The position numbers were made by a program, and so were the translations under genes. The notes under the pieces are model-generated. The model saw only the letters and a program-made list of their open reading frames with translations. It searched no databases and was not told where the DNA came from. A stretch of DNA of 57,730 bases, counting the filler, from Catajapyx aquilonaris (lineage: Eukaryota), in NCBI GenBank assembly GCA_000934665.2. It is 3 parts of 3 records of this genome, joined end to end, with 100 filler letters (N's around TTAATTAATTAA, not from the genome) between each part and the next. Parts side by side here need not be neighbours in the genome. Positions count along the whole stretch, not along the records: positions 38,702 to 57,730 come from JYFJ02006548.1; 2 more parts are not named here. The stretch is one strand, 5' to 3'. Within the stretch, counting starts at the first letter, position 1; every line of letters starts with the position of its first letter. Of this stretch, positions 1 through 57,730 are shown piece after piece.

Positions 1-289
1 AAATCATTCCCCGACATTATTTATTCCCGCTATTATCCGACGAATATACCTCTACCTAACTTAAGTTCGAACCCGTACCTGCGTTGGTTCGACAAATATA
101 TGGGGTTCCGCACGAAATATTTCATATTTGGGTATCATATATTGTCCTGTATTAGTATGATCAATTTCATCAAGATCCGTCATTATCACCCCGTGACCTT
201 CCCTTGTGAGATACACTCTTTAGCGATTTTTGCCTAATCGCTCCTTCTGACTTTTAAATCGAATTTTCTGGTGTAACTAGCCAAAGAGG

Positions 290-1424
290 CAGTGGCGGAT
301 TACCCATATAGCAAATCTAGCAAATGCTAAGGGCCCCGCGCTTTGGGGGGCCTCGCTTTTTTTTTGTTTTTTTGTTTTTTTTTAAGAAACCCTCTCCGAA
401 ACTCAACCAGTGCAGTGGTTGACTGATAGGCCTACCATACCGAACATCTGAAGGGAAAGGGAAGCTTGTAGGAGTAGGACATAGGACTAGCCCAAATTTC
501 ATGCTGGGAATAAAACCCAATCAGTAAAATAAGCAACTTAGCAAGCAGGCGGTACGCGGTAGGCGGAGGGGGGAGGGGGAGAGAGCCGACTGGAATGCCT
601 GGCTTCGGCATGCGGCTTCCATCGACGACGAGACGGCGCAGCGGGTGCAGGTTCAGGCAGCATCGAAGTTTGAAGGAAAGAAGAAAAGAAATTTGAAGGG
701 AGACAGAAAATCCCTTTCCGTTTCCGCCGCGTTGAGCAGGTTCCGTTATATCCGTCAAAAAATACATTGCATGCCCCTGGTTGCACGCAAAAAAAAATTA
801 CACTGAGAGAATAGGAAGTTGCAGCAACCCAAAAAATGCTGCAACTTGGTTTTTTCCTCTCCCCCTATCGCAGGGATATTCAACTGGCGGCCCGCGGTCC
901 GGATCCGGACCGCGACGCAATTTTGTCCGGACCGCGACAATATACAGGACAGTTTGAAATAGCATGATAAATTACCAATTCATGATTTTTTTTTGGAAAA
1001 AGTGCTACCAATTTCATCAAATACCCACCTATTCAAATTTCCCACATCTCACCTAAGCTCGTGTGACCTTGAACCCCCCCCCCCNNNNNNNNNNNNNNNN
1101 NNNNNNNNNNNNNNNNNNNNNNNNNNNNNNNNNNNNNNNNNNNNNNNNNNNNNNNNNNNNNNNNNNNNNNNNNNNNNNNNNNNNNNNNNNNNNNNNNNNN
1201 NNNNNNNNNNNNNNNNNNNNNNNNNNNNNNNNNNNNNNNNNNNNNNNNNNNNNNNNNNNNNNNNNNNNNNNNNNGGGGGGGGGGGGGCGGACCTGCAATG
1301 GCCCAGAAAAGGTAAATACTGGACCTTGTCAGAAACTAGTTGAATACCCCTGCCCTATCGCCTTCGGTTGGGGCCCCGCTCATGGCATAAGCTACGGGCC
1401 CCGCACTACCTTAATCCGGCTCTG
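290..1424. mobile_element. Non-autonomous hAT-type element
   Basis: Termini CAGTGGCGGATTA / TAATCCGGCTCTG; perfect 8-bp TSD CAAAGAGG at 282-289 and 1425-1432. Confidence 0.8.
871..1352. mobile_element. hAT (Buster/Charlie-type) MITE nested in 290-1424; spans an N gap
   Basis: TIR CAGGGATATTCAACT / AGTTGAATACCCCTG; 8-bp TSD CCCTATCG (863-870, 1353-1360) with TA at positions 4-5; second copy at 40950-41445. Confidence 0.88.
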
Positions 1425-1786
1425 CAAAGAGGCCTTACCACCTGTGGGCAACAAACCAACAAAGTCCCGCCCCCAGACCTTCCAGAGACTTCTGACTGGG
1501 GGAGGGTTCGATGGGTGGCCTAACCGACAGGATATTTTGTACTACATGTTTGCGGCCAATTATCTCAGTAATGCGGCGGCCAGACATAATGACTCCTATA
1601 CTTAAATCGATCCTCTGGTGGCTAGGAAGGCAGTCATATACGTCGGGGCACTGAGTTCAGATACACCCTGTATAAGCAGCACACCCAGAATAAACTAGTG
1701 TCAGTCTTCCTTCAGCCGTGAACCTCATTTTACACCCCAAACCACAATTTTTTTCAAACTATCTTTCCGAAATGTTTTCTTCGATA

Positions 1787-2056
1787 ACCGGTGCAGAGAA
1801 GAAAGGGCATGAGGTAGGGATGGGGATTTCTTGGGACGATACAAGGGTGCAGGTGCAATGTCTTTTTACCGGGGTTATGTGCAGTCTCTCTGGAGGTTAG
1901 GTTGCCAGGCAGCTCCCAGGCGCGGGTCAGGTATAACCTGGTTTTTTATACCCTCCTGACGCAGGCGAAGTAGCGGAGCTCCCGGGCGGGGATCGAACCG
2001 GGGCCCTTCCGCTCAGCAAGAGGAGTCGTTACTGACTCGGCCACCACGCCTCCCCC
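1787..2056 (-). mobile_element. tRNA-derived SINE, family A
   Basis: Minus-strand head GGGGAGGCGTGGTGGCCGAGTCAG (A box) ... GGTTCGATCCC (B box); body shared with 8531-8875 and 20620-20839. 3' boundary approximate. Confidence 0.8.
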
Positions 2057-2520
2057 TACTCCATGATATGTAAGCTTATATGTGGCCTCTTAGGAAGATT
2101 CTCCTTTAATTATTATCCACTTCATTAAACATCTGCACTGTGATGGATTTTGATTGCAGGAGGAAACGGGAGGACCGCGAAAAAAAACAAAACATGGAAA
2201 ACACTCAAAACAGAGAACCCATCCTAAATCCTTCCATTTCCGGGGATCGAACTCTAGGCCTCAGGTTATTGGCGATAACCACTAGGCCAAAGTGTCCATA
2301 AGTCATGAAATCCTGACGCAGTATCTTAATATACTGCATACAAGTAAATATCAATAAAATAAAGTGACAAAATAACCCAATTTTATAGTAGGCCTACTGT
2401 ATACGTGGTAGTGGTGGTACACACTGAAAACTAGTCATGTGCCATCAATATTTCTGTAGCTGGACCACGCTTGGTATGGCTGAAAGTCTTGTAGAAACTG
2501 ACTGCTCTGCGATTATATTC

Positions 2521-2638
2521 TTAACGCACCTCTTTGTTAAGGCGATTCAACCTTTCTAGTGCTCCTGCTATGTTTACAGATGTATACTTTGGTTTGGCTG
2601 CATCCATGGCAGCTTTCTCAGCTTTTTCTTCTGTCATC
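2521..2638 (-). CDS. Probable 3' coding exon of orphan repeat-protein gene (KMTEEKAEKAAMDAAKPKYTSVNIAGALERLNRLNKE..)
   Basis: Acceptor ttacAG at 2640-2639; phase 2 matches the donor at 3916; ends at TAA 2521-2523 or at donor GTGCGT at 2529. Confidence 0.5.
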
Positions 2639-2759
2639 CTGTAATGCGAAGAATATTCACGTATTTAGGCATACCGCAAGAGCATGATTGATGGCATATG
2701 CTAACTCTCGCAAAGTCTAATATCAAATCTAGTATCTGCATGGAAGTGATTATGGTATA

Positions 2760-2917
2760 CAAGGTGATCCAAAATACATGCTAAAAGATCTACAACGCAT
2801 TTGATAACCACTAAAAGTTAACTAGACTATGCAAAAGTAGCATCTTAATAACAAGCATCTTAGTGCGAAAATATTACAACAGAAATCGGATACCGGTAAG
2901 CAATTTGGATCGCCCTG
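2760..2917. mobile_element. Tc1/mariner-type MITE (degenerate)
   Basis: TA-CAAGGTGATCCAAA ... TTTGGATCGCCCTG imperfect TIRs. Confidence 0.55.
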
Positions 2918-2931
2918 TGTATACTCACTAA

Positions 2932-3056
2932 GGGCCGGTTTCACCGAGCTCAGTATATGATAAAACCAGGGTATTTCTCAAAATCCCTATCTATTTGTAT
3001 AGATTTTCCTAAAGAACCCTGGTTTTATCATATACTGAGCTCGGTGAAACCGGCCC
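2932..3056. mobile_element. PIF/Harbinger-type MITE
   Basis: Perfect ~40-bp TIR GGGCCGGTTTCACCGAGCTCAGTATATGATAAAACCAGGG; TAA TSD both sides. Confidence 0.88.
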
Positions 3057-3916
3057 TAAGATAGTACCATATGGCCCGAAAATATCTCCCAGTTTTTATA
3101 CCAAGTGTTCAATATGTGAACCTTAGTCAAATCTCATGCCAGTCAAACCAGTTTTCATTTTTCCTGTTCAGCACAAAGATACATCAACTCATTATACACC
3201 CTGGCAAATTAGATATTTACGGCTAGTCAGTGTCTAAAAATGACAGCACAAATTAATGCAAAATTTGACAAATATATTGATATATTCCCACAACAAAAAG
3301 GTTTGATCTTGACCGGGTGTCCAAAAGCTAATGGCCACCCCTGAATCATAGACCTGCAGCCTGCCAGGCACGTCTTTCTTACGAGATAGTCAGACATTGT
3401 GCACCCTCTACCACCTTTTAGCACATTTTCCCAATGAACCCTAGAATGGTGTATTTGTCAAACTCGCCTCACACATCGCATATTAGGTGTGAGAAAGCCA
3501 CACAAAACAACGCGGTTCTTTTATAGCATCTATAAGAAATAACCCATTGAAGCTTATTAACAGCCAGCAGTGTCACGTGTAAAAAAGTTAGGGACTATTT
3601 ACCCTAGCAGCTATTTTAATTTTTTGCAAGAACCAGAGCCACTTTTACTTGTCGCTGTTGGGTTTTCTGGAGCTAACGATTAATAAATTCTTCACCTACT
3701 TCCTTCTTCAACTGAGACCTTGGACAGTGCATCATCCTGTACCAAATCATCACCACGTTTTGCAATTCAGGCAAACTAAATTAGCCCTAACTTGTATGCG
3801 GTATTTAAAATTCATAAATACTAAAATAAATTATACCACATTTATTGTTGCAGGTATTGCATGGCAGGCAGTTCATTCGATCGGCATTTAAATAAGACAA
3901 TGCATTAAGTACTCAC

Positions 3917-4305
3917 TTCTTTGCGGACTCATTTTCGATTGCCATAGCTTTCCTAATGTCTTCAATCTCGTCCTCAGAATCACTGGGAGGGTCGTCAAAA
4001 TCGGAGGAGTAGGAGTCAAGGGACTGTGAGTGTAAAGAGCAGGAGTCAAGGGACTGTGAGTGTGGAGAGCATGAGCCAACGGGCTCTGAGTGTAAAGAGC
4101 ATGAGCCAACGGGCTCTGAGTGTGGAGAGCATGAGCCAACGGGCTCTGAGTGTGGAGAGTAGGAGTCAATGGGCTCTGCCTGTGGAGAGCAGGAGTCAAG
4201 GGGCTCTGAGTGTGAAGAGTAGGAGTCAAGGGGCTCTGAGTGTGAAGAGTAGGAGTCGAAGGACTCTGAGTAGGAGGCCAAGGACTCCGAGCGTGAAGAG
4301 CAGGT
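3917..4305 (-). CDS. Exon of orphan gene: Ser-rich 10-aa repeats (DS[Y/C]S[S/P]HSEP[L/V]) plus acidic tail
   Basis: Acceptor tttcttttAG at 4307-4306, open frame throughout, donor AA|GTGAGT at 3916; 30-bp in-frame tandem repeat. Confidence 0.6.
4005..4275. repeat. 30-bp coding minisatellite (~9 copies)
   Basis: Unit approx. GGGCTCTGAGTGTGGAGAGCAGGAGTCAAG repeated in tandem. Confidence 0.9.
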
Positions 4306-4598
4306 CTAAAAGAAAGAAATAATTTTTAGTCTGCATTGCCTCCAGAATTCACCCACGGAGTAGAACACCGTCTTCCCAAGTTGACAACTCCAACAATCAG
4401 GCTGGGGAAAACCTGATGGATTATTCCCTTCCAAGATACACATTGGAACCTACAAATGGGAATGCGTATGAGCAGCTGGATAATTATATTGTACATGTAA
4501 AGAAAGCATTATGCTTTCCCCACCTTATTGTTGGAAGTGTTGATTTGGGAAACTTTTATTAATATCCACAGATATAAAAACTAACACACATAATGTAT

Positions 4599-4698
4599 CT
4601 ATATCGCCCAAAAAGATAGAGACGATTTTGCATTTGACTCAAGTGCAACTTGCACTTGAATCAAATGCCAATCGTCTCTATCTTTTTGAGCGATATAG
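4599..4698. mobile_element. ~100-bp near-perfect palindromic MITE in an intron
   Basis: CTATATCGCCCAAAAAGATAGAGACGATT...AATCGTCTCTATCTTTTTGAGCGATATAG; related copy at 22506-22613. Confidence 0.75.
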
Positions 4699-4775
4699 TA
4701 CGTACTGTACATTCAGATAAAAATGAATTTTAAATGTCAATTGAAACGTATTTGTATAAACGTTGCGGTACATAC

Positions 4776-4883
4776 TTCATAAACAGTTTCAACCATCGAT
4801 GCTTCAAGACGGTACTGAGAGCTACTGTCGGAGTTGAACTCTTCCTCAACCACTTCATCCCCGCTCATATCATCTCCATACCA
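4776..4883 (-). CDS. Exon of orphan gene (WYGDDMSGDEVVEEEFNSDSSSQYRLEASMVETVYE)
   Basis: AG acceptor, GTATGT donor, 108 nt, phase 0-0, open. Confidence 0.55.
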
Positions 4884-4980
4884 CTTATAATTGAAGTCCT
4901 AATTGAGCGATATAAAGTAATTATAAAGTCAACAATATTAGTACATTATAATATATTAGCCAAAAGTCGTGTTATAATAC

Positions 4981-5058
4981 CTGGAGCCCATGAACGTCGG
5001 TCTCCTCTCTTATTGGATAACTGCTAGAGAGGGGCATGTCAGAGTCACATCCTAAATT
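4981..5058 (-). CDS. Exon of orphan gene (NLGCDSDMPLSSSYPIREETDVHGLQ)
   Basis: Acceptor ttgcAG, donor CAG|GTATTA, 78 nt, phase 0-0. Confidence 0.55.
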
Positions 5059-5139
5059 CTGCAAGCAAATATATGGATGTGGAAAATTACTTGTCACATT
5101 CACCGCATTAATCATCAACAACAAACATACCGTACTTAC

Positions 5140-5985
5140 CTCATCCAAATCGTTGGAGTCAACCATGCCATCGTAGGTTCTTGTACCATTCTCAAATTGG
5201 GGTGTCTCTGATCTTTGGTCTATTTCCTTGTACTCTGTCTCCAGTGGTTCCTCATTCACTGCCTCCAGAGGCTCCCCAATGGATTGTTCTTCAAGCCCAT
5301 ACCTACTAACTGATTGCAATGGCTCCTCATATCGCATTGATTCTAATGCCTGCTCATTTCGCACTAGATCCAGACTCTCACTATTGCACAATGGATCCAG
5401 AGATTTATTCTTATTTTCTGGCTCTAGAAGCACGTTCTCCCTCTCTGGGTCCAGAGATGTCTTCTTTTTGAGAGCAGACTTCAGAGTTACGTCCCGGTGC
5501 TCTGGCTCCCGAGGTGTCTTTTTGAGAGCAGACTTCAGAGTTACGTCCCGGTGCCCTGGCTCCCGAGGTGTCTTTTTGAGAGCAGACTTCAGAGTTACGT
5601 CCCGGTGCTCTGGCTCCCGAGGTGTCTTTTTGAGAGCAGACTTCAGAGATACGTCCCGGTGCTCTGGCTCCGGAGGTTTCTTTTTGAGAATGGACTTCAG
5701 GGCTACCTCCCGGTGCTCTGGGTCCCGAGATTTCTTTTTGAGAATGGACTTTAGAGCTACCTCCCGGTGCTCTGGCTCCCGAGGTGTCTTTTTGAGAGCA
5801 GACTTCAGAGCTACCGCCCGATGCTCTGGCTCCTCAGTCCTCTTCTTCTCGATCATAGATTCCTGAGACTCCACTCTGTGCTCTTCAGGTGTCTTCATGT
5901 GCATTGAAGTCGTAGGTGACTCCGTGTTATCCATATTTGCACCTTTACTAAATCCAAATAAGGCTCTCTTCGGTACAAAGTAGGC
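5140..5985 (-). CDS. Large exon of orphan gene with seven 18-aa repeats (EPEHR[D/E]VxLKS[A/I]LKK..)
   Basis: Lies in ORF 4972-5934, which stays open up to an acceptor (tttattAG, 5987-5986); donor GAG|GTAAGT at 5139; phase 0-0. Confidence 0.65.
5445..5835. repeat. 54-bp coding tandem repeat (7 copies)
   Basis: Unit approx. TTTTTGAGAGCAGACTTCAGAGTTACGTCCCGGTGCTCTGGCTCCCGAGGTGTC. Confidence 0.92.
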
Positions 5986-6220
5986 CTAATAAAGCAAGTG
6001 GAATAGAAAAGAAAATATATTAGTCCCTACATAAGCGTTATACACTGAAAACGCTAAAAGTATTATGAGGAGCAGGATTTTTAGAATCGGGAAATAAAGC
6101 TTGTGAAATGTGAATGAAATTACAGTAAATTATTTCTTATCTTTAGAACCATTCTAAATGATTTTATGCACACGGAGGTGGTGACGTCAGGAAACATGTG
6201 TGGTCTCTAAGTTAGTGAAC

Positions 6221-6224
6221 CAGT

Positions 6225-6292
<68 letters not shown>

Positions 6293-6303
6293 TAAGTTAG
6301 TAG
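6221..6303. repeat. (CAG)n(TAG)n compound microsatellite
   Basis: Seen directly. Confidence 0.95.
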
Positions 6304-6371
6304 TGGTCCCCTAATGCTGTTATAAATATTAAAATCCAGGTGACACAAATGAAACTTTTGCATGAACTAAC

Positions 6372-6485
6372 CTGTCTTGCGTATTTCTTTTTGGCACGTG
6401 AGTATCGTGAACGTCTACGTTTCCAGAAGGGAGAATGGCTGCATGTAGGACGCTTTTTCAAAGAAGATGTGTGTCCTAAGGTTGC
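6372..6485 (-). CDS. Upstream exon of orphan gene, basic/NLS-like (ATLGHTSSLKKRPTCSHSPFWKRRRSRYSRAKKKYARQ)
   Basis: Acceptor attttAG, donor CAG|GTTAGT, 114 nt, phase 0-0, open. Confidence 0.5.
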
Positions 6486-6531
6486 CTAAAATAGAATGCG
6501 GAGAAGAAAAATTAGTGACCACAGAATAACT

Positions 6532-6543
6532 TTATTATTATTA

Positions 6544-6592
<49 letters not shown>

Positions 6593-6654
6593 GATCATCA
6601 TCATCATCATCATCATAATCATAATCATCATCATCATCATCATTAATAATAGGC

Positions 6655-6732
<78 letters not shown>

Positions 6733-6740
6733 TAATAATT
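6532..6740. repeat. (ATT)n-(ATC)n-(AAT)n compound microsatellite
   Basis: Seen directly; abuts the tail of SINE 6745-7048. Confidence 0.95.
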
Positions 6741-6744
6741 AGTA

Positions 6745-7048
6745 GGCGTATACCCCAAGGGGTTTTCAGCCAGACCTTTATTTTAACGTTGGTGCAACTT
6801 TGGGAACCCTATTATTGAAGCGCCCGGGATGACAGGAGGGGATGTGCAAGTGCAGTGCCTTGTCTGAAATGTGGTCGTCTTGTGAGCTCCCCCGGGTGGA
6901 TTAGTCTAAGGAAATTCCACCCGAGACGAAGTCAGAGACGACTCATGAACTCTGCACGAGAAGAAGGAGGTGTCCCCGAGTTGGGATCGAATCAGGGACC
7001 TTAACATCCGTGGGCGCATACGTTACCGCAGCACCACTCCGCCTCCCC
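6745..7048 (-). mobile_element. tRNA-derived SINE, family B
   Basis: Head GGGGAGGCGGAGTGGTGCTGCGG...GATTCGATCCC; homologous to 28995-29233 and 30136-30482. Confidence 0.8.
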
Positions 7049-7108
7049 TTTAGAATAACATTATTATACAATAATAATTTATTCTAAGTGCCATTGTAAT
7101 ATTATTAA

Positions 7109-7917
7109 CCCATTCCGCCCCAGATCGGCCCGAACCACACAGTTTTTGGCTTACGCGTACTCCGAAGATACGGACAAGATATTTTGCAAATAATAACGGC
7201 TATACTTACGAGATCTTGGAAAACCCTATGAATGTGTCTGGAACCATTTTACTCGTCTAGAAGTCCCTAAATTAATTTCCAAAAAAGGGCTATAATAACT
7301 CGAAATGGGACTACTGCCGCCCAACTTTTAGGCTGATTTAATTATGAAATGCGTGAAAATATGCGGAATAACAACCTTGAGAACCATGCCAGACGAATTT
7401 GCTGAAATCGTCGTACTTTGCGAGAAATAAATTAATATTTATTTGCGGCTTTCTAGCACTTAGGAAAACTCCTAAATGGGTATGAGATGAATTTTCTGAA
7501 ATCGTCGTACTTCATGAGAAACAAATAAATTTGGGAGTTTTCCGTAGTTTTCCCGAGTTTTCCGAAGGGCCAGAAAGCCGCAAATAAGTATTAATTTATT
7601 TCTCACAAAGCACGACGATTTCAGCAAATTCCTCTGGTATGGTTCTCAAAGTTGTTATTCCTCATATTTTCGCGCATTTCATAATTAAATCAGCCTAAAA
7701 GTTGGGCGACAGTAGTCCAATTTCGAGTTATTATAGCCCTTTTTTGGAAATTAATTTAGGGACTTCCAGACGAGTAAAATGGTTCCAGACACATTCATAG
7801 GGTTTTCCCAGACCTCGTAAGTATAGCTGTTATTATTTGCAAAATATCTTGTCCGTATCTTCGGAGTACGCGTAAGCCGAAAACTGTGTGGTTCGGGCCG
7901 ATCTGGGGCTGAAGGGG
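7109..7917. mobile_element. piggyBac-type non-autonomous foldback element
   Basis: TTAA|CCC...GGG|TTAA termini (TSD 7105-7108, 7918-7921); ~350-bp high-identity inverted arms. Confidence 0.88.
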
Positions 7918-8530
7918 TTAAGGGCCGGTTGCATAAAGGATAATAAATCGGATGGTAGATGTGACCTACCACTGTCCGTTGCAGCTAGATGTGATGGTTT
8001 TGGGCCAAATAATTATTGATTGATAAAAAATAATGTCTTGCCTAGCTCCAAACATCGCGGGGTATGCGTTTGATTTTGGAGGTTCTGGGTGCAGTACGAA
8101 CCTCTGACCACTTCCGCTGTGCTGTGTCAGAGAGTCCCACATTAATTTTGGCAGGTACGGAACATGAGCCTCTTTTGTAAGGGCACTGTCCCGTGTTTTC
8201 TTGCACCCGACCCTCTTTCTGTCGTGCTGAAGGCATCTACGTATAATCAAAACTTTCCGATGGTAGTATACCTGACTTGAGTTCGCTTCCGCGAGCGCGA
8301 AGATCCACGAATGCCTCCGTGGCTCTGTATAGGTCTATATCAGGTGGCCCCTACAACCGATTCGTAAGGAATATTACCTCCATTGCCTCCAAATTAAATA
8401 AATTTAAATATATAAATACGGGGGGAAACTCAAAATCCGTGAAATCCAAAATCTCAGTGTGTCTTCCGAAAAACTAGTAAAAGCTCATTCAAGGGAATCA
8501 ACATACGAAACATGTGAACATCCCAATATT

Positions 8531-8875
8531 TTTTGTTTATTTTATTTACCCCGTGATGCAACCCTAGGCCGCTTTAGGGGGGTGGCAGACCACCATACAG
8601 TTTCTAATTGTTATTTTTCTTCAGACACCGGTGCAAGGAATACTAGGAAATTGGGTAAGGGAGGGGATTTGGGGAGGGGACACAAGTGCAGGTGCATTGC
8701 CCAGCGGTGGGCCAGGTGCAGTCCCCCAGGAGGTCAGGTTGCCAAGACGCCTCCTTAGGCGCGGGTCACGACCCATTGACGCAAGCGAAAGGTTTGTTCC
8801 CGGGTGTGGATTTGAACCCGGGACCTTTCGCATAGCAAGCCGAGACGTTACCATCTCAGCCACCGTGCCTCCCCC
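8531..8875 (-). mobile_element. tRNA-derived SINE, family A, full length
   Basis: A box TGGCTGAGATGG, B box GGTTCAAATCC, A-rich tail, 14-bp TSD AACATCCCAATATT (8517-8530, 8876-8889). Confidence 0.88.
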
Positions 8876-9777
8876 AACATCCCAATATTGTGACTGATCA
8901 GGAGTGGCACATGATCCAATGCGAGATATTGTTGCCATATGAATGGGTCTATTGTTAAAAAATATAATCCTACAGTACGCATTGTCCGCACCATGTCGGT
9001 TTTCATTTTTTGCATTATGGAAACCTGGGTGAAACCAATGAAACATGACTATAAAGTGGAACCTTCTCGCCCCCTTCCATTTCCCAAGGACGATCTGTTT
9101 CCATCACCGGCACTATTTTTGTTCCGGACAAAATGCAAGTCAGAACAATATTTTTGTTCCTAGACGATTTTTTGCAGCACAAATTCCAGACTCGTTCCAA
9201 CCAGGACAAAAATATATTGTATTTTACAAAAAAATAAAAATAAAAATAATAATAATAAAACGAAGGGAAGAACATGCCCAAGGACAGGATCTGAGTAGGC
9301 TATATGGTCGGAGCCGAAAAAAGTGGGCTGAGGGTGCAGCCTCACCGCTGATCTTTGCGTACTCCCTCAGGCCAGGCTGCACCTTGGAGAGTTGGTCCCC
9401 CTTGCCAGCTAGGCACACATGACGCGACACGCGTTCCGGTGGCCGAGGCCTACTAGCGACATGTGCGCACAGTGTGAAGACGGAGCACCAAAAGTTCTGA
9501 ATGCAATTTATTTAAACCTATTCCCCGTCCGAAAATCGTTTATCTTAATTTAACCATAAATTGTGCTTGAATTATCACAAAATAATTCCGGTAAGTCCGT
9601 AGTCTCACGGCCTTGTGCGGTCGGCCATCTTGCAGTCCCATTTAGTGCCGGGCACAATTTGTGAAAAGTGCAAAAATTTCTACTTTGGAATAATCCCGGA
9701 TTGTGCAGTGCTTCATTTTGTGCTCCCTTATAGTGCTTTGCATCAAAATTTGTTTTTGTGCCGGTGCACATAGCATA

Positions 9778-10195
9778 CAGTACCTGTCAGGCCCCGGACA
9801 CTCCCCCATTTTTGTGTGAGCTTGACTCTTCCCCCCACCAAGGGGAGAGTTTGCCACGGGCGGCGCTCGTCTCGGTACCCAAGATGAGTGGCGCCTTATC
9901 TAGCGGGCAATTCTGAACCATTTCGCTCGACTCCGATTGGCTGGAGTAGCCTATAGTACAGGCCTCCTGTACTTCAGCAAGAGGCCTGTCCTACTCCAGC
10001 CAATCAGAGCGAAATGCGAAATGGTTCAGAATTGCCTGTTAGGTAAGGCGCCACTCATCTTGGGTTCCGAGCCGAGCGCCGCCCATGGCAACCCCCCCTC
10101 CTCCCCTGGTGGGGGAGAAGAGCTAAGCTCACAGGGGGAGCAATGTTATAAGCCATATAAGGTATACGAGTGACCGGGGCCTGGTACCGGTACTC
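9778..10195. mobile_element. Palindromic MITE/foldback
   Basis: Inverted arms over nearly the whole length (CAGTACC..CAGGCCCCGG / CCGGGGCCTG..GGTACT; CCCAAGATGAGTGGCGCCTTA / TAAGGCGCCACTCATCTTGGG). Confidence 0.75.
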
Positions 10196-12593
10196 TTCCT
10201 TTCCTGTCAGTTCAGGTTCAGGTCAGTCACATCACAAGTAAGCCTAATCAAGCACTGTAACTGGATAACATTATTAAGTCCCGATGTCAATTAGATAGTA
10301 TTTTTTTAAAGTAAGAGAAAGTAGAAAAAATAACATCGCTATGGAAACACCCCAAATTTTAAGTGATTTAATGGAAGTGAAAGGTTGCAATAATTTTTAT
10401 CTCATCGTGTGTCGAAGTCCAAAATTTTTTCCTGTAGTCAATTATGCATTGGATATTTATCAAGTCAAATATTATTTTAAACCCTCCATTCTGACAATAA
10501 TATCAGTTTTTAAAAGGGGAGAATAGTGTTACCTTCCAACTTGCTGGGCGTAGGAACTTGGAGTTTTGCTTTTTACGAGTCCCAGGAATTCGTATAATAG
10601 TGACATGATGACAGGTCTTGGTTAGCGGAAATCATCGTTCGTGTGAAAACTATTTGGCCGCGCACAAGATGTTGGATTATTGGGCTCAGAGCAGGAGGGG
10701 TGGGGGTGCATGTCCCCTCCTCTGGCCAACACCGGGAATGTTATATTTGCGACAATGTATTATATCCCAGCAACCGCCCAGAACAAATGCACCTCGTTGT
10801 GTAAAATCCTGGGCCGGTATAAGAAACTAGACGTTTAGGGAAAAAACGGGAATTTTTGTTGCTAACTGACAATAAATTATAAGCAATCATAATTATTGCT
10901 TATAATTGTCAGTTAGCAGAAGAAATTCCCGTTTACCGAGTAAATTTTTTAAAACTATAATTTTTAAACAAAATTTGTATAAATTTTAAAAATTTACTCG
11001 GTAAATATGCATTCAGTGATATTCTCTATGCCTCTATGGTATGCATTCCACGATTACGCAGAACATCAGGCATCGTCCATACCATTTTAGCCCAAAAACC
11101 ATCCCAATCCGGTTCCCCCCTGCAGCAAGTGGAGAGTAGGGTTGAGGTGGGGGGGGGGGGGNACGACTCGGCTGCACTACCAACCGCTCTTCATCAGCGA
11201 GTTCTCCCGGCTATTTTACTTGTTGCGGGGGTGACGGCATTTGTCTACTTGCGCAAAAACCACCGGCCCAAAAAATCGCGCTTTGGAGGAGTAGGAAGAG
11301 GAGGGCTAAGGCCATCGTGACAAAGCGAGATTCTTCCCAAATTCGCATCCTGAGCCAAGATGCTGTGACCCATTTTTAAAAAAACTCTTCCCCTTCTAGA
11401 TCGCGCAATTATTATCCGAATTGATCGAGCCTTGGTCGGGAGGCTCAATTGGCTCTTCCTCGCCATTCTGTGACAATTTCAGGACCGCACCTCCAGCGAG
11501 ACGGCCACACCGGCGGTGCGAACACAACGCTGCACCCGTCCCTCGGCCCAACTTGGCCTCCGCGAGTGGGAAAAATCGTCGTGACCGTGCGGCCTTAAAG
11601 GAAGGGTTCAGTGGTTTTGCAGGTTTTGCTTCAAAGATCAAGGAAGACTCCCTGATTCCAAAAATGTGGTCGGTTTTTGTATCTGCCGCCGCGTATGCAA
11701 ATTCCGTTAGGTGAAAATCGCAATCCGCTACGGTATTCGCTACGGTAATATCGAGTAGCTAGCGCCGCCTGCGGAGATCCCGGTAACCTGCATGGGCCAT
11801 TGGGCCGGCCGGCTGCCCAAAGATTGACTTAGCCGTGAAGTCAATTTTTGAACTAGGAAGTGGATGGATCACTTGGCCCTTCCTCCGACGCCACGCCGTC
11901 ACATGCGGCCAAGATGTGGGCAATGTGTATTCCTCGTCTCTCCTCCTAGTCCCCGCGGTACGATGAAAATATCAGCAGAAAACTGCATTTTGTGAAAGCA
12001 GCTAACCAGTAACCACTTTGCACACTTGTTCCTTAGACCCATTTGGTTGATTTGGCCCGTAGTTCCTTTCGTTTCATCCCTTAGGACCCCCAAAATGGGG
12101 GGTATGGTGAGAGGGGAGGGGGGGTGAGTTTTTTTTTTTTAAAAGAGAGAGAACAATTATTGCTTAAAAATCGCCAATGTGTGATCTTGGCGTCGATTTC
12201 GCATGAATCAGACCCGCTAAATACGACGACGCTGTTTAAAATGCCATCCGAGCAACGGAAGTGACTTCATAATTATACGGTAGGTCATTTAAAAAATGGC
12301 GGCCAAAAATGACCAATGCGTTCGAAGTGACCCATACCGATGAGTAGGGTGTCGTTTTCGACGCTTTCGAGGTCGCTCAGTCACCCTGAGAATGCTATAA
12401 CACGATAGAAGGCATGCCAAAAATGGTTTACGCCGCCCTTCGGTGGGTGATGGAGGGACGATTAGAGCGTGACGACCGCAAATCCTGTCAAAATTTCGTT
12501 GGGTTATACGTTGAGGTCATAACTGAAGGGTACTGTACTGCAGTTGACAGAATGACCTATAGGTTTCTTAATCGGCTTGGGCCTCCAAATATA

Positions 12594-13271
12594 CAGGGTG
12601 ATTACAAATGAATAGTATAATTACAAATGCATATAGCTCCGTACCTATCAACCGCACATGAACGTGTTATACACCAAATGAAAGAGGAGGTTTTGAAGTT
12701 TATTTCATACCTTATAAATGTTCTATATGACTTCCCTTGGTCACTCGAGAAATGTCGATCCGATAGTGCAATTCCTCTCATACTCGTGCCAGCATGTCCA
12801 TTGTCACTGACTCAACCGCAGCAACAATGCGATGTTTGAGTTCGTCCAGGGTTGTTGGCATCGGTGGCTCGTACATAGCATCCTTAACGTACCCCCAAAA
12901 GAAGAAGTCGCATGGCGTCAAATCCGGCGACCTTGGGGGCCAGCAGTAAAGCGACAAGTCTTGCTGGTCACTGCGACCTATCCAACGACGAAGGAGCACA
13001 TTGTTCAGAAACTGGCGAACATCTGAATGCCAGTACATTGTTACTGCGGTTGAGTCAGTGACAACGGACATGCTGGCACGAGTATGGGAGGAATTGCACT
13101 ATCGGATCGACGTTTCTCGAGTGACCAAGGGAAATCATATAGAACATTTCTAAGGCAGGAAAAAAACTTTAAAACCTCCTCTTTCATTTGGTGTATAACA
13201 CGTTCATGTACGGTTGATAGGTACGGAGCTATATGCATTTGTAATTCTACTATTCATTTGTAATCACCCTG
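12594..13271. mobile_element. Tc1/mariner-derived foldback with transposase C-terminal remnant
   Basis: TA|CAGGGTGATTACAAATG termini, ~225-bp inverted arms; minus-strand WPPRSPDLTPCDFFFWGYVK motif. Confidence 0.92.
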
Positions 13272-13420
13272 TATTATGGCCATTCAGTTGATGGGATGCT
13301 CCAATCCTCCGTAACTTGAAGCATACTCCGGCGTGCGCCTGCTGCTGGAAGAGAAAGATGAGTATCTAAGGCAATGCAGTATTGATCAATCCTGGCATTT
13401 GCATTAGGGGAAAAAGTCGT

Positions 13421-13630
13421 ACTGCATTCACCCTTGCAATTCCTGCAGGCCAGAGTGCAAGGTAGCAGGTATATACCTGCGGCATGGCAGCAGCAGCGCT
13501 GAGTTTCACATACTGTGGTACAGGCGCACTTGTCGAGTGATCTACAAGCGGCTCATACATCAGGTTGCAAAATCCAGACTGGTATCCACGCATCCTTGTC
13601 TTTCTTCCACCCCCAAAGATCTGGGGGGAG
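13421..13630 (-). pseudogene. Cys-rich C-terminal transposase remnant (Academ-like Cys8/CXC domain)
   Basis: Manual translation LPPDLWGWKKDKDAWIPVWILQPDV*AACRSLDKCACTTVCETQRCCCHAAGIYLLPCTLACRNCKGECS; internal stop. Confidence 0.55.
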
Positions 13631-14187
13631 GGGGTGTTCAGACTGAATGGCCCTGCGTCTCTGCCCAAGATATGTCCAGCCTGATACTCATCAACTCTCT
13701 CTTCATGTGTTGTATTAGTGCTGCTCGTGTCGGTGGTATAGTTATTTTGAACGTAGACCGTGTTCGGCTCTGATTTCTAAAATAAATCGACTTTGACTTG
13801 AAATTTTACGCATATGGTGCATTTGCTATCAAAACCGACCAGATATTCAGAATCAGGGAGTCTTGCTTGATTTTCGAACATGCAAAATCACTGAACCGTT
13901 CCTTTAAGGAGGGTTATTACGCGGGTTTTTCTTGGGCTTCTCCCCCCCCCCCCCGCCCCCCATTCCCATTTCCCCCAATTTAAAGATCAAATTACGGTAC
14001 GATACGGCATACAGGTTACATCTCATTTACATGACAGTAATTATTACAGCATTACATACATTACATACATTACAATTACGCAATTACATGACAGGAATTT
14101 GACGCTAATTAAAGCACCGTAATAATACCCGTATAATATTCCTACCCTTATTGTTGTTGTGACATGTTTGTTGTGTACGGCATACAG

Positions 14188-14924
14188 GTGACGTTCCTGA
14201 TATCCGGAGGCAACCGACACGACACGTTTCGCATTGAAGGTGGTACTGGTCGCCTCGTACTCAACCGCCCTCTGGATTTTGAGCGCGTCCAGAACTACGA
14301 GCTGAACATCACCGCTCAGGACGCTGGAAGCCCGCTGCGGTTACGCAGTACCGTGTCGTTCTCTGTCGTAGTCCTTGATGTCAACGACAACAGACCAACT
14401 TTTCCATCGACCGCCTTGGTGCGACAGATACAGGAGGGGATCCCTCCTGATACACCAATCGTCACTGTATCCGCCGAAGACCCTGACTCAGGGTCGAGCG
14501 GACAGATCCTGTATTCCCTCAAGGGACAATATCCGCCAGGCCAACATTTTACTGTCGATGCGGCAACCGGTGTGGTACGAACGGTACGTCCCATCGATAG
14601 AGAGTTCGCCGATACGTTCAGACTGACCGTCGTAGCGACGGACCAGTCCCCGTCGGCATCCCTGTCGTCCGAAAAGACGCTGACAGTCATCGTCGAGGAC
14701 GTCAACGACAATGCTCCGTATTTTGTGTCTATGAACGCCGGCGTCTTAAGGGCAGGCTGGCCCCAAGGCATCCCAGTCATGCAGGTTTCCGCACGGGATT
14801 TGGATTCAGGTACCAACGGACTTGTCACATACGAGATGACTAGCGGCGATGTCAGCACCTTCAAGCTGGATAGGTCGACTGGTGTGTTGTCTCTCAACCG
14901 ACCGGTTCTGCAACCCGAGTTCAG
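14188..14924 (+). CDS. ft: Internal exon of Fat (cadherin-related tumor suppressor, FAT4-like), ~2.5 cadherin repeats
   Basis: LDFE, DVNDN (x2), IDRE and AxDxDSG cadherin motifs. FPSTALVRQIQEGIP, DTFRLTVVATD, SEKTLTVIVEDVNDNAPYFVSMNA and NGLVTYE closely resemble insect Fat as I recall it. Acceptor catacAG at 14186-14187, donor AG|GTACGT at 14925. Confidence 0.85.
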
Positions 14925-15584
14925 GTACGTATTTTGAGCAGTGTCTTCTAAGCCCAATCTGCCAAAAACAACAATGATGCCCTTCACTGGGAGTTAACGT
15001 CATTGCCAGCATAATAGTGACACATTGATTCATTTTGCTTTGGAAATGTGTGACTATTACGCGTAAGCGAAATACACTTTACATATGGTACCGTATGTTT
15101 TTTTCTTCTTCTGTTCTGCAGTAATAATATAGCAAATAGCTTTTGAAACACAGCTCTTGTCATGTGGTATAGGCTGGGTTGTGTGATTGATAGTAAACCC
15201 AGAACAAGTGGTTCACCTTTGTTATTCATTGATTCCAATCATGTTGCCAAGAGTAGTGTTGAGTGATGCTTAGTGCGTCTGTCGTTCTTCCACGAGCCTT
15301 ATTTATACAGTCGGTCTGCAGCCACCGCCATTTGACCGACCAACAATAAAACGAAAATAAAAAATAAACTATAATTCGTACAAATAATACATCACATCAC
15401 ATTCATAGTTTTCACCCTCCGCATCAACTCTCTGGATCATAACACTGCTTTAGTGTTCGCTTAACACAGCATAAAATAGTAATATCGCGATAAACATCAC
15501 GCCCTGCATTTATATTGCCCTCTATAGTCCCAATACGTTGTCTCTACGCTTCCTAACCATCGAAAGTAGTTAGAGGGCGCGGGC

Positions 15585-16887
15585 GGTGCACTGCCCAAGT
15601 TACCTAGCCAAGATGGCAGAATTGACCCAGGTGATGGATTGGGCCCAACTGGAGATATCAGTCAAGTCCGCATTCGTATGGCAGCCCTCCGAGTCGAGGT
15701 TACCATTCGGTCAAGAGCTCTCCTTTATCTCTTCAGTTGAGATCGATTCATTTTCTGAACAACGAAGGCACATGGTGAGTGGACATTTTCTTGTTAAACC
15801 ATTCATTTTATAACGAAATTTCTGCCATAATCGGACGACATGCAAAGTTCGACGCTCTCTAGAGGTCATTTCGGCGGCTGTCTTGCAACTGGGAAGTAGA
15901 TGGGATGCAGGGAAATGTTGGGATAGGGGAGCATACCAGCATAAAGTTCGATAGATATTGATGACGTTAGCCGTACTTATGTGTAAATACAGGGTCATCC
16001 AAAAAGAATGTCCAAATTTTAAGACCATATAATTCGAAAACTTAGACATAGTACCTTCATGATTTCAATTTTCAAATGCTAAGAAATGTCTAAGGTTTTT
16101 ATCTCGCCTTAGTTTGTGTCGATATGAACTTCATTTGTTGTTCAGCAGATAAAAAGGACGGTATTCGGTCTTGAGCCAAACCCTCTCAATCATATCCGAA
16201 GTTACCGTTGCGATCCTATCCCGTAGGTGCTGGAGATGATGGGTCTTTACACCACACACATCGTTCTTGATGATGCAAATAAAGAGTCGCCTCAGCCAGG
16301 AAACAAACCTGCCGTAGGAACGTTTCATTTGTTCAGCCCCCCCCNTCTTGAATGAGAAGTTACCCAATGCCTAGTCCCTCTAGAAGGCCGGATCTTACCC
16401 CAATTGACTTTTATGTGGATATACATGTATGGTGAAAATATCTAGCAGCTCCAGCACCTACGGGATATGATCATAATGGTGATTTCAGACATGTCTGATG
16501 GGGTTAGGCACGACACTGATTACAGTATTTACATTATTTTTTTGAGTGACAAATGGAGTTCATCTGTTCATGTCGAAACAAACTTAGGTGATACCAAAAC
16601 TTTAGAAATCTCTTTCAAAACTTAAATCATTTAGATACCGGTATGTCTACAAGTTTTCGAGTTATAGGGTTTAAAAATTCGGACATTCTTTTTCGATGAC
16701 CCTGTAGTTTAACTCGAAAAGTGTTCACTCCCCAAGAGCCTACATTGCGTACAGATAATGAATAATAAAGAGGAAGCCCAGACAGACGCAAACCGCGACT
16801 AGGGACGACTGCGGTTCGAATGCGGACTTGATTTATATCGCCCTCACCATTTCGGCCATCTTGGATGGATAACTTGGGCAGTGAACC
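15585..16887. mobile_element. TIR element of uncertain superfamily hosting 15990-16704
   Basis: GGTGCACTGCCCAAGTTA..CCAAGATGGC / GCCATCTTGG..TAACTTGGGCAGTGAACC; no clear TSD. Confidence 0.55.
15990..16704. mobile_element. Tc1/mariner-derived MITE with diverged long arms
   Basis: TA|CAGGGTCATCCAAAAAGAATGTCC / GGACATTCTTTTTCGATGACCCTG|TA; decayed transposase-tail sequence in both arms. Confidence 0.82.
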
Positions 16888-17189
16888 ACACTGTATTTGC
16901 ATACACCTCCTGTCTTCCTCACATCGCATCGTAGGCATTAAAGAAAAAGTGTGGATAGACCATTTGAGAAATTTTACCGCAGAGCTAATAATAGGATTGA
17001 AATCGCCCTCACAAATCGCAGTATCACTGTATAAGCTCTAAATTTTTGGATTGTATTGGAGCAATGCATTGATTTTCTTTGGCGCGATCACAATTAGAAA
17101 ATATTTACATAGAGTTAAGTGTCAAAAATTAAATGGATATTCGCCCTTCTTCCTAAATTGTTTTTAAGAGTCCGGATGCTAAGGGTTTT

Positions 17190-18429
17190 AACTTTGCATT
17201 TTGTGATAAAAGTATGAAACTCGTTCCACTCGTTCTGTGGACACTTCTAAGCATATCTGGACGTGGGGCTACGATGGGTGACCCCGCCGGGGGTCACTTT
17301 CACAGGGTTGCCATATCTATCAGGTGCATCATACCTTTAGGATTTTTTATTCGGTGATAAAAACATGAAACTCAGTACACTGGTTCTTTGGACACTTCTG
17401 AGCATATTTGGACGTGGGGCCACGCTGAGTGACCCCACACTGGAGATCACTTTTGTGGGGCTGCCAAATCCAACTGTGCAACGCAGACCTTTACATGAAT
17501 AAGGACCTTGCATTCGGTGATGAAAACCTGAAATTTTATTCGCCACAATTATTGGTCTTTGGACACTTATGAACATGTCTGGAAGTGAGGCCACGATGGA
17601 TAACCCAGCTGTGAGTCACTCACGGGGTTGCCATATACAACAGGCGCAACATGCGTTTCTATTTGAATAGGAAGCGTCGATTCGGTGATAAAGACATGAA
17701 ACTCGCCAGGATTAGTCTTTGGACACTTCCGAACATATCTGGACGTGGGGCCACGATGACTGACCCTGCTGAAAATCACTTTCGCAGGGTTACCACATTT
17801 AACAAACTGAAACACAGGTTTATATTTGAAAAAGGAGCTCCAGCGGGGTCGATCATCGTGGCTCCACGTCCAGATATGTTTGGAAGGCTCCAAAGATCTA
17901 GTGTACCGAGTTTCATGTCTTTATCACCGAATGCAAGCTCACTCTTCAAACATAAACGCATGATGTACACAGTCTGTTAGTATGGAAACCCTGCGATAGA
18001 GACCCCCGGCAGAGTCGGACATCGTAGCCCCACGTCCAGATATGTTCGTATGTGTCCAAAGAACTAGTGTACCGAGTTTCACGTCTTTATCACCGAATGC
18101 AAACTAACTATTCAATAGAAACGCATGTTTCACAGTCTGTTAGATATGGAAACCTTGCGATAGTGACTTCCATCGGGGTCGGTAATCGTGGCCCCATGTC
18201 TGACATGTTCAGAAGTGTACAAAGACCAATTGTGGCGAGTTTCATGTTTTTATCACTGAATGCAAGGTCCTTATTCATGTAAAGGTAAGCTGCACCTGTT
18301 CAATATGGCAACCCTGAGAAAGTGACCTCCAGCTGGGTCACTCAGCGTGACCCAACGTCCACATATGCTCAGAAGTGCCCAAAGAACGAGAGTACTGCGT
18401 TTCACACTTTTAACACAAAATGCAAAGTT
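17190..18429. mobile_element. Foldback element whose arms are arrays of ~150-180-bp tandem subrepeats
   Basis: About four units (..GGACACTT..CATAT[C/T]TGGACGTGGGGC..) on + to ~17820, then about four inverted units; termini AACTTTGCATTTTGTG / CACAAAATGCAAAGTT. Confidence 0.75.
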
Positions 18430-18478
18430 GGGGCCCAATCTTTCCCTTACCACCTGGGATATTCGCCCTTTCTCCTTA

Positions 18479-18906
18479 AGTGGGCTCTACACAGTCGATC
18501 CGACTCGGATCGGTTTCGACCATCGAACCTACTGTGTAAATGGCATTCCGTGTCGGATCCGACGTGGGAGCCAGGGGAGGCCAGCTCAAGTCACCTAGGC
18601 AGGTCGGAGACGGGAGAGTGGGCGGGGCAAGACGTCGGATTGTCTGTGTGAATCACTGTCCGACTCATCCCGGCTCTCTGATTGGCTAGTGGGGTCTCCT
18701 AGTCGAACTCGGTGCCCCCCACACCCCCTTCACCTCCACAAAAACCTGTTTCCCCACCTTCGAACATGGAATAACATGGAACATCGGACATCGAACAACA
18801 GACCTCTGCCTGAAGAGGGTGGTTGGATGCCTCCGAGTCGGAGAGTCGGAGTCGGAGTCGGAGTCGGAGTCGGAGTCGGAGTCGGATCGACTGTGTAGAG
18901 CCCACT
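18479..18906. mobile_element. PIF/Harbinger-type MITE with internal (GGAGTC)n
   Basis: TIR AGTGGGCTCTACACAGTCGATCCGACTC; TTA TSD at 18476-18478 and 18907-18909. Confidence 0.85.
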
Positions 18907-19153
18907 TTACACTGTTTTTGGATACTCGTCGGAGCTACTTTCTCGTACAGGCACATTGTTCCACCTACACACATCTGCCGCTTCACCAAAACATGTGGTG
19001 GGTGATGTCAACTGAATATAACTTATGCATTACATTGGTATCTCCATATGAGAAGAGTGCAGTGAAAGGGTGTGGATTCTGGCAGCCATCTTGTATACAA
19101 TTCGAACTATTAGATTCATTAGAGTTAAGAATTAAGTTGCCGTGAGAAGCTGG

Positions 19154-19253
19154 NNNNNNNNNNNNNNNNNNNNNNNNNNNNNNNNNNNNNNNNNNNNTTA
19201 ATTAATTAANNNNNNNNNNNNNNNNNNNNNNNNNNNNNNNNNNNNNNNNNNNN
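19154..19253. other. Artificial contig-joining spacer
   Basis: N44-TTAATTAATTAA-N44, 100 bp, stops in all six frames; identical to 38602-38701. Confidence 0.95.
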
Positions 19254-19346
19254 ACAACGGCGTAAGTCCGACGTCTCTCCGACCTCGGGAAGTGGGAGAT
19301 CTTTTCCATCCTATATCCTCCTCGGATTGGGGCTTTATATATATTA

Positions 19347-19679
19347 GATAGAAGAGGCGCAAACATTTGATTTCCGCGTCTCTCTGTTTGGGGCCGTTCC
19401 CAAGGCTAGCGGCCATTTTGAAGTGTGGGCAACGCCAACGAGGTATAAATAGGGTACAGGCAAAAATAGGGTCCGCCATCTTTGATTCGCGCGTGTTCTT
19501 GCCGTGTAGTTGCCATGGCCGTCAAAACCATCAAAGATGGCGGACCCTATTTTTGCCTGTACCCTATTTATACCTCGTTGGCGTTGCCTCCACTTCAAAA
19601 TGGCCGCCAGCCTTGGCAACGGCCCCAAACAGAGAGACGCGGACATCAAAGGCGCCGACAGAAGTTTGCGCCTCTTATG
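19347..19679. mobile_element. Palindromic MITE (~140-bp arms)
   Basis: AAGAGGCGCAAAC...GGGTCCGCCATCTTTGA / TCAAAGATGGCGGACCC...GTTTGCGCCTCTT. Confidence 0.78.
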
Positions 19680-20619
19680 TAGTAATATGCTCCCTGGTCA
19701 TGGTTTGAAGTTGGAGTGATCTAGTAGGCATAATAGTGGTATAGTAGCAAGCTTATACGATAATGTGCATTCTGATATATACAATATCAATGGTGTACTG
19801 CATTTGAAACATTGTGTTGTTGATTCAAAAGAAAAGATCAAAACCCAATGCTGATAGCAATTTCTTAACTTCAGGTCAGCTCCCTAGTTTCACTTCATTG
19901 GCTGATTCAAAAAGTTTAACACCAGCAGCCATGGGGCTGTGACAACACTCGGATCACGCTGACAGAATGGGGGGGAACCCCGAAGCAAAGGAGCGGCAAG
20001 AGAAAGGAGGAGTGAAGATTATGTGGTGATGGAGGAGGAGGAGGAGGAGGAGGAGTGAAGATGATAATATTGTGGTGGTGGTGGAGGAGGAGTGGATGGA
20101 GCACCCAGACGCATGCGAAAGAAAAGCAGGGGAGTTTCATAAATGTTTCTTATATGTGTAATCCCCTAAGTTCAGTATAAACCTGTTCTTTGAACTAATT
20201 ATGTGAGCTGTTGATTCTTCATGAGTTTAAATGAGCTGAAATTGAAATACTGGTAACATGCTTAACTACTTTTGAGTAACTTCTTTTCAGAGAAATATAG
20301 TATGTAAGGTTGTTTTAGCTGGTAAGATTTATTTTGAGTAGCTAAAATCCTCATGTAAGTCATTTGACACTGCTTTTTAGCTTTTGTGTAGTATTTTCCT
20401 GTAACTGGCTCTATCACGTTACGTCCTGCAAATCTACATGGTTTTCCTTTTAATGTTGGGATAACAAAAGCAGAATTTTTACAGAGCTGAATAATCACCT
20501 CAGTATGTTACAATACCATCATGAGCATTTTTTTTAACCCATTGAGAGGTCAGCGCTCTTTTAGGGAGGTGGAACACCACCATATTTTCCATTTTTCTTG
20601 TAATTTTATTCAACTCCAT

Positions 20620-20839
20620 GCAGGGAAGAAATGACATGGGGGTAAGGATGGGGATTTTTCGGGGAGGAGACACGGGTGCAAGTGAAATGTCGGAATACTG
20701 GGTCATGTTAGGTTGCCAGATGCCTCCAAGGGGCGGGCCAGAGACCCTTCTGACGCAGGCGAAAGGGAACTCCTGGGCGGGGATCGAACCTTCCGCTCAG
20801 CAAGCCTAAGTCATTATCAACTCGGCCACCACGCCTCCC
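20620..20839 (-). mobile_element. tRNA-derived SINE, family A
   Basis: Head GGGAGGCGTGGTGGCCGAGTTG...GGTTCGATCCCCGCCC; body homologous to 1787-2056. Confidence 0.78.
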
Positions 20840-21145
20840 TTGCATGAGCCTTATTGATTTTAACAGCTATGCAAAATAAAGTGTCTGTAATTATACCAAC
20901 ATTCTGCAATTAAAATATCCACTTCATTATAATAGGAGCTAAAATACACATAATGGTAATGTTATGAGCTGCAACAAGATCCATTACTGCAAAGACAATT
21001 GTTCAATCTCCCAGTCATGCACAATAAATACAAAGTAATGTAGCCTAATAATGTAGTTTTACAGAAGAAATTGGCATATTACTCCTCAATTATGAAAAAT
21101 GGGCATTGCATAAATACTGCTTAATGCAAGGCTTAATGAGCTCCT

Positions 21146-21479
21146 TGGTTGGTTGGTTGGTAGGAAGGGTTACCCAGCTTGTATGGCTCTGTCTGAGTCG
21201 AGCCTTGGCAGCCGGGGGTAGGAGAGGAAGGTGTGGGATTGCAAGGTAGGGGTGGGTGAGAAGGGTGGGGGAGAGGAGGGCTGGCCCCGGCTGTACTGCA
21301 ATGCCGGGTCCACGGTCGTATAAGGAGGCCGGGTCCAACCCAGGGACGGGGGTGGGATACTCTCCCAAGCACCCCGTCCAACCAAGAAATGCGAGTCAGG
21401 TCCGAGGACCGCTCGAGGAAGAGAGTACCGTCGCTGGCGAACCAGCCGGGCCTCATACAACCATTGAATATAATTACTG
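21146..21479 (-). mobile_element. 5'-truncated non-LTR retroposon 3' end with (CCAA)n tail
   Basis: 13-bp TSD TTAATGAGCTCCT (21133-21145, 21480-21492); GC-rich insert ending in (CCAA)n on the minus strand. Confidence 0.7.
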
Positions 21480-21990
21480 TTAATGAGCTCCTACAAAATG
21501 TTATTGGTATGTCAGCCTTCTGGATTTGAATGTTCATCTATAGTAGGCCTATGTTATTATCCACAGGTCATGATCAGCCTCTGTTCTGGGTTAAAATTGA
21601 GGTCACACTTGATCAGTTGTGGATAATGATATTTTTTCAATGTCTTGAGACTTATTTCAATGTAGGGAATGAGTCCCCCATGACACACTTGGAAAAGAAA
21701 ATCGCCCAAGTATGAACACCTTGTGACTTGAGAGCCTATGCTTTACAGCACGGCCCTTCAGCTTGTAGCTTTGTCACTACACACAACGGTATGCTTCAGA
21801 AGTAAACTACAAACTGCAACGAGTCCTTATACAGTATTATACAGATGAAACTCACAACATACTGAGGATTAAAATCTTGCCCGCAAACAAAAATAGCCAC
21901 TTATAACTTGCAATTACAGCTTGTTTGTGCACCTATTCTGAACCTTTAGGCCTCACTTGGCAAACTTCAATATGGTAGGAATTCTTACTA

Positions 21991-22506
21991 CAGTAAAACT
22001 TCTATATGTCGAATCTCCATGGGACCGGGGGATAACGTCGAGTTATAGAAGATTCGAGTAAGAGCAGTTTGGCATTTTTAAAGCACAGAACTCTATAAGG
22101 AAGCCTACCTTTATATCCAGCGACGAAAGGTGTTCAAAACTTAAAAATAACTGTCATTATCACACTTACAATGTTCCTCGTTGTTTTGTTGCAAAAAAAA
22201 ATCTCAATTATGGACATTTGCCTACTCTTTAGATTGAAGGATTCAATTGTCACAATCGAGTCAAACACTTCTTTCGGTACGTCTGGTAGACGGAGATCAG
22301 GAAATTGAGCCTTTCTGTACATGTGGCCTACTCTCGACCCTTCGGCTGGGAAATGAGAAAATTTTCCGTACTCGCCAACATGAACTTGGACTTAGAGAGA
22401 CTGAAAATGCATTGATATCCCATCGTAAGGCCCTGCCTGCTCTTCGAGTTATGGAGAACTTCGACTTAGGGAAGTTCAACTTATTATACAAGTAGAAGTT
22501 TTACAG
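21991..22506. mobile_element. pogo/Tigger-type MITE
   Basis: TA|CAGTAAAACTTCTA ... TAGAAGTTTTACAG|TA with TCGAGTTA subterminal repeats. Confidence 0.72.
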
Positions 22507-22613
22507 TATATCGCTCAAAAAGATGGAGGCGATTTTGTATTGAGGTTTGTATTGATATGATGTATCGAGGTGTTGATTTTGCAAAATCGTCCCCATCTTT
22601 TTGAGCGATGCAG
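22506..22613. mobile_element. Small palindromic MITE, related to 4599-4698
   Basis: ATCGCTCAAAAAGATGG / CCATCTTTTTGAGCGAT. Confidence 0.7.
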
Positions 22614-22625
22614 TACCTGACAACT

Positions 22626-22880
22626 GAAGGGTATCGTATGGTGCAAGAAGGGGGATACATCCACTTTTGGTTGAAATTCACCTGATGAGCCGCTCCTATT
22701 TTAAAAATATTGTCAGATCATTAATTTTGGTACAAGAAAGGGAGTCATCCACCTGTGCCAGATGACTTGAGGATGACTCCATTCTTGTACCAAATGATCT
22801 GGCTTTTTTTTTTTTAAATAGGAGAGCTCATGAAGTGAATTTCGACGAAGTATATCCCCCCTTCTTGCACCATACCCTTC
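22626..22880. mobile_element. Palindromic MITE (GAAGGGTA.. termini)
   Basis: GAAGGGTA..TGGTGCAAGAAGGGGG / CCCCCTTCTTGCACCATACCCTTC plus internal inverted blocks. Confidence 0.7.
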
Positions 22881-24702
22881 AATAATTGCACTTGCTTACA
22901 TGCTACAGCATGCACCAGAATGCCAATCTGAACCTAGGCAACCACTAAAGTCTAAAGTAACATGTGTCTGACTGTGGGATGTGTGAATTAATCAGTTTCT
23001 CCATAATCCTCTGTCAGTCACCATAACTCTGGAAGTCCCCTGAGTTCATTTCAAAATTATGCTCCTTGAGGTCATGGAGATAATCCCAATGTGCACTTGT
23101 GACCCCCCATCGCACCTGCATAATCAATGAACCACACACAAGCCTCCCTGAAACTGACAACTCAACTGCATACCAAGACTGAACCTGATACACTTCCACA
23201 TGCAGAGGCCAACCATGAAATTGATAATGGAATCATGCTAATTAAGTGGGACAGCACTCAATTAAAAATGATCAGTAATTTCACCGTTTTAAATCTTCTA
23301 TTATTATTTGAACCTCTTCTGCTGTTGAAGCAACATATAATGTTAAAACAGGATGCAATTGCTTCAAAGTCTTTAAGTATTGGTAGTACATCACGAGTCT
23401 CTAATTTGTCACGCAGTGACCTAGGCTATACTGTATCACAGATAACATTGAAACTCGTCATAGAAAGTCCTGCCAACATTGTGCCCTTAGAACCAATATT
23501 TGTTGCAAAAAAAACTAGTTTTAAAAATTAGACACACAACATAACATTAAGCACAATTGAAAAAGCGGAATATAGCATTAGTTGTGCACAGTACTTTACA
23601 AGAAGTATAGTCATCAATGTTTGCAAAACAGTATTCATTAGAGTCACATCAGCCACATACCTAGTACTTACAACGATTGAAAACATCATTGTTCCTGTGC
23701 ACAAAATTTTCTTAAAAAATGTCCAGTCTTATGTTAAATACCTTTCCTGTGTTTTCAAATATTATCTTGCACCATACAACACAAGTACATGAACCCTGAA
23801 GTAAGAAATGGCAGGAATGTTGGAAAAAATAGGACGTTACACATAAATCAATGCACTCTTCCAATGGTGGCCTCCCCCCCGCCCTCGGCCCCCTCAAAAA
23901 CACTAGGCCACCCTTCAGTGCTGAGCTTACATTTTTGTGCTATACAAAATTAAAATACTAAAAACGATGGCTTCAAGCTTACAGAATGTGTTTTCAACAT
24001 GGCAGAAGAGATTGGAACTCTTTAATACAGTGTTGAAAAATACATACTCCTCTCTTGAAGACACTAAGAAAATATTTCCATATTAAGAGTTTTTTTGCGG
24101 TGGGATACAGTTAACAAGTTTAGTAATACTGATCTCTATGACATATTTGAGTTCTCTTTCATTATTATTTGCTTATTACCTTTTCCTTCAAGTAAATCGT
24201 TTAATTATGACACATTAAATATGCCACATCACACCCTTACTTCTGGTGGTTATAAAGTTCCCTCACATGTAAGTTCCACATGCAATAAATTAATATAATA
24301 CAAGCACCAAACTTAAAAGGTCATTTTCATTCTTTGACAGTTTGTGACATAATGGCAGGTTCAATGACATTTCAGTAGACATCTTGAAACTTCGATGTTT
24401 CTATTGGCAATGTTGCAATTTTTAAAAATAAGTCCCATACTAGGCGCAGGAAACAGTACCCTGATGTTCATGCAGCATTAACTGTCACGCATGTGATGAA
24501 ACTTTACAAACAGCAAGTGCAGTAACCATCTAAAAACTCAAATAAAAAGCACTTCATCATAAATGAGATTTTTTCTTTCTGACAAAATATATGATCAACA
24601 AGGAGCAGCCCACCTTATGACTGTATAGTGAATCTGCAATATTATACATTAACATTAGAAAATTCTTTGATGGAGCAAATATGGCTTGTAGTGCAGTGTA
24701 GT

Positions 24703-25629
24703 CAGCGCCGGATTTACGGCAAGGCAACCTAGGCAGTTGCCTAGGGCGGCAGATTTCAAGGGGTGGCAAATTAGGCATACAAAAAAGTAAACGAAAAATT
24801 AATAAAAATAATTACGCGACTGGAAGCAGTGCCGGAAATTGCCTAGGGGCGGCCGCAAGATTCAATAAATATTGTTCAAATAGGCTACTATAATAAGAAA
24901 TAAAGGCGAAATCATTACAAAATTTCAAAAATTTCGTTGGGGAGTTCCCATTGCCGGATTTGCCATTAGGCAGAAAAGCCTAAGGCCGGCCGCCATAAGT
25001 TTAAAGAGTTAGAATATAAAATTTGTATAAAATAAAATGAAATGAAGGAGAGAACTGGCCATTTAAAAAATGAATATTTAAAGGGACACTTCACTCAAAA
25101 TACAAGTTGGGTTCCAAAAATCGGGCAAAAAATCCTGATTCGGAGGGTATAAGCAGTTTTTCTTAGAGACGAACGGTAAGGCCAGTGTGAAAGCTGGAAG
25201 TGTGTCGTTCGAAAACCGTGCGCAGAGCGGTGGGCGCAGGTGGCGACGCCACCAGAGTGGAACCGGGCGGAACTAGACCATGCACGCCTGGCGCGGCAGG
25301 TGTTTACTGTGCGCGTTATACTTCTCCGGTTTGCCGCGGGATGGTGCTGTATCACCCTTCTTAGCAGACGACGTGTGTAGATATATGATTTTCCGAGTTA
25401 CCGTTGGGCGTAGAAAAAAACCGATTGCACATTCGGAATCGGCATTTTTTGCCCGATTTTTGGGGGCCAACTTGTATTTTGAGTGGAGTGTCCCTTTAAG
25501 CGGCATTGGGGGCGGGGGGACGGGGGGGGGNNNNNNNNNNNNNGGGGGGGGGGGGGACGACGACGACGACGACAGGACAGGACGGATCTCAACTTCCTAG
25601 GGGGGGCCGAGGGGGTAAATCCGGCACTG
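24703..25629. mobile_element. Non-autonomous hAT-type element
   Basis: TIR CAGCGCCGGATTTAC / GTAAATCCGGCACTG; 8-bp TSD AGTGTAGT (24695-24702, 25630-25637). Confidence 0.85.
25082..25495. mobile_element. Kolobok-like MITE nested in 24703-25629
   Basis: TTAA|AGGGACACT[T/C]CACTCAAAATACAAGTTGG inverted termini, TTAA TSD. Confidence 0.82.
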
Positions 25630-26102
25630 AGTGTAGTACAGTAATGACATTCTTCATTATGCTCAATCAAAGAATCTCTTCACTGGTTCAATACTTAATT
25701 GGCGAATAAAGGCCATTGGGACATAATAACCCAGAGCAGCTCCTTCTGGATTCATTCGCCAAAGATTCACCATACATCACCCTCAGAACTATCATATCAA
25801 GGGCTGAGGGTATATGCATACCGTGTAAGGCAGACAACAATCCCTGTTTAATTCATCACCTCTTGATAAAATAGTTCTGCAGCAATGAATATTTCAGTAG
25901 GTAGCCCTGCTTATGTAGACCCTGAGCATGCAATACCAAGATGATCTTCCTGCTCCCTCAAGAAATTGCCTCTCAACTATTGACAACATGGTCTTTCATT
26001 TAAGTGCATGTAGTCAGGAGTGAGAGTTGCATGCATCCATTCAAAAACAGTTGTCCTGAGGCTTGTTATTTTGTATAGGGAGTGAGCTATGTGTAACCTT
26101 TC

Positions 26103-26660
26103 CTAAGGCTGCATTGGCTGTGTCTTCATCATGACCGAAACCATCCCGTCTGGCTTGTTCTGAACCAAGACAGTAGGAGATGGTGTTGGAGACCTTGAAG
26201 TCAGCACCGGTGATGATGATGGTGGTTCTGGTGACTGAGAGGGTAGTGACCTCCGACCCAAGGTACCAGTCGAACCCCCTGAACTGTCTAGCAGGTTCTC
26301 AGCACTTTCCTTAATGGGCTCTAATCCAGTGCTGAACTGATTGCTCAGGTACATGCTCTGCTCATTCTGTTTATCATCAAGGTCAGGCTCCAACATTGCC
26401 AAGTTATCCCTGCGGGGTATCATAACTGGGTCTGAGGGTACAGACAGAGCAAGTGTCTGCTGTGGAGACATGGGGATGGAAATGGTCATGGTCTGTGCAG
26501 ATGGCAATGAAGATGAGCCAGTTGTGCAGGCATTCACATCCAGAGAGGCTCTTGGGGTGCTGCTTGCTTCACTGCTGCTGCTGCTACGACGTGGAGTGTT
26601 GGCAGAGGTGGGGCTGAGTGGAACCTCTGACACTGTCTCAAACACATCCTCCAGGCTTCC
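26103..26660 (-). CDS. Bestrophin: probable last coding exon (Ser/Pro-rich tail, GSLEDVFETV...PMQP*)
   Basis: Acceptor ccaacAG at 26662-26661, phase 0, 186 codons to TAG; phase-compatible with upstream exons. Confidence 0.7.
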   Translation of the reverse strand, partial: GSLEDVFETVSEVPLSPTSANTPRRSSSSSEASSTPRASLDVNACTTGSSSLPSAQTMTISIPMSPQQTLALSVPSDPVMIPRRDNLAMLEPDLDDKQNEQSMYLSNQFSTGLEPIKESAENLLDSSGGSTGTLGRRSLPSQSPEPPSSSPVLTSRSPTPSPTVLVQNKPDGMVSVMMKTQPMQP

Positions 26661-27146
26661 CTGTTGGGTAACAAACCAAGTTAACATGCTACCAAAGATG
26701 CTCATACTGTATAGCAAGATGGCATGCCGAATGAAAAGTCTTCCCATACAGCTCACTTATGATTTGAAAATGGACAAGCAATGTTTGTCGAGTATGCACC
26801 CACGTACTGTACAGTTAATAACTACTGGCAAATAAAGCCCTTCAGAGGACTTTCCTTTTCCATCATGTGATGCTGTAATTAAACAACTATGTTACATCAA
26901 TTCATCTGCAAGTTTTGAGGAATCACTACAACTCCCTGTAATAAATATCATGTGAAAGTACCTTGCAAATCTTCAATTAAAGTAAATTCCATTCAGCAGG
27001 TAAATTTTTAAGCCCCACGATATTAAATACCAACACTTAAGTGTAATAATGTGCTCAGCAAATCCTGCCAAATATTCATTCCCCTTTTTTTCTGACAAGA
27101 AAGCATGCTAAGAAAAGCAGAGTGAGAAAAGAGTGTTGCTTCCAAC

Positions 27147-27275
27147 CTGGAAAATGGATGTCTTGACTGAACATTCGCTGGTGACACTATTGGTGTCTGT
27201 GAGGTCAGCCAGATCTGACCTTTCTGACCGTCCATTGGTGTCTGAATTACTGGGACTCACCACCAGGTTGCGGGG
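27147..27275 (-). CDS. Bestrophin: probable (possibly alternative) exon PRNLVVSPSNSD...KTSIFQ
   Basis: Acceptor ccttcAG, donor CAG|GTTGGA, 129 nt, phase 0-0. Confidence 0.55.
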
Positions 27276-27993
27276 CTGAAGGTTAAGTGAAAAAAAATAG
27301 GAGGGTCAGATTCAAACACCAGTGCAATGAAACTCGGAAAATTCAAAGATGGGATGATTGTGATGCTTCAAATTTGTCTTATAATCACACGCCTTTCCCC
27401 CCGACATTGTTTCAAACCAATTAAACCAGACATCCATTATGGAAAGACACTGTTTTGTTGCAATGGACATTACAAGCTCACTACCATACCTTTCCTAGGA
27501 CATTACTGATACATCACATTATACAATCCATATTATTATACAATCCATATGAAGTGAATGTGAATGCAACAGCTGTACAGCATGTGCACGTACTATGGCC
27601 CCATCTGTGCAGCTCTTTTCCCTACATCTCAGTACTACATACAATAAACCCATTCAGCTTCAAATTAAGCGAGTTACACTGCACCACCATATGTTGCAGA
27701 CTGAAACATCCGTTTATTAAGCACAAGCCAAAAAATAAATTAAATAAGTTAAACTGGTCTGGGAACACACGTGGCGATCAAGTAATACTTTGGAAGACTG
27801 ACTCAACATTCATGTCACAGCTATAACATTTATGCTTGGAAGACTGACATTTCACAATCATGTTACTAAGCTGCACTTAAGGTTTTACACCAATTACAGA
27901 TTAACACTGGCTTTTGTAATGGTTACATCTCTTTGGGACCTGAAGTAAAGACCCATACCCCACTGGCAATGGCCTCAATTGCAACTGACTTAC

Positions 27994-28360
27994 CCTTGTT
28001 GCCCTCTTGTTTGCTCTCCCACTTCTTCCTTTCCTGCTCTTTGAAGTGATTTTGTCTCCGAGAAGCCTTGTTTGGCTGTTCACCCTTCCAAGTCCTGAGT
28101 TACGATTTCTAAGTTCTCCTCTCTCTGCACTATCCTCATCCCCTTCTTCATATTCATCTTCCTCCCCTTCCTCTTCCTCCTCCTCAGCATCAGCATCTCT
28201 TTCCAGGTCCCCATTTGAGAGGAGGTCTGATATGACAATGGCTGTGTCACCTCTGCAGTTAGCATTGTTGTGCATCATTCCTGGAGAGAGGAGGGCCTTG
28301 GCTGTGGCAGATGATATATGCTCTCTAGGTGCTTCCCGAACATGAGAAGCCGGATGAGAC
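27994..28360 (-). CDS. Bestrophin: C-terminal exon with acidic tract
   Basis: Acceptor ttttgcAG phase 2, donor AGG|GTAAGT phase 0; open frame. Confidence 0.72.
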
Positions 28361-28994
28361 CTGCAAAATCAATAATGTCCATTGATCCATGGCACGAACA
28401 CATGGCTATTTTTGATACAAATCAAACTGATTACACCACAACAGAAATAGAAATGCAAAATATAGAACATGTATAACTGGGTCAATATTTGCTCGAGTCA
28501 AATTATGGTATGGTATGGTATGGTAACAAAAGTTCTTTTCCAACCGTAATTTACTTCCGGCATTCTTTGTGTTTTAATACATTACAATGTCGCAACATTT
28601 CATCATAACTTTTACATAATAATATTCCTGTCATTACCATTACCACTGGTCAAACTAATTTTTTCATGTATTCAAGTTGTACTTTTTAAATTAGATAAAT
28701 GCTATAAGCATACTTCCCAGACCTTCACAATATGAGAATAAAATTGCCATCTTCAAAATTTTACACATTTGCAAATATTGAATCAATTTTATCATAAAAT
28801 TTGCATCAAATTACAGCTTCACAGTATTATTTTTAAAATTATAGACAAAATTATGCAGCACTGGAAATAGTTCACACCCCATCAATGCAGTGTTACTCAT
28901 GTATAATATTATAATAATTGGTTATAGCTCATTACCTCAGAAGAGGTTTTTGCACAGACCTTTAATTGCCTCAAGGAACAGTTTGTCATTAATG

Positions 28995-29233
28995 ACGGGC
29001 GCCCTGGTCCAAGGTCAGGGTGACTGGGAGGGGATGTGCAATGTCGTTGCTATGGTCATTTTGTGAACTTCCCTGGGTGGTTAGTATAGCGGAAATCCCA
29101 CCCGAGATGAAGCCAGAGATGACCCCAAACTCTGCATGAGATGAAGGGGGGCATGCCCGGGCTTTTTTGGGATCGAACCCAGGACCCTTACATCTGTGGG
29201 TGCACACATACCGCAACACCACTTGGCCTCCCC
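28995..29233 (-). mobile_element. tRNA-derived SINE, family B
   Basis: Head GGGGAGGCCAAGTGGTGTTGCGG...GGTTCGATCCC. Confidence 0.78.
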
Positions 29234-29245
29234 GTTACTCAGGTA

Positions 29246-30630
29246 CAAAGAATGGATTTCTAGGTTTTTACCTACTTTTTATTTTGTAGGCAGAACACCG
29301 GAACCAAAATATCTATCCCTTTCATAACACAAGGATCTCAAAAATTGTAGTTCTATAAAACCTAAAATTGCCTATTTCAGACTTTGGGACCTAAATGGCC
29401 TATTAGCGCCTATTTTCACCTACAGTATTTACGCCTTTTCGTAATATTTTCGGCAGTTTTTACATGTTTTCCATTCAAGTCATCCCTCCCGCTTCAACCT
29501 GTGAATAGCAAAGAAGATGTAGCTTATAGACATACCGGATGAACTGGCTGTACAAGACATTCAACTTTTCAAGAATTATCCAGTTGCTTTGTGTGACGTC
29601 AAAAGGTCCTTTGCAGTGCATAAAGTTGTACTGCCATCTGTCACACAGGCATCACCGACAAATAATTTTTTAAAAACACTAAAATATGGAACAACTGCTA
29701 ATTTGCTACTGTGTTGCAAAATTACATGGCCAAGAGTAGGCTGATGCGGAAGCTGTGCATCTCTGAGGTCATCACCTGGTCCAGAAAATCATGTATCTCC
29801 CACATTACCGGGCTAGAGCAAACTTGAATGTCTGATTTATATAGATCATATCTGCCGTCAGATGTAAGAAAACTGTTACTCAAACTAGTAAGGATGAAAG
29901 TCGCATGCATGCATGCACCTTTCACCCTCACTAGTTTTTGAGTTACGGTCTTCTTACATGTGACGGCAGATATGCATGATTGTTGTTTTCTACATTTTTC
30001 GATGATTTTCACACAATTAAAATATTCGGATGTGAGTTGATTCCTGCATTATACTTCTGTAGTTGTTCTGATATTATCAACTATTATTAGTTGGACCACC
30101 ATCTTTCATTGTATATGTAATATTGCAAATCAATAGGGAGGCGAAGTGGCGCTGCGGCAACATATGCGCCCGCGGATGTTAAGGTCCCGGGTTCGATCCC
30201 AACCCGGGATTCCCCCCTTCATCTCGTGCAGAGTAAGACCGTCTCTGGCTTCGTTTCGGGTGGCGATCCTTCCACATATGCCACACGGGGGAGTTCACAA
30301 AACGGCACATCAACGTCTGTGCACACGCACTTTGCACATCCCCTCCTACCTACCCTTGGAACACACTAAATACTATCTTAGTATACCAGTTCCACCCAGA
30401 TGGTGGTATTCCACCCCCCTAAAGGAAATGTAACTCCCAATGGGGTAATGCAAAAAATANAAAAAAAAAAAAAAAAAAAAAATGCAAATCAATAAAAATA
30501 ACATTGCATTGGACTGAAAATAACATAGGACCTGCTTGATTTTTAGTGCCTAGAGCCCATTTTAACTGTTTTCAGGACCTAAATACCTACCTATTTGAGG
30601 TCTTTTTAGAACCTACAAATCCGTTATTTG
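29246..30630 (+). mobile_element. Deleted hAT transposon with dimerisation-domain remnant
   Basis: TIR CAAAGAATGGATTTCTAGG / CCTACAAATCCGTTATTTG; TSD CTCAGGTA/CTCACGTA; 29538-29633 translates DELAVQDIQLFKNYPVALCDVKRSFAVHKVVL (SCDVERSFS-like). Confidence 0.75.
30136..30482 (+). mobile_element. tRNA-derived SINE, family B, full length, nested in hAT element
   Basis: A box TGGCGCTGCGG, B box GGTTCGATCCC, poly(A) tail, 12-bp TSD TGCAAATCAATA (30124-30135, 30483-30494). Confidence 0.9.
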
Positions 30631-30954
30631 CTCACGTACAAATATAAAATTCTATCTTATTCAAATATGTTTAATGTCAATTTGAAGATGTATACCTTCA
30701 AATGTCTGTAATGGCACAATGTAATAGTAATGACCCATCGGTTGCAATAATGACAATTCCAGTGAAAAAGCTTTCATAATACTTGCAAGTGTGCAAAATC
30801 ATAAATATTAAAATTTCATTCCTACATTGTCAAAGTGTGGGAAGTATGCTTATATCATTTCTAAAATAAAAAGTAATGTTTTAACACATGCAAAAAAAAA
30901 TTTAATTGGTCATTATGGTAACAACAGAAATAATTTCTGATGAAATGTGATGAC

Positions 30955-32583
30955 TAAAGTCCGGATTTTTAGGCAAATGCCTATTAGTTCCTTTACAGTT
31001 GGATGATTTTGTGAAGAGATATATCCGTTTCATAAGTGAACGATGTGGAAAATGTAGGTTTCATAGTGCCTAAAATTGCATATTTCGGGTTTTTGTGACA
31101 TTTCATGCCTATTTGGCCTTTTTTGGTATAGTTTGAACTTTTTGAAGCAAATTTGGGCCTTTTTGGGCCTATCCCAACCATGCATATTCCTAAAGAGGCA
31201 TGTTGGGTTTTGTGCTCCTGAAAATACCAAAATCGTTCAGAAATCATACGAATTATGTTGCTGTGACACGTATGACCTGAAAGGCGGTTCCAATCAGAGG
31301 AAAATCTAGAAAAGTATTTGGTAACATACTGTGCAAGTGGAAACCGGCTGTAACGGTCGAGTCCAGAGCAATTGAGCAAGTGATACTTGCTTGCACTTTT
31401 TGTCTTTTACTCAAGTTTTGCGATTTTCTGTGAGTTGATTGTTGTTATTATTATAATTAAGTTTATTTGGATTATAAAATTATTGTCAAACGCAGTATTG
31501 TGGAATTTGAGAACCTCAGAAGTGTTTCCTCTATTATAGACGTTCATGATTCTTCTCATGTGCGGCAGTAGTGTGGAAAATTGATTATATTTTGAGAACT
31601 CTCTTTTCTTTTTGTGTTTCAACTGAATTGTCCATAGTGCATAGCACTTTTATGCAGTAAATTTCTTATTATCAAGCAGTTACCGTGTACTTATATTGGA
31701 TATCAAAATATTAAGTTAGTTATTAGGTTGAATTGAAGCATCCCACATCCCTTCAGGACCTGAAGGGATGCTTCAATTCAACCTAATAACTAACTTAATT
31801 CAGGTGCTCAATCGTGCCAATGAATTCCCGAACTTAATACAGGGTGAGCCAAAATGCTGTAGGCCTACTTGTTCAACTGATATGGCCATAGGATACTGAT
31901 TTCAAAGGTCCCGTATTCAAGTCTCTGATATCTGGAGGCGACTGTAAAATAAAAAATGTAAAATGTCTCCTTACATCGTTAAAGCTGGTTAGCTGGTTGC
32001 AGGATGTGGAAAATGTAGGTTTCATAGTGCCTAAAATTGCCTATTTCGGGTTTTTGTGACATTTCATGCCTATTTGGCCTTTTTTGGTATAGTTTTTGAA
32101 CTTTTTGAAGCAATTTTGGGCCTTTTTTCGGCCTATTCCAACCATGCATATTCCTAAAGAGGCATGTTGGGTTTTGTGCTCCTGAAAATACCAAAATCGT
32201 TCAGAAATCATACGAATTATGTTGCTGTGACACGTATGACCTGGAAGGCGGTTCCAATCAGAGGAAAATCTAGAAATGTATTTGGTAACATACTGTGCAA
32301 GTGGAAACAGGCTGTAACGGTAAAGTCCAGAGAAAGTGAAATTGCTTGCACTTTTTGTCTTTTACTCAAGTTTTGCGATTTTCTGTGAGTTGATTGTTGT
32401 TATTCGGTTTTTTCTCTGGTTTATGACCCCATATTTTTACTTAAGGCCTATAAAATATGTGTAGCTTTTTTGTTTTCTGTAACATTATCCTCCATACATC
32501 TGCAGAATTAAAAATTTTGTGCCTATTTGAGGTTTTCTCGTGCCTATTTCGGGGTTTTCTCATGCATAAAAATCCGGACTCTA
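30955..32583. mobile_element. Non-autonomous hAT-type element with internal ~400-bp direct duplication
   Basis: TIR TA[A/G]AGTCCGGATTTTTA; 8-bp TSD GTGATGAC (30947-30954, 32584-32591); 31043-31450 duplicated at 32003-32403. Confidence 0.85.
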
Positions 32584-32927
32584 GTGATGACATTACATTA
32601 TTAATAGGGAAATACATTAACGAGTAATTCCAATTTAGGAGGTTTTGAGTCATTTATATCAATAAGGAGCATTTTTTATGCTCTATTGCCTGGTGAAGTC
32701 CATTCAGTCCTAAAGATTCAGGAAGCCAGGATTTTCTGTCATTATTAGCATGTAAACAAGTGCAAGGTCAAATTTGCCTTCAATTATATTATCTTGCAAC
32801 TCATTTTATGGACTAAGTGTTTTCCACTTGTATGCCGACAAAATACAGTACACACTGCCCAGTACATAAATGGTTTTATGCTGGTGTAAATATCTTTTAT
32901 ACTACATGTCAGAAACTCCTAACTTAC

Positions 32928-33028
32928 CCGCGACGATCAGGAGGTGCCACATGTGGAATGGAGCTGCTTATTGAAGGTTGTCGAGATGAGCTGCTCAGTG
33001 ACAAGTCAGACATCTTAAAGATATCATC
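32928..33028 (-). CDS. Bestrophin exon (DDIFKMSDLSL...PDRR)
   Basis: Acceptor ccacAG phase 0, donor GG|GTAAGT phase 2. Confidence 0.75.
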
Positions 33029-33513
33029 CTGTGGGCAGAAGCAGTGCTTAGCACCACAAGAAACCAACCATCATAACCATGTTTTACACCATGCAAGCCT
33101 AAGCTTGTAGACAAAAAGCCACAAAACAGTACACTACCCATAAAACTAAGTCTGTGTCCCCTCACATGTGATCAGGAAGAAAAGAAGAAGTAAACAATAA
33201 CAATAATAATACACAGCAAGTCACAAGAACAGGACATTTTGAAAGACCATCCTGAAGCTTACTTGATGTCCCCATCTGTCCAAAAAAGAAGGCTTGATGT
33301 CCCCAACTGAGAGGGACTCCTGATGGCAGGCAAGGATTGAAATAAATGGATAATCAAAAGTGCAAAGCACCCGGTTGGAAATAAGCAAAAGTGCAGCTCA
33401 TACAGGATGCATCAGAGAATCACATTCTGATAGTAGCAGTCCATCACGGCTACTATTAAATGTTTTCTCTGATACCCCTCCAGATTGCGCTTGTGTGCTC
33501 ACAATGTACTCAC

Positions 33514-33665
33514 CTGGAAGTCTCCCGTTGGATCACGTGGAATTGACACTGGGCTTTGGGTAGTTGGGCTTGTACTGACACGAGATAAGCTGCGCATGTA
33601 AGCACTGCTGTGCTGACGACGCATGTTGCTGTGAATAGACATGTTGCTGCCCATGTGGCTGCCAG
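33514..33665 (-). CDS. Bestrophin exon (AGSHMGSNMSIHS...PTGDFQ)
   Basis: Acceptor ctctttccAG phase 1, donor CAG|GTGAGT phase 0. Confidence 0.75.
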
Positions 33666-33779
33666 CTGGAAAGAGAATTGCATGTTACTTCTATGGACCT
33701 CCAGTATCTCCTCACTTTTTATTTCCAGGTACTATCGAGCTGTACTCTAGAAAAGTTCAACATATGCCAAGTGACGCAC

Positions 33780-34344
33780 CCAGCTCTCTACTTCCTCCTC
33801 TTTCCCTATGGAAAAAGCGGTGCAGCACACTGAGCATGGACTGCCTTGTTGAATGAGGTCGGTTCCTCACAGATGAAGCCAAGCTTGATCGAGATGAGTT
33901 GGACAATTGCCTGCTCATTATCCTCATAGGATGTGTCCCACCTCGAGGCGAAGAAGCAGACACTTCCACTTGTACACCTTGAAGGTCATCTGGCAGCTCT
34001 GCCCTGTCACCCCTTCCCACCCCTTCATCCTCTTCCATCACAGGTTCCAATGGTATGAACTCAGCCTCTTCCTCAGGAACCTCAATATCTGCAGCTGAGC
34101 CCTTGGGTGGGTCAGTCCTGAACTGCTCAGCAGCAGCAGTATAGGGGAGTTCAAAAGGAAACACCTCATCCCAGTACTGGTCTTTGATCAACTCAGGATG
34201 TTCCTGGTGCATCTCATCCACAATTAGGTAGGACACCTGGAGGTTGCGGTCTACTAGCCAGTTCACTTCAAAGTCATCATCATCCTCACCAAAAGGGTTC
34301 ACTAATGACTCGGCCACTTTCAGCCAGCCCATATAAAAGAAAAA
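33780..34344 (-). CDS. Bestrophin exon with Ca2+-clasp motif
   Basis: [46 protein letters not shown], diagnostic of bestrophins; AG/GT boundaries. Confidence 0.93.
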
Positions 34345-34470
34345 CTGCCAAGAAAGAAATCATCAGATGTAAAGTTTTCAGTCTCTTTTCTGATTACTAT
34401 GACATTTAAAATTAAAATTGTTATTTTTCATTTCTGATATTTTTCTTGTACATCTAAGCACCCAACATAC

Positions 34471-35137
34471 CTGAAGAAATGGAAATACTGGGAAGATGAG
34501 ATCAATCTCATATCCTGGAATCTTCTTGCTTGGGTCCAAATACTGCCTACCCATGAGTGATGCTAAGAAGAATATGTACACTGCCAGAGTCACCACCTGC
34601 GTGTAGACCAAAGGTATGCTGACCCAGTCGTAATTGAGCATCCCTCCACACAGGCCTCGAAAGTTGGACAGTTGTTGAATGAGCGTGTTCATGGCAAAGT
34701 CATCTCTTATTCTGCCCTCCTTCCTGGCCCGAGTCACTATACTTCCAGCCCATACCAGTGGCATCCAGTACTTTGGATGCGAGGTCTTCTCATTCAGGTC
34801 ATCAAATATTTTCTTTTCATTGGGCAGCATCAACCCGGCTTCAACCATGTGGTCCAACGTGGGGAACCTCTTTTTCAACTGTGAGCTCATCATGCTCAGG
34901 GTGACCACCAGGGACAGATTAACATAGCGCATGATGGTGCGTCGCATCAGACGTCCTCGATCATCCTGTCCATGGATGCAGGTGGACACAAACATTGCTA
35001 GGGAGTCAGGCCAGGGGATGCCCATGTATTGGTCCCACCAGCGCTTTATCACTATTGAGACATAGAATCCCAGTACAAATGACACTGGAATCAGGTCTGA
35101 ATACTGCTGGCAATATTGGGATATCTTCTCAAAGAAT
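34471..35137 (-). CDS. Bestrophin (Ca2+-activated anion channel, Best1/Best2-like) RFP-TM exon; first coding exon absent from contig
   Basis: IPVSFVLGFYV, RWWDQY, RGRLMRRTIMRY, KKRFPT, YDWVSIPLVYTQVV; acceptor ttgcAG, donor CAG|GTATGT. Confidence 0.95.
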
Positions 35138-35764
35138 CTGCAATATAATAATAAGAACAACATCATTCCCTTCAGTAAAAAAAAAGAGTAGTAAGACCTC
35201 TGTGGCGGAATGAAAGTACTGAAACAAGGCAGGCACATGTAAGACCTTCACCAATTGATCTAAGCTGTACCATAGGTCTTACGCAAGCAATTTCCAATAT
35301 TATACTGCTCAAAAAATCTCCTTTCTGAAAACAGTGAAATGAGCCACTCAATATAAGTGTGTTTTCTGAAATTAGAATCTTCAACATTAAGCACATTGAA
35401 TTTCTATATTAATGGTGAGAATCTATGGCCATAAAACATTTATGCACAATCGTCACCTCTTTTAGATACTGATTTTAACTATGATGCTTAAGTTTTCTAC
35501 ATGGAGACGTAAATTGGTGAATTTTAGAGGCTCTTTTTCAATGGGATTCTGCATTTTCAAGAGTAAACATTTGAAAGTCTGTGAGGATGAGTTCAGTTTT
35601 TTCCCCAAATAAAACATTGCTTTCTGCTATAAGTCTAGGCCTGTGATACACATACTGTGCCAGTTTCATGCTAATCTGAAAGTTGCTACTTTGGATCTCC
35701 TCAAGTTGCCTACATGCATTAAAACATTATCCCTATACAAATACTGTACAGCAAAACTGTTGTA

Positions 35765-36208
35765 CAGGGTGAAGGGAAACTTAAGGACAGTTGCCAGGTA
35801 GACTGATAGTACTCGAAAAACTAATACAGGGGTGTGCAATTAGTTTTGGGCGCCGTTGCGTAGTTAATACGTACAGCGCCTTTAAAGTGTAGAGGGACAG
35901 ATGGTAAAATACGAGGTAAAAACGACAAAGTGCACTGGTGTCGTACCCGGATTCTTACTCTGACAAGATGTGATCACCTATTGCACATGGATGATGAGTT
36001 ACAGACCCAAGGCCGGGTTATTCGGCTGCCCTCCAGCTGACTTTTGCTTCTTTGAAGCTGGTGGAACGGATGTGATGTCACGAAACTTTGACGGCGCCGT
36101 ATGCATTAACAATGCAATGGCTCCCAAAACTAATGGCACATCCCTATATTAGTTTTACGAGTACTATCAATCTACCTGGCAATTATCCGCGAGTTTCCCT
36201 TCACCCTG
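35765..36208. mobile_element. Tc1/mariner-type MITE containing a second TA-flanked MITE (35827-36146)
   Basis: Outer TA|CAGGGTGAAGGGAAACT / AGTTTCCCTTCACCCTG|TA; inner CAGGGGTGTGCAATTAGTTTTGGG / CCCAAAACTAATGGCACATCCCT. Confidence 0.8.
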
Positions 36209-36856
36209 TATAACGGAATCACAGGGACTCGAGAGATTTTCCATCATGAACAAGTTTCCACTATATTAGTCATGGAATTCATGTTCTATGCACACACCAA
36301 TTCTCAGAAAAAAATCCCATGATGGACAGGTTTCCACTACCATATACTAAAGGTCCATTATGGACAGGTTTCACCATAATAATCTAGTAATCTTGTCAGA
36401 TTCAAACCCATGAGAAGCCACAATGAACCCATTCAACCTGCAGAAGACCCTGGATAACCTTGGCTACTACTGAAAATTTGTGAGCCCAGCAGCAAGTCAG
36501 ATTTCCCTTGTATTTTTTTAAATATAGTATTGGGTAGCACGGCAGTGCGTCCGCCAAGTCTCCTCCCACCCTCCCTCCACCCTCCTCACACCCTCACACC
36601 CTCCCTCCACCCTCCCTCCCTCCACCCTCCACCTGCACTGCCCTACCTTTACACGAACCCCCTAGTTACTCTACACACGAGCCCCTTGTAACTCGGGACT
36701 GGGTAAGGCTGGAGGTCTGAGATTTGCATGGCCTGGTCTTACAGCGGGACGGACCTCATTTAAAAAAAATCGTGAAATTTGGACAGACGGTCTCCGGTTT
36801 ATAAGGGCCCAAACAAGGCTATTTTCCGGGGTATAACAATATAGGATTTGGGACGC

Positions 36857-37220
36857 AAATGTTCGGGTACTCCCAGGTATGCTGGAAGCACCAAATTTGG
36901 CACAAAAAATAGGCCCTGCTTTCAAACCTCCGGGAAAATTCCAATATTTCAAGTAGGTCATCCTGGTCCAGGATGGTGGCCATTATAACAAGAAAAAAAT
37001 TCAGATTTCATCCAGAAACAATGAACAGACAATGAGCAATGAAAGACCGAAATGTTCGGGTACTCCCAGGTATGCTGGAAGCACCAAATTTGGCACAAAA
37101 AATAGGCCCTGCTTTCAAACCTCCGGTAAAATTCCAATATTTCAGGTAGGTCATCCTTGTCCAGGATGGTGGCCATTATAACAAGAAAAAAATTCAGATT
37201 TCAACCAACAACAATGACAA
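36857..37220. repeat. 193-bp tandem repeat (~2 copies)
   Basis: AAATGTTCGGGTACTCCCAGGTATGCTGGAAGCACC at 36857 and 37050. Confidence 0.88.
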
Positions 37221-37989
37221 CAATGTGAAGTGTTGCATAGCAATCAAGCAATGTACAAGACTCTTTGACTAGCAGAACAGCAGCCTATAGTATAGAAAGA
37301 AGTAGTTTTCCTGTGCTACTCATTTCCCTGCCCTCATACGCGTTCGGCAGGGATTACAACAGTGACTGCCACAAAAGAGGTAGCCATTTTGCCATAGAGT
37401 AATTCCACGCCGGAAGAGTCATTATCCAAAAATGAAGTCACGCATTGAGAGGTGGCTATGACTTATTGCAGAGGTTCCCAAACTGTGATCCACGAACCTT
37501 CTCCAAGTGCTCCGCGAAGAGGTTGAGGGAAAAAATAATTCTCGTGACTTAATTTAGTCTCTCACTTCAAGGAAAGGCAGCAAATGGTTTTGATGTCATG
37601 TAGTGATAAAGTACGAGGTGTGATCGAAAAGTTCTCGGATTTTCGATATATACTCGTCCCGAGGAGTTGCGTTTTGAGGGGGCTCCTGAGAATACACCTT
37701 TTTTCGCCCCTCCCCCGTCCGCCCGGATCCCGGATTTGTGGTGGGTTGGGGGGTGGTATTGACCAGTTCCAGTTATCGTATACAGATCCCAAATTTTGTA
37801 CAAAAATTGGTCCTCATCTGAAACCACCAGGAAAAGTCTAAAACTGTAAATCGCCCATCTTGGGTGCAGACTCCCGCCATTCAAACACAAAAATTATTTT
37901 AAAAAAAGGAACAATACATGATATATGGTCTCCATAGTACCAATGTATTGACATTGTTGCAAAAAGAATTAGAGGCTAGACGTGTCTTT

Positions 37990-38601
37990 CTCTCACTCTC
38001 TGTTCCAAATCAAACTCTTGGCTTGGTTAACGGGCAGTTGGGTCTGTACACAGTGTTCCATACCACCCCGATTAGCCACAAAAAGTTAAATCCGTAAGAA
38101 TTTAATTTTCAATCGGACAAGAGTTAATACCGGTTAATACCGATCAAGAGGAAATATTTCAAATTATGACAAACGCATTCATCCATAGGAAACAGTTCCC
38201 CTGAACAATAGCTGACGGCATCACGATTCGTAAGAGCATTGAGAGGTTTGAGCATTGAGCTTATAGACAGTGTATATTATGGACTTTGGGTCGTCACTAC
38301 TTTTCTGTTGTGGTCAAGCGTGTGTGGCCTTGTCTCGAGTCAAAAAATTGGATGGAATTCATCTAATCAACTTTGATCGCACTCAAGTTAAAGCTAGCGA
38401 TGAAGCCATAACGGAACATAACAGACGAAGACTTAAATTCAGGCCGGACCTTTGCAGTTTCCAATTCACTCATTCTAATAAGAGGCATCCAAAGTTCCCT
38501 GACCGAGTCAGGGCTACATCCAAATATGTATACATCGGGTTCAAGAGGATAACCAAACATATCTCCAATGTCAAGTCTCAGACCATGCTGATGGTGGTCG
38601 G
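37990..38601 (+). pseudogene. Helitron RepHel remnant: PIF1-like helicase C-terminus with stops/frameshifts
   Basis: LGLVNGQLG, HRKQFP*TIADGITIRKS, GQACVALSRVKKLDGIHL correspond to SF1B/PIF1 motifs V-VI. Confidence 0.82.
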
Positions 38602-38701
38602 NNNNNNNNNNNNNNNNNNNNNNNNNNNNNNNNNNNNNNNNNNNNTTAATTAATTAANNNNNNNNNNNNNNNNNNNNNNNNNNNNNNNNNNNNNNNNNNN
38701 N
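38602..38701. other. Artificial contig-joining spacer
   Basis: N44-TTAATTAATTAA-N44. Confidence 0.95.
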
Positions 38702-39005
38702 TACCCCTGGGGCATATGTGGAGGCCTCCGTATGGATCTGTTTAGGTCACAAAAGAAAGACAGACAGACAGATATAGGTCTTGAAATATGTATTAGATGG
38801 AGGCCAAAATAAAGCTTGCTCCACTGTTGGACAAAATTGACCAAATGTCACTGTTGCGCTGTCCTGGCTCAAATTTGCGAAAATAGGATTGTCGCTTTAA
38901 AAAATTTCGGACTTGCATTTTTTGGAGGGGATTATTCACTATGACAGTGCTAGTTCCCCCCAACTATTTGGCCAAGTTGAATTAAGTTATGCAGATCAAA
39001 CACTA

Positions 39006-39211
39006 CACTGTAAGCCGCAAAATAATAAAAGAGCATCACTGGCGAGTCTTTCATGGAACATCAATTTTTAATGCTCTTGCGATGCTCCTGTGATACTTTT
39101 TGTTGCTAAAAGCATCACAAGAGCATTGGCAGAGCATTAGAAGAGAATTAAAAATTGATGTTCCATGAGACTCACCAGTGATACTCTTTTAATGTTTTAC
39201 GGCTTACAGTG
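39006..39211. mobile_element. Palindromic MITE with CACTG termini and TA flanks
   Basis: TA|CACTGTAAGCCG ... CGGCTTACAGTG|TA; arms pair over most of the length. Confidence 0.8.
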
Positions 39212-40949
39212 TACATAAAAAATGTGCACGATGCCCCATATTTTGATCTGCATATCATTTGCTAAACTCAATTTTAAATTTTGCGCATTCAGTGCTCCCC
39301 ATTGTAACAACCTATTGACGCATTGCCACATTGTGCAGTTGGCATTACTTTTAAAATCCAGTACTAGTTCGACGAGTTATTTGCGACAAAAAAAATGTGT
39401 CACCATGTGCTTCAAATTTATATTAAAAATTTTGGAAGGTTCCTAGCATTTTCTGTGGCCACTTTCAAGTCCCCAAAAATTGCCAATTCCTGAGTTTCAA
39501 GCCCATGTTTTCAGAACTCAAGGGGGGGAAATTACTCGCTTTCACTTTTTTATGCAGTATATCCCTGCCCATGCTAAATGGCCCCTGTTGAATATGTAGT
39601 GACTAGTTTTCCCAAACCCTCGGTGCTTGGCCCCGGCATTGGCCCCCACCCTGTGCGCACCCTCCAAACTCACCTCTGTTCCATGATGGAGAGGGTCTGC
39701 CCAGCGTCGGCCCAGGGGCAGAGCAGCGGGCAGAGCTGCAGTGCAGAGCGTCACCGGCTTGGCTGGCGGGAGGAGAAGGAATGGGAGGGAGCAGGGGGTG
39801 GGTGGGGAGGGGGACGCCAAGTCAACCAGGCTTGGAAACAAGCGCGACCGCCATTTTTAGTCTAACCAATGCCATGCAGTGCCTGTGTTGGAAGCACGAG
39901 GCTCTGTATTTCCAGGCCTACCCGGCATTTCTCCCTCCCTCTCCTCTCCCCCTCGCTCTCCCTCATTTCCCCTGCCTTGCCAGCTTGCCTTACTTCTCTG
40001 GGGCTCGTGGTGGGTGGTGCGGCCCCGGGACTCGCCCCTGGTGCTTCCCCGCGGGTCCTGCCTGCCTGCCTGGGATGCCGGCGACTCGACCCAAGAGAGG
40101 ACTGGTAGTGAGAAGAGGGCAAGGCTCGTCCGGTCAGGCTTGGAATGGCTGTGTTTGGAACATACGGGAGGAGGACTGGGGGCCAGCCCATCCCTTATTG
40201 GGTAGGTACTACAGTACGCACCAGCTACAACTAATGGTTCAAGTGTGTGCCCATGCACGGTGCACATGAAAAGGTCGAGGCGTGATGCATGGTGCGGAAA
40301 TATATTGCTAATGCGGCACCGATGTTTCGTTAATTGTTTTGATTTGTGTTTCCAAATGTGGCGTATGTAGAGAGGCACTCTAGTGTAGAGTGGTCCGAGG
40401 CTGAGGTGGGGTGGAAATTTATTGGTAAGGGGCACACAAAGCCAAATGTACTGTACATGCTAAAGTGAGACCATTTGTAGTAAGAGAAAGGAATTCTGCA
40501 AAAATACAAGGGATTTTGCCAGGGATTTCTAACAGTTATTTTTTTCCCTCTGGTTTTCCAAGTATTAAGACTTGTTTTCACTGCCGACATCATGTCGCGG
40601 AGCGCACAGTTAAAACAGAGTTTGTTTATCGTGTCGGTCCCTCTGCTCGGACGGAGACGCGAGGGTCTGGGGGGGGCTTGTGTGCGAGGACACATGGAAA
40701 GGCAGTAGAACCATCTGTTCGTGTCTTCCGCGCAAGAAATATGCGCGGTTGTGAAGCAGGTTGATGAGAAGCTCTGAAGAAAACCTGTAGCGGGGACTTG
40801 TAGTGGAAACATCTCCACTTTTCCGAACGAAGATTTCTTGCAGCAAGACATCGGCAGTGAAAATAAGGCTTTACGGCATGTTGTAGGGCTTGCATAAAGC
40901 CTGTGGGTGGATTCATCCATTGCAACTATGTGGTTCATACCCTCTATAC

Positions 40950-41445
40950 CAGGGGTATTCAACCAGTTTCTGACAAGGTCCAGTATTTACCTTTCTTGGG
41001 CCATTGAAGGTCCGGACCCCCCACCCCCGGATAAAAATATAGATTTTATATGGTACCACAGGGTTCATATTTGAAAATATAAACATGTGTAGCAAGGGTA
41101 GGAGGGCCTATCAAGACAGGGCGTATTAAGGCAATATTTCGCCCTTTATGATGTCCTGTACAGGCGTGTAGGCAGAAGAATTTCGGAGGGGGCCCATTTC
41201 GTAAGCAAAAGGTGAACAGGCCGTAAAGGGCGGGGAACGAGCCCACCGCAGGTGAAATTTTTTTGGGGTGAGGTGAGGAGCTTAGGTGAGATATGGGAGA
41301 TTTGAATGGGTGTGTATTTGATGAAATTGTAGCACTTTTTCCAAAAAATCAGGAATTAGTAATTAATCATGCTATTTCAAACTGTCCTGTATATTGTCGC
41401 AGTCCGGACAAAATTGCGTCACGGTCCGCCAGTTGAATATCACTG
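40950..41445. mobile_element. hAT (Buster/Charlie-type) MITE, same family as 871-1352, opposite orientation
   Basis: TIR CAGGGGTATTCAAC / GTTGAATATCACTG; 8-bp TSD CTCTATAC (40942-40949, 41446-41453). Confidence 0.9.
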
Positions 41446-42062
41446 CTCTATACTGTGCATATTACTAGTGTCGGTCACATTTCTGGTGCGAAACATTGTA
41501 GGTTATGCGAGGCTGTCATAAAATACTGCTAATTGTGCCACTGTTTTTATGGTCTGTTACGCAATGACTCGGTTACTCGACCACAACTGGCAGTCACACA
41601 AAGGTCATTCCATGTCAAATCATCACACAGATTGGCCTTGACCCCTCAGATTTTGATGAAACTTGCTGTATCAAGTAGTGTCCTTACATAGTTATGAATG
41701 AAAACCAGAAAAAAGATTTATTTTTTTGCCTACCATTCAAGAGTTATTAAATATTCAAATTGTGCCTAAAACTTAATGCATCTTGAAAAACTCAATAATT
41801 ATTCTCTCAGGAACCAGATATTTGTTGTCTTGGAATAATTTTAATAAATAATTTTTCTGTTACAGGTGGTGCAGGAGATGTATCCTTCCCAACTCCTCAG
41901 ATTCATGTGGATGCTGCCAGATGGATAATGGGCAATTGCAGCTGATTGGATGTGTGACTTAGCAGTAGTTTGTTGGGTGAGATCTTTTTCCCGTCTCTCT
42001 GAAGTAACAGTCACAGACAAATTTTAAGGGTAACCTGGCCATAAATATTACTGCATTAAGTC

Positions 42063-42208
42063 ACCCCTCAGCCACGCTCTCAGCCTCATTTCATGAGGTT
42101 GTCAGTGCCAGAAAATAAAACTGAGGGGAAGATAAAACACCTCTGTTAGGAAGCACTCGATTCCAATATATCCAAGGATGCGGGTGTGCCGTAAACAGGG
42201 GGACAAAT
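42063..42208 (+). ncRNA. SNORA65: Box H/ACA snoRNA, SNORA65(U65)/snR34-like, copy A
   Basis: Hairpin CCCCTCAG..CTGAGGGG, H box AGATAA (42130-42135), hairpin CCTCTGTT..AACAGGGG, ACA (42203-42205)+3 nt. Pockets GCCAC/GCCAG and TAGGAA/GCCG complement conserved 28S CUGGC-UU-GUGGC and CGGC-UC-UUCCUA. The 3' pocket is 15 nt from ACA. Confidence 0.82.
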
Positions 42209-42553
42209 ACTGCTTTGCCGTAATTGAAATGGCATTCTGGGCTAGGATTTCATGCCGGAATGAGTAGCCATTGCTTGCTACATTTAGCAAATTTGGTTGT
42301 TATGGAATTATTTGAAGTAACGTTTGTTGTTGTTTCAGGCAAGGCAGCCCTTCACATCCGGTTGGTTCCTGCACAGGTCATGGGCATTCAGTCGCAACAA
42401 GCTGCATGCGTCACTTAGGACTCGTTTGTTTGGTGAGATTATTTCTTATAACTTCCCTTGAATTTTAAGAGAAATCTACATGCAAAAGTTTGAATTTACC
42501 CCTTTGTCACGCTGATAGCCTCATTTCTTAAGGTTGTCGGTACCTCATCATTA

Positions 42554-42662
42554 AGGTGCGTTTACATGCGAGCGATTTGCTTGCACGATGTCATCGCCGA
42601 GCGATGCCGTTTCTCTCGGCAATGACATCGCGCGATCAAATCTCTCACATGTAAACGCACCT
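42554..42662. mobile_element. PIF/Harbinger-type MITE (paralogous copy 45021-45129)
   Basis: TTA|AGGTGCGTTTACATG ... CATGTAAACGCACCT|TTA. Confidence 0.85.
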
Positions 42663-42715
42663 TTAAACTGAGGGGGATATAAAATTCCTCTGTTAGTGAG
42701 CACTCGTTTCCAATA

Positions 42716-42807
42716 CAGGGTGTTCCGGAGTCGTGGGTCACTTTTTGATCACTGGTATTTCCCGATAGCAGTTATCAAAATGTGACCCACAACTCTGGAA
42801 CACGCTG
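42716..42807. mobile_element. Tc1/mariner-type MITE (paralogous copy 45183-45274)
   Basis: TA|CAGGGTGTTCCGGAGTCGTGGGTCAC ... GTGACCCACAACTCTGGAACACGCTG|TA. Confidence 0.85.
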
Positions 42808-42881
42808 TATATCCAAGGAGGCGAGTGTACTGGAACGTTGGAACAAATATTGTTATGCTATGTAATTGAAATAGTATTCTG

Positions 42882-43010
42882 GGGGTGGATTCATCAAATG
42901 CCGTAAGTAAAATTTTCTTCGTAAGCAGTAGTGACCGTAGTGACCAATAATAATTAACTAACTATGGTTACGACGAAAATTTCACTTACGACATTTGATG
43001 AAACCGCCCC
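42882..43010. mobile_element. Harbinger-like MITE (truncated paralogue 45886-45988)
   Basis: GGGGTGGATTCATCAAATG.CGTAAGT / ACTTACGACATTTGATGAAACCGCCCC. Confidence 0.75.
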
Positions 43011-43812
43011 CACGTTAGCATGTCATGCCGGAATGAGTAGCAATCACTTGCTAGATTTCACATTTTGTTGTCATGGAATTATTTGAAGTAACTTTTGTTG
43101 TGTTTCAGGCAATGCAAGAGATCTGTCCTTTCAACTCTGCAGATACCGGTACAGTTGATTCCTGTACAGGTCATGGACATGCAATCGCCGCTAGTTGGAT
43201 GTGCCACTCAGCACTGGTTTGCCTGGTGAGATACGTTTCTTTACTATTTAAATTTTAGATAACTTCTCAAATTTTAAGGAAAATACCGGTGACTCCAGAT
43301 ATAATAGCCTCGGTTATAACAGACTTTCAGTTATATCAGAGTCGAAGGGCCGGTCCCAGCATACTTCCATATATTTTCCATATATTTTTACTCCTGATAT
43401 AACAGTCTCATTTTCACCACACCTCGGCTGTAACATACCATTTCTTGGCCCCTCGGTGGACTAATATGCAGTTTTTGATTATTCAACTTCCTTGCCCCTG
43501 CGTAGGAAGGCATGGAATACTGGAAGGGGGTGAATTTTGCAGCTTTCGCTGATCTAAGATACTCAGAATCATAATTTTTTTGGTATATTTTGGCAACGGG
43601 GAGATGGCAGAAGAAAATTACATTTTTTATTTGGTCATGGCTAATTCACGGGTGGGGTAATTTTGCATTTTTGTGCATGGAAGGCAGAAAACTTGTGTAT
43701 TCGTTGCAAAAATTGTGATTTGGCTAAAACACATATTTTTCCCACTGTCCCTTGAAGTCTGGTATATCGGCAGTCAACTGCATATACACGCAAAGGTTAC
43801 TGCATCAATTGG

Positions 43813-43951
43813 CCCCTCTGCCAAGCTGATAGCCTCATTCCTTAAGGTTGTCGGTGCCTCATACTGAGGGGGATATTAAATTCCTCCGGTAGGAAGCACT
43901 CAATTTCATTGTCGCCAAGGATGCAAGTGTGCCGTAAACAGTGGTACAAAC
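43813..43951 (+). ncRNA. Box H/ACA snoRNA, SNORA65/snR34-like, diverged copy C
   Basis: Two hairpins, H box ATATTA (43873-43878), ACA at 43946-43948; 3' pocket TAGGAA/GCCG retained, 5' pocket altered to GCCAA/GCCTC. Confidence 0.65.
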
Positions 43952-44529
43952 ATTGCTTCCTTAGGAAATTTTGAACATGCTTTGCTCACTTTGTGCCATC
44001 ATGTTTAGTGGCCTAAGCCTTCGCTCACCAATGATTAATCCAGGTGCAGGCTCAGGTCTAATGTGGGATTTGAACGAGATGGGAATTCACTTTGAAGAGT
44101 GTGTCTGTGATATTCATCAATTTCCAGTCATGAATATTTTTCCCGTTTAATTGCTACGTGTCTCAGATACATGCTAATTACACGACCTCAGTCCTTGTTT
44201 TCTCATCATGGGTAGTTGATAGAGCCCCATCCATGTTGCTGTTGAAAGGAGGAAGTTCAGATTGATGTGATATGATGGATGAGGCAATCAGAGTGTCTTG
44301 AACTTGGTATTTTGGAGCACGTTGTAAATCATGCCTTGTGTTGCAGATTGTTCAACTCATCCAGTTTGCGCAGCTGTATCCTATGGGCCCTATGAAAGTC
44401 CTGGAGTTTCTGAAATTTGGATATGCTACTCAAGAAGGGTTTGTCAGGTGAGATGTGGTTTGTTTTGCTGCATTTTTGGTAACTGTTGCACATTTCTGGA
44501 TGGAAATACGGAATTAGTTGCATAAATTC

Positions 44530-44675
44530 ACCCCTCAGCCACGCTCTCAGCCTCATTTCATGAGGTTGTCAGTGCCAGAGAATAAAACTGAGGGGAAGAT
44601 AAAACACCTCTGTTAGGAAGCACTCGATTCCAATATATCCAAGGATGCGGGTGTGCCGTAAACAGGGGGACAAAT
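44530..44675 (+). ncRNA. SNORA65: Box H/ACA snoRNA, SNORA65/snR34-like, copy D
   Basis: Almost identical to copy A (offset 2467 bp); all boxes and guide sequences intact. Confidence 0.82.
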
Positions 44676-44965
44676 ACTGCTTTGCCGTAATTGAAATGGC
44701 ATTCTGGGCTAGGATTTCATGCCGGAATGAGTAGCCATCACTTGCTACATTTAGCAAATTTGGTTGTTATGGAAGTATTTGAAGTAACGTTTGTTGTTGT
44801 TTCAGGCAAGGCAGCCCTTCACATCCGGTTGGTTCCTGCACAGGTCATGGGCATTCAGTCGCAACGAGCTGGATGCGTCACTTAGGACTTGTTTGTCTTG
44901 TGAGATTATTTCCAATCAGTTCTCTTGAATTTTAAGAGAAATCTACATGCAAAAGTTTGTATTGA

Positions 44966-45315
44966 CCCCTTTGCCATACTGATAGCCACATTTCTTAAGG
45001 TTGTCGGTACCTCATCATTAAGGTGGGTGTACATGCGAGCGATTTGCTTGCACGATATCATCGTTGAGCGATGCCGTTTCTCTCGGCAATGACATCGCAC
45101 GATCAAATCTCTCACATGTAAACGCACCTTTAAACTGAGGGGGATATAAAATTCCTCTGTTAGTGAGCACTCGTTTCCAATACAGTGTGTTCCGGAGTCG
45201 TGGGTCACTTTTTGATCACTGGTATTTCCCGATAGCAGTTATCAAAAAGTGACCCACAACTCTGGAACATGCTGTATATCCAAGGAGGCTAGTGTACTGG
45301 AACGTTGGAACAAAT
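44966..45315 (+). pseudogene. snoRNA copy E, disrupted by the same two MITEs as copy B
   Basis: Duplicate of 42498-42848 including insertions. Confidence 0.75.
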
Positions 45316-45344
45316 ATTGCTATGCTATGTAATTGAAATAGTAT

Positions 45345-45885
45345 ACTAGTATTAGATATGTATATAAGGGGGCTTACCCGGCATAGCCATCTACAGCCCC
45401 CGGCTCCATCAACATCTAATCACCGAATAGTGACAACATCATAAACAAACAAGAAGAGCCAAACAAACCTGGATAAACCCGAAAACCCCCAAGGCGCGAC
45501 CGCAAAAGCAACCACCAAAACGCGCATAGACGCATACAATTTAGAGCGAAACCCTTCACCACCTCAGATTTAGAGAACCAAGAGAACCAAGAGGACCAAG
45601 AGAACCAAACCAGTGCACATTAAAACTCCTCCGGCGACGGAGCTCGCCGTACGGTGACACACCATATTCATCCATTGATCCTCTGGAGCCAAGCATCAGC
45701 CGCCAAACAGAGAGAATTGAAGCTCCTCAGAAGAGATCCCATGAGCATCCTTGAAGAAGGGGGCCAGCCAGCACCGCTCCGCAAGGCCAGCCGCATCACC
45801 CCGGAGCGGGCCTCCCTCAGCTCCGGCGTCCCGCAGTGCCACAACACGTGATCAGGAGTCTGCCGCCCCCTCCCGCAGGGACACC
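45345..45885 (-). mobile_element. 5'-truncated non-LTR retrotransposon (R1-like ORF2 C-terminus and 3' UTR)
   Basis: CPCGRGRQTPDHVLWHC zinc knuckle followed by ..GAGWPP..; absent from the paralogous block at ~42880. Confidence 0.72.
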
Positions 45886-48164
45886 GATTCATCAAATGTC
45901 GTAAGTCAAATTTTCTTTGTAAGCGGTAGTATGGTTGCTGCCACTTACAAAGAAAATTTGACTTACGACATTTGATGAAGCAGCCCACAGGTTAGCATGT
46001 TCTGCCGGAACTAGTAGCAATCACTTGCTAGATGTCACATTTTGTTGTCATGGAATTATTCGAAGTAACTTCTGTTGTGTTTCAGGCAAAATGTGCTTAC
46101 CCAGAGTCTCTCATTACATGCATTGGCTTGCTTTTCAAGCAAATTTTCTATCAAAACTCATGAAAAATGTGTTTGTTTGTTGGGACACATTGACATAATT
46201 CCTTCTTTGTGTCTAACATGTGCTGCATTGTTTATGCAGTGCAGATCACTGCTACATTAGCTGTTACAAGTGCTTTACAGAGCTTCATTCAAAAACTGCG
46301 AAATTCAATCCAGATTTTTGCCTTGTTATCTGCCCAAGAAAAACTTACGGGTGCTCTGTTAATGAGAATCCAATGCTATCCTGCCATGCACAGACCTAGT
46401 GTGGGCTCCAGCACATAGAACAGTGGTTCCTCTTGAAGCCACATGAGTGAGTCTGGCAACCCGCTCGCCCCAGTTAGCCCCAGTGAGCAATGCTAGCGCC
46501 AAATTTCAGGCTGGGGAAGACTCGTATATTAAACTGCTGTAACGTAGGAGTTGGGTGGGGCTGAGATATAAGTGGCAGTTTCGACCAGAACTCTTTCGCG
46601 TTGGTGTATTAACTATGCACCCACCCCATGCAATCGATGTACAACAAAACAACGGGGGGTTGATATTTTTTCGGACTTTTCTTTATCATCCACACCCGGA
46701 TAATCAGGAGTACAGTGTATTTATAATAAGTGTTTATAGGGTCATGGCTGGACTCTGACTGTGAATATTAATTTTGCCCCATTTTCTCATTTACAGTTTG
46801 TGCAAGTATGTGCTGTCAAAGCCCCAGTCGATGCTACCAGCATGCCAGCAAGCTTACCAACTGACGCTTTGGTTTGGCTGGACACACTCTGAGCTTACTC
46901 CCGTCAGGTCAAGAAACTGGATGCTGGAGGGTGGTTCCAGAACTGACATTGCCATATGTCAACATAGAGAGGCAACGATCTTCGTCCTTCGGTCAAGCCG
47001 TCTTCTAGAGTTCCACCTGAATGGACTAACCTATTGATATAATTATGTAAGCTGCCTTGCTCTGGTACCGTTCCCTTCTACAAGAAGATGCCTGCCAGGT
47101 TACGTTTCTATACCAGTCTACAGTCACAACAAATGCTTGACAAAAAAGGAGATAGATCGGGAGAACAACTATCATTTTGTAAATCTGATGGACTCGGTCT
47201 AACTTCTTGCCAAAGGTTCCAGATATAGCATGTTGCTTTAGGGATGGTAGCCACACTGAACTGGTAGTACTTGCCGCTTTGAGTTGTGTTTCCAATGTGT
47301 CAGTAAAAACTTAAAATCGATAATATCAGAGTTGACTTGAGCCAAAAAAAAAAGAAAAGAGAGAGAACAATACTGGAGGACAGAGAGGAAGGACTTGCAG
47401 GAGCACCATGATGATAGCGAGGCCTTTGGGAAGGAGGGAAGGGAAGGGCTTCAATCCCCCAACCATCAAGAGATCCCTTGCGGGATGCTGGCAGGGACAA
47501 CATGAGGGTGGCAGTTGGGAAGAAGACCCAGGGGCCTAATCCACGCCTTCTCATTCAAGATAGATGCAACAAGGCTCAAGTCTCCTCATGTACCATTAAA
47601 TAACAAGATGTAATCAAAGTTGGCAACATGAGACGAGCTGCGGCGGTATCTGCATTGGGGTCAGATATCACCTTTGGCTACACTTTGAGTGTAAAATTTC
47701 CTGCTTATTCACAAAACTGGTAACAATGAGAGGTCAGTGGCAGTGACTGACACGCCCACTTGTCTTGCTTGATCAAGCACACATGAAACATAGCTTGTGC
47801 TGGCTTCCTTCACCTGTACACACAATAAGCTATATTAAGCTGCAGCTTTTGATTGGTATTTTTTCAATTAGGTTGGGATATCATCCCTCGCAGTTGCTGT
47901 GGAACATTTTAAGAACATAAATGACTGACTGTTGCATGCTCATGTTCTTTAGAGGGTCCTCACCGAATTGGTGTACTCCTGCTCCGTGGCGCAGATGATG
48001 AGTGTGACCACCATAGGCATTGTGGTAAGGAAACTGTGCGCCTTGTCTTCTATAGCTCTCTGGCTAGCACACCCTGGTCTGAAAAGCTAAGATCTTGTCT
48101 GCCTGTGCCATATGAGCAGAGGAGGTATCATCAACGTTCATGCTTCAGGGGGACACCTGTTGTT

Positions 48165-48251
48165 TCTGTTCAGTTGATGGTTGGAAAGCTGACCATCCTG
48201 AGGGTCTGTGAATTCATGGCTCATGGTACAGTACAAAACAAAGTTGATGGC
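48165..48251 (-). pseudogene. Isolated class A GPCR TM7/helix-8 exon fragment
   Basis: After acceptor cacttattctAG: AINFVLYCTMSHEF, then QTLRMV after a frameshift; resembles the NFxLY-C-xMSxxFR motif of neuropeptide receptors. Confidence 0.45.
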
Positions 48252-48784
48252 CTAGAATAAGTGAGGGAAAGCTGGAAAAAAATATAAGCTGCCCTTTTTT
48301 TCATTTCTTTTGCTCATGCATGAAGAATTTCCACAATTTTTAGATGTGCTTATGCTTGGACATCACCAGAAAACCTTAGAGTGTTCTTGTAGTGGTCCGC
48401 GGGATGTTGGGAAAGGGTAGGCAGTAACGAGACTGGGTATCAGTCATCTACTGTATTGGTCCTTGACTACATGTTCTCTCCTCAACAGTTCAGGAGGGAG
48501 TGAGGCCGAGGCCTGTACCAAGAAATAAAGAGTAGTAAGGAAGCGCCATAGAGCAACTTACCCACTGATTGGCTGGGCCCCAAAATGATGCGTCCGGCAG
48601 CCGCTCCCGAGCGGCAGTTCAAATGGCAGGTGCTGGCTGCCTGGACTGAAGCCACTTTCTTGCCTGTTTGGCCCTGACGTTTCTGCTGAACCAGCAGTCG
48701 CTCAGCTTGCAGGCAGTTCAGGTGTATAATCTGCGCAAATGTCCTGGTATGGGAGTACATGCGGATAACTTTCCGGTGAATTGC

Positions 48785-48960
48785 TGGATATCTTGCCTCC
48801 CCAGAATCTTTATCTAACATCTTGGAAAAGAATGCCTTGTTTATCACTTTACCAGAAGGTGAAATAATTCCACCGTCTAGAATATGATTTCGGAAAAGCT
48901 TTATCGTGTGGGGCATGTCAGCAAAGACCAGATGCTTCTTGACGGATCAACGGGGTTGAG
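48785..48960 (-). pseudogene. P-element (THAP9-like) transposase fragment
   Basis: ADMPHTIKLFRNHILDGG matches the D-x-x-H-x-x-K-x-x-R-N motif. Confidence 0.75.
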
Positions 48961-48982
48961 AACCGCATCTATCTCCTTCCTT

Positions 48983-49240
48983 CTAGGATACATCAATACC
49001 TGCCAGGTTACATTCCATAATCATTTGGTCCAACTTCCTATCCCTGCTAACTTTCACTTCTTGTACCAGTTCCAACACTAATGGTGATGCATGAGTGACA
49101 TTCTCGCCTTTGAGTTCCATTATTGTTTCTAAGAACTGGAGCATGTGGGAAAGTGCTCGTGGATATGTCAGGTTGAACACATAGTAACACTTAATAAGAA
49201 AGCACACTGCCTGCACAACTGATGATGTCTTCACCCATCA
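48983..49240 (-). pseudogene. Fragment of TE-associated ORF (SAMD3-like/CACTA-associated C-terminus)
   Basis: AVCFLIKCYYVFNLTYPRALSHMLQFLE; family assigned from memory. Confidence 0.5.
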
Positions 49241-50126
49241 CCCAACACAAAGTACTGATTTTCCTGTACTATGAGTCCTGGCTGCTGCATGCCACATTGC
49301 TGTCCTTGCATGATAGCATCCTCTGATGAACAGCCCTCCTAATAGGAGGTAAAAACAACTTAGTGACTGACATTGTTGCGACATTTCTTGTGCAGCAGTG
49401 AACTTAGAGTATATCCTGCACCTAAGTTCACCATTGCACTGTAACAATCCATACCAACAGTGACCTCTATACTTCAGATTGGCATGAAACAAAGTATACG
49501 GTAAAGATATTTAAGTGACACTCCAATTAAGAAAAGCACAACTATACCCGGACTTCCAAGAGTAGTAGCTTGAATGTCTCCTCCGGATCAAGCCTCTTAT
49601 TCCTGAAGGAACCTCTCGGAATGTAAGGCAGAATCTTCAATGTTATCATGTCTCTCTCAGCTGAAACAGGGGCAAAACAGTTGTTAGGGTAAAAACGCAC
49701 ACATCACCTAATGAAGACATTCCTAAGGTCTACCTTCACTTCTGCTGTCAGCATTTTGGATAATTTTTTGGGCAACAACAACTGCGGGTACTTTATTTGT
49801 CCTCAGAAAGTCCTCTGGTTCATATATGCTCATTGCTTCAATTTCAGTAGTGGTCGCCATGTTTCTCCTCACCACCACACTCCCAACCACCAGGGATTAC
49901 TCTCTCCCCTTCCTGTGCTGTGTGGTACATGAGCAAAATTAGGCCAAAACACCTGTAAATGCCACCATGCTATGGCCTGCCTAATGGCTAACAGTGGGCG
50001 CTACTGCACGTACTTGAGCTTGCAGATATCATCTCAGAGTTCTACAAGTATCTCAGTCTCAGACAAGAGCATGAGCAGTTCATGCCTAAGGCGATGACAT
50101 ATGCTCATTGTGACGTCACGCTAATG

Positions 50127-50424
50127 CAGTTCTTCCCAAACTGTGGTAGCGACTCCGTTTGGGGTCGTGAACTTAATATTTTGGGTCGCGAGGGAGGGTT
50201 AAGAAATCATTTTCCCAAAAAGTTCTATTTCCATTGAAGATTATGCCCATAAGGGCGGTTACAGAACAATTCAGATGTTCGACAATAGTACGTAATCAAG
50301 GATTTTCATTTTACTGTTTACCTGTCTTTTTATGTAGGGGGGTGAAAATGTGCAGATATGGGGGGTCGCGAATTTTTCAATGCGACATTTTGGGGTCGCC
50401 AACGAGAAAAATTGGGAAGCACTG
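50127..50424. mobile_element. hAT-type MITE
   Basis: CAGTTCTTCCCAA / TTGGGAAGCACTG with GGGGTCGC subterminal repeats; no matching TSD. Confidence 0.6.
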
Positions 50425-50739
50425 CTCGAAATAGCTCCGCACGCGAGGAAGATACTTGACAATGAAGAGAAGTAGCAGCTTCTTAATATCTGCTTATAAA
50501 ATTTGTGACTGCCATAATACGTACCGTAGTATTGTGGAACACATTTGTATTGTATACAGTCGTATACGACTTCTTCAATAGTAATGTTATACTAATACCT
50601 GTGCTGCTGTTTAAATCGGTAAAATGCTGTCGCCCAACGCGCTCCAGGAGTCGTGGAAAAGCGAGATGATAGTAATCAGGATAGTAACCTCATTCCAGTC
50701 TTCTCCTCCGTGCTCAGAGATACCACGTGAATTTTCGCC

Positions 50740-51195
50740 GCCCCCCCTCAAACAGGTCGCATGGTATTTGCACGACCCCTTACGGGAACATGGAATCCAT
50801 AGAAAATGGATTTCTTCCATTTGCAGTTTAGCCCTCGTGCCATTATGACTTGCACACATGAAAGATGTCCCATTATTGAATCGCTGGCATGATCACACCA
50901 CATCCTAGTATCAACACTCATCTCGTCGAACGAAAAAACGTACATTCTTTGGAAACTGCTGCAACTTTGTGTGCCTGTATGTCCAGGACAACAAGGAAAC
51001 CTGGCGGACACTGAAAATTTTTTTGTCCAATAGCGTAGCGTTGTGAGTCCGGGAAGTGCTTGTAACACTTCTGACAGAGACACCTCAGAGCCAGACCCCT
51101 AAGTATATCGTCCTTCTGCCACCTGGTCCTTCTTTTCTGCACAATGCATCTGATCTGTGCATCGGTGAAAACGTTTTTCAGCACCTTGGCATACT
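50740..51195 (-). pseudogene. P-element transposase N-terminal/catalytic fragment, frameshifted
   Basis: VFTDAQI..RWQKDDI; FSFDEMSV; VQVIMARGLNCKWKKSIFYGF. Confidence 0.85.
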
Positions 51196-51708
51196 CGAAT
51201 TAGCCAGCCGATCACGACCTGCTTTTAACTCAGATGTCCCATCCGATGGGTAGAGCATCCTGCCATATAGGTGACGTATGGCAGGATCAGATGGCACACG
51301 AAATGAGGAGGATGCCGATGCAGGCTTAACATGGATGTTTCCTCTGAGCTTCATGCACTCTCGCAATATAATCACTAGGAGCGTATAAAGGTGGTCCAAA
51401 GCGACCCTCTAGCGTTGAATGCACAGTATCTGCTTCCATCATTGTGTGGCCCTTTTCCAAGATTATTTGCTCAACAACATTCTGCAAATCAGAGGACAAT
51501 GTTGCAAAGAAATCAGGGGCTCAATATAAGATAACAGCACTCTTCCAACATGTTGGAAAATTATGTAAGTATTTTTTATGGAATTATGGACTACAATTTG
51601 CATTTAATAAATGTGTAAGTGACATGCAAAGTCCCTCGACTTAACTGCCAGCTGGAAATTTATTTCCAAGTTTGTCATTGACAAGATCAGGATTATGCAA
51701 AATAACAT

Positions 51709-52260
51709 TCACTTGTGATGTGGGACATTATCCATCACAACCACAGTGGGCTCCTTGCCTAGGTTGAGGATCAACTGCTCATTCAACCACTGCAAGAATT
51801 TGTTGCCATTCATCTGTCCGTGATAATCTGGATTCATTTGGTTTCCACTGGAGAACAGCAGGCCGGTCCCAGGTACAAACCCCTTCTCCCCTCCAGCATG
51901 GACCACTACGAACCGTGGCCCATCTGACTGCGGCCTGGTAATGCAAGTGGCTGCTGTGCCATCCTGCCAGCCGTACTTTGATGTCGCATTCTGAAATGTC
52001 CCAGTTTCGTCCATCCAGACGTCCAGTTTTGGCTGAGGTGAATTAGGGTTGTTCCGCATTCTTCTGAGAAATGCTATTCGCTTGAGTGCAATGTCCGTCT
52101 TCTCTAGCAGCTTAAGTCGGTTGTCCATTTTTTTCCACCGGAAGCCCAGCTTCTTCAGGATCTTCCTGAAGGGCGAAATTTGACCTTGGGAGGGGACGTC
52201 TACCTTCTTGACCCCTGCCAATAGCCCGGGCTTCAATCGATTACAAATGTTGAATAGAAC
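51709..52260 (-). pseudogene. IS630-Tc1-mariner (DDE_3-type) transposase fragment
   Basis: LKKLGFRW, VWMDET, VVHAGGEKGFVP, DYHGQMN, VVVMDNVPHH; truncated before the third catalytic residue. Confidence 0.88.
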
Positions 52261-52559
52261 TGGAACTTCAACTATTCCTTGGTGATGCTCTGGATGTGCT
52301 TTATTTGTAAAGCAGACTTTCATAATATGGAATGCTATACATTACGTTTGTTGGTCAGAATTGAGTACAGTGTTATGTTATGAAAAGCAGTTTATAGTGA
52401 GTGTATTGACCGTTCGGCGAAGAAGGAAACTAATATTAGGATATAGGTATTGCAGGCGAAAAAAAAGTATGAGCCATACGTAGTATAGACAGATAGGAAC
52501 AGATAAATAGGTGAAATAGAAAGGTAAAATATAAAGAGACAGACAAGAATCCTTTTCTA

Positions 52560-53400
52560 TCGTTTACTATCTAATTTATCGATATTAAATTCACGATTTT
52601 CGTATTTCCGATAATTTCGGCAGAATGTCGCTTTCTGCGCATTTACCGAAGTTCCTCTCAGCTTTGCGATCGTGAATTTCCAGAGGACATTCCCGACGTT
52701 TCTTATCATTTGTAGCTGTCTTGTTCTGTATGGAAAGTCTGTCGCAGGTGCTGCATGTATCTTGCCGCGGTTTTCCTGAAGACAAATTAAAATCTGTGGC
52801 GAAGATTCGTGTGAAGGTTTCCACACTGACAGGGGTCTTGGTCCCATCATCGGCAGAACAAATTGCTGTACAAATTGCATGTACATTCTGCTTATGGAAA
52901 GCTCTGGCGAGAGATATGAGCGATGTGTATTGGATGATCGGGTATATAGTGTGACGTTTCTGTAGGGTATGAACGAATGCGTCCTTCATCTGAATATATT
53001 CTAATGGTTCCTGCATGGCTAAGTTGTACTTTTTTTTGCAGCGTGTTCTCAACTCCATGACACCTTATCTGGTTTTGCGGCATGTTCTTTGCTGCAGTGT
53101 TCGTGCCATTAACGCCTGTGTATTCTTCTCCCCGAGATTTGCTCCGTTTACGAAGCACTTATTCCACTGCTCTGATTGCCTTTTTTGAGGGACCAGCCAT
53201 GCAAGGAATATGCTCGTCATCCGCCATCTTTGAATCTTGCTGCTAGGGTTGCCTTTAATGCTAAGTATCACGGCACGATGATTTTTTTTAAACCGATTAA
53301 ATGTCAGGGTGCCACTTGGCAGATACCCCCTTATTCATGCAAACCCATATATGCTTGAAAATGGCAGGTACCTCCATCTCGCCCCGGGCCCTAGAGTTGT
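52560..53400 (-). pseudogene. Sola1-like transposase N-terminal fragment, frameshifted
   Basis: FTRIFATDFNLSSGKPRQDTCSTCD motif; upstream SHY segment. Confidence 0.68.
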
Positions 53401-54019
53401 TGATGTTGATCCCGTGACATCAACACTACATGCTGAGTCGATAGAAATTATCTCAGCGGATGATTGAAGCTGTTGCGCTCCCCTCATTATGGGAGTGACT
53501 CCAAGTATAGCCCATGGCCCCTTGTCACTCACAAACAAACAACAAGCAACACACAAATTTACCAGTTAAGTCTGACAAGTATTACTTCTGCAGATTCTAC
53601 AGATCTCTGCAACAAAAAAATACGCGCCATGACTTTTGAACCAACCCATATGAGCTCATAACAAACCTGCATTTTCACGTAGGTTCCTATCATCTTTTCT
53701 TCTGGATATCCAGGACAGTGAAATTGTGACTTTACATGGGCGGGTAATGTCCCTTCTCAAATGATGTAGCATACCTGGGGCATCATCCTCTGTGTGAACT
53801 TTTTGACATGTCCCTCACATGCCTTTAGGTATTTCACCAGTGGATCTGGAGCTACTTTCAAACTGTCAAACGGTTTGCCTGTGCCCTGCACATAGCTTTT
53901 TGGGATCATCTATGTCTACCTTGGCAACATCCAACATCTTGCACTCCTGGCAAGGGTGAAAGGGTTTGTGAGTTTTTAAAGACCTTAGAATCATATCCGT
54001 GTCGGACTACTGTAGTATC

Positions 54020-54254
54020 TGATCCAATGGAGGAAGCCACCATCTACAACGTTGATAATCATTTTAAGGTCCATAGTTGTACTACTCTCTGCAGGAAATG
54101 CATCATACAGTGATGACTTCATTGACATCACCATTCCACCCTCATTGAAGAGGGCCAATGGAATGGGGATAACTCATACCTTTAAAAATCCGCAACATCT
54201 TCATCACTCTTTTTTTGCAATAGTGGTTCTTTGGAAAATCATTAGAGGGTCCAT
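54020..54254 (-). pseudogene. Academ-like transposase fragment
   Basis: Manual translation MDPLMIFQRTTIAKKSDEDVADF*RYELSPFHWPLFNEGGM..KSSLYDAF..NVVDGGFLHW. Confidence 0.6.
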
Positions 54255-54475
54255 TTGATGGAATTACTCACAGAGGCCAATGGCAAGCCTATATTCTTTT
54301 TAGATTGCTTGATGTCACCAAAATTACTTTCAACCATATGTAGGTATAATGTGTTCTGGTTATAATATTATAGTTAATAGCCACCATTGTAATAAAAACT
54401 TCCTTTTTAAAAAGTAAAACTAATATTTTCAACCATTTTTTTCGAAATATGCGCTTTTTCATCCCCCTCTATCTT

Positions 54476-55100
54476 CTAAACTATTGATCCTACAGAAGAC
54501 ATGTACAGGTGAAACAAGTTGTCCCATTTGGTCAATTTTTTTGGAACCCTGTTGTGGGCATCGGATGAGTTTTTCCTCTTCCTGCCGTGGCGCTCCTTAG
54601 ATGTCCATTCATTCATATAAAATAATTTGGTGGTCAAACTCATCCTGTGTTCCCTGCATGACTCTAGAGAGAACCATTCACTGAAGCTGGACTCAGTCGC
54701 GGCCGTCATTTTATTTACCAGCTGAGATCTGATGTTATTTGTGTGGCATATGTCTGGGTAGGCCTCCTCCATCACCTGCAATTGAAGCCTGACTACGTTG
54801 CAGAACTCTTGCGACGGCACACGCAGATGTCCAAAGGGGTTCGAATCCTTGGTTGGGTGCGCCTTCCAGAACGTGAGCACGTTGGTTTTTCTTCCCATGG
54901 CCAATTCATCGTCATGTTCCAGTAGCGTGGAGGTGCAGGAATCGCAGTGAGATTTCTCGAGTAAACGGTGCAGCAGGAATCCAGCGAAGTACGCAGCAGC
55001 GGACTGAGACAGGTCACTCTGCCCAGGCTTAGTCCCCGTGTCAGCAGTGGACTTGAGGTAATCATGGTCGTGCGCGACAACGCTGGTCATCACAGGGACT
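54476..55100 (-). pseudogene. P-element transposase C-terminal fragment
   Basis: AYFAGFLLHRL..CDSC..L; GHLRVPSQEF. Confidence 0.7.
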
Positions 55101-55104
55101 AGGA

Positions 55105-55450
55105 CTTGCAATAGCAGGGAAAAGTGACAACCACCTTGTTTTGGACTGTGATAGAAGTTGCTTATAACTGGTATCAACAAACTCACAGAAAGACTTCAAC
55201 TCCTCGGTTCTGACAGTATAAATTATTGAGAAATAGTTGTACATTTTCAAGATTAAGCATTCTACATCTATTGACACATTGTCAGCTCCATAATGCAGTG
55301 CATTGTGTAAAATGTGTGCTGTACACATTCTTCCCTCCTTCCTTACGATTGATGCCCCCAAAATTAGTGTTTGTGTTGTCCACAGCAAAACCTACACACT
55401 TGAGATACTTCAGCAATGATTCTACATCTTTCACCTTAAGGACCTTAATG
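55105..55450 (-). pseudogene. hAT transposase fragment
   Basis: CTAHILHNA (CxxH) and KTRWLSLFPAI. Confidence 0.82.
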
Positions 55451-55539
55451 GGAAGTACTGTACATCATTGTGGTGATAGAGATCAGGACAATCCAATGAT
55501 ACCTGGGCATTAGGTTTGAGAATTCTGAATCTGCTGTGG

Positions 55540-55975
55540 TTGACTCCACTCATCAGCTTTGATACTTGCAAGTCATTTATGTGGTCAGAGGAATAAGAAA
55601 AAAACTTTGTATGTGGATATCAGAATTCTTTCCTTGTTATTTACCACTGATTTTCTGTAGAAGGGAGACAGGTGGTCTGTATAACCTTTGAAATCAGTAG
55701 TTTGCATGCGAACAACTTTGAACTTTCGTTCTACCATATTTTCCCAGTCCTTGTGAGTTTCGATTTTTTTTCCGCCTGCCCTTTCATTCTTTCAATGGAG
55801 GCAAAGTGCCGATCAATAGACTGTGCCCTGGTATTGGGAAGTGTTGTACAATCCTATCAAAGCGCCCAAGCTTCACCATAGAAAAGAGGAACTGAATAAC
55901 AGCCGAATTAAGATTTTGGCCAGGGCATGCATCGGAAAAGATGTGGAGATAGCGTACTGTTTCTGGCAAAGGTGG
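55540..55975 (-). pseudogene. Sola1-like transposase catalytic fragment
   Basis: LHIFSDACPGQNLN...IVQHFPIPGHS. Confidence 0.78.
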
Positions 55976-56014
55976 GCACAGCTAACCGAAAAAATCAGCT
56001 TCTCTAACAGCTGA

Positions 56015-56200
56015 TCAGCTAACTTCCTTAGGACATATGATTTTAAGTTGTAAAGACTCCCTGCCTGTCCTTTTATGATAACATCCTTAGGCTTGCATAA
56101 GGCGCACCGAAAATTGAGAACATTGTTGTTCTTTGTGTCCCTGGAGACGAACACGAAGTACTCTGCTAGGTGGGGCCAAGGGTTCCCATCGCCATCGCCA
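56015..56200 (-). pseudogene. BED-type zinc finger of a hAT transposase
   Basis: PWPHLAEYF...FRCALCKP...SLYNLKSY. Confidence 0.62.
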
Positions 56201-57269
56201 ACACTGTTCTTCTCGTTCTCGGATTCATCCTGGCCCTCAGCTTCCGCCTCACCCACAGCCACAAGTGTGGCAAACATCGTCACCTTGACCTTGTATGATC
56301 CACCAGGCACCAGTCCACCACACCAAAAGACTGCGGGGGCCCCTTCCCCCCCTGTGTTTAACCATCGCGGCGCCACAGCGACATCTACCGACGACTTTTG
56401 TGAGCATCAGCAAAAGGGCCGAAGTCCAGGACTAAGGTCCTTCTGTTACGCCTTGGAATTTTCACGGCTTTTTTCATCATGAATGTAGTATGGACTTCGG
56501 TCTGTCTCACACGCCCTGAGATGGCGGGAGGGTTCATCTACGTTTTCATGCAATGAAACGAATTTCACCAAATTGTGGACTTAGGCCCTTTCTATTCTCC
56601 TAGCTTCAATTATATTCATTATATTTTCCCGTTTATTGCTCATTTTCTCATCATATTTATGTGAAGGAATAATCCTCAAGAAAATACTCACACATTAACA
56701 AAATAATGCACGCCTCTGGACATGATTTTTCATTTACTTTCATTCTCTTATAATGAAGCTCTAACTTAGTTGAAAAATAAGCAGGTACTGTCAACGAGTG
56801 GCATCCACTTCATAGATATCAAATCCTTCTTTTTTTCGGCTGGCAGAGATGATCCTTTTCTTGTCTTTGCACGTCGGATGCTACACTCTTAAGTCATGAA
56901 ACGTCTAAATGCCTCTAAATAGAGGTTTAAAAAGTGCATGTTTTTAAACCTCAACTTTAGAAGGTACATGAAACCTATAAAATACAAGGTACCTTGTAGC
57001 CTCTCCTCTCGAGGCCTTTTATAAAGGTGCATTTTAGAGGCTACGTCCAGAATTAAGGTTACAACAAACCAATGAAATTAATTACTACGGATTAATGCAT
57101 ACACATTAGCATGTTTTTATTTCTCTGACATGACTTACATGGCCACTGAGGTCTGAATATACTGAAAATATACAAACATGCATACTTAACATATAGACAT
57201 AACCCTCAAGTTTGTCCCTTTTGTTCTGCATATAATATCAGTATGAGGGTAGGCAGCCACTTATGCAAG

Positions 57270-57730
57270 GAGTGGCAAGGAGGGGACCGCTTCAACCATC
57301 ACCCTCCGGTACCTGGAGCTGAGCAGCAGGGCCAGCGGTGCGTATTTGTCGAGTTTGAGTTGCCGAGCCGCTTGAAGAGATTCCGGTCTGTTGTCAAAGG
57401 GGGTCGTCACATCGACGATGATGGCAGTATCAGCTCCTTGGGTCAGAAGAAGGTCGGGGCGCAGCGAGCAGCCAGGGAAGACCTGCGGGTTACATCTTTT
57501 GACAGTGAACTTAGCCGAAGCCGCTCGCTTGACCCTCTCCACTACTGAGTCATGCCTCTTTTGGTATGCAACCGAGTGTCGGGCCATGCAATGATCAAGG
57601 ACATGAGGCAATCAACCCAGACTACCACTTCAAGATCTTCGTTCCTCACAGGGCGACGATGAGGTCCTTCGGCACGGAGCCCCGGGAGGAATGACCCGTG
57701 CTCTCGCAGCTGCTTCACCAGGCGCTGGAT
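57270..57730 (-). mobile_element. RLE-type non-LTR retrotransposon fragment (NeSL/Utopia-like C-terminus)
   Basis: LPHVLDHC, RHDSVV, LRPDL, IIVDVTTPF, KLDKY: zinc knuckle remnant plus PD-(D/E)xK endonuclease; runs off the window end. Confidence 0.85.

Follow-up and report, generated by a model that had tools for sequence, protein, structure and literature searches.

Does the transcript of a snoRNA host gene in Catajapyx aquilonaris run on into the one-way transposon array that lies behind it? The window, the whole stretch of DNA analysed, is a joined sequence of 57,730 nt from assembly GCA_000934665.2, and its coordinates are used throughout; positions 38702-57730 come from JYFJ02006548.1. 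The snoRNA host and the one-way array are both real. On the + strand at 41.9-46.1 kb, five short exons frame introns that carry a SNORA65/snR34-type H/ACA snoRNA in five copies. From 45.3 kb to the end of the window, all recognised transposon coding remnants lie on the minus strand. The host is the sole + strand unit found upstream of the array. We give a probability of about 0.4 to the reading that run-on transcription from the host feeds an array of the one-strand, piRNA type.

The + strand host array described in the initial annotation was recovered as five AG...GTGAGAT exons and a sixth acceptor at 46086, with one H/ACA copy per intron. All five of the five GTGAGAT introns hold a copy between short exons. 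The exons and snoRNA copies are as follows.

41866..41976, + strand: host exon A, the first recognisable exon, which begins with an acceptor
42064..42208, + strand: snoRNA copy 1, SNORA65/snR34-type H/ACA, both guide pockets intact, 5' pocket unusually far from the H box
42339..42432, + strand: host exon B, a paralogue of A, C and E
42498..42848, + strand: snoRNA copy 2, a pseudogene with two MITEs (42553-42663, 42713-42810) and altered guides
43109..43225, + strand: host exon C, AG...GTGAGAT
43812..43951, + strand: snoRNA copy 3, with a weak fold; 5' guide altered, 3' guide retained
44347..44447, + strand: host exon D, AG...GTGAGAT
44531..44675, + strand: snoRNA copy 4, one base apart from copy 1
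44806..44899, + strand: host exon E, a recent duplicate of exon B
44965..45315, + strand: snoRNA copy 5, a pseudogene, duplicate of copy 2

Mis-assembled alleles were rejected as the source of the 829-bp repeat, as the flanks differ and there is no gap. The spliced A-E sequence has stops in every frame, yet it contains one 138-codon open stretch (p 0.015 under a mononucleotide model and 0.06 under a Markov model, with exons that are not independent). Pfam found no match in the genomic ORFs of the host. The host looks non-coding and appears to be a Pol II gene of the Uhg/SNHG type, enlarged by exon-intron duplication.

Two snoRNA copies (1 and 4) have all guide elements, one is diverged (3) and two are broken by MITEs (2 and 5). 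Copies 1, 3 and 4 have the H box in the hinge and an ACA placed three nt before the 3' end. The hairpin-hinge-hairpin-tail fold is strongly favoured in copy 1 (z -5.7) and copy 4 (z -5.4), for which 0/200 shuffles were equally stable; copy 3 (z -1.4) was equalled by 17 of 200 shuffles and does not stand out by its fold. Copies 1 and 4 score 35.8 bits (E 0.00094 for copy 1) and 35.6 bits against Rfam RF00302, under the gathering score of 70, and at the gathering threshold Rfam gave no match anywhere in the window. Rfam miRNA rows fell on palindromic MITEs and were rejected. The 3' pocket-to-box distance is 15 nt in the three intact copies (14-16 nt expected), while the 5' pocket lies 17 nt from the H box in copy 3 and 23 nt, as counted by eye, in copies 1 and 4 (14-16 nt expected).

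The guide pockets were picked with known rRNA sequence in mind, and their targets were matched to metagenome LSU rRNA. A pattern of the four guide halves occurred at one spacing in 106 of 108 metagenome matches, among the matches listed; 18 of 20 tested loci were eukaryotic LSU rRNA, the two misses having odd spacings, and viral contigs contained no match to the pattern. The guide copies are predicted to direct pseudouridylation of two 28S uridines, spaced 54 nt, within the peptidyl-transferase region. A single difference separates copies 1 and 4 over 144 bases, whereas the remainder of the duplicated segment has 31 differences in 670 (Fisher p 0.03); such low divergence is consistent with a snoRNA under selection and therefore expressed.

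Because exon A has an acceptor, the true first exon lies upstream of 41866. The initial annotation had proposed a CpG-rich promoter at 40.2-40.9 kb, which did not hold up: there is no distinct CpG peak, and most of the CpGs belong to an inverted-repeat element. The interval 40200-40900 has a CpG o/e of 0.85 and 47% GC; among 534 windows of 500 nt, those of the interval fall at the 72nd-79th percentile for CpG count. Of the 30 CpGs in 40200-40871, 20 fall in 40567-40871, where the CpG o/e is 1.05 versus 0.62 in 40200-40566. Two elements were delimited here.

40567..40871, no strand assigned: inverted-repeat element, a probable MITE, with 28-nt arms that are 82% complementary
40950..41441, no strand assigned: MITE with an 8-bp target duplication (the flanking 8-mer is repeated), containing GTGAGAT at 41286

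The second element matches 906-1060 and 1275-1352 at 91-92%, and the GTGAGAT at 41286 was rejected as a host donor for lying inside it. No TCT consensus (the mark of a 5'TOP/TCT start), TATA or DRE motif was found on the + strand in 38.7-41.9 kb, nor any host promoter, and the first exon of the host was not located.

At the other end of the host the following features were identified.

45348..45885, minus strand: CCHC knuckle and 3' UTR, which we take to be the probable 3' end of a non-LTR retrotransposon
46086..46446, + strand: exon F, with a duplicated acceptor; homology to exon C ends after 4 nt
46447 and 46483, + strand: candidate donors after the exon F acceptor, with ATTAAA at 46528
46797..46800, + strand: strong candidate acceptor, score 9.4

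The 45348-45885 insert lies antisense within the last snoRNA intron and is missing from the paralogous intron. Its CCHC frame had no match in Pfam and nothing meaningful in PDB. A sense LTR promoter was rejected for this insert, which reads as the end of a minus-strand non-LTR element.

It had been observed that no paralogous GTGAGAT donor follows 46086, and this is borne out: none occurs between 44900 and 54947, and the one at 54947 is inside a transposase remnant. The very long terminal exon that was drawn from it is not supported, because usable donors, a strong acceptor and chance-level splice and poly(A) signals follow 46086. The donors at 46447 and 46483 score 5.3 and 5.9 bits versus 5.0 for the paralogous donor of exon E, and the 46797 acceptor is the best of 10 sites scoring at least 6 in 39.5-47.5 kb on a crude score. 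Neither AATAAA (3 versus 4.1 expected) nor donors (23 versus 24.4 expected) are depleted on the + strand after 46086. The claim that host and array join with no spacer or gap stands in one part only. There is no N in 38702-57730, and thus no assembly gap between the two, but about 2.4-2.7 kb between the acceptor and the array is unannotated, and the first homology-supported fragment past 46086 is at 48791-48940.

The array itself comprises the following remnants.

48485..48946, minus strand: P-element-type transposase remnant, start of the GTP-binding insertion (tblastn E 1e-4 at 48791-48940; HMM)
50751..51199, minus strand: P-element-type transposase remnant, RNase H N-part (Pfam PF21787 E 4e-4; tblastn E 3.6e-6)
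51200..51520, minus strand: presumably a DUF7869-like transposase remnant, C-part (motif only)
51712..52341, minus strand: IS630/Tc1-mariner DDE transposase remnant (Pfam DDE_3 E 1.2e-4)
52594..53300, minus strand: presumably a DUF7869-like transposase remnant, N-part (motif)
54479..55114, minus strand: P-element-type transposase C-terminus (139 relatives at E <=0.001 in a full HMMER search)
55114..55391, minus strand: presumably a hAT-like transposase remnant (motif only)
55588..55981, minus strand: DUF7869 remnant (Pfam PF25273 E 0.003, under the cut-off)
55990..56406, minus strand: presumably a BED-finger-like N-part (motif only)
57264..57730, minus strand: R2-like (RLE) non-LTR retrotransposon C-terminus, ending at the window edge (motif and PDB)

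Several of these fragments were identified by motifs picked after reading the translations. The two DUF7869-like parts at 52594-53300 and 51200-51520 are probably one insertion, and the BED-like and hAT-like frames probably belong to the same hAT insertion. The 51712-52341 frame matched six plasmid records, four of them annotated as IS630 transposase. The relatives of 54479-55114 carry TNP-like Pfam domains in 10 of 10 tested; they surfaced in the full HMMER search, and no homologues of 54479-55060 were found among longer proteins. R2 proteins make up the top three of the four PDB rows for 57264-57730 (E 0.12-0.65). The 52594-53064 segment had neither homologues among longer proteins nor relatives in viral contigs, and viral contigs yielded no relatives of three TE frames in all. 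The hAT-like frame had no match in PDB, viral contigs or Pfam; the BED-like frame had no meaningful match in PDB and none in Pfam. Across 20 re-tested frames, Pfam gave nothing useful for 16, and DUF7869 was the sole informative row. Coding remnants of several DNA-transposon groups are densely packed in the array and absent from the other 46 kb, where Pfam found no TE domain in the ORFs of 1-46 kb (93/94, 100/105 and 102/104 listed ORFs scanned).

The initial annotation was right to describe the mosaic as antisense to the host, since the transposon coding fragments are all on the minus strand. They represent about 8 independent insertions (two-sided p 0.008), of which the 5 with database support are likewise all minus (p 0.06). 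A strand-blind coding score was higher on the minus than on the plus strand in 33 of 45 windows (p 0.002), with a mean difference of 3.5 versus 1.05 +/- 0.70 in 60 shuffles. The snoRNA host leans the same way (14 of 17 windows), so the strand score of the array is partly base skew. By sequence, the array shows the dense packing of antisense TE fragments that is looked for in a unistrand or read-through piRNA cluster.

The architecture that run-on transcription requires is present: a spliced host on the + strand stops no more than about 2.7 kb short of an array in antisense orientation. In this reading, a spliced, non-coding Pol II gene on the + strand would release U65/snR34-type H/ACA snoRNAs through splicing. 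At least some of its transcripts would not terminate after the last snoRNA intron but would continue, perhaps via further splicing (46447/46483 to 46797) and not as one long exon. The run-on RNA would enter transposon remnants antisense to it and may be processed into antisense piRNAs; the polarity of the array could reflect selection for antisense content. We count in favour of run-on the antisense retroelement end already in the last intron of the host, the gap-free contig with the host as sole upstream + unit, and the concentration of TE remnants in the array with no TE domain in the 1-46 kb ORFs. We count against it the failure to find a promoter, the possible stop signals and the unannotated spacer. 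More tentatively, the locus may be a flamenco-like precursor directed chiefly against DNA transposons, with short 5' exons that double as a dedicated snoRNA host.

The alternative that survives best, although rather unlikely, is that these are two neighbours: the terminal exon of the host would be short, ending perhaps at ATTAAA 46528 or 47595, and the array would be a one-strand piRNA cluster driven by a separate promoter within 46.5-48.5 kb. Possible stop signals (ATTAAA at 46528 and 47595, AATAAA at 48524) and the spacer do precede the first supported TE fragment, and the unannotated 2.4-2.7 kb could hide a separate promoter. Flam-like clusters are described with discrete promoters in the available text of PMC10643416, as are 2 of 25 Aedes core clusters as stand-alone in that of bioRxiv 10.1101/2022.08.22.504762. 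However, the hexamers lack U-rich downstream elements (T fraction 0.18-0.24), promoter signs in the spacer were judged by composition only (a CpG density of 17-23 per kb over 46-49 kb), and an antisense insertion already lies within the last intron of the host.

It is unlikely that a single + transcript lacks a piRNA role, the array serving as a lengthy intron or 3' tail, either of the host or of a larger gene with later exons beyond the window, from which sense insertions are purged for truncating or mis-splicing the RNA. The donors at 46447, 46483 and later, the 18 acceptor-like sites in 46086-57720, and the end of the window within the array are consistent with such a transcript. It leaves the dense DNA-transposon coding remnants, absent elsewhere, unaccounted for. 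A pure snoRNA host also needs nothing past its last snoRNA intron, so there would be little to select on, and no further snoRNA was found past 46000 to 57.7 kb (Rfam E up to 1; own model). Quite improbable is a polarity unrelated to the host in an array not transcribed on the + strand, arising by oriented insertion or capture or inside a sizeable intron of bestrophin, a minus-strand gene (33.7-35.1 kb) whose residue 1-60 exons are missing from the window and hence in the gap 38602-38701 or beyond 57730, as the remnants would be sense to the bestrophin pre-mRNA, contrary to the antisense bias usual for intronic transposons, and no long terminal repeats or element ends were seen bracketing the array.

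If the locus is such a flamenco-like precursor and snoRNA host in one, a single Pol II transcript would supply rRNA pseudouridylation guides, released from its introns, as well as antisense piRNAs made from its 3' part. Transposon defence would then be tied to the ribosome-biogenesis programme and be hard to lose or silence. The origin of the promoters of one-strand piRNA clusters is an open question outside flies, mosquitoes and mammals. The exons of a snoRNA host are disposable, so such a gene is a possible low-cost donor of a strong promoter. The locus displays the 5' edge of a one-strand array with a spliced unit in front; if the two are unlinked, it is an ordinary U65 host beside a polarised array.

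The snoRNA copies share with SNORA65/U65 (RF00302) and yeast snR34 a two-hairpin H/ACA fold and guide motifs, but they score below gathering and the 5' pocket of copies 1 and 4 is 23 nt from the H box. Chicken U65, as far as its description was available, likewise has two 28S targets 54 nt apart (3858 and 3912); it resides in RPL12 intron 4, whereas the Catajapyx copies number five in a non-coding-looking host. That host resembles the Drosophila Uhg hosts, with non-coding exons and one snoRNA per intron (PMC5473144, PMC9710044). The piRNA-pathway proteins Cutoff, Rhino and UAP56 associate with Uhg loci, which the available portions of these sources do not report as piRNA precursors or neighbours of TE arrays.

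The precedent invoked for read-through is real, with mosquito and mammalian cases in the published texts available, and the literature search returned no read-through cluster with a dedicated snoRNA host. In the available text on mosquitoes (bioRxiv 10.1101/2022.08.22.504762), a one-strand array lies just downstream of a same-strand gene, as in Catajapyx, and the genes upstream of Culex clusters are enriched for ribosomal-protein genes. The upstream genes there are annotated and several are translated, the word snoRNA being absent from the main text. Mosquito clusters are rich in viral inserts and their transcription and piRNAs were measured, whereas the Catajapyx array, known from sequence alone, holds mainly DNA transposons. 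In the mammalian piC-DoGs (PMC11615739), spliced precursors with a 3' extension are driven by promoters of coding or non-coding genes, and antisense TE fragments lie densely packed directly past the host gene, as in Catajapyx; retroelements dominate these clusters, and the main-text passages name no snoRNA host. Flamenco and flam-like clusters, as portrayed in part of PMC10643416, are also spliced one-strand units with antisense TE fragments. They have their own promoter, a Gypsy-specific bias and a length of hundreds of kb, whereas the Catajapyx array spans at least 9 kb and mixes pieces of P, Tc1/IS630, hAT-like, DUF7869 and non-LTR elements.

The plus-strand snoRNA host gene of the initial annotation is genuine in its anatomy, its snoRNA family and its targets. 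It has five exons (A to E) of 94 to 117 nt, each preceded by AG and each ending at GTGAGAT, and a sixth acceptor at 46086 opening exon F. Every intron contains one copy of a SNORA65-type snoRNA, intact or decayed. Exon F shows no relation to exons A, B, C and E, which are mutual paralogues. Stop codons interrupt every frame of the spliced exons, apart from one open stretch of 138 codons in exons B-E (42339-44899), which carries a repeated Cys/His-rich motif and is of borderline significance against shuffles.

A Rfam search of the window gave no match at gathering level; SNORA65 matches are found at 42080-42208 and 44547-44675 (E about 0.001). A model built from three copies recovers five, one per intron, and no further copies with E <0.2. 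Copies 1 and 4 have two hairpins, a hinge and an ACA tail (fold z -5.7 and -5.4), copies 2 and 5 are disrupted by two MITEs, and copy 3 retains the 3' guide alone and folds poorly. The four-guide-half pattern of copies 1 and 4 has at least 108 metagenome matches, with one spacing in 106 of the 108 listed. Eighteen of 20 tested loci were eukaryotic LSU rRNA, both misses being the two odd spacings; the guide pockets were picked with prior knowledge of the rRNA, and the result is a confirmation of the match, not a blind discovery. The target uridines of the two guides are 54 nt apart, the same separation as reported for the two targets of chicken U65 (PMC2653536).

Both correct 5' guide halves occur only in copies 1 and 4 (42064-42208 and 44531-44675), where an A-rich stretch leaves 23 nt between the 5' pocket and the H box; copy 3 has near-normal 5' pocket spacing with altered guides. 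The 5' target may be poorly served. Within a recent 829-bp duplication in the host (95.9% identity) the snoRNA changed at 1/144 bases versus 31/670 elsewhere (p 0.03), which suggests selection or conversion.

The antisense transposon mosaic described downstream also stands. The array is polarised to the minus strand, where every database-supported and motif-only remnant lies.

Transposon coding remnants of the array (45.3 kb to the window end)
Array, minus: three P-type transposase pieces, database-supported; reversed-window control empty
Array, minus: IS630/Tc1 DDE domain, database-supported
Array, minus: DUF7869 (E 0.003), a transposon-linked domain, database-supported
Array, minus: R2-like end (E 0.12), database-supported
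Array, minus: two more DUF7869-like pieces, motif alone
Array, minus: hAT-like piece and BED-like piece, motif alone
Inside intron 5 (the last snoRNA intron), minus: non-LTR CCHC end, motif alone

In a six-frame motif scan, 12 minus-strand matches and no plus-strand ones fell within 45.8-57.5 kb; one plus match lay elsewhere (38.3 kb) and the reversed window had none. Its motifs were selected after both strands' translations were viewed, and it therefore does not count as independent evidence. With collinear pieces merged, about eight insertions remain, all minus (two-sided p 0.008); five of them are database-supported (p 0.06). On a strand-blind composition score, minus came out ahead in 33/45 array windows, above all 60 shuffles, with 7 minus versus 0 plus windows beyond 5 bits. 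Three control regions were neutral (16/26, 35/71, 26/55); the host region also leans to minus (14/17). The sole plus-strand transposon-like coding piece noticed is a frame at 38267-38599, just ahead of a gap, with what we take to be a Pif1/Helitron-like helicase motif and no Pfam match. At 48986-49900, minus, decayed frames resemble by eye transposon-associated proteins of another group; Pfam gave no support and they were left out of the insertion count.

Host and array adjoin with no assembly gap, there being no N across 38702-57730, as had been described. The arguments that joined them into one transcript either fail or are neutral. GTGAGAT is absent after 46086 because homology to the paralogous unit stops at 46089, four bases inside exon F, which never had this donor. 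Other donors follow at 46447 and 46483, and then 46797, the best acceptor of the region by a crude score from consensus frequencies. A donor-free, very long terminal exon is less likely than continued splicing. Beyond 46086 the plus strand is at chance level for donors (23 observed vs 24.4 expected) and AATAAA (3 vs 4.1); ATTAAA occurs at 46528 and 47595, both ahead of the first supported transposon fragment (48791).

The proposed CpG-rich promoter at 40.2-40.9 kb does not hold up: its CpG content is unremarkable, 28-nt inverted arms (40567-40871) enclose 20 of its 30 CpGs, and no TCT, TATA or DRE motif is found on its plus strand. An 8-mer at 41472, presumably Motif-1-like, is a single occurrence and a weak lead. 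An alternative, possibly bidirectional, promoter candidate is 39600-40199, which is GC-rich (63%) and contains purine tracts, pyrimidine tracts and, on the minus strand at 39857, a motif that we take to be YY1-like.

The locus may also be nested in an intron of a minus-strand bestrophin gene (33760-35139), since exons for its residues 1-60 are absent from the window; such nesting would leave the polarity unexplained. Among 120 database rows listed, this bestrophin shares 74-77% identity with its counterparts in dragonflies, grasshoppers, stick insects and cockroaches, against at most 70% for spiders and ticks, which marks the window as arthropod DNA, probably from a hemimetabolous insect. Its coding exon is unusually large. 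Elsewhere in the window are an isolated, CpG-rich plus-strand frame with three cadherin repeats (14137-14934; Pfam E 7e-44) and no recognised neighbouring cadherin exons, a minus-strand 337-codon frame on a 54-bp tandem repeat (4975-5985), and a palindromic element of 1.2 kb whose internal repeats measure 166 bp (17190-18429). The 100-bp gaps at 19154-19253 and 38602-38701, each with a six-frame-stop linker mid-gap, are read as scaffold joins.

The initial annotation is partly confirmed in what it observed, and its interpretation is plausible. The host would be expressed and spliced, its transcription would run on into the array, and the array RNA would give rise to piRNAs. A polarised array calls for transcription on the plus strand; upstream, no plus-strand unit other than the host was found. 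We consider it fairly probable that the array is a piRNA source and, if so, somewhat better than even that it uses the host promoter; the product is a tentative probability of about 0.4 for a piRNA source driven by the host promoter.

Read-through piRNA clusters are known in mosquitoes (bioRxiv 10.1101/2022.08.22.504762) and mammals (PMC11615739), and unistrand clusters are described as spliced, with discrete promoters (PMC10643416). Drosophila Uhg loci are reported to be bound by piRNA-pathway factors (PMC5473144; PMC9710044), and a piRNA derived from a GAS5 snoRNA has been reported (PMC4402533). The Prader-Willi locus combines snoRNA arrays with a piRNA cluster, the latter placed in another gene (PMC4171697). 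The accessible text of PMC8559710 adds nothing further on hosts, and titles and abstract openings in a mostly non-subscription literature yielded no snoRNA host driving a transposon-antisense cluster. Published upstream-gene tables could nevertheless include snoRNA-hosting ribosomal-protein genes, and if they do, the coupling would already be implicit in published examples.

Follow-up and report, generated by a model that had tools for sequence, protein, structure and literature searches.

Five tandem intronic copies of a SNORA65-like box H/ACA RNA in a predicted host gene of the arthropod Catajapyx aquilonaris

Introduction

What kind of gene carries the same hairpin-forming unit in intron after intron, and are these units working guide RNAs? 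The question is raised by a locus of Catajapyx aquilonaris (GCA_000934665.2) that lies in a 57.7-kb window—the whole stretch of DNA analysed, 57,730 nt with filler included. Box H/ACA snoRNAs consist of two pocketed hairpins, a hinge with the H box (ANANNA), and an ACA located 3 nt from the 3' end. They are stable RNAs of ~130–150 nt bound by dyskerin/Cbf5, Nop10, Nhp2, and Gar1, and guide by bipartite pairing of the pocket strands to target sequence flanking an unpaired U-N; the pocket top precedes the H or ACA box by about 14–16 nt. The locus is best described as a repeated short-exon gene whose five successive predicted introns each hold one copy of a small candidate guide RNA. The gene itself is of an ordinary kind, and what is uncommon is its tandem layout. 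We assign a probability of about 0.78 to the reading that every intron holds one gene of a SNORA65-like RNA, within a host built of repeated exon–intron units of ~460 nt.

Organization of the array

An earlier note on this DNA had proposed five paralogous units, A to E, and alignment as well as the repeat families D2–D4 and D8 place them at the coordinates of Table 1. Exons 1 to 5 are paralogous likewise, with nhmmer E values between 3e-29 and 2e-42 throughout, and the same search returned no further full exon copy across the 57.7-kb window. The tandem unit of exon, intron, and snoRNA is present in five full versions, followed by a sixth, degenerate exon (46086–46183). The latter retains the acceptor and the exon-end motif GTTTGTTGG, carries GACACAT where the donor is expected, and is likely the start of the terminal exon.

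The splice sites are conserved, as had been claimed: GTGAGAT stands at the end of 5/5 exons, and a pyrimidine tract with CAG precedes 5/5. The five donors are identical 7-mers with differing bases beyond them, and the acceptors are conserved. The 7-mer occurs nine times in the window, with six of the nine on the + strand within 41286–44906. The sixth of these (41286–41292) may be the donor of an exon further upstream that has escaped recognition; the exon model has no match at this position. The introns predicted from sequence contain one unit each between consensus splice sites, and the exon–intron units would form one transcription unit. At about 39.9–40.0 kb, there is a GC-rich island that includes a long run of pyrimidines.

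The unit could be taken for a dispersed repeat—SINE, MITE, or satellite—that merely resembles an H/ACA RNA, since palindromic, transposon-like insertions abound in the region. This is hardly credible: the unit is absent outside 42.0–45.4 kb of the 57.7-kb window, sequence look-ups in other windows gave no copy, and the copies travel with paralogous exons and splice sites as a larger unit.

Table 1. Coordinates of exons, snoRNA copies, and insertions, counted from the first letter of the window
Feature	Position	Strand	Remarks
Sixth + strand GTGAGAT	41286–41292	+	580 nt upstream of exon 1
Exon 1	41866–41976	+	111 nt; exon-model match; stops in all three frames
Segmental duplication, 1.06 kb, source or twin	42051–43112	+	A – exon 2 – B; partner 44518–46089
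snoRNA copy A	42063–42208	+	146 nt; intact; Rfam match, canonical MFE, pocket scan
Exon 2	42339–42432	+	94 nt; exon-model match
snoRNA copy B	42498–42848	+	351 nt; probably pseudogene; both guides altered
B insertion 1	about 42545–42662	.	palindromic; TTAA-like flanks; in 3' strand of 5' pocket; same place in E
B insertion 2	about 42716–42809	.	palindromic; TA flanks; apical loop of 3' hairpin; same place in E
Third palindromic insertion	42880–43012	+	intron downstream of B; diverged counterpart 45886–45989
Exon 3	43109–43225	+	117 nt; exon-model match
snoRNA copy C	43813–43951	+	139 nt; doubtful; 3' guide intact, 5' guide impaired
Exon 4	44347–44447	+	101 nt; most diverged of the exons
snoRNA copy D	44530–44675	+	146 nt; intact; Rfam match, MFE
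Exon 5	44806–44899	+	94 nt; recent duplicate of exon 2, 5 differences
snoRNA copy E	44966–45315	+	350 nt; duplicate of B; same two insertions, same altered guides
Insertion, about 540 nt	45348–45885	.	private to intron downstream of E; interrupts third palindromic element
Degenerate sixth paralogous exon	46086–46183	+	E 1.1e-4; alignment

Family assignment and fold

The proposal that the units are of the H/ACA type and of the U65/snR34 kind is supported by Rfam, where SNORA65 outscores all other families on A, D, and C. The covariance-model check upholds it in part, in that SNORA65 comes out on top for these three copies but all of them remain below the gathering score of 70. SNORA65 (RF00302) aligns over its full length (model 1–127) with A at 35.8 bits (E 5.9e-4) and matches D at 35.6 bits (E 6.8e-4), both in a 4.4-kb search; for C, a search of 191 nt has it on top with 16.3 bits (E 0.76). 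A and D thus reach half the gathering score and are therefore overlooked by standard annotation, and a whole-window Rfam search at gathering thresholds yields 0 matches. Common to the SNORA65 consensus and the window are UUAGGAA and UGUGCCG-AA ... ACA.

In copy A, the lower stem is CCCCUCAG/CUGAGGGG, AGAUAA serves as the H box, ACA stands 3 nt from the 3' end, and both guides are present; D differs from this copy at one of 146 positions. The minimum free energy structure of A and D is the canonical hairpin–hinge–hairpin–tail with two internal pockets, at -56.8 kcal/mol. All five copies carry an ANANNA hinge box (AGAUAA, AUAUUA, or AUAUAA) and an ACA followed by 3 nt. The structure derived from A pairs in 88.2% of cells, compared with 36–52% when the partners are slid. 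Covariation is uninformative, with one pair changed on both sides, a number that shuffles equal. Only A and D look fully intact among the candidate copies.

Guide pockets and predicted rRNA targets

Two guide pairs, GCCAC/GCCAG and UAGGAA/GCCG, had been ascribed to the unit. Both are present in A and D; C keeps UAGGAA/GCCG, with a 5' pocket that reads GCCAA/GCCUC, but B and E have neither. The pockets were scanned against a 1119-nt LSU fragment (L001), confirmed as LSU_rRNA_eukarya; the targets in Catajapyx aquilonaris are predictions from eukaryotic LSU rDNA. With shuffle controls, the scan agrees, for A and D, with the earlier claim that the guides complement both target sites of snR34/U65. 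The best bipartite site of the 5' pocket is U606 of the fragment with 5+7 bp (next best 7), and that of the 3' pocket is U660 with 4+6 bp. Shuffled pockets match the observed score anywhere in 2/5000 (5') and 155/5000 (3') cases and at the same uridine in 0/5000 and 1/5000, respectively. The pockets of C reach 4+8 bp at U660 only, and those of B match neither U606 nor U660. Chance would hardly match one family's two known targets at once, a further point against a dispersed repeat.

In A and D, the 3' pocket (UAGGAA ... GCCG) would put the U of CGGC-UC-UUCCUA—the equivalent of yeast Psi2880—in the active site. The 5' pocket (CCAC plus neighbouring CAG ... GCCAG) would fit the first U of CUGGC-UU-GUGGC, the equivalent of yeast Psi2826 and of E. 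coli Psi2457. The predicted target uridines are 54 nt apart in 106/106 fetched loci. The same distance separates yeast Psi2826 and Psi2880, which are both lost upon deletion of snR34 (PMC11121408), and chicken 28S-3858 and 28S-3912, whose guide is the U65 orthologue encoded in intron 4 of RPL12 (PMC2653536); snR34 is termed the homologue of human U65 (PMC5778458).

The pocket-to-box ruler is given as about 14 nt (PMC5778458). Counted from its first base, the strand of the 3' pocket lies 15 nt from ACA in A and C, in line with the ruler; the 5' pocket starts 23 nt before the H box in A and D and 17 nt before it in C, and departs from the ruler. Use of the 5' pocket of A and D is less sure because of these 23 nt; its 5' strand offers only 4 free bases between the two stems. 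Most likely, A and D would guide two conserved uridine-to-pseudouridine changes near the catalytic centre of the ribosome.

Degenerate copies and history of the array

A unit of ~145 nt had been described for each intron. This length fits A, C, and D but not B and E, which extend to 351 and 350 nt because of two palindromic insertions in each, and which adopt the canonical fold only after removal of these insertions. B and E are probably pseudogenes, dead or orphan. The minimum free energy structure of C is not the canonical fold, with a weak lower stem of the 3' hairpin, and C, if functional at all, would probably act on the 3' site alone. Two or three of the five copies look usable.

Growth by duplication of exon–intron units, as suggested before, is directly evident, since exons and splice sites are paralogous between the units, as are the snoRNAs and the flanking parts of the introns. 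The 1.06-kb duplication has an identity of 96% over 830 ungapped nt and of 90–91% thereafter; within it, the A/D part is 98–100% identical compared with 90–96% elsewhere in the block. Among the old paralogues, similarity amounts to 69–82% for intron flanks, 65–79% for exons, and 71–87% for the snoRNA. These values are alike, and the paralogue comparison therefore gives no sign of extra constraint on the RNA. The reconstructed history is one of repeated unit duplication, insertions into the ancestor of B, and a later duplication of A – exon 2 – B that gave rise to D – exon 5 – E.

Decay of this extent bears on a different account, in which the array is a relic devoid of functional snoRNA and a working SNORA65 orthologue resides elsewhere, for example in an intron of a ribosomal-protein gene, as vertebrate U65 does in RPL12 (PMC2653536). 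In favour of this account, guides are mutated and insertions present in two of the five copies, the fold of a third is poor, three introns are filled with transposon-like insertions, the 5' pocket spacing of A and D is non-canonical, and divergence is uniform over snoRNA, exons, and flanks. However, every element is intact in A and D, with a canonical minimum free energy structure, and these copies retain both guides, which fit the targets of a family whose conservation spans yeast and vertebrates. In addition, donors and acceptors are intact in 5/5 cases, and it is the A/D portion of the young duplication that is 98–100% identical, against 90–96% for the rest. We regard a relic as improbable on balance.

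Coding potential of the host

Non-coding snoRNA hosts of the UHG/GAS5 type are spliced and polyadenylated, begin with a 5'TOP start, and contain one snoRNA per intron and no conserved or functional ORF. The host RNA of the present array is most likely non-coding as well, at odds of about two to one. It is called so because of the lack of a recognisable protein signal, which is the sole basis of the term and is weakened by a long open frame. The earlier note held that the reading frame is not kept between the exons. Exon lengths are indeed not multiples of three, but the RNA predicted after splicing has a frame without stops that runs from the last part of exon 1 into exon 6 and spans about 165 codons, or about 137 from the first ATG.

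This frame is the starting point for the alternative that the snoRNAs are real and the host is protein-coding: the exons would encode a small Cys/His-rich protein, or the array would be a spliced UTR, with coding exons that are unrecognised or outside the window. When exons 2 and 5 are tied, the stretch from exon 2 to exon 6 stays open in 75 of 20000 mononucleotide shuffles. For exons 2/5 versus exon 3, dN/dS is 0.27–0.30 in the homologous frame and 1.3–1.7 in the other two frames, but homologous-frame values are 0.66–1.05 for every pair that includes exon 1 or 4. Four of the five differences between exons 2 and 5 fall on third positions (p 0.045); this excess is absent between exons 2 and 3, which differ at 10 third, 5 second, and 10 first positions. 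Further evidence against a coding host comes from exon 1, which has stops in three frames and an upstream ATG, and from exon 4, in which the ORF frame is not homologous to that of exons 2, 3, and 5. The exon 3 peptide has no relative among proteins of 71–2000 aa (4 candidates, none with E <= 10). A Pfam search with the exon frames and array ORFs (27 queries) gave nothing at E <= 10 except for a chance-level match of a minus-strand ORF. A wider Pfam scan, which covered 108 of 157 ORFs that are 55 aa or longer and lie past 35.5 kb, recognised no domain apart from transposase fragments; of the other 49, 20 belong to the array and were covered by the preceding search, 6 were scanned separately, and 23 are short ones at 51.8–57.7 kb. 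A precedent for a coding host exists in Drosophila, where the "non-coding host" dUhg6 corresponds to 3' UTR introns of protein-coding mfl (PMC1821038). Taken together, a coding host is unlikely, albeit the alternative of most weight.

Proposed maturation

The host would be transcribed by RNA polymerase II and spliced at CAG and GTGAGAT, by analogy with intronic H/ACA snoRNAs. The excised intron would be debranched and trimmed down to the RNA protected by dyskerin/Cbf5, Nop10, Nhp2, and Gar1. The expected product is an RNA of about 146 nt with its 3' end 3 nt past ACA.

Comparison with known systems

Vertebrate SNORA65 (U65) and yeast snR34 are two-hairpin H/ACA guides of about 130–146 nt, and the array copies resemble them in this architecture. 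The 3' pocket elements UUAGGAA and GCCG are those of the SNORA65 Rfam consensus, and A and D are predicted to target the same pair of LSU domain V uridines, 54 nt apart, as yeast snR34 (2826/2880) and chicken U65 (3858/3912). Besides Rfam scores of about half the gathering threshold, three differences set the array apart: the sequence of the 5' hairpin, with a long A-rich 3' pocket strand and 23 nt to the H box; the presence of five tandem paralogues instead of a single copy; and a host other than RPL12, in which chicken U65 resides (PMC2653536), with exons that give no ribosomal-protein signal in Pfam.

Short, poorly conserved exons and one snoRNA per intron are features that the predicted gene shares with GAS5-like genes of vertebrates and Drosophila Uhg hosts. 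In the chicken gas5-like gene, exons stay below 100 nt and neighbouring introns hold paralogous snoRNAs (PMC2653536). GAS5/Uhg hosts contain mostly different C/D snoRNAs, whereas the array repeats one H/ACA family together with its exon.

A repeat unit made of exon, intron, and one snoRNA is also the building block of SNORD113/114, SNORD115/116, and rat Bsr. Non-allelic recombination and conversion shape the evolution of these arrays, which fall into sub-families (PMC11028025); set beside them, the present array has 5–6 units and a higher-order 1.06-kb duplication. They are imprinted eutherian loci with orphan box C/D snoRNAs in tens to hundreds of copies. In contrast, the array is H/ACA, has canonical rRNA sites as predicted targets, comprises five copies, and belongs to an arthropod.

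Another arthropod system, the 3'-UTR cluster of Drosophila mfl, differs from the array in being box C/D; it proved to be part of a protein-coding gene (PMC1821038), as the array may be too. It likewise features isoforms of one snoRNA in successive introns: four DmSnR60 isoforms, one per intron, that arose from local duplication (PMC1821038).

Architecture of the array

The array consists of five snoRNA-like units, A to E, one in each predicted intron, which alternate with five short paralogous exons; array, snoRNAs, and host gene are known here from sequence alone. The units can be aligned end to end and were also recovered as the repeat families D2–D4 and D8. Copies A and D differ at 1 of 146 positions, and C is approximately 76% identical to A. 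The exons have lengths of 111, 94, 117, 101, and 94 nt; each is preceded by a pyrimidine tract with CAG and followed by GTGAGAT. An nhmmer search of the 57.7 kb with the exon alignment recovered all five (E 3e-29 to 2e-42) and, in addition, a partial sixth, with no further copies. In the sixth exon, acceptor and exon-end motif are retained but GACACAT stands at the place of the donor; this exon is probably the start of the terminal one. The 7-mer GTGAGAT is not over-represented in the window (nine occurrences, 7.4 expected); six of the nine lie on the plus strand within 41286–44906. The earlier note had described a host gene with one H/ACA unit per intron, and this structural reading is accurate. 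The locus is a genuine tandem array of H/ACA snoRNA genes of SNORA65-like type; it is readily interpretable and has two good copies.

A remnant of a sixth snoRNA near 41640, proposed from a TTGACCCCTCAG motif, received no support from nhmmer, and a search for other snoRNAs in the host gave no Rfam match at E ≤ 1 within 39300–41900. On the strand of the array, a GC-rich island precedes it by 1.7 to 2.2 kb and might hold the host promoter and a TOP-like start. Candidates for the first exon of the host are this island and the donor at 41286. Further upstream, a long inverted repeat has the form of a transposon-like hairpin element.

Coordinates of the array, its insertions, and other features of the window
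Feature	Position (strand)	Length	Remarks
Copy A	42063–42208	146 positions	
Copy B	42498–42848	351 nt	two palindromic insertions
Copy C	43813–43951		
Copy D	44530–44675		
Copy E	44966–45315	350 nt	two palindromic insertions
Partial sixth exon match	46058–46134		nhmmer E 1e-4
Sixth exon	46086–46183		
First palindromic insertion	42545–42662 (B), 45012–45129 (E)	~118 nt	between GGTACC...CATTAA and TTTAAACTGAGG; arms I3
Second palindromic insertion	42716–42809 (B), 45183–45276 (E)	94 nt	between CCAATA and TATCC; arms I6/I7
Third palindromic insertion	42880–43012 and 45886–45989		intron downstream of B/E
Block, first copy	42051–43112		from A through exon 2 to B, with its intron
Block, second copy	44518–46089		D, exon 5, E
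C-rich insertion	45348–45885	~540 nt	intron after E
Inverted repeat	39000–39230		acactacactgtaagccg ... cggcttacagtgtac around an internal palindrome
GC-rich island	39600–40200		CCAAT motif; ~50-nt pyrimidine tract, 39930–39980
Bestrophin, two adjacent open frames	33757–35247 (−)		Pfam PF01062, E 2e-92 and 8e-24
Bestrophin exon	34378–35247 (−)	289 aa	Pfam E 2e-92
Cadherin open frame	14137–14937 (+)	266 aa	three repeats PF00028, E 7e-44
TNP-like RNase H N-terminal	50751–51098 (−)		sub-threshold, E 4e-4
DDE_3	51709–52341 (−)		sub-threshold, E 1e-4

Family assignment and fold

At gathering thresholds, Rfam gives no match in the window. With reporting by E-value, SNORA65 (Rfam RF00302; U65 in vertebrates, snR34 in yeast) matches A with 35.8 bits and D with 35.6 bits (E ~6e-4) over the whole model (1–127). 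The gathering score is 70, about twice these values. SNORA65 is also the top match for C in a separate search, with a score that is non-significant by itself (16.3 bits, E 0.76). The SNORA65 consensus has the 3′-hairpin guide elements UUAGGAA and UGUGCCG-AA, with the ACA tail after the latter, in common with the window; alignment of the 5′ hairpin to the model is poor.

The minimum free energy fold of A and D (−56.8 kcal/mol) features a hairpin, a hinge, a second hairpin, and a tail; both hairpins contain an internal pocket. The hinge box reads AGAUAA in A and D, AUAUUA in C, and AUAUAA in B and E, and all copies terminate in ACA plus 3 nt. With the structure of A laid over the five copies, 88.2% of the cells pair, compared with 36–52% for slid partners. 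Covariation speaks neither for nor against this structure, since a single pair carries a double change and shuffles are equally good; the sequences are few and too similar. In C, the mapped canonical fold (−19.5) is not the minimum free energy fold (−42.0), and the lower stem of the 3′ hairpin is weakened.

Predicted rRNA targets

The two target motifs named in the earlier note are found together in eukaryotic LSU rRNA: at least 106 stretches of metagenome contigs carry both, and three of three tested were confirmed as LSU_rRNA_eukarya (model positions ~2223–3401). Among the stretches listed, all 106 have the candidate uridines at a distance of 54 nt. The pocket scan took, for each pocket, any U with uninterrupted pairing to the two strands on its sides, and covered the 3′ 1119 nt of one metagenome LSU (fragment L001). 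The 5′ pocket of A scores highest at U606 of this fragment (5+7 bp; runner-up 7) and its 3′ pocket at U660 (4+6 bp; runner-up 7, one-sided). The 3′ pocket of C likewise scores highest at U660 (4+8 bp); its 5′ pocket misses U606 because GCCAA/GCCUC stand in for GCCAC/GCCAG. The pockets of B recover neither uridine. Among 5000 shuffled strands per pocket, the observed score was matched anywhere in the fragment by 2 for the 5′ pocket and 155 for the 3′ pocket, and at the same uridine by 0 and 1, respectively. The fit of the guide pairs to the snR34/U65 targets, as first proposed, thus holds for A and D, is confined to the 3′ site in C, and fails for B and E.

The known guides of this type have two sites. 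According to PMC11121408, yeast snR34 directs Ψ2826, which corresponds to E. coli Ψ2457, and deletion of snR34 together with snR52 and snR67 abolishes Ψ2826 and Ψ2880. Human U65 is the homologue of snR34 (PMC5778458), and the chicken U65 orthologue in RPL12 intron 4 is assigned to 28S-3858 via the 5′ hairpin (7+3 nt) and to 28S-3912 via the 3′ hairpin (6+5 nt) in PMC2653536. The 54-nt spacing is common to the targets of yeast snR34 and chicken U65 and the predicted targets of A and D. For human SNORA65, the positions are presumably 4373 and 4427. A literature search on these human positions yielded nothing useful, and one on a Drosophila orthologue returned no paper.

The two pockets differ in geometry. 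Counted from the first base of the 3′ pocket strand, the distance to ACA in the 3′ hairpin is 15 nt; the corresponding distance to the H box in the 5′ hairpin is 23 nt in A and D and 17 nt in C. The H/ACA ruler is given as ~14 nt in PMC5778458. The surplus in A and D is an A-rich spacer of 9 nt that separates the guide GCCAG from the lower stem. On the 5′ side of this pocket, four bases (CCAC) are free, so that the 7-bp count borrows three lower-stem pairs. Because of the 23-nt spacing and the short free strand, use of the 3′ pocket is rated as likely and that of the 5′ pocket as less certain.

State of the copies and duplication history

As judged by sequence, A and D appear intact, and C appears to combine an intact 3′ guide with a weak fold and an impaired 5′ guide. 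B and E look like pseudogenes: the 3′ guide is altered to UAGUGA/ACUGG; the 3′ strand of the 5′ pocket begins with ACC instead of GCC; one insertion lies in this strand, with the H box displaced by more than 100 nt; and another occupies the apical loop of the 3′ hairpin. As a weak and improbable alternative to gene death, B and E, with these transposon hairpins within an H/ACA scaffold, would give new small RNAs.

Copies A, C, and D are free of the two palindromic insertions found in B and E. Together with the one in the downstream intron, three distinct insertions are present, each a near-perfect palindrome of 94–135 nt. Membership in a dispersed family was ruled against, as the window holds no additional copies; the term MITE-like hence stems from the palindromic form and the TTAA-/TA-like flanks, which suggest it. 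The weak Rfam matches of the insertions to unrelated plant and animal miRNA precursors (MIR862, 42.7 bits; MIR7486, 35 bits) arise because the insertions are long hairpins.

The old paralogues, units 1–4, are 65–87% alike in every part; the snoRNA is not clearly better preserved than the intron flanks, and the donor 7-mer alone is invariant. The later block match is much closer, with 96% across 830 ungapped nt and 90–91% thereafter. Since the insertions of B are present in both copies of the block, they are older than its duplication, by which a good gene and a dead one were copied in a single step. The locus can be read as a compact record of snoRNA gene birth and death: duplication of the unit, insertion of transposons into the RNA, guide loss, and later block duplication.

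The C-rich insertion in the intron after E is private to the second block copy and contains short GAACCAAGAG-like repeats; neither a Pfam match nor a second copy in the window was found for it. The TNP-like and DDE_3 matches downstream of the array are probably decayed DNA transposons.

Coding status of the host transcript

No recognisable coding exons were found beside the array. A Pfam scan of 108 of the 157 open reading frames that lie beyond 35.5 kb and reach 55 aa returned two sub-threshold matches: a TNP-like transposase fragment and an opioid-peptide match put down to chance. The remaining 49 comprise 20 in the array and 6 that were scanned separately, and 23 short ones at 51.8–57.7 kb that were left out. 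The exon translations and array frames (27 queries) gave no Pfam match at E ≤ 10 other than one at chance level on the opposite strand. The exons thus show no sign of descent from RpL12 or a different gene, and this origin was rejected. The search with the exon 3 peptide found no relative.

In the predicted spliced RNA, one frame stays open over ~165 codons; shuffled exons leave it open in only 75 of 20,000 trials, and dN/dS in it is ~0.3 for exons 2 and 5 versus exon 3. Several features speak against a coding host: no frame of exon 1 is open, the frame used in exon 4 is not the homologous one, the third-position excess is confined to the five differences between exons 2 and 5, and every comparison involving exon 1 or 4 gives a dN/dS of 0.66–1.05 in that frame. 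On balance, a non-coding host is favoured by roughly 2:1. It is improbable that exon amplification assembled a Cys-/His-rich open frame of ~165 codons from four duplicated exons that is translated or becoming so; if true, a protein-coding gene would have been born from a snoRNA host through tandem exon duplication. The Drosophila host dUhg6, later assigned to introns within the 3′ UTR of mfl (PMC1821038), is a warning against a ready non-coding call.

The window is nuclear DNA. The best named relatives of its bestrophin frames are insect and crustacean bestrophins (70–76% identity), which assigns the window to an arthropod. A large cadherin gene probably contributes the cadherin frame as one of its exons.

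Comparison with known snoRNA systems

The array RNA is of the same type as SNORA65/snR34 by predicted function but, at half the Rfam gathering score, falls outside the family as Rfam defines it. The comparison with vertebrate U65 is limited in the 5′ hairpin, as the Rfam consensus line does not allow the 5′ pocket of human U65 to be reconstructed. A single snoRNA in each intron is the standard arrangement, and duplication of intronic snoRNAs locally in cis is equally standard (PMC2653536, PMC1821038, and PMC11028025). Among lncRNAs, rat Bsr and the orphan C/D families of mammals are examples in which a whole exon–intron–snoRNA unit is repeated in tandem, and understudied genomes may contain more such arrays (PMC11028025). 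A narrow literature search found no published H/ACA example of such a tandem array. Clusters of H/ACA isoforms in Drosophila were reportedly described by Huang et al. 2005 and by Tycowski and Steitz 2001.

Both target uridines adjoin the peptidyl-transferase centre, and one of them is conserved from E. coli (Ψ2457) to yeast (PMC11121408). The array leaves the accepted view of H/ACA guide action unchanged. A likely guide in an arthropod would close an annotation gap left by the Rfam thresholds, and the exon-plus-intron tandem layout, best known in mammalian orphan C/D arrays, occurs here on a small scale with a predicted canonical H/ACA rRNA guide.

Follow-up and report, generated by a model that had tools for sequence, protein, structure and literature searches.

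The last 12.4 kb of the window, by which we mean the whole stretch of 57,730 nucleotides from Catajapyx aquilonaris analyzed here, form a block of decayed transposon coding remnants (45345..57730) laid out on one strand, the minus strand. The block, which runs off the end of the window, is recognized by an excess of long open reading frames (ORFs) and by homology, both restricted to that strand. As an annotation-free null for the long-ORF test, we used 500 dinucleotide-preserving shuffles of 45345-57730. The minus strand carries 11 stop-to-stop frames of at least 100 aa against a shuffle mean of 3.01, and 5 frames of at least 150 aa against 0.20, neither count being reached in any of the 500 shuffles; its longest frame measures 239 aa, compared with 130 in the shuffles (0/500). 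On the plus strand there are 3 frames of at least 100 aa where 3.75 are expected, a number that 361 of the 500 shuffles reach, and none of at least 150 aa. Across sliding windows of 12.4 kb, the minus-to-plus ratio of long ORFs ranges from 9:7 to 10:10 across the first 30 kb and peaks at the block with 10:1 and 11:3, the most extreme values among 12 such windows. Control blocks, too, have more long ORFs than their own shuffles (both strands at 1-24.8 kb, the minus strand at 12-45 kb), so the long-ORF excess alone is not transposon-specific, and the asymmetry is the finding.

Homology searches gave the same orientation. A Pfam scan of 267 ORFs from both strands (117 of at least 50 aa and 150 of the 157 of 30-49 aa, the 7 omitted being the last by coordinate) returned three transposon-type matches on the minus strand and none on the plus strand, and a tblastn search with P-like proteins likewise returned three against zero. 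A plus-strand control ORF (47925-48257) had no useful match in the PDB. An earlier note on this DNA had placed every coding remnant on the minus strand, and that claim holds. Its author worked without tools, and the labels of 7 of its 12 fragments (5 of 8 kinds) were not reproduced, which might suggest that minus frames alone had been translated and plus-strand remnants missed. This artefact is very improbable and largely refuted by the strand-blind Pfam and tblastn results and by a plus-strand ORF count at the level of chance.

P-element-type transposases account for three of the remnants, as the earlier note had proposed, and homology places all three on the minus strand. When 31 full-length P-like proteins were searched by tblastn against both strands of the whole window, the only matches were three inside the block, at 54521-55114 (E 7e-19), 50793-51098 (E 4e-6), and 48791-48940 (E 1e-4). 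The first corresponds to residues 746-912 of a P-like protein of 923 residues and lies in the 239-aa open frame (54479..55195, minus strand), which represents the C-terminal part of a transposase of the P-element/THAP9 type. An exhaustive HMMER search with this frame found 141 relatives at E<=1e-3, 8 of them at E<=1e-10; among 18 long relatives scanned at E<=0.001, TNP-like RNaseH_N was present in 18, the GTP-binding insertion domain in 17, RNaseH_C in 16, and THAP in 10. The PDB gave the frame no useful match, and a word-based search among longer proteins found nothing. The Atlas returned nothing for this frame beyond serpin clusters at 0.83, a noise-level result. The second piece (50751..51098, minus strand) covers the RNase H N-terminal domain (Pfam TNP-like_RNaseH_N, E 4.1e-4), and its tblastn segment was matched by 5 of the 31 P-like proteins, over residues 284-387 of 923. 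The third (48485..48946, minus strand) falls just past that domain, with a PDB match to the Drosophila P transposase 6p5a (E 0.0078) and a tblastn segment covering residues 424-475 of 899. The homology of the three pieces to P-element/THAP9-type proteins takes in the TNP-like RNase H and GTP-binding regions as well as the C-terminal one. The pieces contain no complete transposase frame (only residues 284-387, 424-475, and 746-912 are represented), and no inverted repeats frame them.

The other identifiable remnant is a 210-aa ORF at 51712..52341 (minus strand), which covers the N-terminal half of a DDE_3 transposase domain of the IS630/Tc1 type. Pfam matched it to positions 4-92 of the 146 in the DDE_3 profile with E 1.2e-4 and 22.4 bits, below the curated cut-off of 28.6, and the Atlas linked it at 0.93 to arthropod clusters carrying DDE_3; a PDB search gave no match. 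The earlier Tc1/IS630 label is thereby borne out. Its label of a retrotransposon with a restriction-like endonuclease (RLE) survives in part: a 116-aa ORF at 57264..57611 (minus strand) bears a weak resemblance to R2-type non-LTR retrotransposons in their C-terminal restriction-like endonuclease region, the best three of four PDB matches being R2 proteins aligned at about residues 1003-1093 of 1169 (E 0.12-0.65), and Pfam found no match. A 65-aa ORF at 55787..55981 (minus strand) has a weak Pfam match to DUF7869 (E 0.0031), its 17.6 bits falling short of the cut-off of 26.

The remaining labels (R1-like, two hAT, two Sola, Academ-like, and CACTA-associated) found no support in Pfam or the PDB. 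The first of the two putative hAT fragments is probably a 177-aa ORF at 55876..56406 (minus strand), which contributes to the minus-strand ORF excess and gave no Pfam match at E<=2 and only noise in the PDB (E>=0.7); the second is probably a 109-aa ORF at 55065..55391 (minus strand), which yielded only noise in both databases. Overlapping or adjacent minus-strand ORFs of 142, 157, 88, and 89 aa at 52560..53334, perhaps those called Sola, were unsupported by Pfam or the PDB (52594-53064 was the stretch searched in the PDB, with no useful match). The fragment called R1-like is a 107-aa ORF with a Cys/His motif at 45671..45991 (minus strand), and it matched nothing in Pfam or the PDB. Its upstream third lies within a hairpin repeat (45888-45979) whose 42-nt arms are 95% complementary; repeats akin to this hairpin occur at 42.2-43.1 and 44.7 kb. 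No reverse-transcriptase (RVT), integrase (rve), gag, or env family was detected by Pfam among the 267 ORFs on both strands, and Rfam (at gathering scores) and tRNA searches of the whole window gave no matches. A pair of 829-bp direct repeats was considered as LTRs and rejected, their ends lacking TG...CA and matching flanks.

The P pieces at 50793-51098 and 48791-48940 match collinear parts of one protein and lie about 1.85 kb apart; the three P pieces therefore represent at most two or three insertions. The earlier note had put the probability of co-orientation at (1/2)^7, a figure that presumes eight independent superfamilies; only two are firmly verified, and one or two more weakly so. A neutral graveyard, in which a few independent insertions happened to share a strand and the region was picked from many screened windows, is unlikely, though the numbers give it some room: firmly verified independent events come to about three (the P C-terminal piece; the P N-terminal and middle pieces together; DDE_3), or five with two weak ones, so that any common strand would arise with a probability of 2^-2 to 2^-4. 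The long-ORF excess in the control blocks points the same way, as does the number of windows screened, 988 from this genome alone. Against chance stand the roughly 8 surplus long ORFs on the minus strand with none on the plus strand, and an asymmetry unsurpassed along the window.

The split P protein also raises the possibility that the fragments were joined once, by oriented nested insertion or through being taken up by a larger element, in which case their orientations would not be independent. Nested retroelement insertions in the human genome show up to a 2.6-fold sense bias in the part of PMC2836564 drawn on here, but that bias is described for target-primed retroelements and not for DNA transposons. 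No part of 46.1-57.7 kb has a second copy within the window, and no look-alike was found in other scanned windows for two of the ORFs or for 43845-55844 (12,000 letters, covering the block and its left flank). Inverted-repeat pairs frame none of the fragments, in agreement with the earlier remark that they mostly lack terminal inverted repeats (TIRs), and no terminal repeats frame the block as a whole. We consider a single composite unit quite improbable.

The genes around the block offer a different kind of explanation. A lone plus-strand cadherin exon at 14185..14928 encodes three cadherin repeats (Pfam Cadherin, E 7e-44) and ends in a splice donor, AG|GTACGT. It is intact, with a 266-aa frame 58-61% identical to orthologues, and aligns to residues ~1340-1600 of arthropod cadherins of ~1750 aa. 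Among its homologues, 110 of 120 extend further by 128-245 residues that contain an additional cadherin repeat, and this missing tail (~130-150 codons) was not found in 15-57.7 kb by tblastn with 12 tails or by a tail HMM over 2493 frames. An EGF_Hmr-1 match at 40614-40751 on the plus strand (E 0.0029) was discarded as the missing exon, its Cys-rich translation being unconvincing and the homologue tails lacking such a domain. No upstream cadherin exon was found in 1-14 kb with five homologues, so the gene has introns of more than 14 kb. With a donor and no next exon downstream, the block may be ordinary intron of a plus-strand gene.

On the minus strand, two bestrophin exons (33766..35184; Pfam Bestrophin, E 2e-92 and 8e-24) have between them about 120 bp that the alignment shows to be a real intron, on which grounds we rejected a 5'-truncated processed pseudogene. 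The first coding exon, and with it the opening ~60 codons, was not found in the window with 120 homologues and an N-terminal HMM, which superseded a fruitless search for short N-terminal motifs. Read along the minus strand, the block is upstream of bestrophin exon 2. It shares a CpG-poor domain with bestrophin, and with the first exon missing from the window the transposon pieces would be sense to bestrophin. They are antisense to cadherin, but not to every surrounding gene. From the absence of these exons we deduce that the block probably lies within long introns, one of them belonging to a plus-strand gene. The earlier note had said that its own proposal would be refuted if the region were just part of an intron in a gene on the plus strand; the cadherin donor and the absent next exon make that case plausible.

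Our preferred explanation, held with less than even confidence, is passive sorting by orientation of transposon remnants inside a long host intron. The block would be an old, inert pile of P-element-type, IS630/Tc1-type, and probably R2-type pieces with several unidentifiable remnants, and the long-standing plus-strand transcription over it would be cadherin pre-mRNA, the exon at 14.2-14.9 kb being spliced to one beyond the window. Autonomous elements whose promoter, splice, and poly(A) signals run along the cadherin transcript would harm the host gene and be purged, while those opposed to it would persist and decay. Two steps in this account are inferred: that the block falls within the cadherin intron, and that its orientation reflects selection and not chance. 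In mammals, it is established that LINE and LTR elements in introns tend to lie antisense to the gene (PMC3088655); as far as that source is drawn on here, the bias is partial rather than all-or-none, and DNA transposons were excluded from the study. The observations require no piRNA-specific feature. That the fragments are sense to bestrophin is the opposite of what purging predicts and counts against sorting. At 38267-38599 the plus strand carries a PIF1-helicase fragment, so the bias does not extend along the whole supposed intron, and sorting is further at odds with remnants concentrated in 12 kb rather than spread across 15-57 kb, and with poly(A) hexamers lacking strand asymmetry in the block (9 plus, 8 minus).

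Concentration in these 12 kb is by the same token a point for the earlier proposal of a one-strand piRNA source, Pfam seeing no transposon coding remnants in the other 45 kb of the window. Such a source may exist here, although we rate it below intron sorting. A long plus-strand transcript, either started at a separate promoter near 45 kb or identical with the cadherin pre-mRNA, would carry antisense transposon pieces, the resulting piRNAs would guide PIWI to transposon mRNAs, and selection would retain antisense insertions. Unrelated families, short fragments without TIRs, and a single strand all agree with this. On the other side, the visible extent is just 12.4 kb, ending at the window edge and bounded leftward by the PIF1-like fragment at 38.3 kb; no more than two superfamilies have been verified firmly; the block probably falls within introns of two genes; and it has no Gypsy/ERV content, the driver of the bias in the flam-like clusters of Drosophila (PMC10643416, in the portion consulted). 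In its fullest form, the proposal that the block is part of a one-strand piRNA cluster made mainly of DNA-transposon fragments, embedded in introns, transcribed against bestrophin, and one of many is doubtful. The layout fits a piRNA cluster, but the evidence does not separate this reading from the intron one.

The block is thus a candidate, and the choice between piRNA source and intron graveyard is not settled by the DNA itself. Should it produce piRNAs, it would represent a one-strand cluster that targets DNA transposons from within host introns. The flamenco-type "antisense trap" would then reach beyond Gypsy retroviruses to cut-and-paste elements, and the block would bear on the means by which an arthropod genome of very large size keeps such elements in check. 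If it is a mere intron graveyard, it is ordinary, yet it would still suggest that transcription-driven sorting by orientation acts on coding DNA transposons too.

Among known systems, flamenco and the flam-like loci of Drosophila (PMC10643416, as far as drawn on here) share with the block a mostly single orientation and an archive of several families, there opposite to an inferred long transcript. Those loci span 227-1085 kb, are intergenic, have a defined promoter, and owe their bias only to Gypsy/ERV elements, whereas the block shows 12.4 kb, verified P and IS630/Tc1 pieces, no LTR-element domain, and a probably intronic position, and is known from sequence alone. The enrichment in antisense Gypsy or env-bearing LTR elements that marks flam-like loci in the narrow Drosophila sense of that source is absent from it. 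Intronic antisense bias, in the consulted part of PMC3088655, resembles the block in that elements oppose the host transcript, provided that the cadherin intron spans it; that bias is incomplete and has been described for LINE and LTR elements, while here it is complete among recognizable fragments, which are mostly DNA transposons and are sense to bestrophin. Nested retroelement insertions (PMC2836564, same portion) share the co-orientation of inter-inserted elements, with a bias of about two-fold that is explained by the L1 target-site sequence and is not known for cut-and-paste elements. The clusters of Aedes aegypti (PMC3259105, in the sections drawn on) are defined by mapped piRNAs and the block by its layout; in that large arthropod genome, many clusters have all or nearly all of their transposons co-oriented, some overlap genes, and sizes range from a few kilobases up.

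The block at 45345-57730, which runs to the right end of the window, is a graveyard of co-oriented transposon remnants, and its strand bias is real. Evidence independent of any annotation comes from stop-to-stop frames, counted on each strand of the block and compared with 500 dinucleotide-preserving shuffles. The minus strand holds 11 frames of at least 100 aa (shuffle mean 3.01) and five of at least 150 aa (shuffle mean 0.20), the longest measuring 239 aa (shuffle mean 130 aa); none of the 500 shuffles reached any of these values. The plus strand stays at shuffle level, with three frames of at least 100 aa (mean 3.75; reached by 361/500 shuffles) and none of at least 150 aa (mean 0.34; 500/500). 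Taken together, these counts point to about eight protein-coding remnants on the minus strand of the block and none detectable on the plus strand. When frames of at least 100 aa are counted in sliding windows of 12.4 kb, the minus:plus ratio is 9:7, 9:8 and 10:10 over the first 20 kb and becomes increasingly lopsided rightward, reaching 10:1 and 11:3 at the block. Control blocks also rise above their own shuffles, on both strands at 1-24.8 kb, a stretch containing tandem repeats, palindromes and exons, and on the minus strand at 12-45 kb. Frame excess as such is therefore not specific to transposons, and the finding is the strand asymmetry.

Homology searches gave the same orientation. Pfam was run on both strands of the block with 117 stop-to-stop frames of at least 50 aa (E<=0.01), 150 of the 157 frames of 30-49 aa (E<=0.1; the seven left out are the last by coordinate) and, in a relaxed re-scan, 57 longer frames (E<=2). 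Transposon-type families matched three times, always on the minus strand and always under the curated cut-off: TNP-like_RNaseH_N at 50751-51098 (E 4.1e-4), DDE_3 at 51712-52341 (E 1.2e-4) and DUF7869 at 55787-55981 (E 0.003). No transposon-type family was found on the plus strand of the block, where the matches were to unrelated families (an opioid peptide and seven others, E 0.002-0.07). The DDE_3 frame has an Atlas score of 0.93 to arthropod clusters with DDE_3, and its ten best matches all belong to one family. At 57264-57611 on the minus strand, the three best PDB matches are R2 retrotransposon proteins, in their C-terminal endonuclease region (E 0.12-0.65); an R2-type identity is a lead only.

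The longest frame of the block, at 54479-55195 on the minus strand, matched no Pfam family, and HMMER, run exhaustively against 1.84 billion representatives, returned 141 relatives at E<=1e-3, eight of them at E<=1e-10. These relatives are proteins of 700-1050 aa, matched over their C-terminal ~150 residues. All 18 long relatives examined have TNP-like RNaseH_N, a domain of P-element/THAP9 transposases; at E<=0.001, a GTP-binding domain is present in 17, RNaseH_C in 16 and a THAP domain in 10. When 31 P-element/THAP9-type proteins of at least 600 aa were compared by tblastn with both strands of the whole window, they matched exactly three places, all minus and all within the block: 54521-55114 (E 7e-19, residues 746-912 of 923), 50793-51098 (E 4e-6, residues 284-387) and 48791-48940 (E 1e-4, residues 424-475 of 899), the last of which also matches the solved Drosophila P transposase (6p5a) at E 0.0078. 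The second and third pieces are collinear on the minus strand, with 1.85 kb between them, and may be a single copy that a later insertion divided; the number of events behind the three pieces is thus two or three.

The earlier note's claim that all remnants of the block lie on the minus strand is thus borne out by the shuffle test and by Pfam and tblastn on both strands. That the pattern was an artefact of its reading is highly improbable, as these strand-blind screens contradict it. Of its 12 family labels, four fragments were identified and seven are unconfirmed: the R1-like, CACTA, Academ-like, two hAT and two Sola labels gave no Pfam match at E<=2, and PDB searches were empty or returned noise. 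Minus-strand frames with no assigned family lie at 45671-45991 (the R1-like frame), 52560-53334, 55065-55391 and 55876-56406. Within the R1-like frame, 45888-45979 is a hairpin repeat with 42-nt arms that is also present at 42-45 kb. The remnants do mostly lack TIRs, as had been stated, and no fragment is framed by an inverted-repeat pair. The proposed figure of (1/2)^7 for chance co-orientation presupposes eight independent superfamilies, but firmly verified independent events number ~3, or five with the weak ones, and homology alone gives 2^-2 to 2^-4 for a shared orientation. The ~8 remnants suggested by the frame test would bring back roughly the original figure, with the limit that their independence cannot be shown, and the choice of the block out of a very large screen also bears on the statistic. 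Co-orientation by chance appears unlikely. Still less likely is that the block is one composite unit; retroelements nested in one another can show two-fold co-orientation (PMC2836564), but no second copy was seen in the window or, for two frames and for 43845-55844, in the other scanned windows. Within the window, no part of 46.1-57.7 kb is repeated elsewhere.

The window is animal DNA, from an arthropod judging from its genes. A lone, intact exon with three cadherin repeats lies on the plus strand at 14185-14928 (Pfam E 7e-44; 266-aa frame 14137-14934), with 58-61% identity to residues ~1340-1600 of ~1750-aa cadherins from insects, springtails and crustaceans. Its 3' end runs from ...CCCGAGTTCAG into GTACGTAT, a textbook splice donor. 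Most homologues (110/120) extend 128-245 residues further, with an additional cadherin repeat and a hydrophobic terminus. This tail was not found downstream in the window, either by tblastn with 12 tails (E<=5) or with a profile of 110 tails, run with every filter disabled against 2493 frames of at least 15 aa, and no upstream cadherin exon was found in 1-14 kb with five homologues. Provided that the gene is not broken, the intron after this exon probably exceeds 42.8 kb and spans the block on the plus strand. An ordinary intron of a plus-strand gene is the case that the earlier note had named as refuting its proposal of a uni-strand (flamenco-like) piRNA cluster. With no other cadherin exon in the 14 kb upstream and the 42.8 kb downstream, introns would be very long and the genome probably very large.

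A bestrophin gene lies on the minus strand, in frames 34381-35247 and 33760-34359 (Pfam E 2e-92 and 8e-24), where identity reaches 76% against insect proteins and 73% against decapod ones. Alignment places two long exons at 35184 to ~34473 and ~34345 to 33766, and the intron of ~120 bp between them rules out a retrocopy. The first ~60 codons, which rank with the most conserved parts of the family, were not found in the window with eight homologues (E<=1) or with 120 (E<=0.05); the best E with a profile built from 103 N-termini was 1, and short frames of 35.2-43.5 kb (149/188 frames) gave no Pfam match to the N-terminus. As these codons are absent from the 22.5 kb upstream, the first exon is probably beyond 57.7 kb, and the block probably lies within a 5' intron of bestrophin, its transposon pieces sense to that gene.

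CpG observed/expected is mostly 0.77-0.98 across 1-18 kb, apart from one bin of 0.55, and drops to 0.33-0.64 between 21 and 57 kb, with its minimum at the bestrophin exons. The step falls at about 18000-21000 and resembles the border of a methylated or germline-transcribed domain; bestrophin and the block share this one low-CpG compositional domain. Given what is generally known of arthropod gene-body methylation, we infer that such a pattern is what a single germline-methylated or transcribed unit would give. Two low-complexity minus-strand frames in the CpG-poor domain, one Ser/Pro-rich (26106-26756, 217 aa) and one acidic (27904-28368, 155 aa), had no homology found and could represent 3' exons, either of bestrophin or of another gene. 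On the plus strand, 38267-38599 resembles the C-terminus of PIF1 helicases (7/7 PDB matches, best E 3.9e-4), which are encoded by Helitron-type elements; two 44-base runs of N come next. Since this fragment lies on the strand opposite to the block, co-orientation does not extend through the whole supposed intron. No Pfam transposon family was found in 1-45 kb among 127 frames of at least 75 aa, and a second scan of 30 long frames at E<=1 gave none either.

Several repeats were also observed. A direct repeat of 829 bp (42052-42880 and 44519-45347; 95.9% identity, 2467 bp start to start) has a right end coinciding exactly with the start of the region delimited in the earlier note; its ends are not LTR-like, and a pair of LTRs was rejected. 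The interval 42-46 kb is crowded with short hairpin (MITE-like) repeats. Near-perfect large palindromes of foldback or MITE-like type lie at 7105-7921, 9815-10133, 17190-18429 and 19366-19650, with arm identity of 72-89% and the largest reaching 1.2 kb. An inverted pair at 906-1352 and 40950-41428 (91% identity, 40 kb between) has a 190-base N run in its left copy (1085-1274), and a direct repeat of ~410 bp (31042-31449 and 32003-32404; 94% identity, 960 bp apart) has in each copy a frame of ~106-137 aa on the minus strand. A 337-aa minus-strand frame at 4975-5985 contains tandem 54-bp units (5443-5833) giving a repeated 18-residue motif (…EPEHRDVTLKSALKKTPR…); every frame there is open on both strands, and the 337-aa frame matched no family apart from a sub-threshold HrpJ match.

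The graveyard is probably intronic, judging from the two genes. Passive sorting in an intron and a piRNA source alike require plus-strand transcription through the block. Passive sorting is a plausible cause of the co-orientation, though short of a probable one. Autonomous elements sense to the cadherin pre-mRNA would carry promoter, splice and poly(A) signals and be purged, and antisense elements would persist and then decay. For LINE and LTR elements, antisense bias within introns is an established phenomenon (PMC3088655), but it is partial and that analysis excluded DNA transposons. Against sorting, the block pieces would also be sense to bestrophin, given the probable place of the block in that gene's intron. 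A piRNA source, a tentative candidate rated slightly below sorting, would account for the all-or-none bias and for the local concentration of fragments. Poly(A) hexamers in the block show no strand asymmetry, which helps neither explanation. A good precedent for a piRNA source comes from the large arthropod genome of Aedes aegypti, where in many piRNA clusters all or almost all transposon sequences share an orientation and some clusters overlap genes (PMC3259105). The block differs from the flamenco-type one-strand piRNA clusters of Drosophila, which span 227-1085 kb and have a bias carried only by Gypsy elements (PMC10643416).
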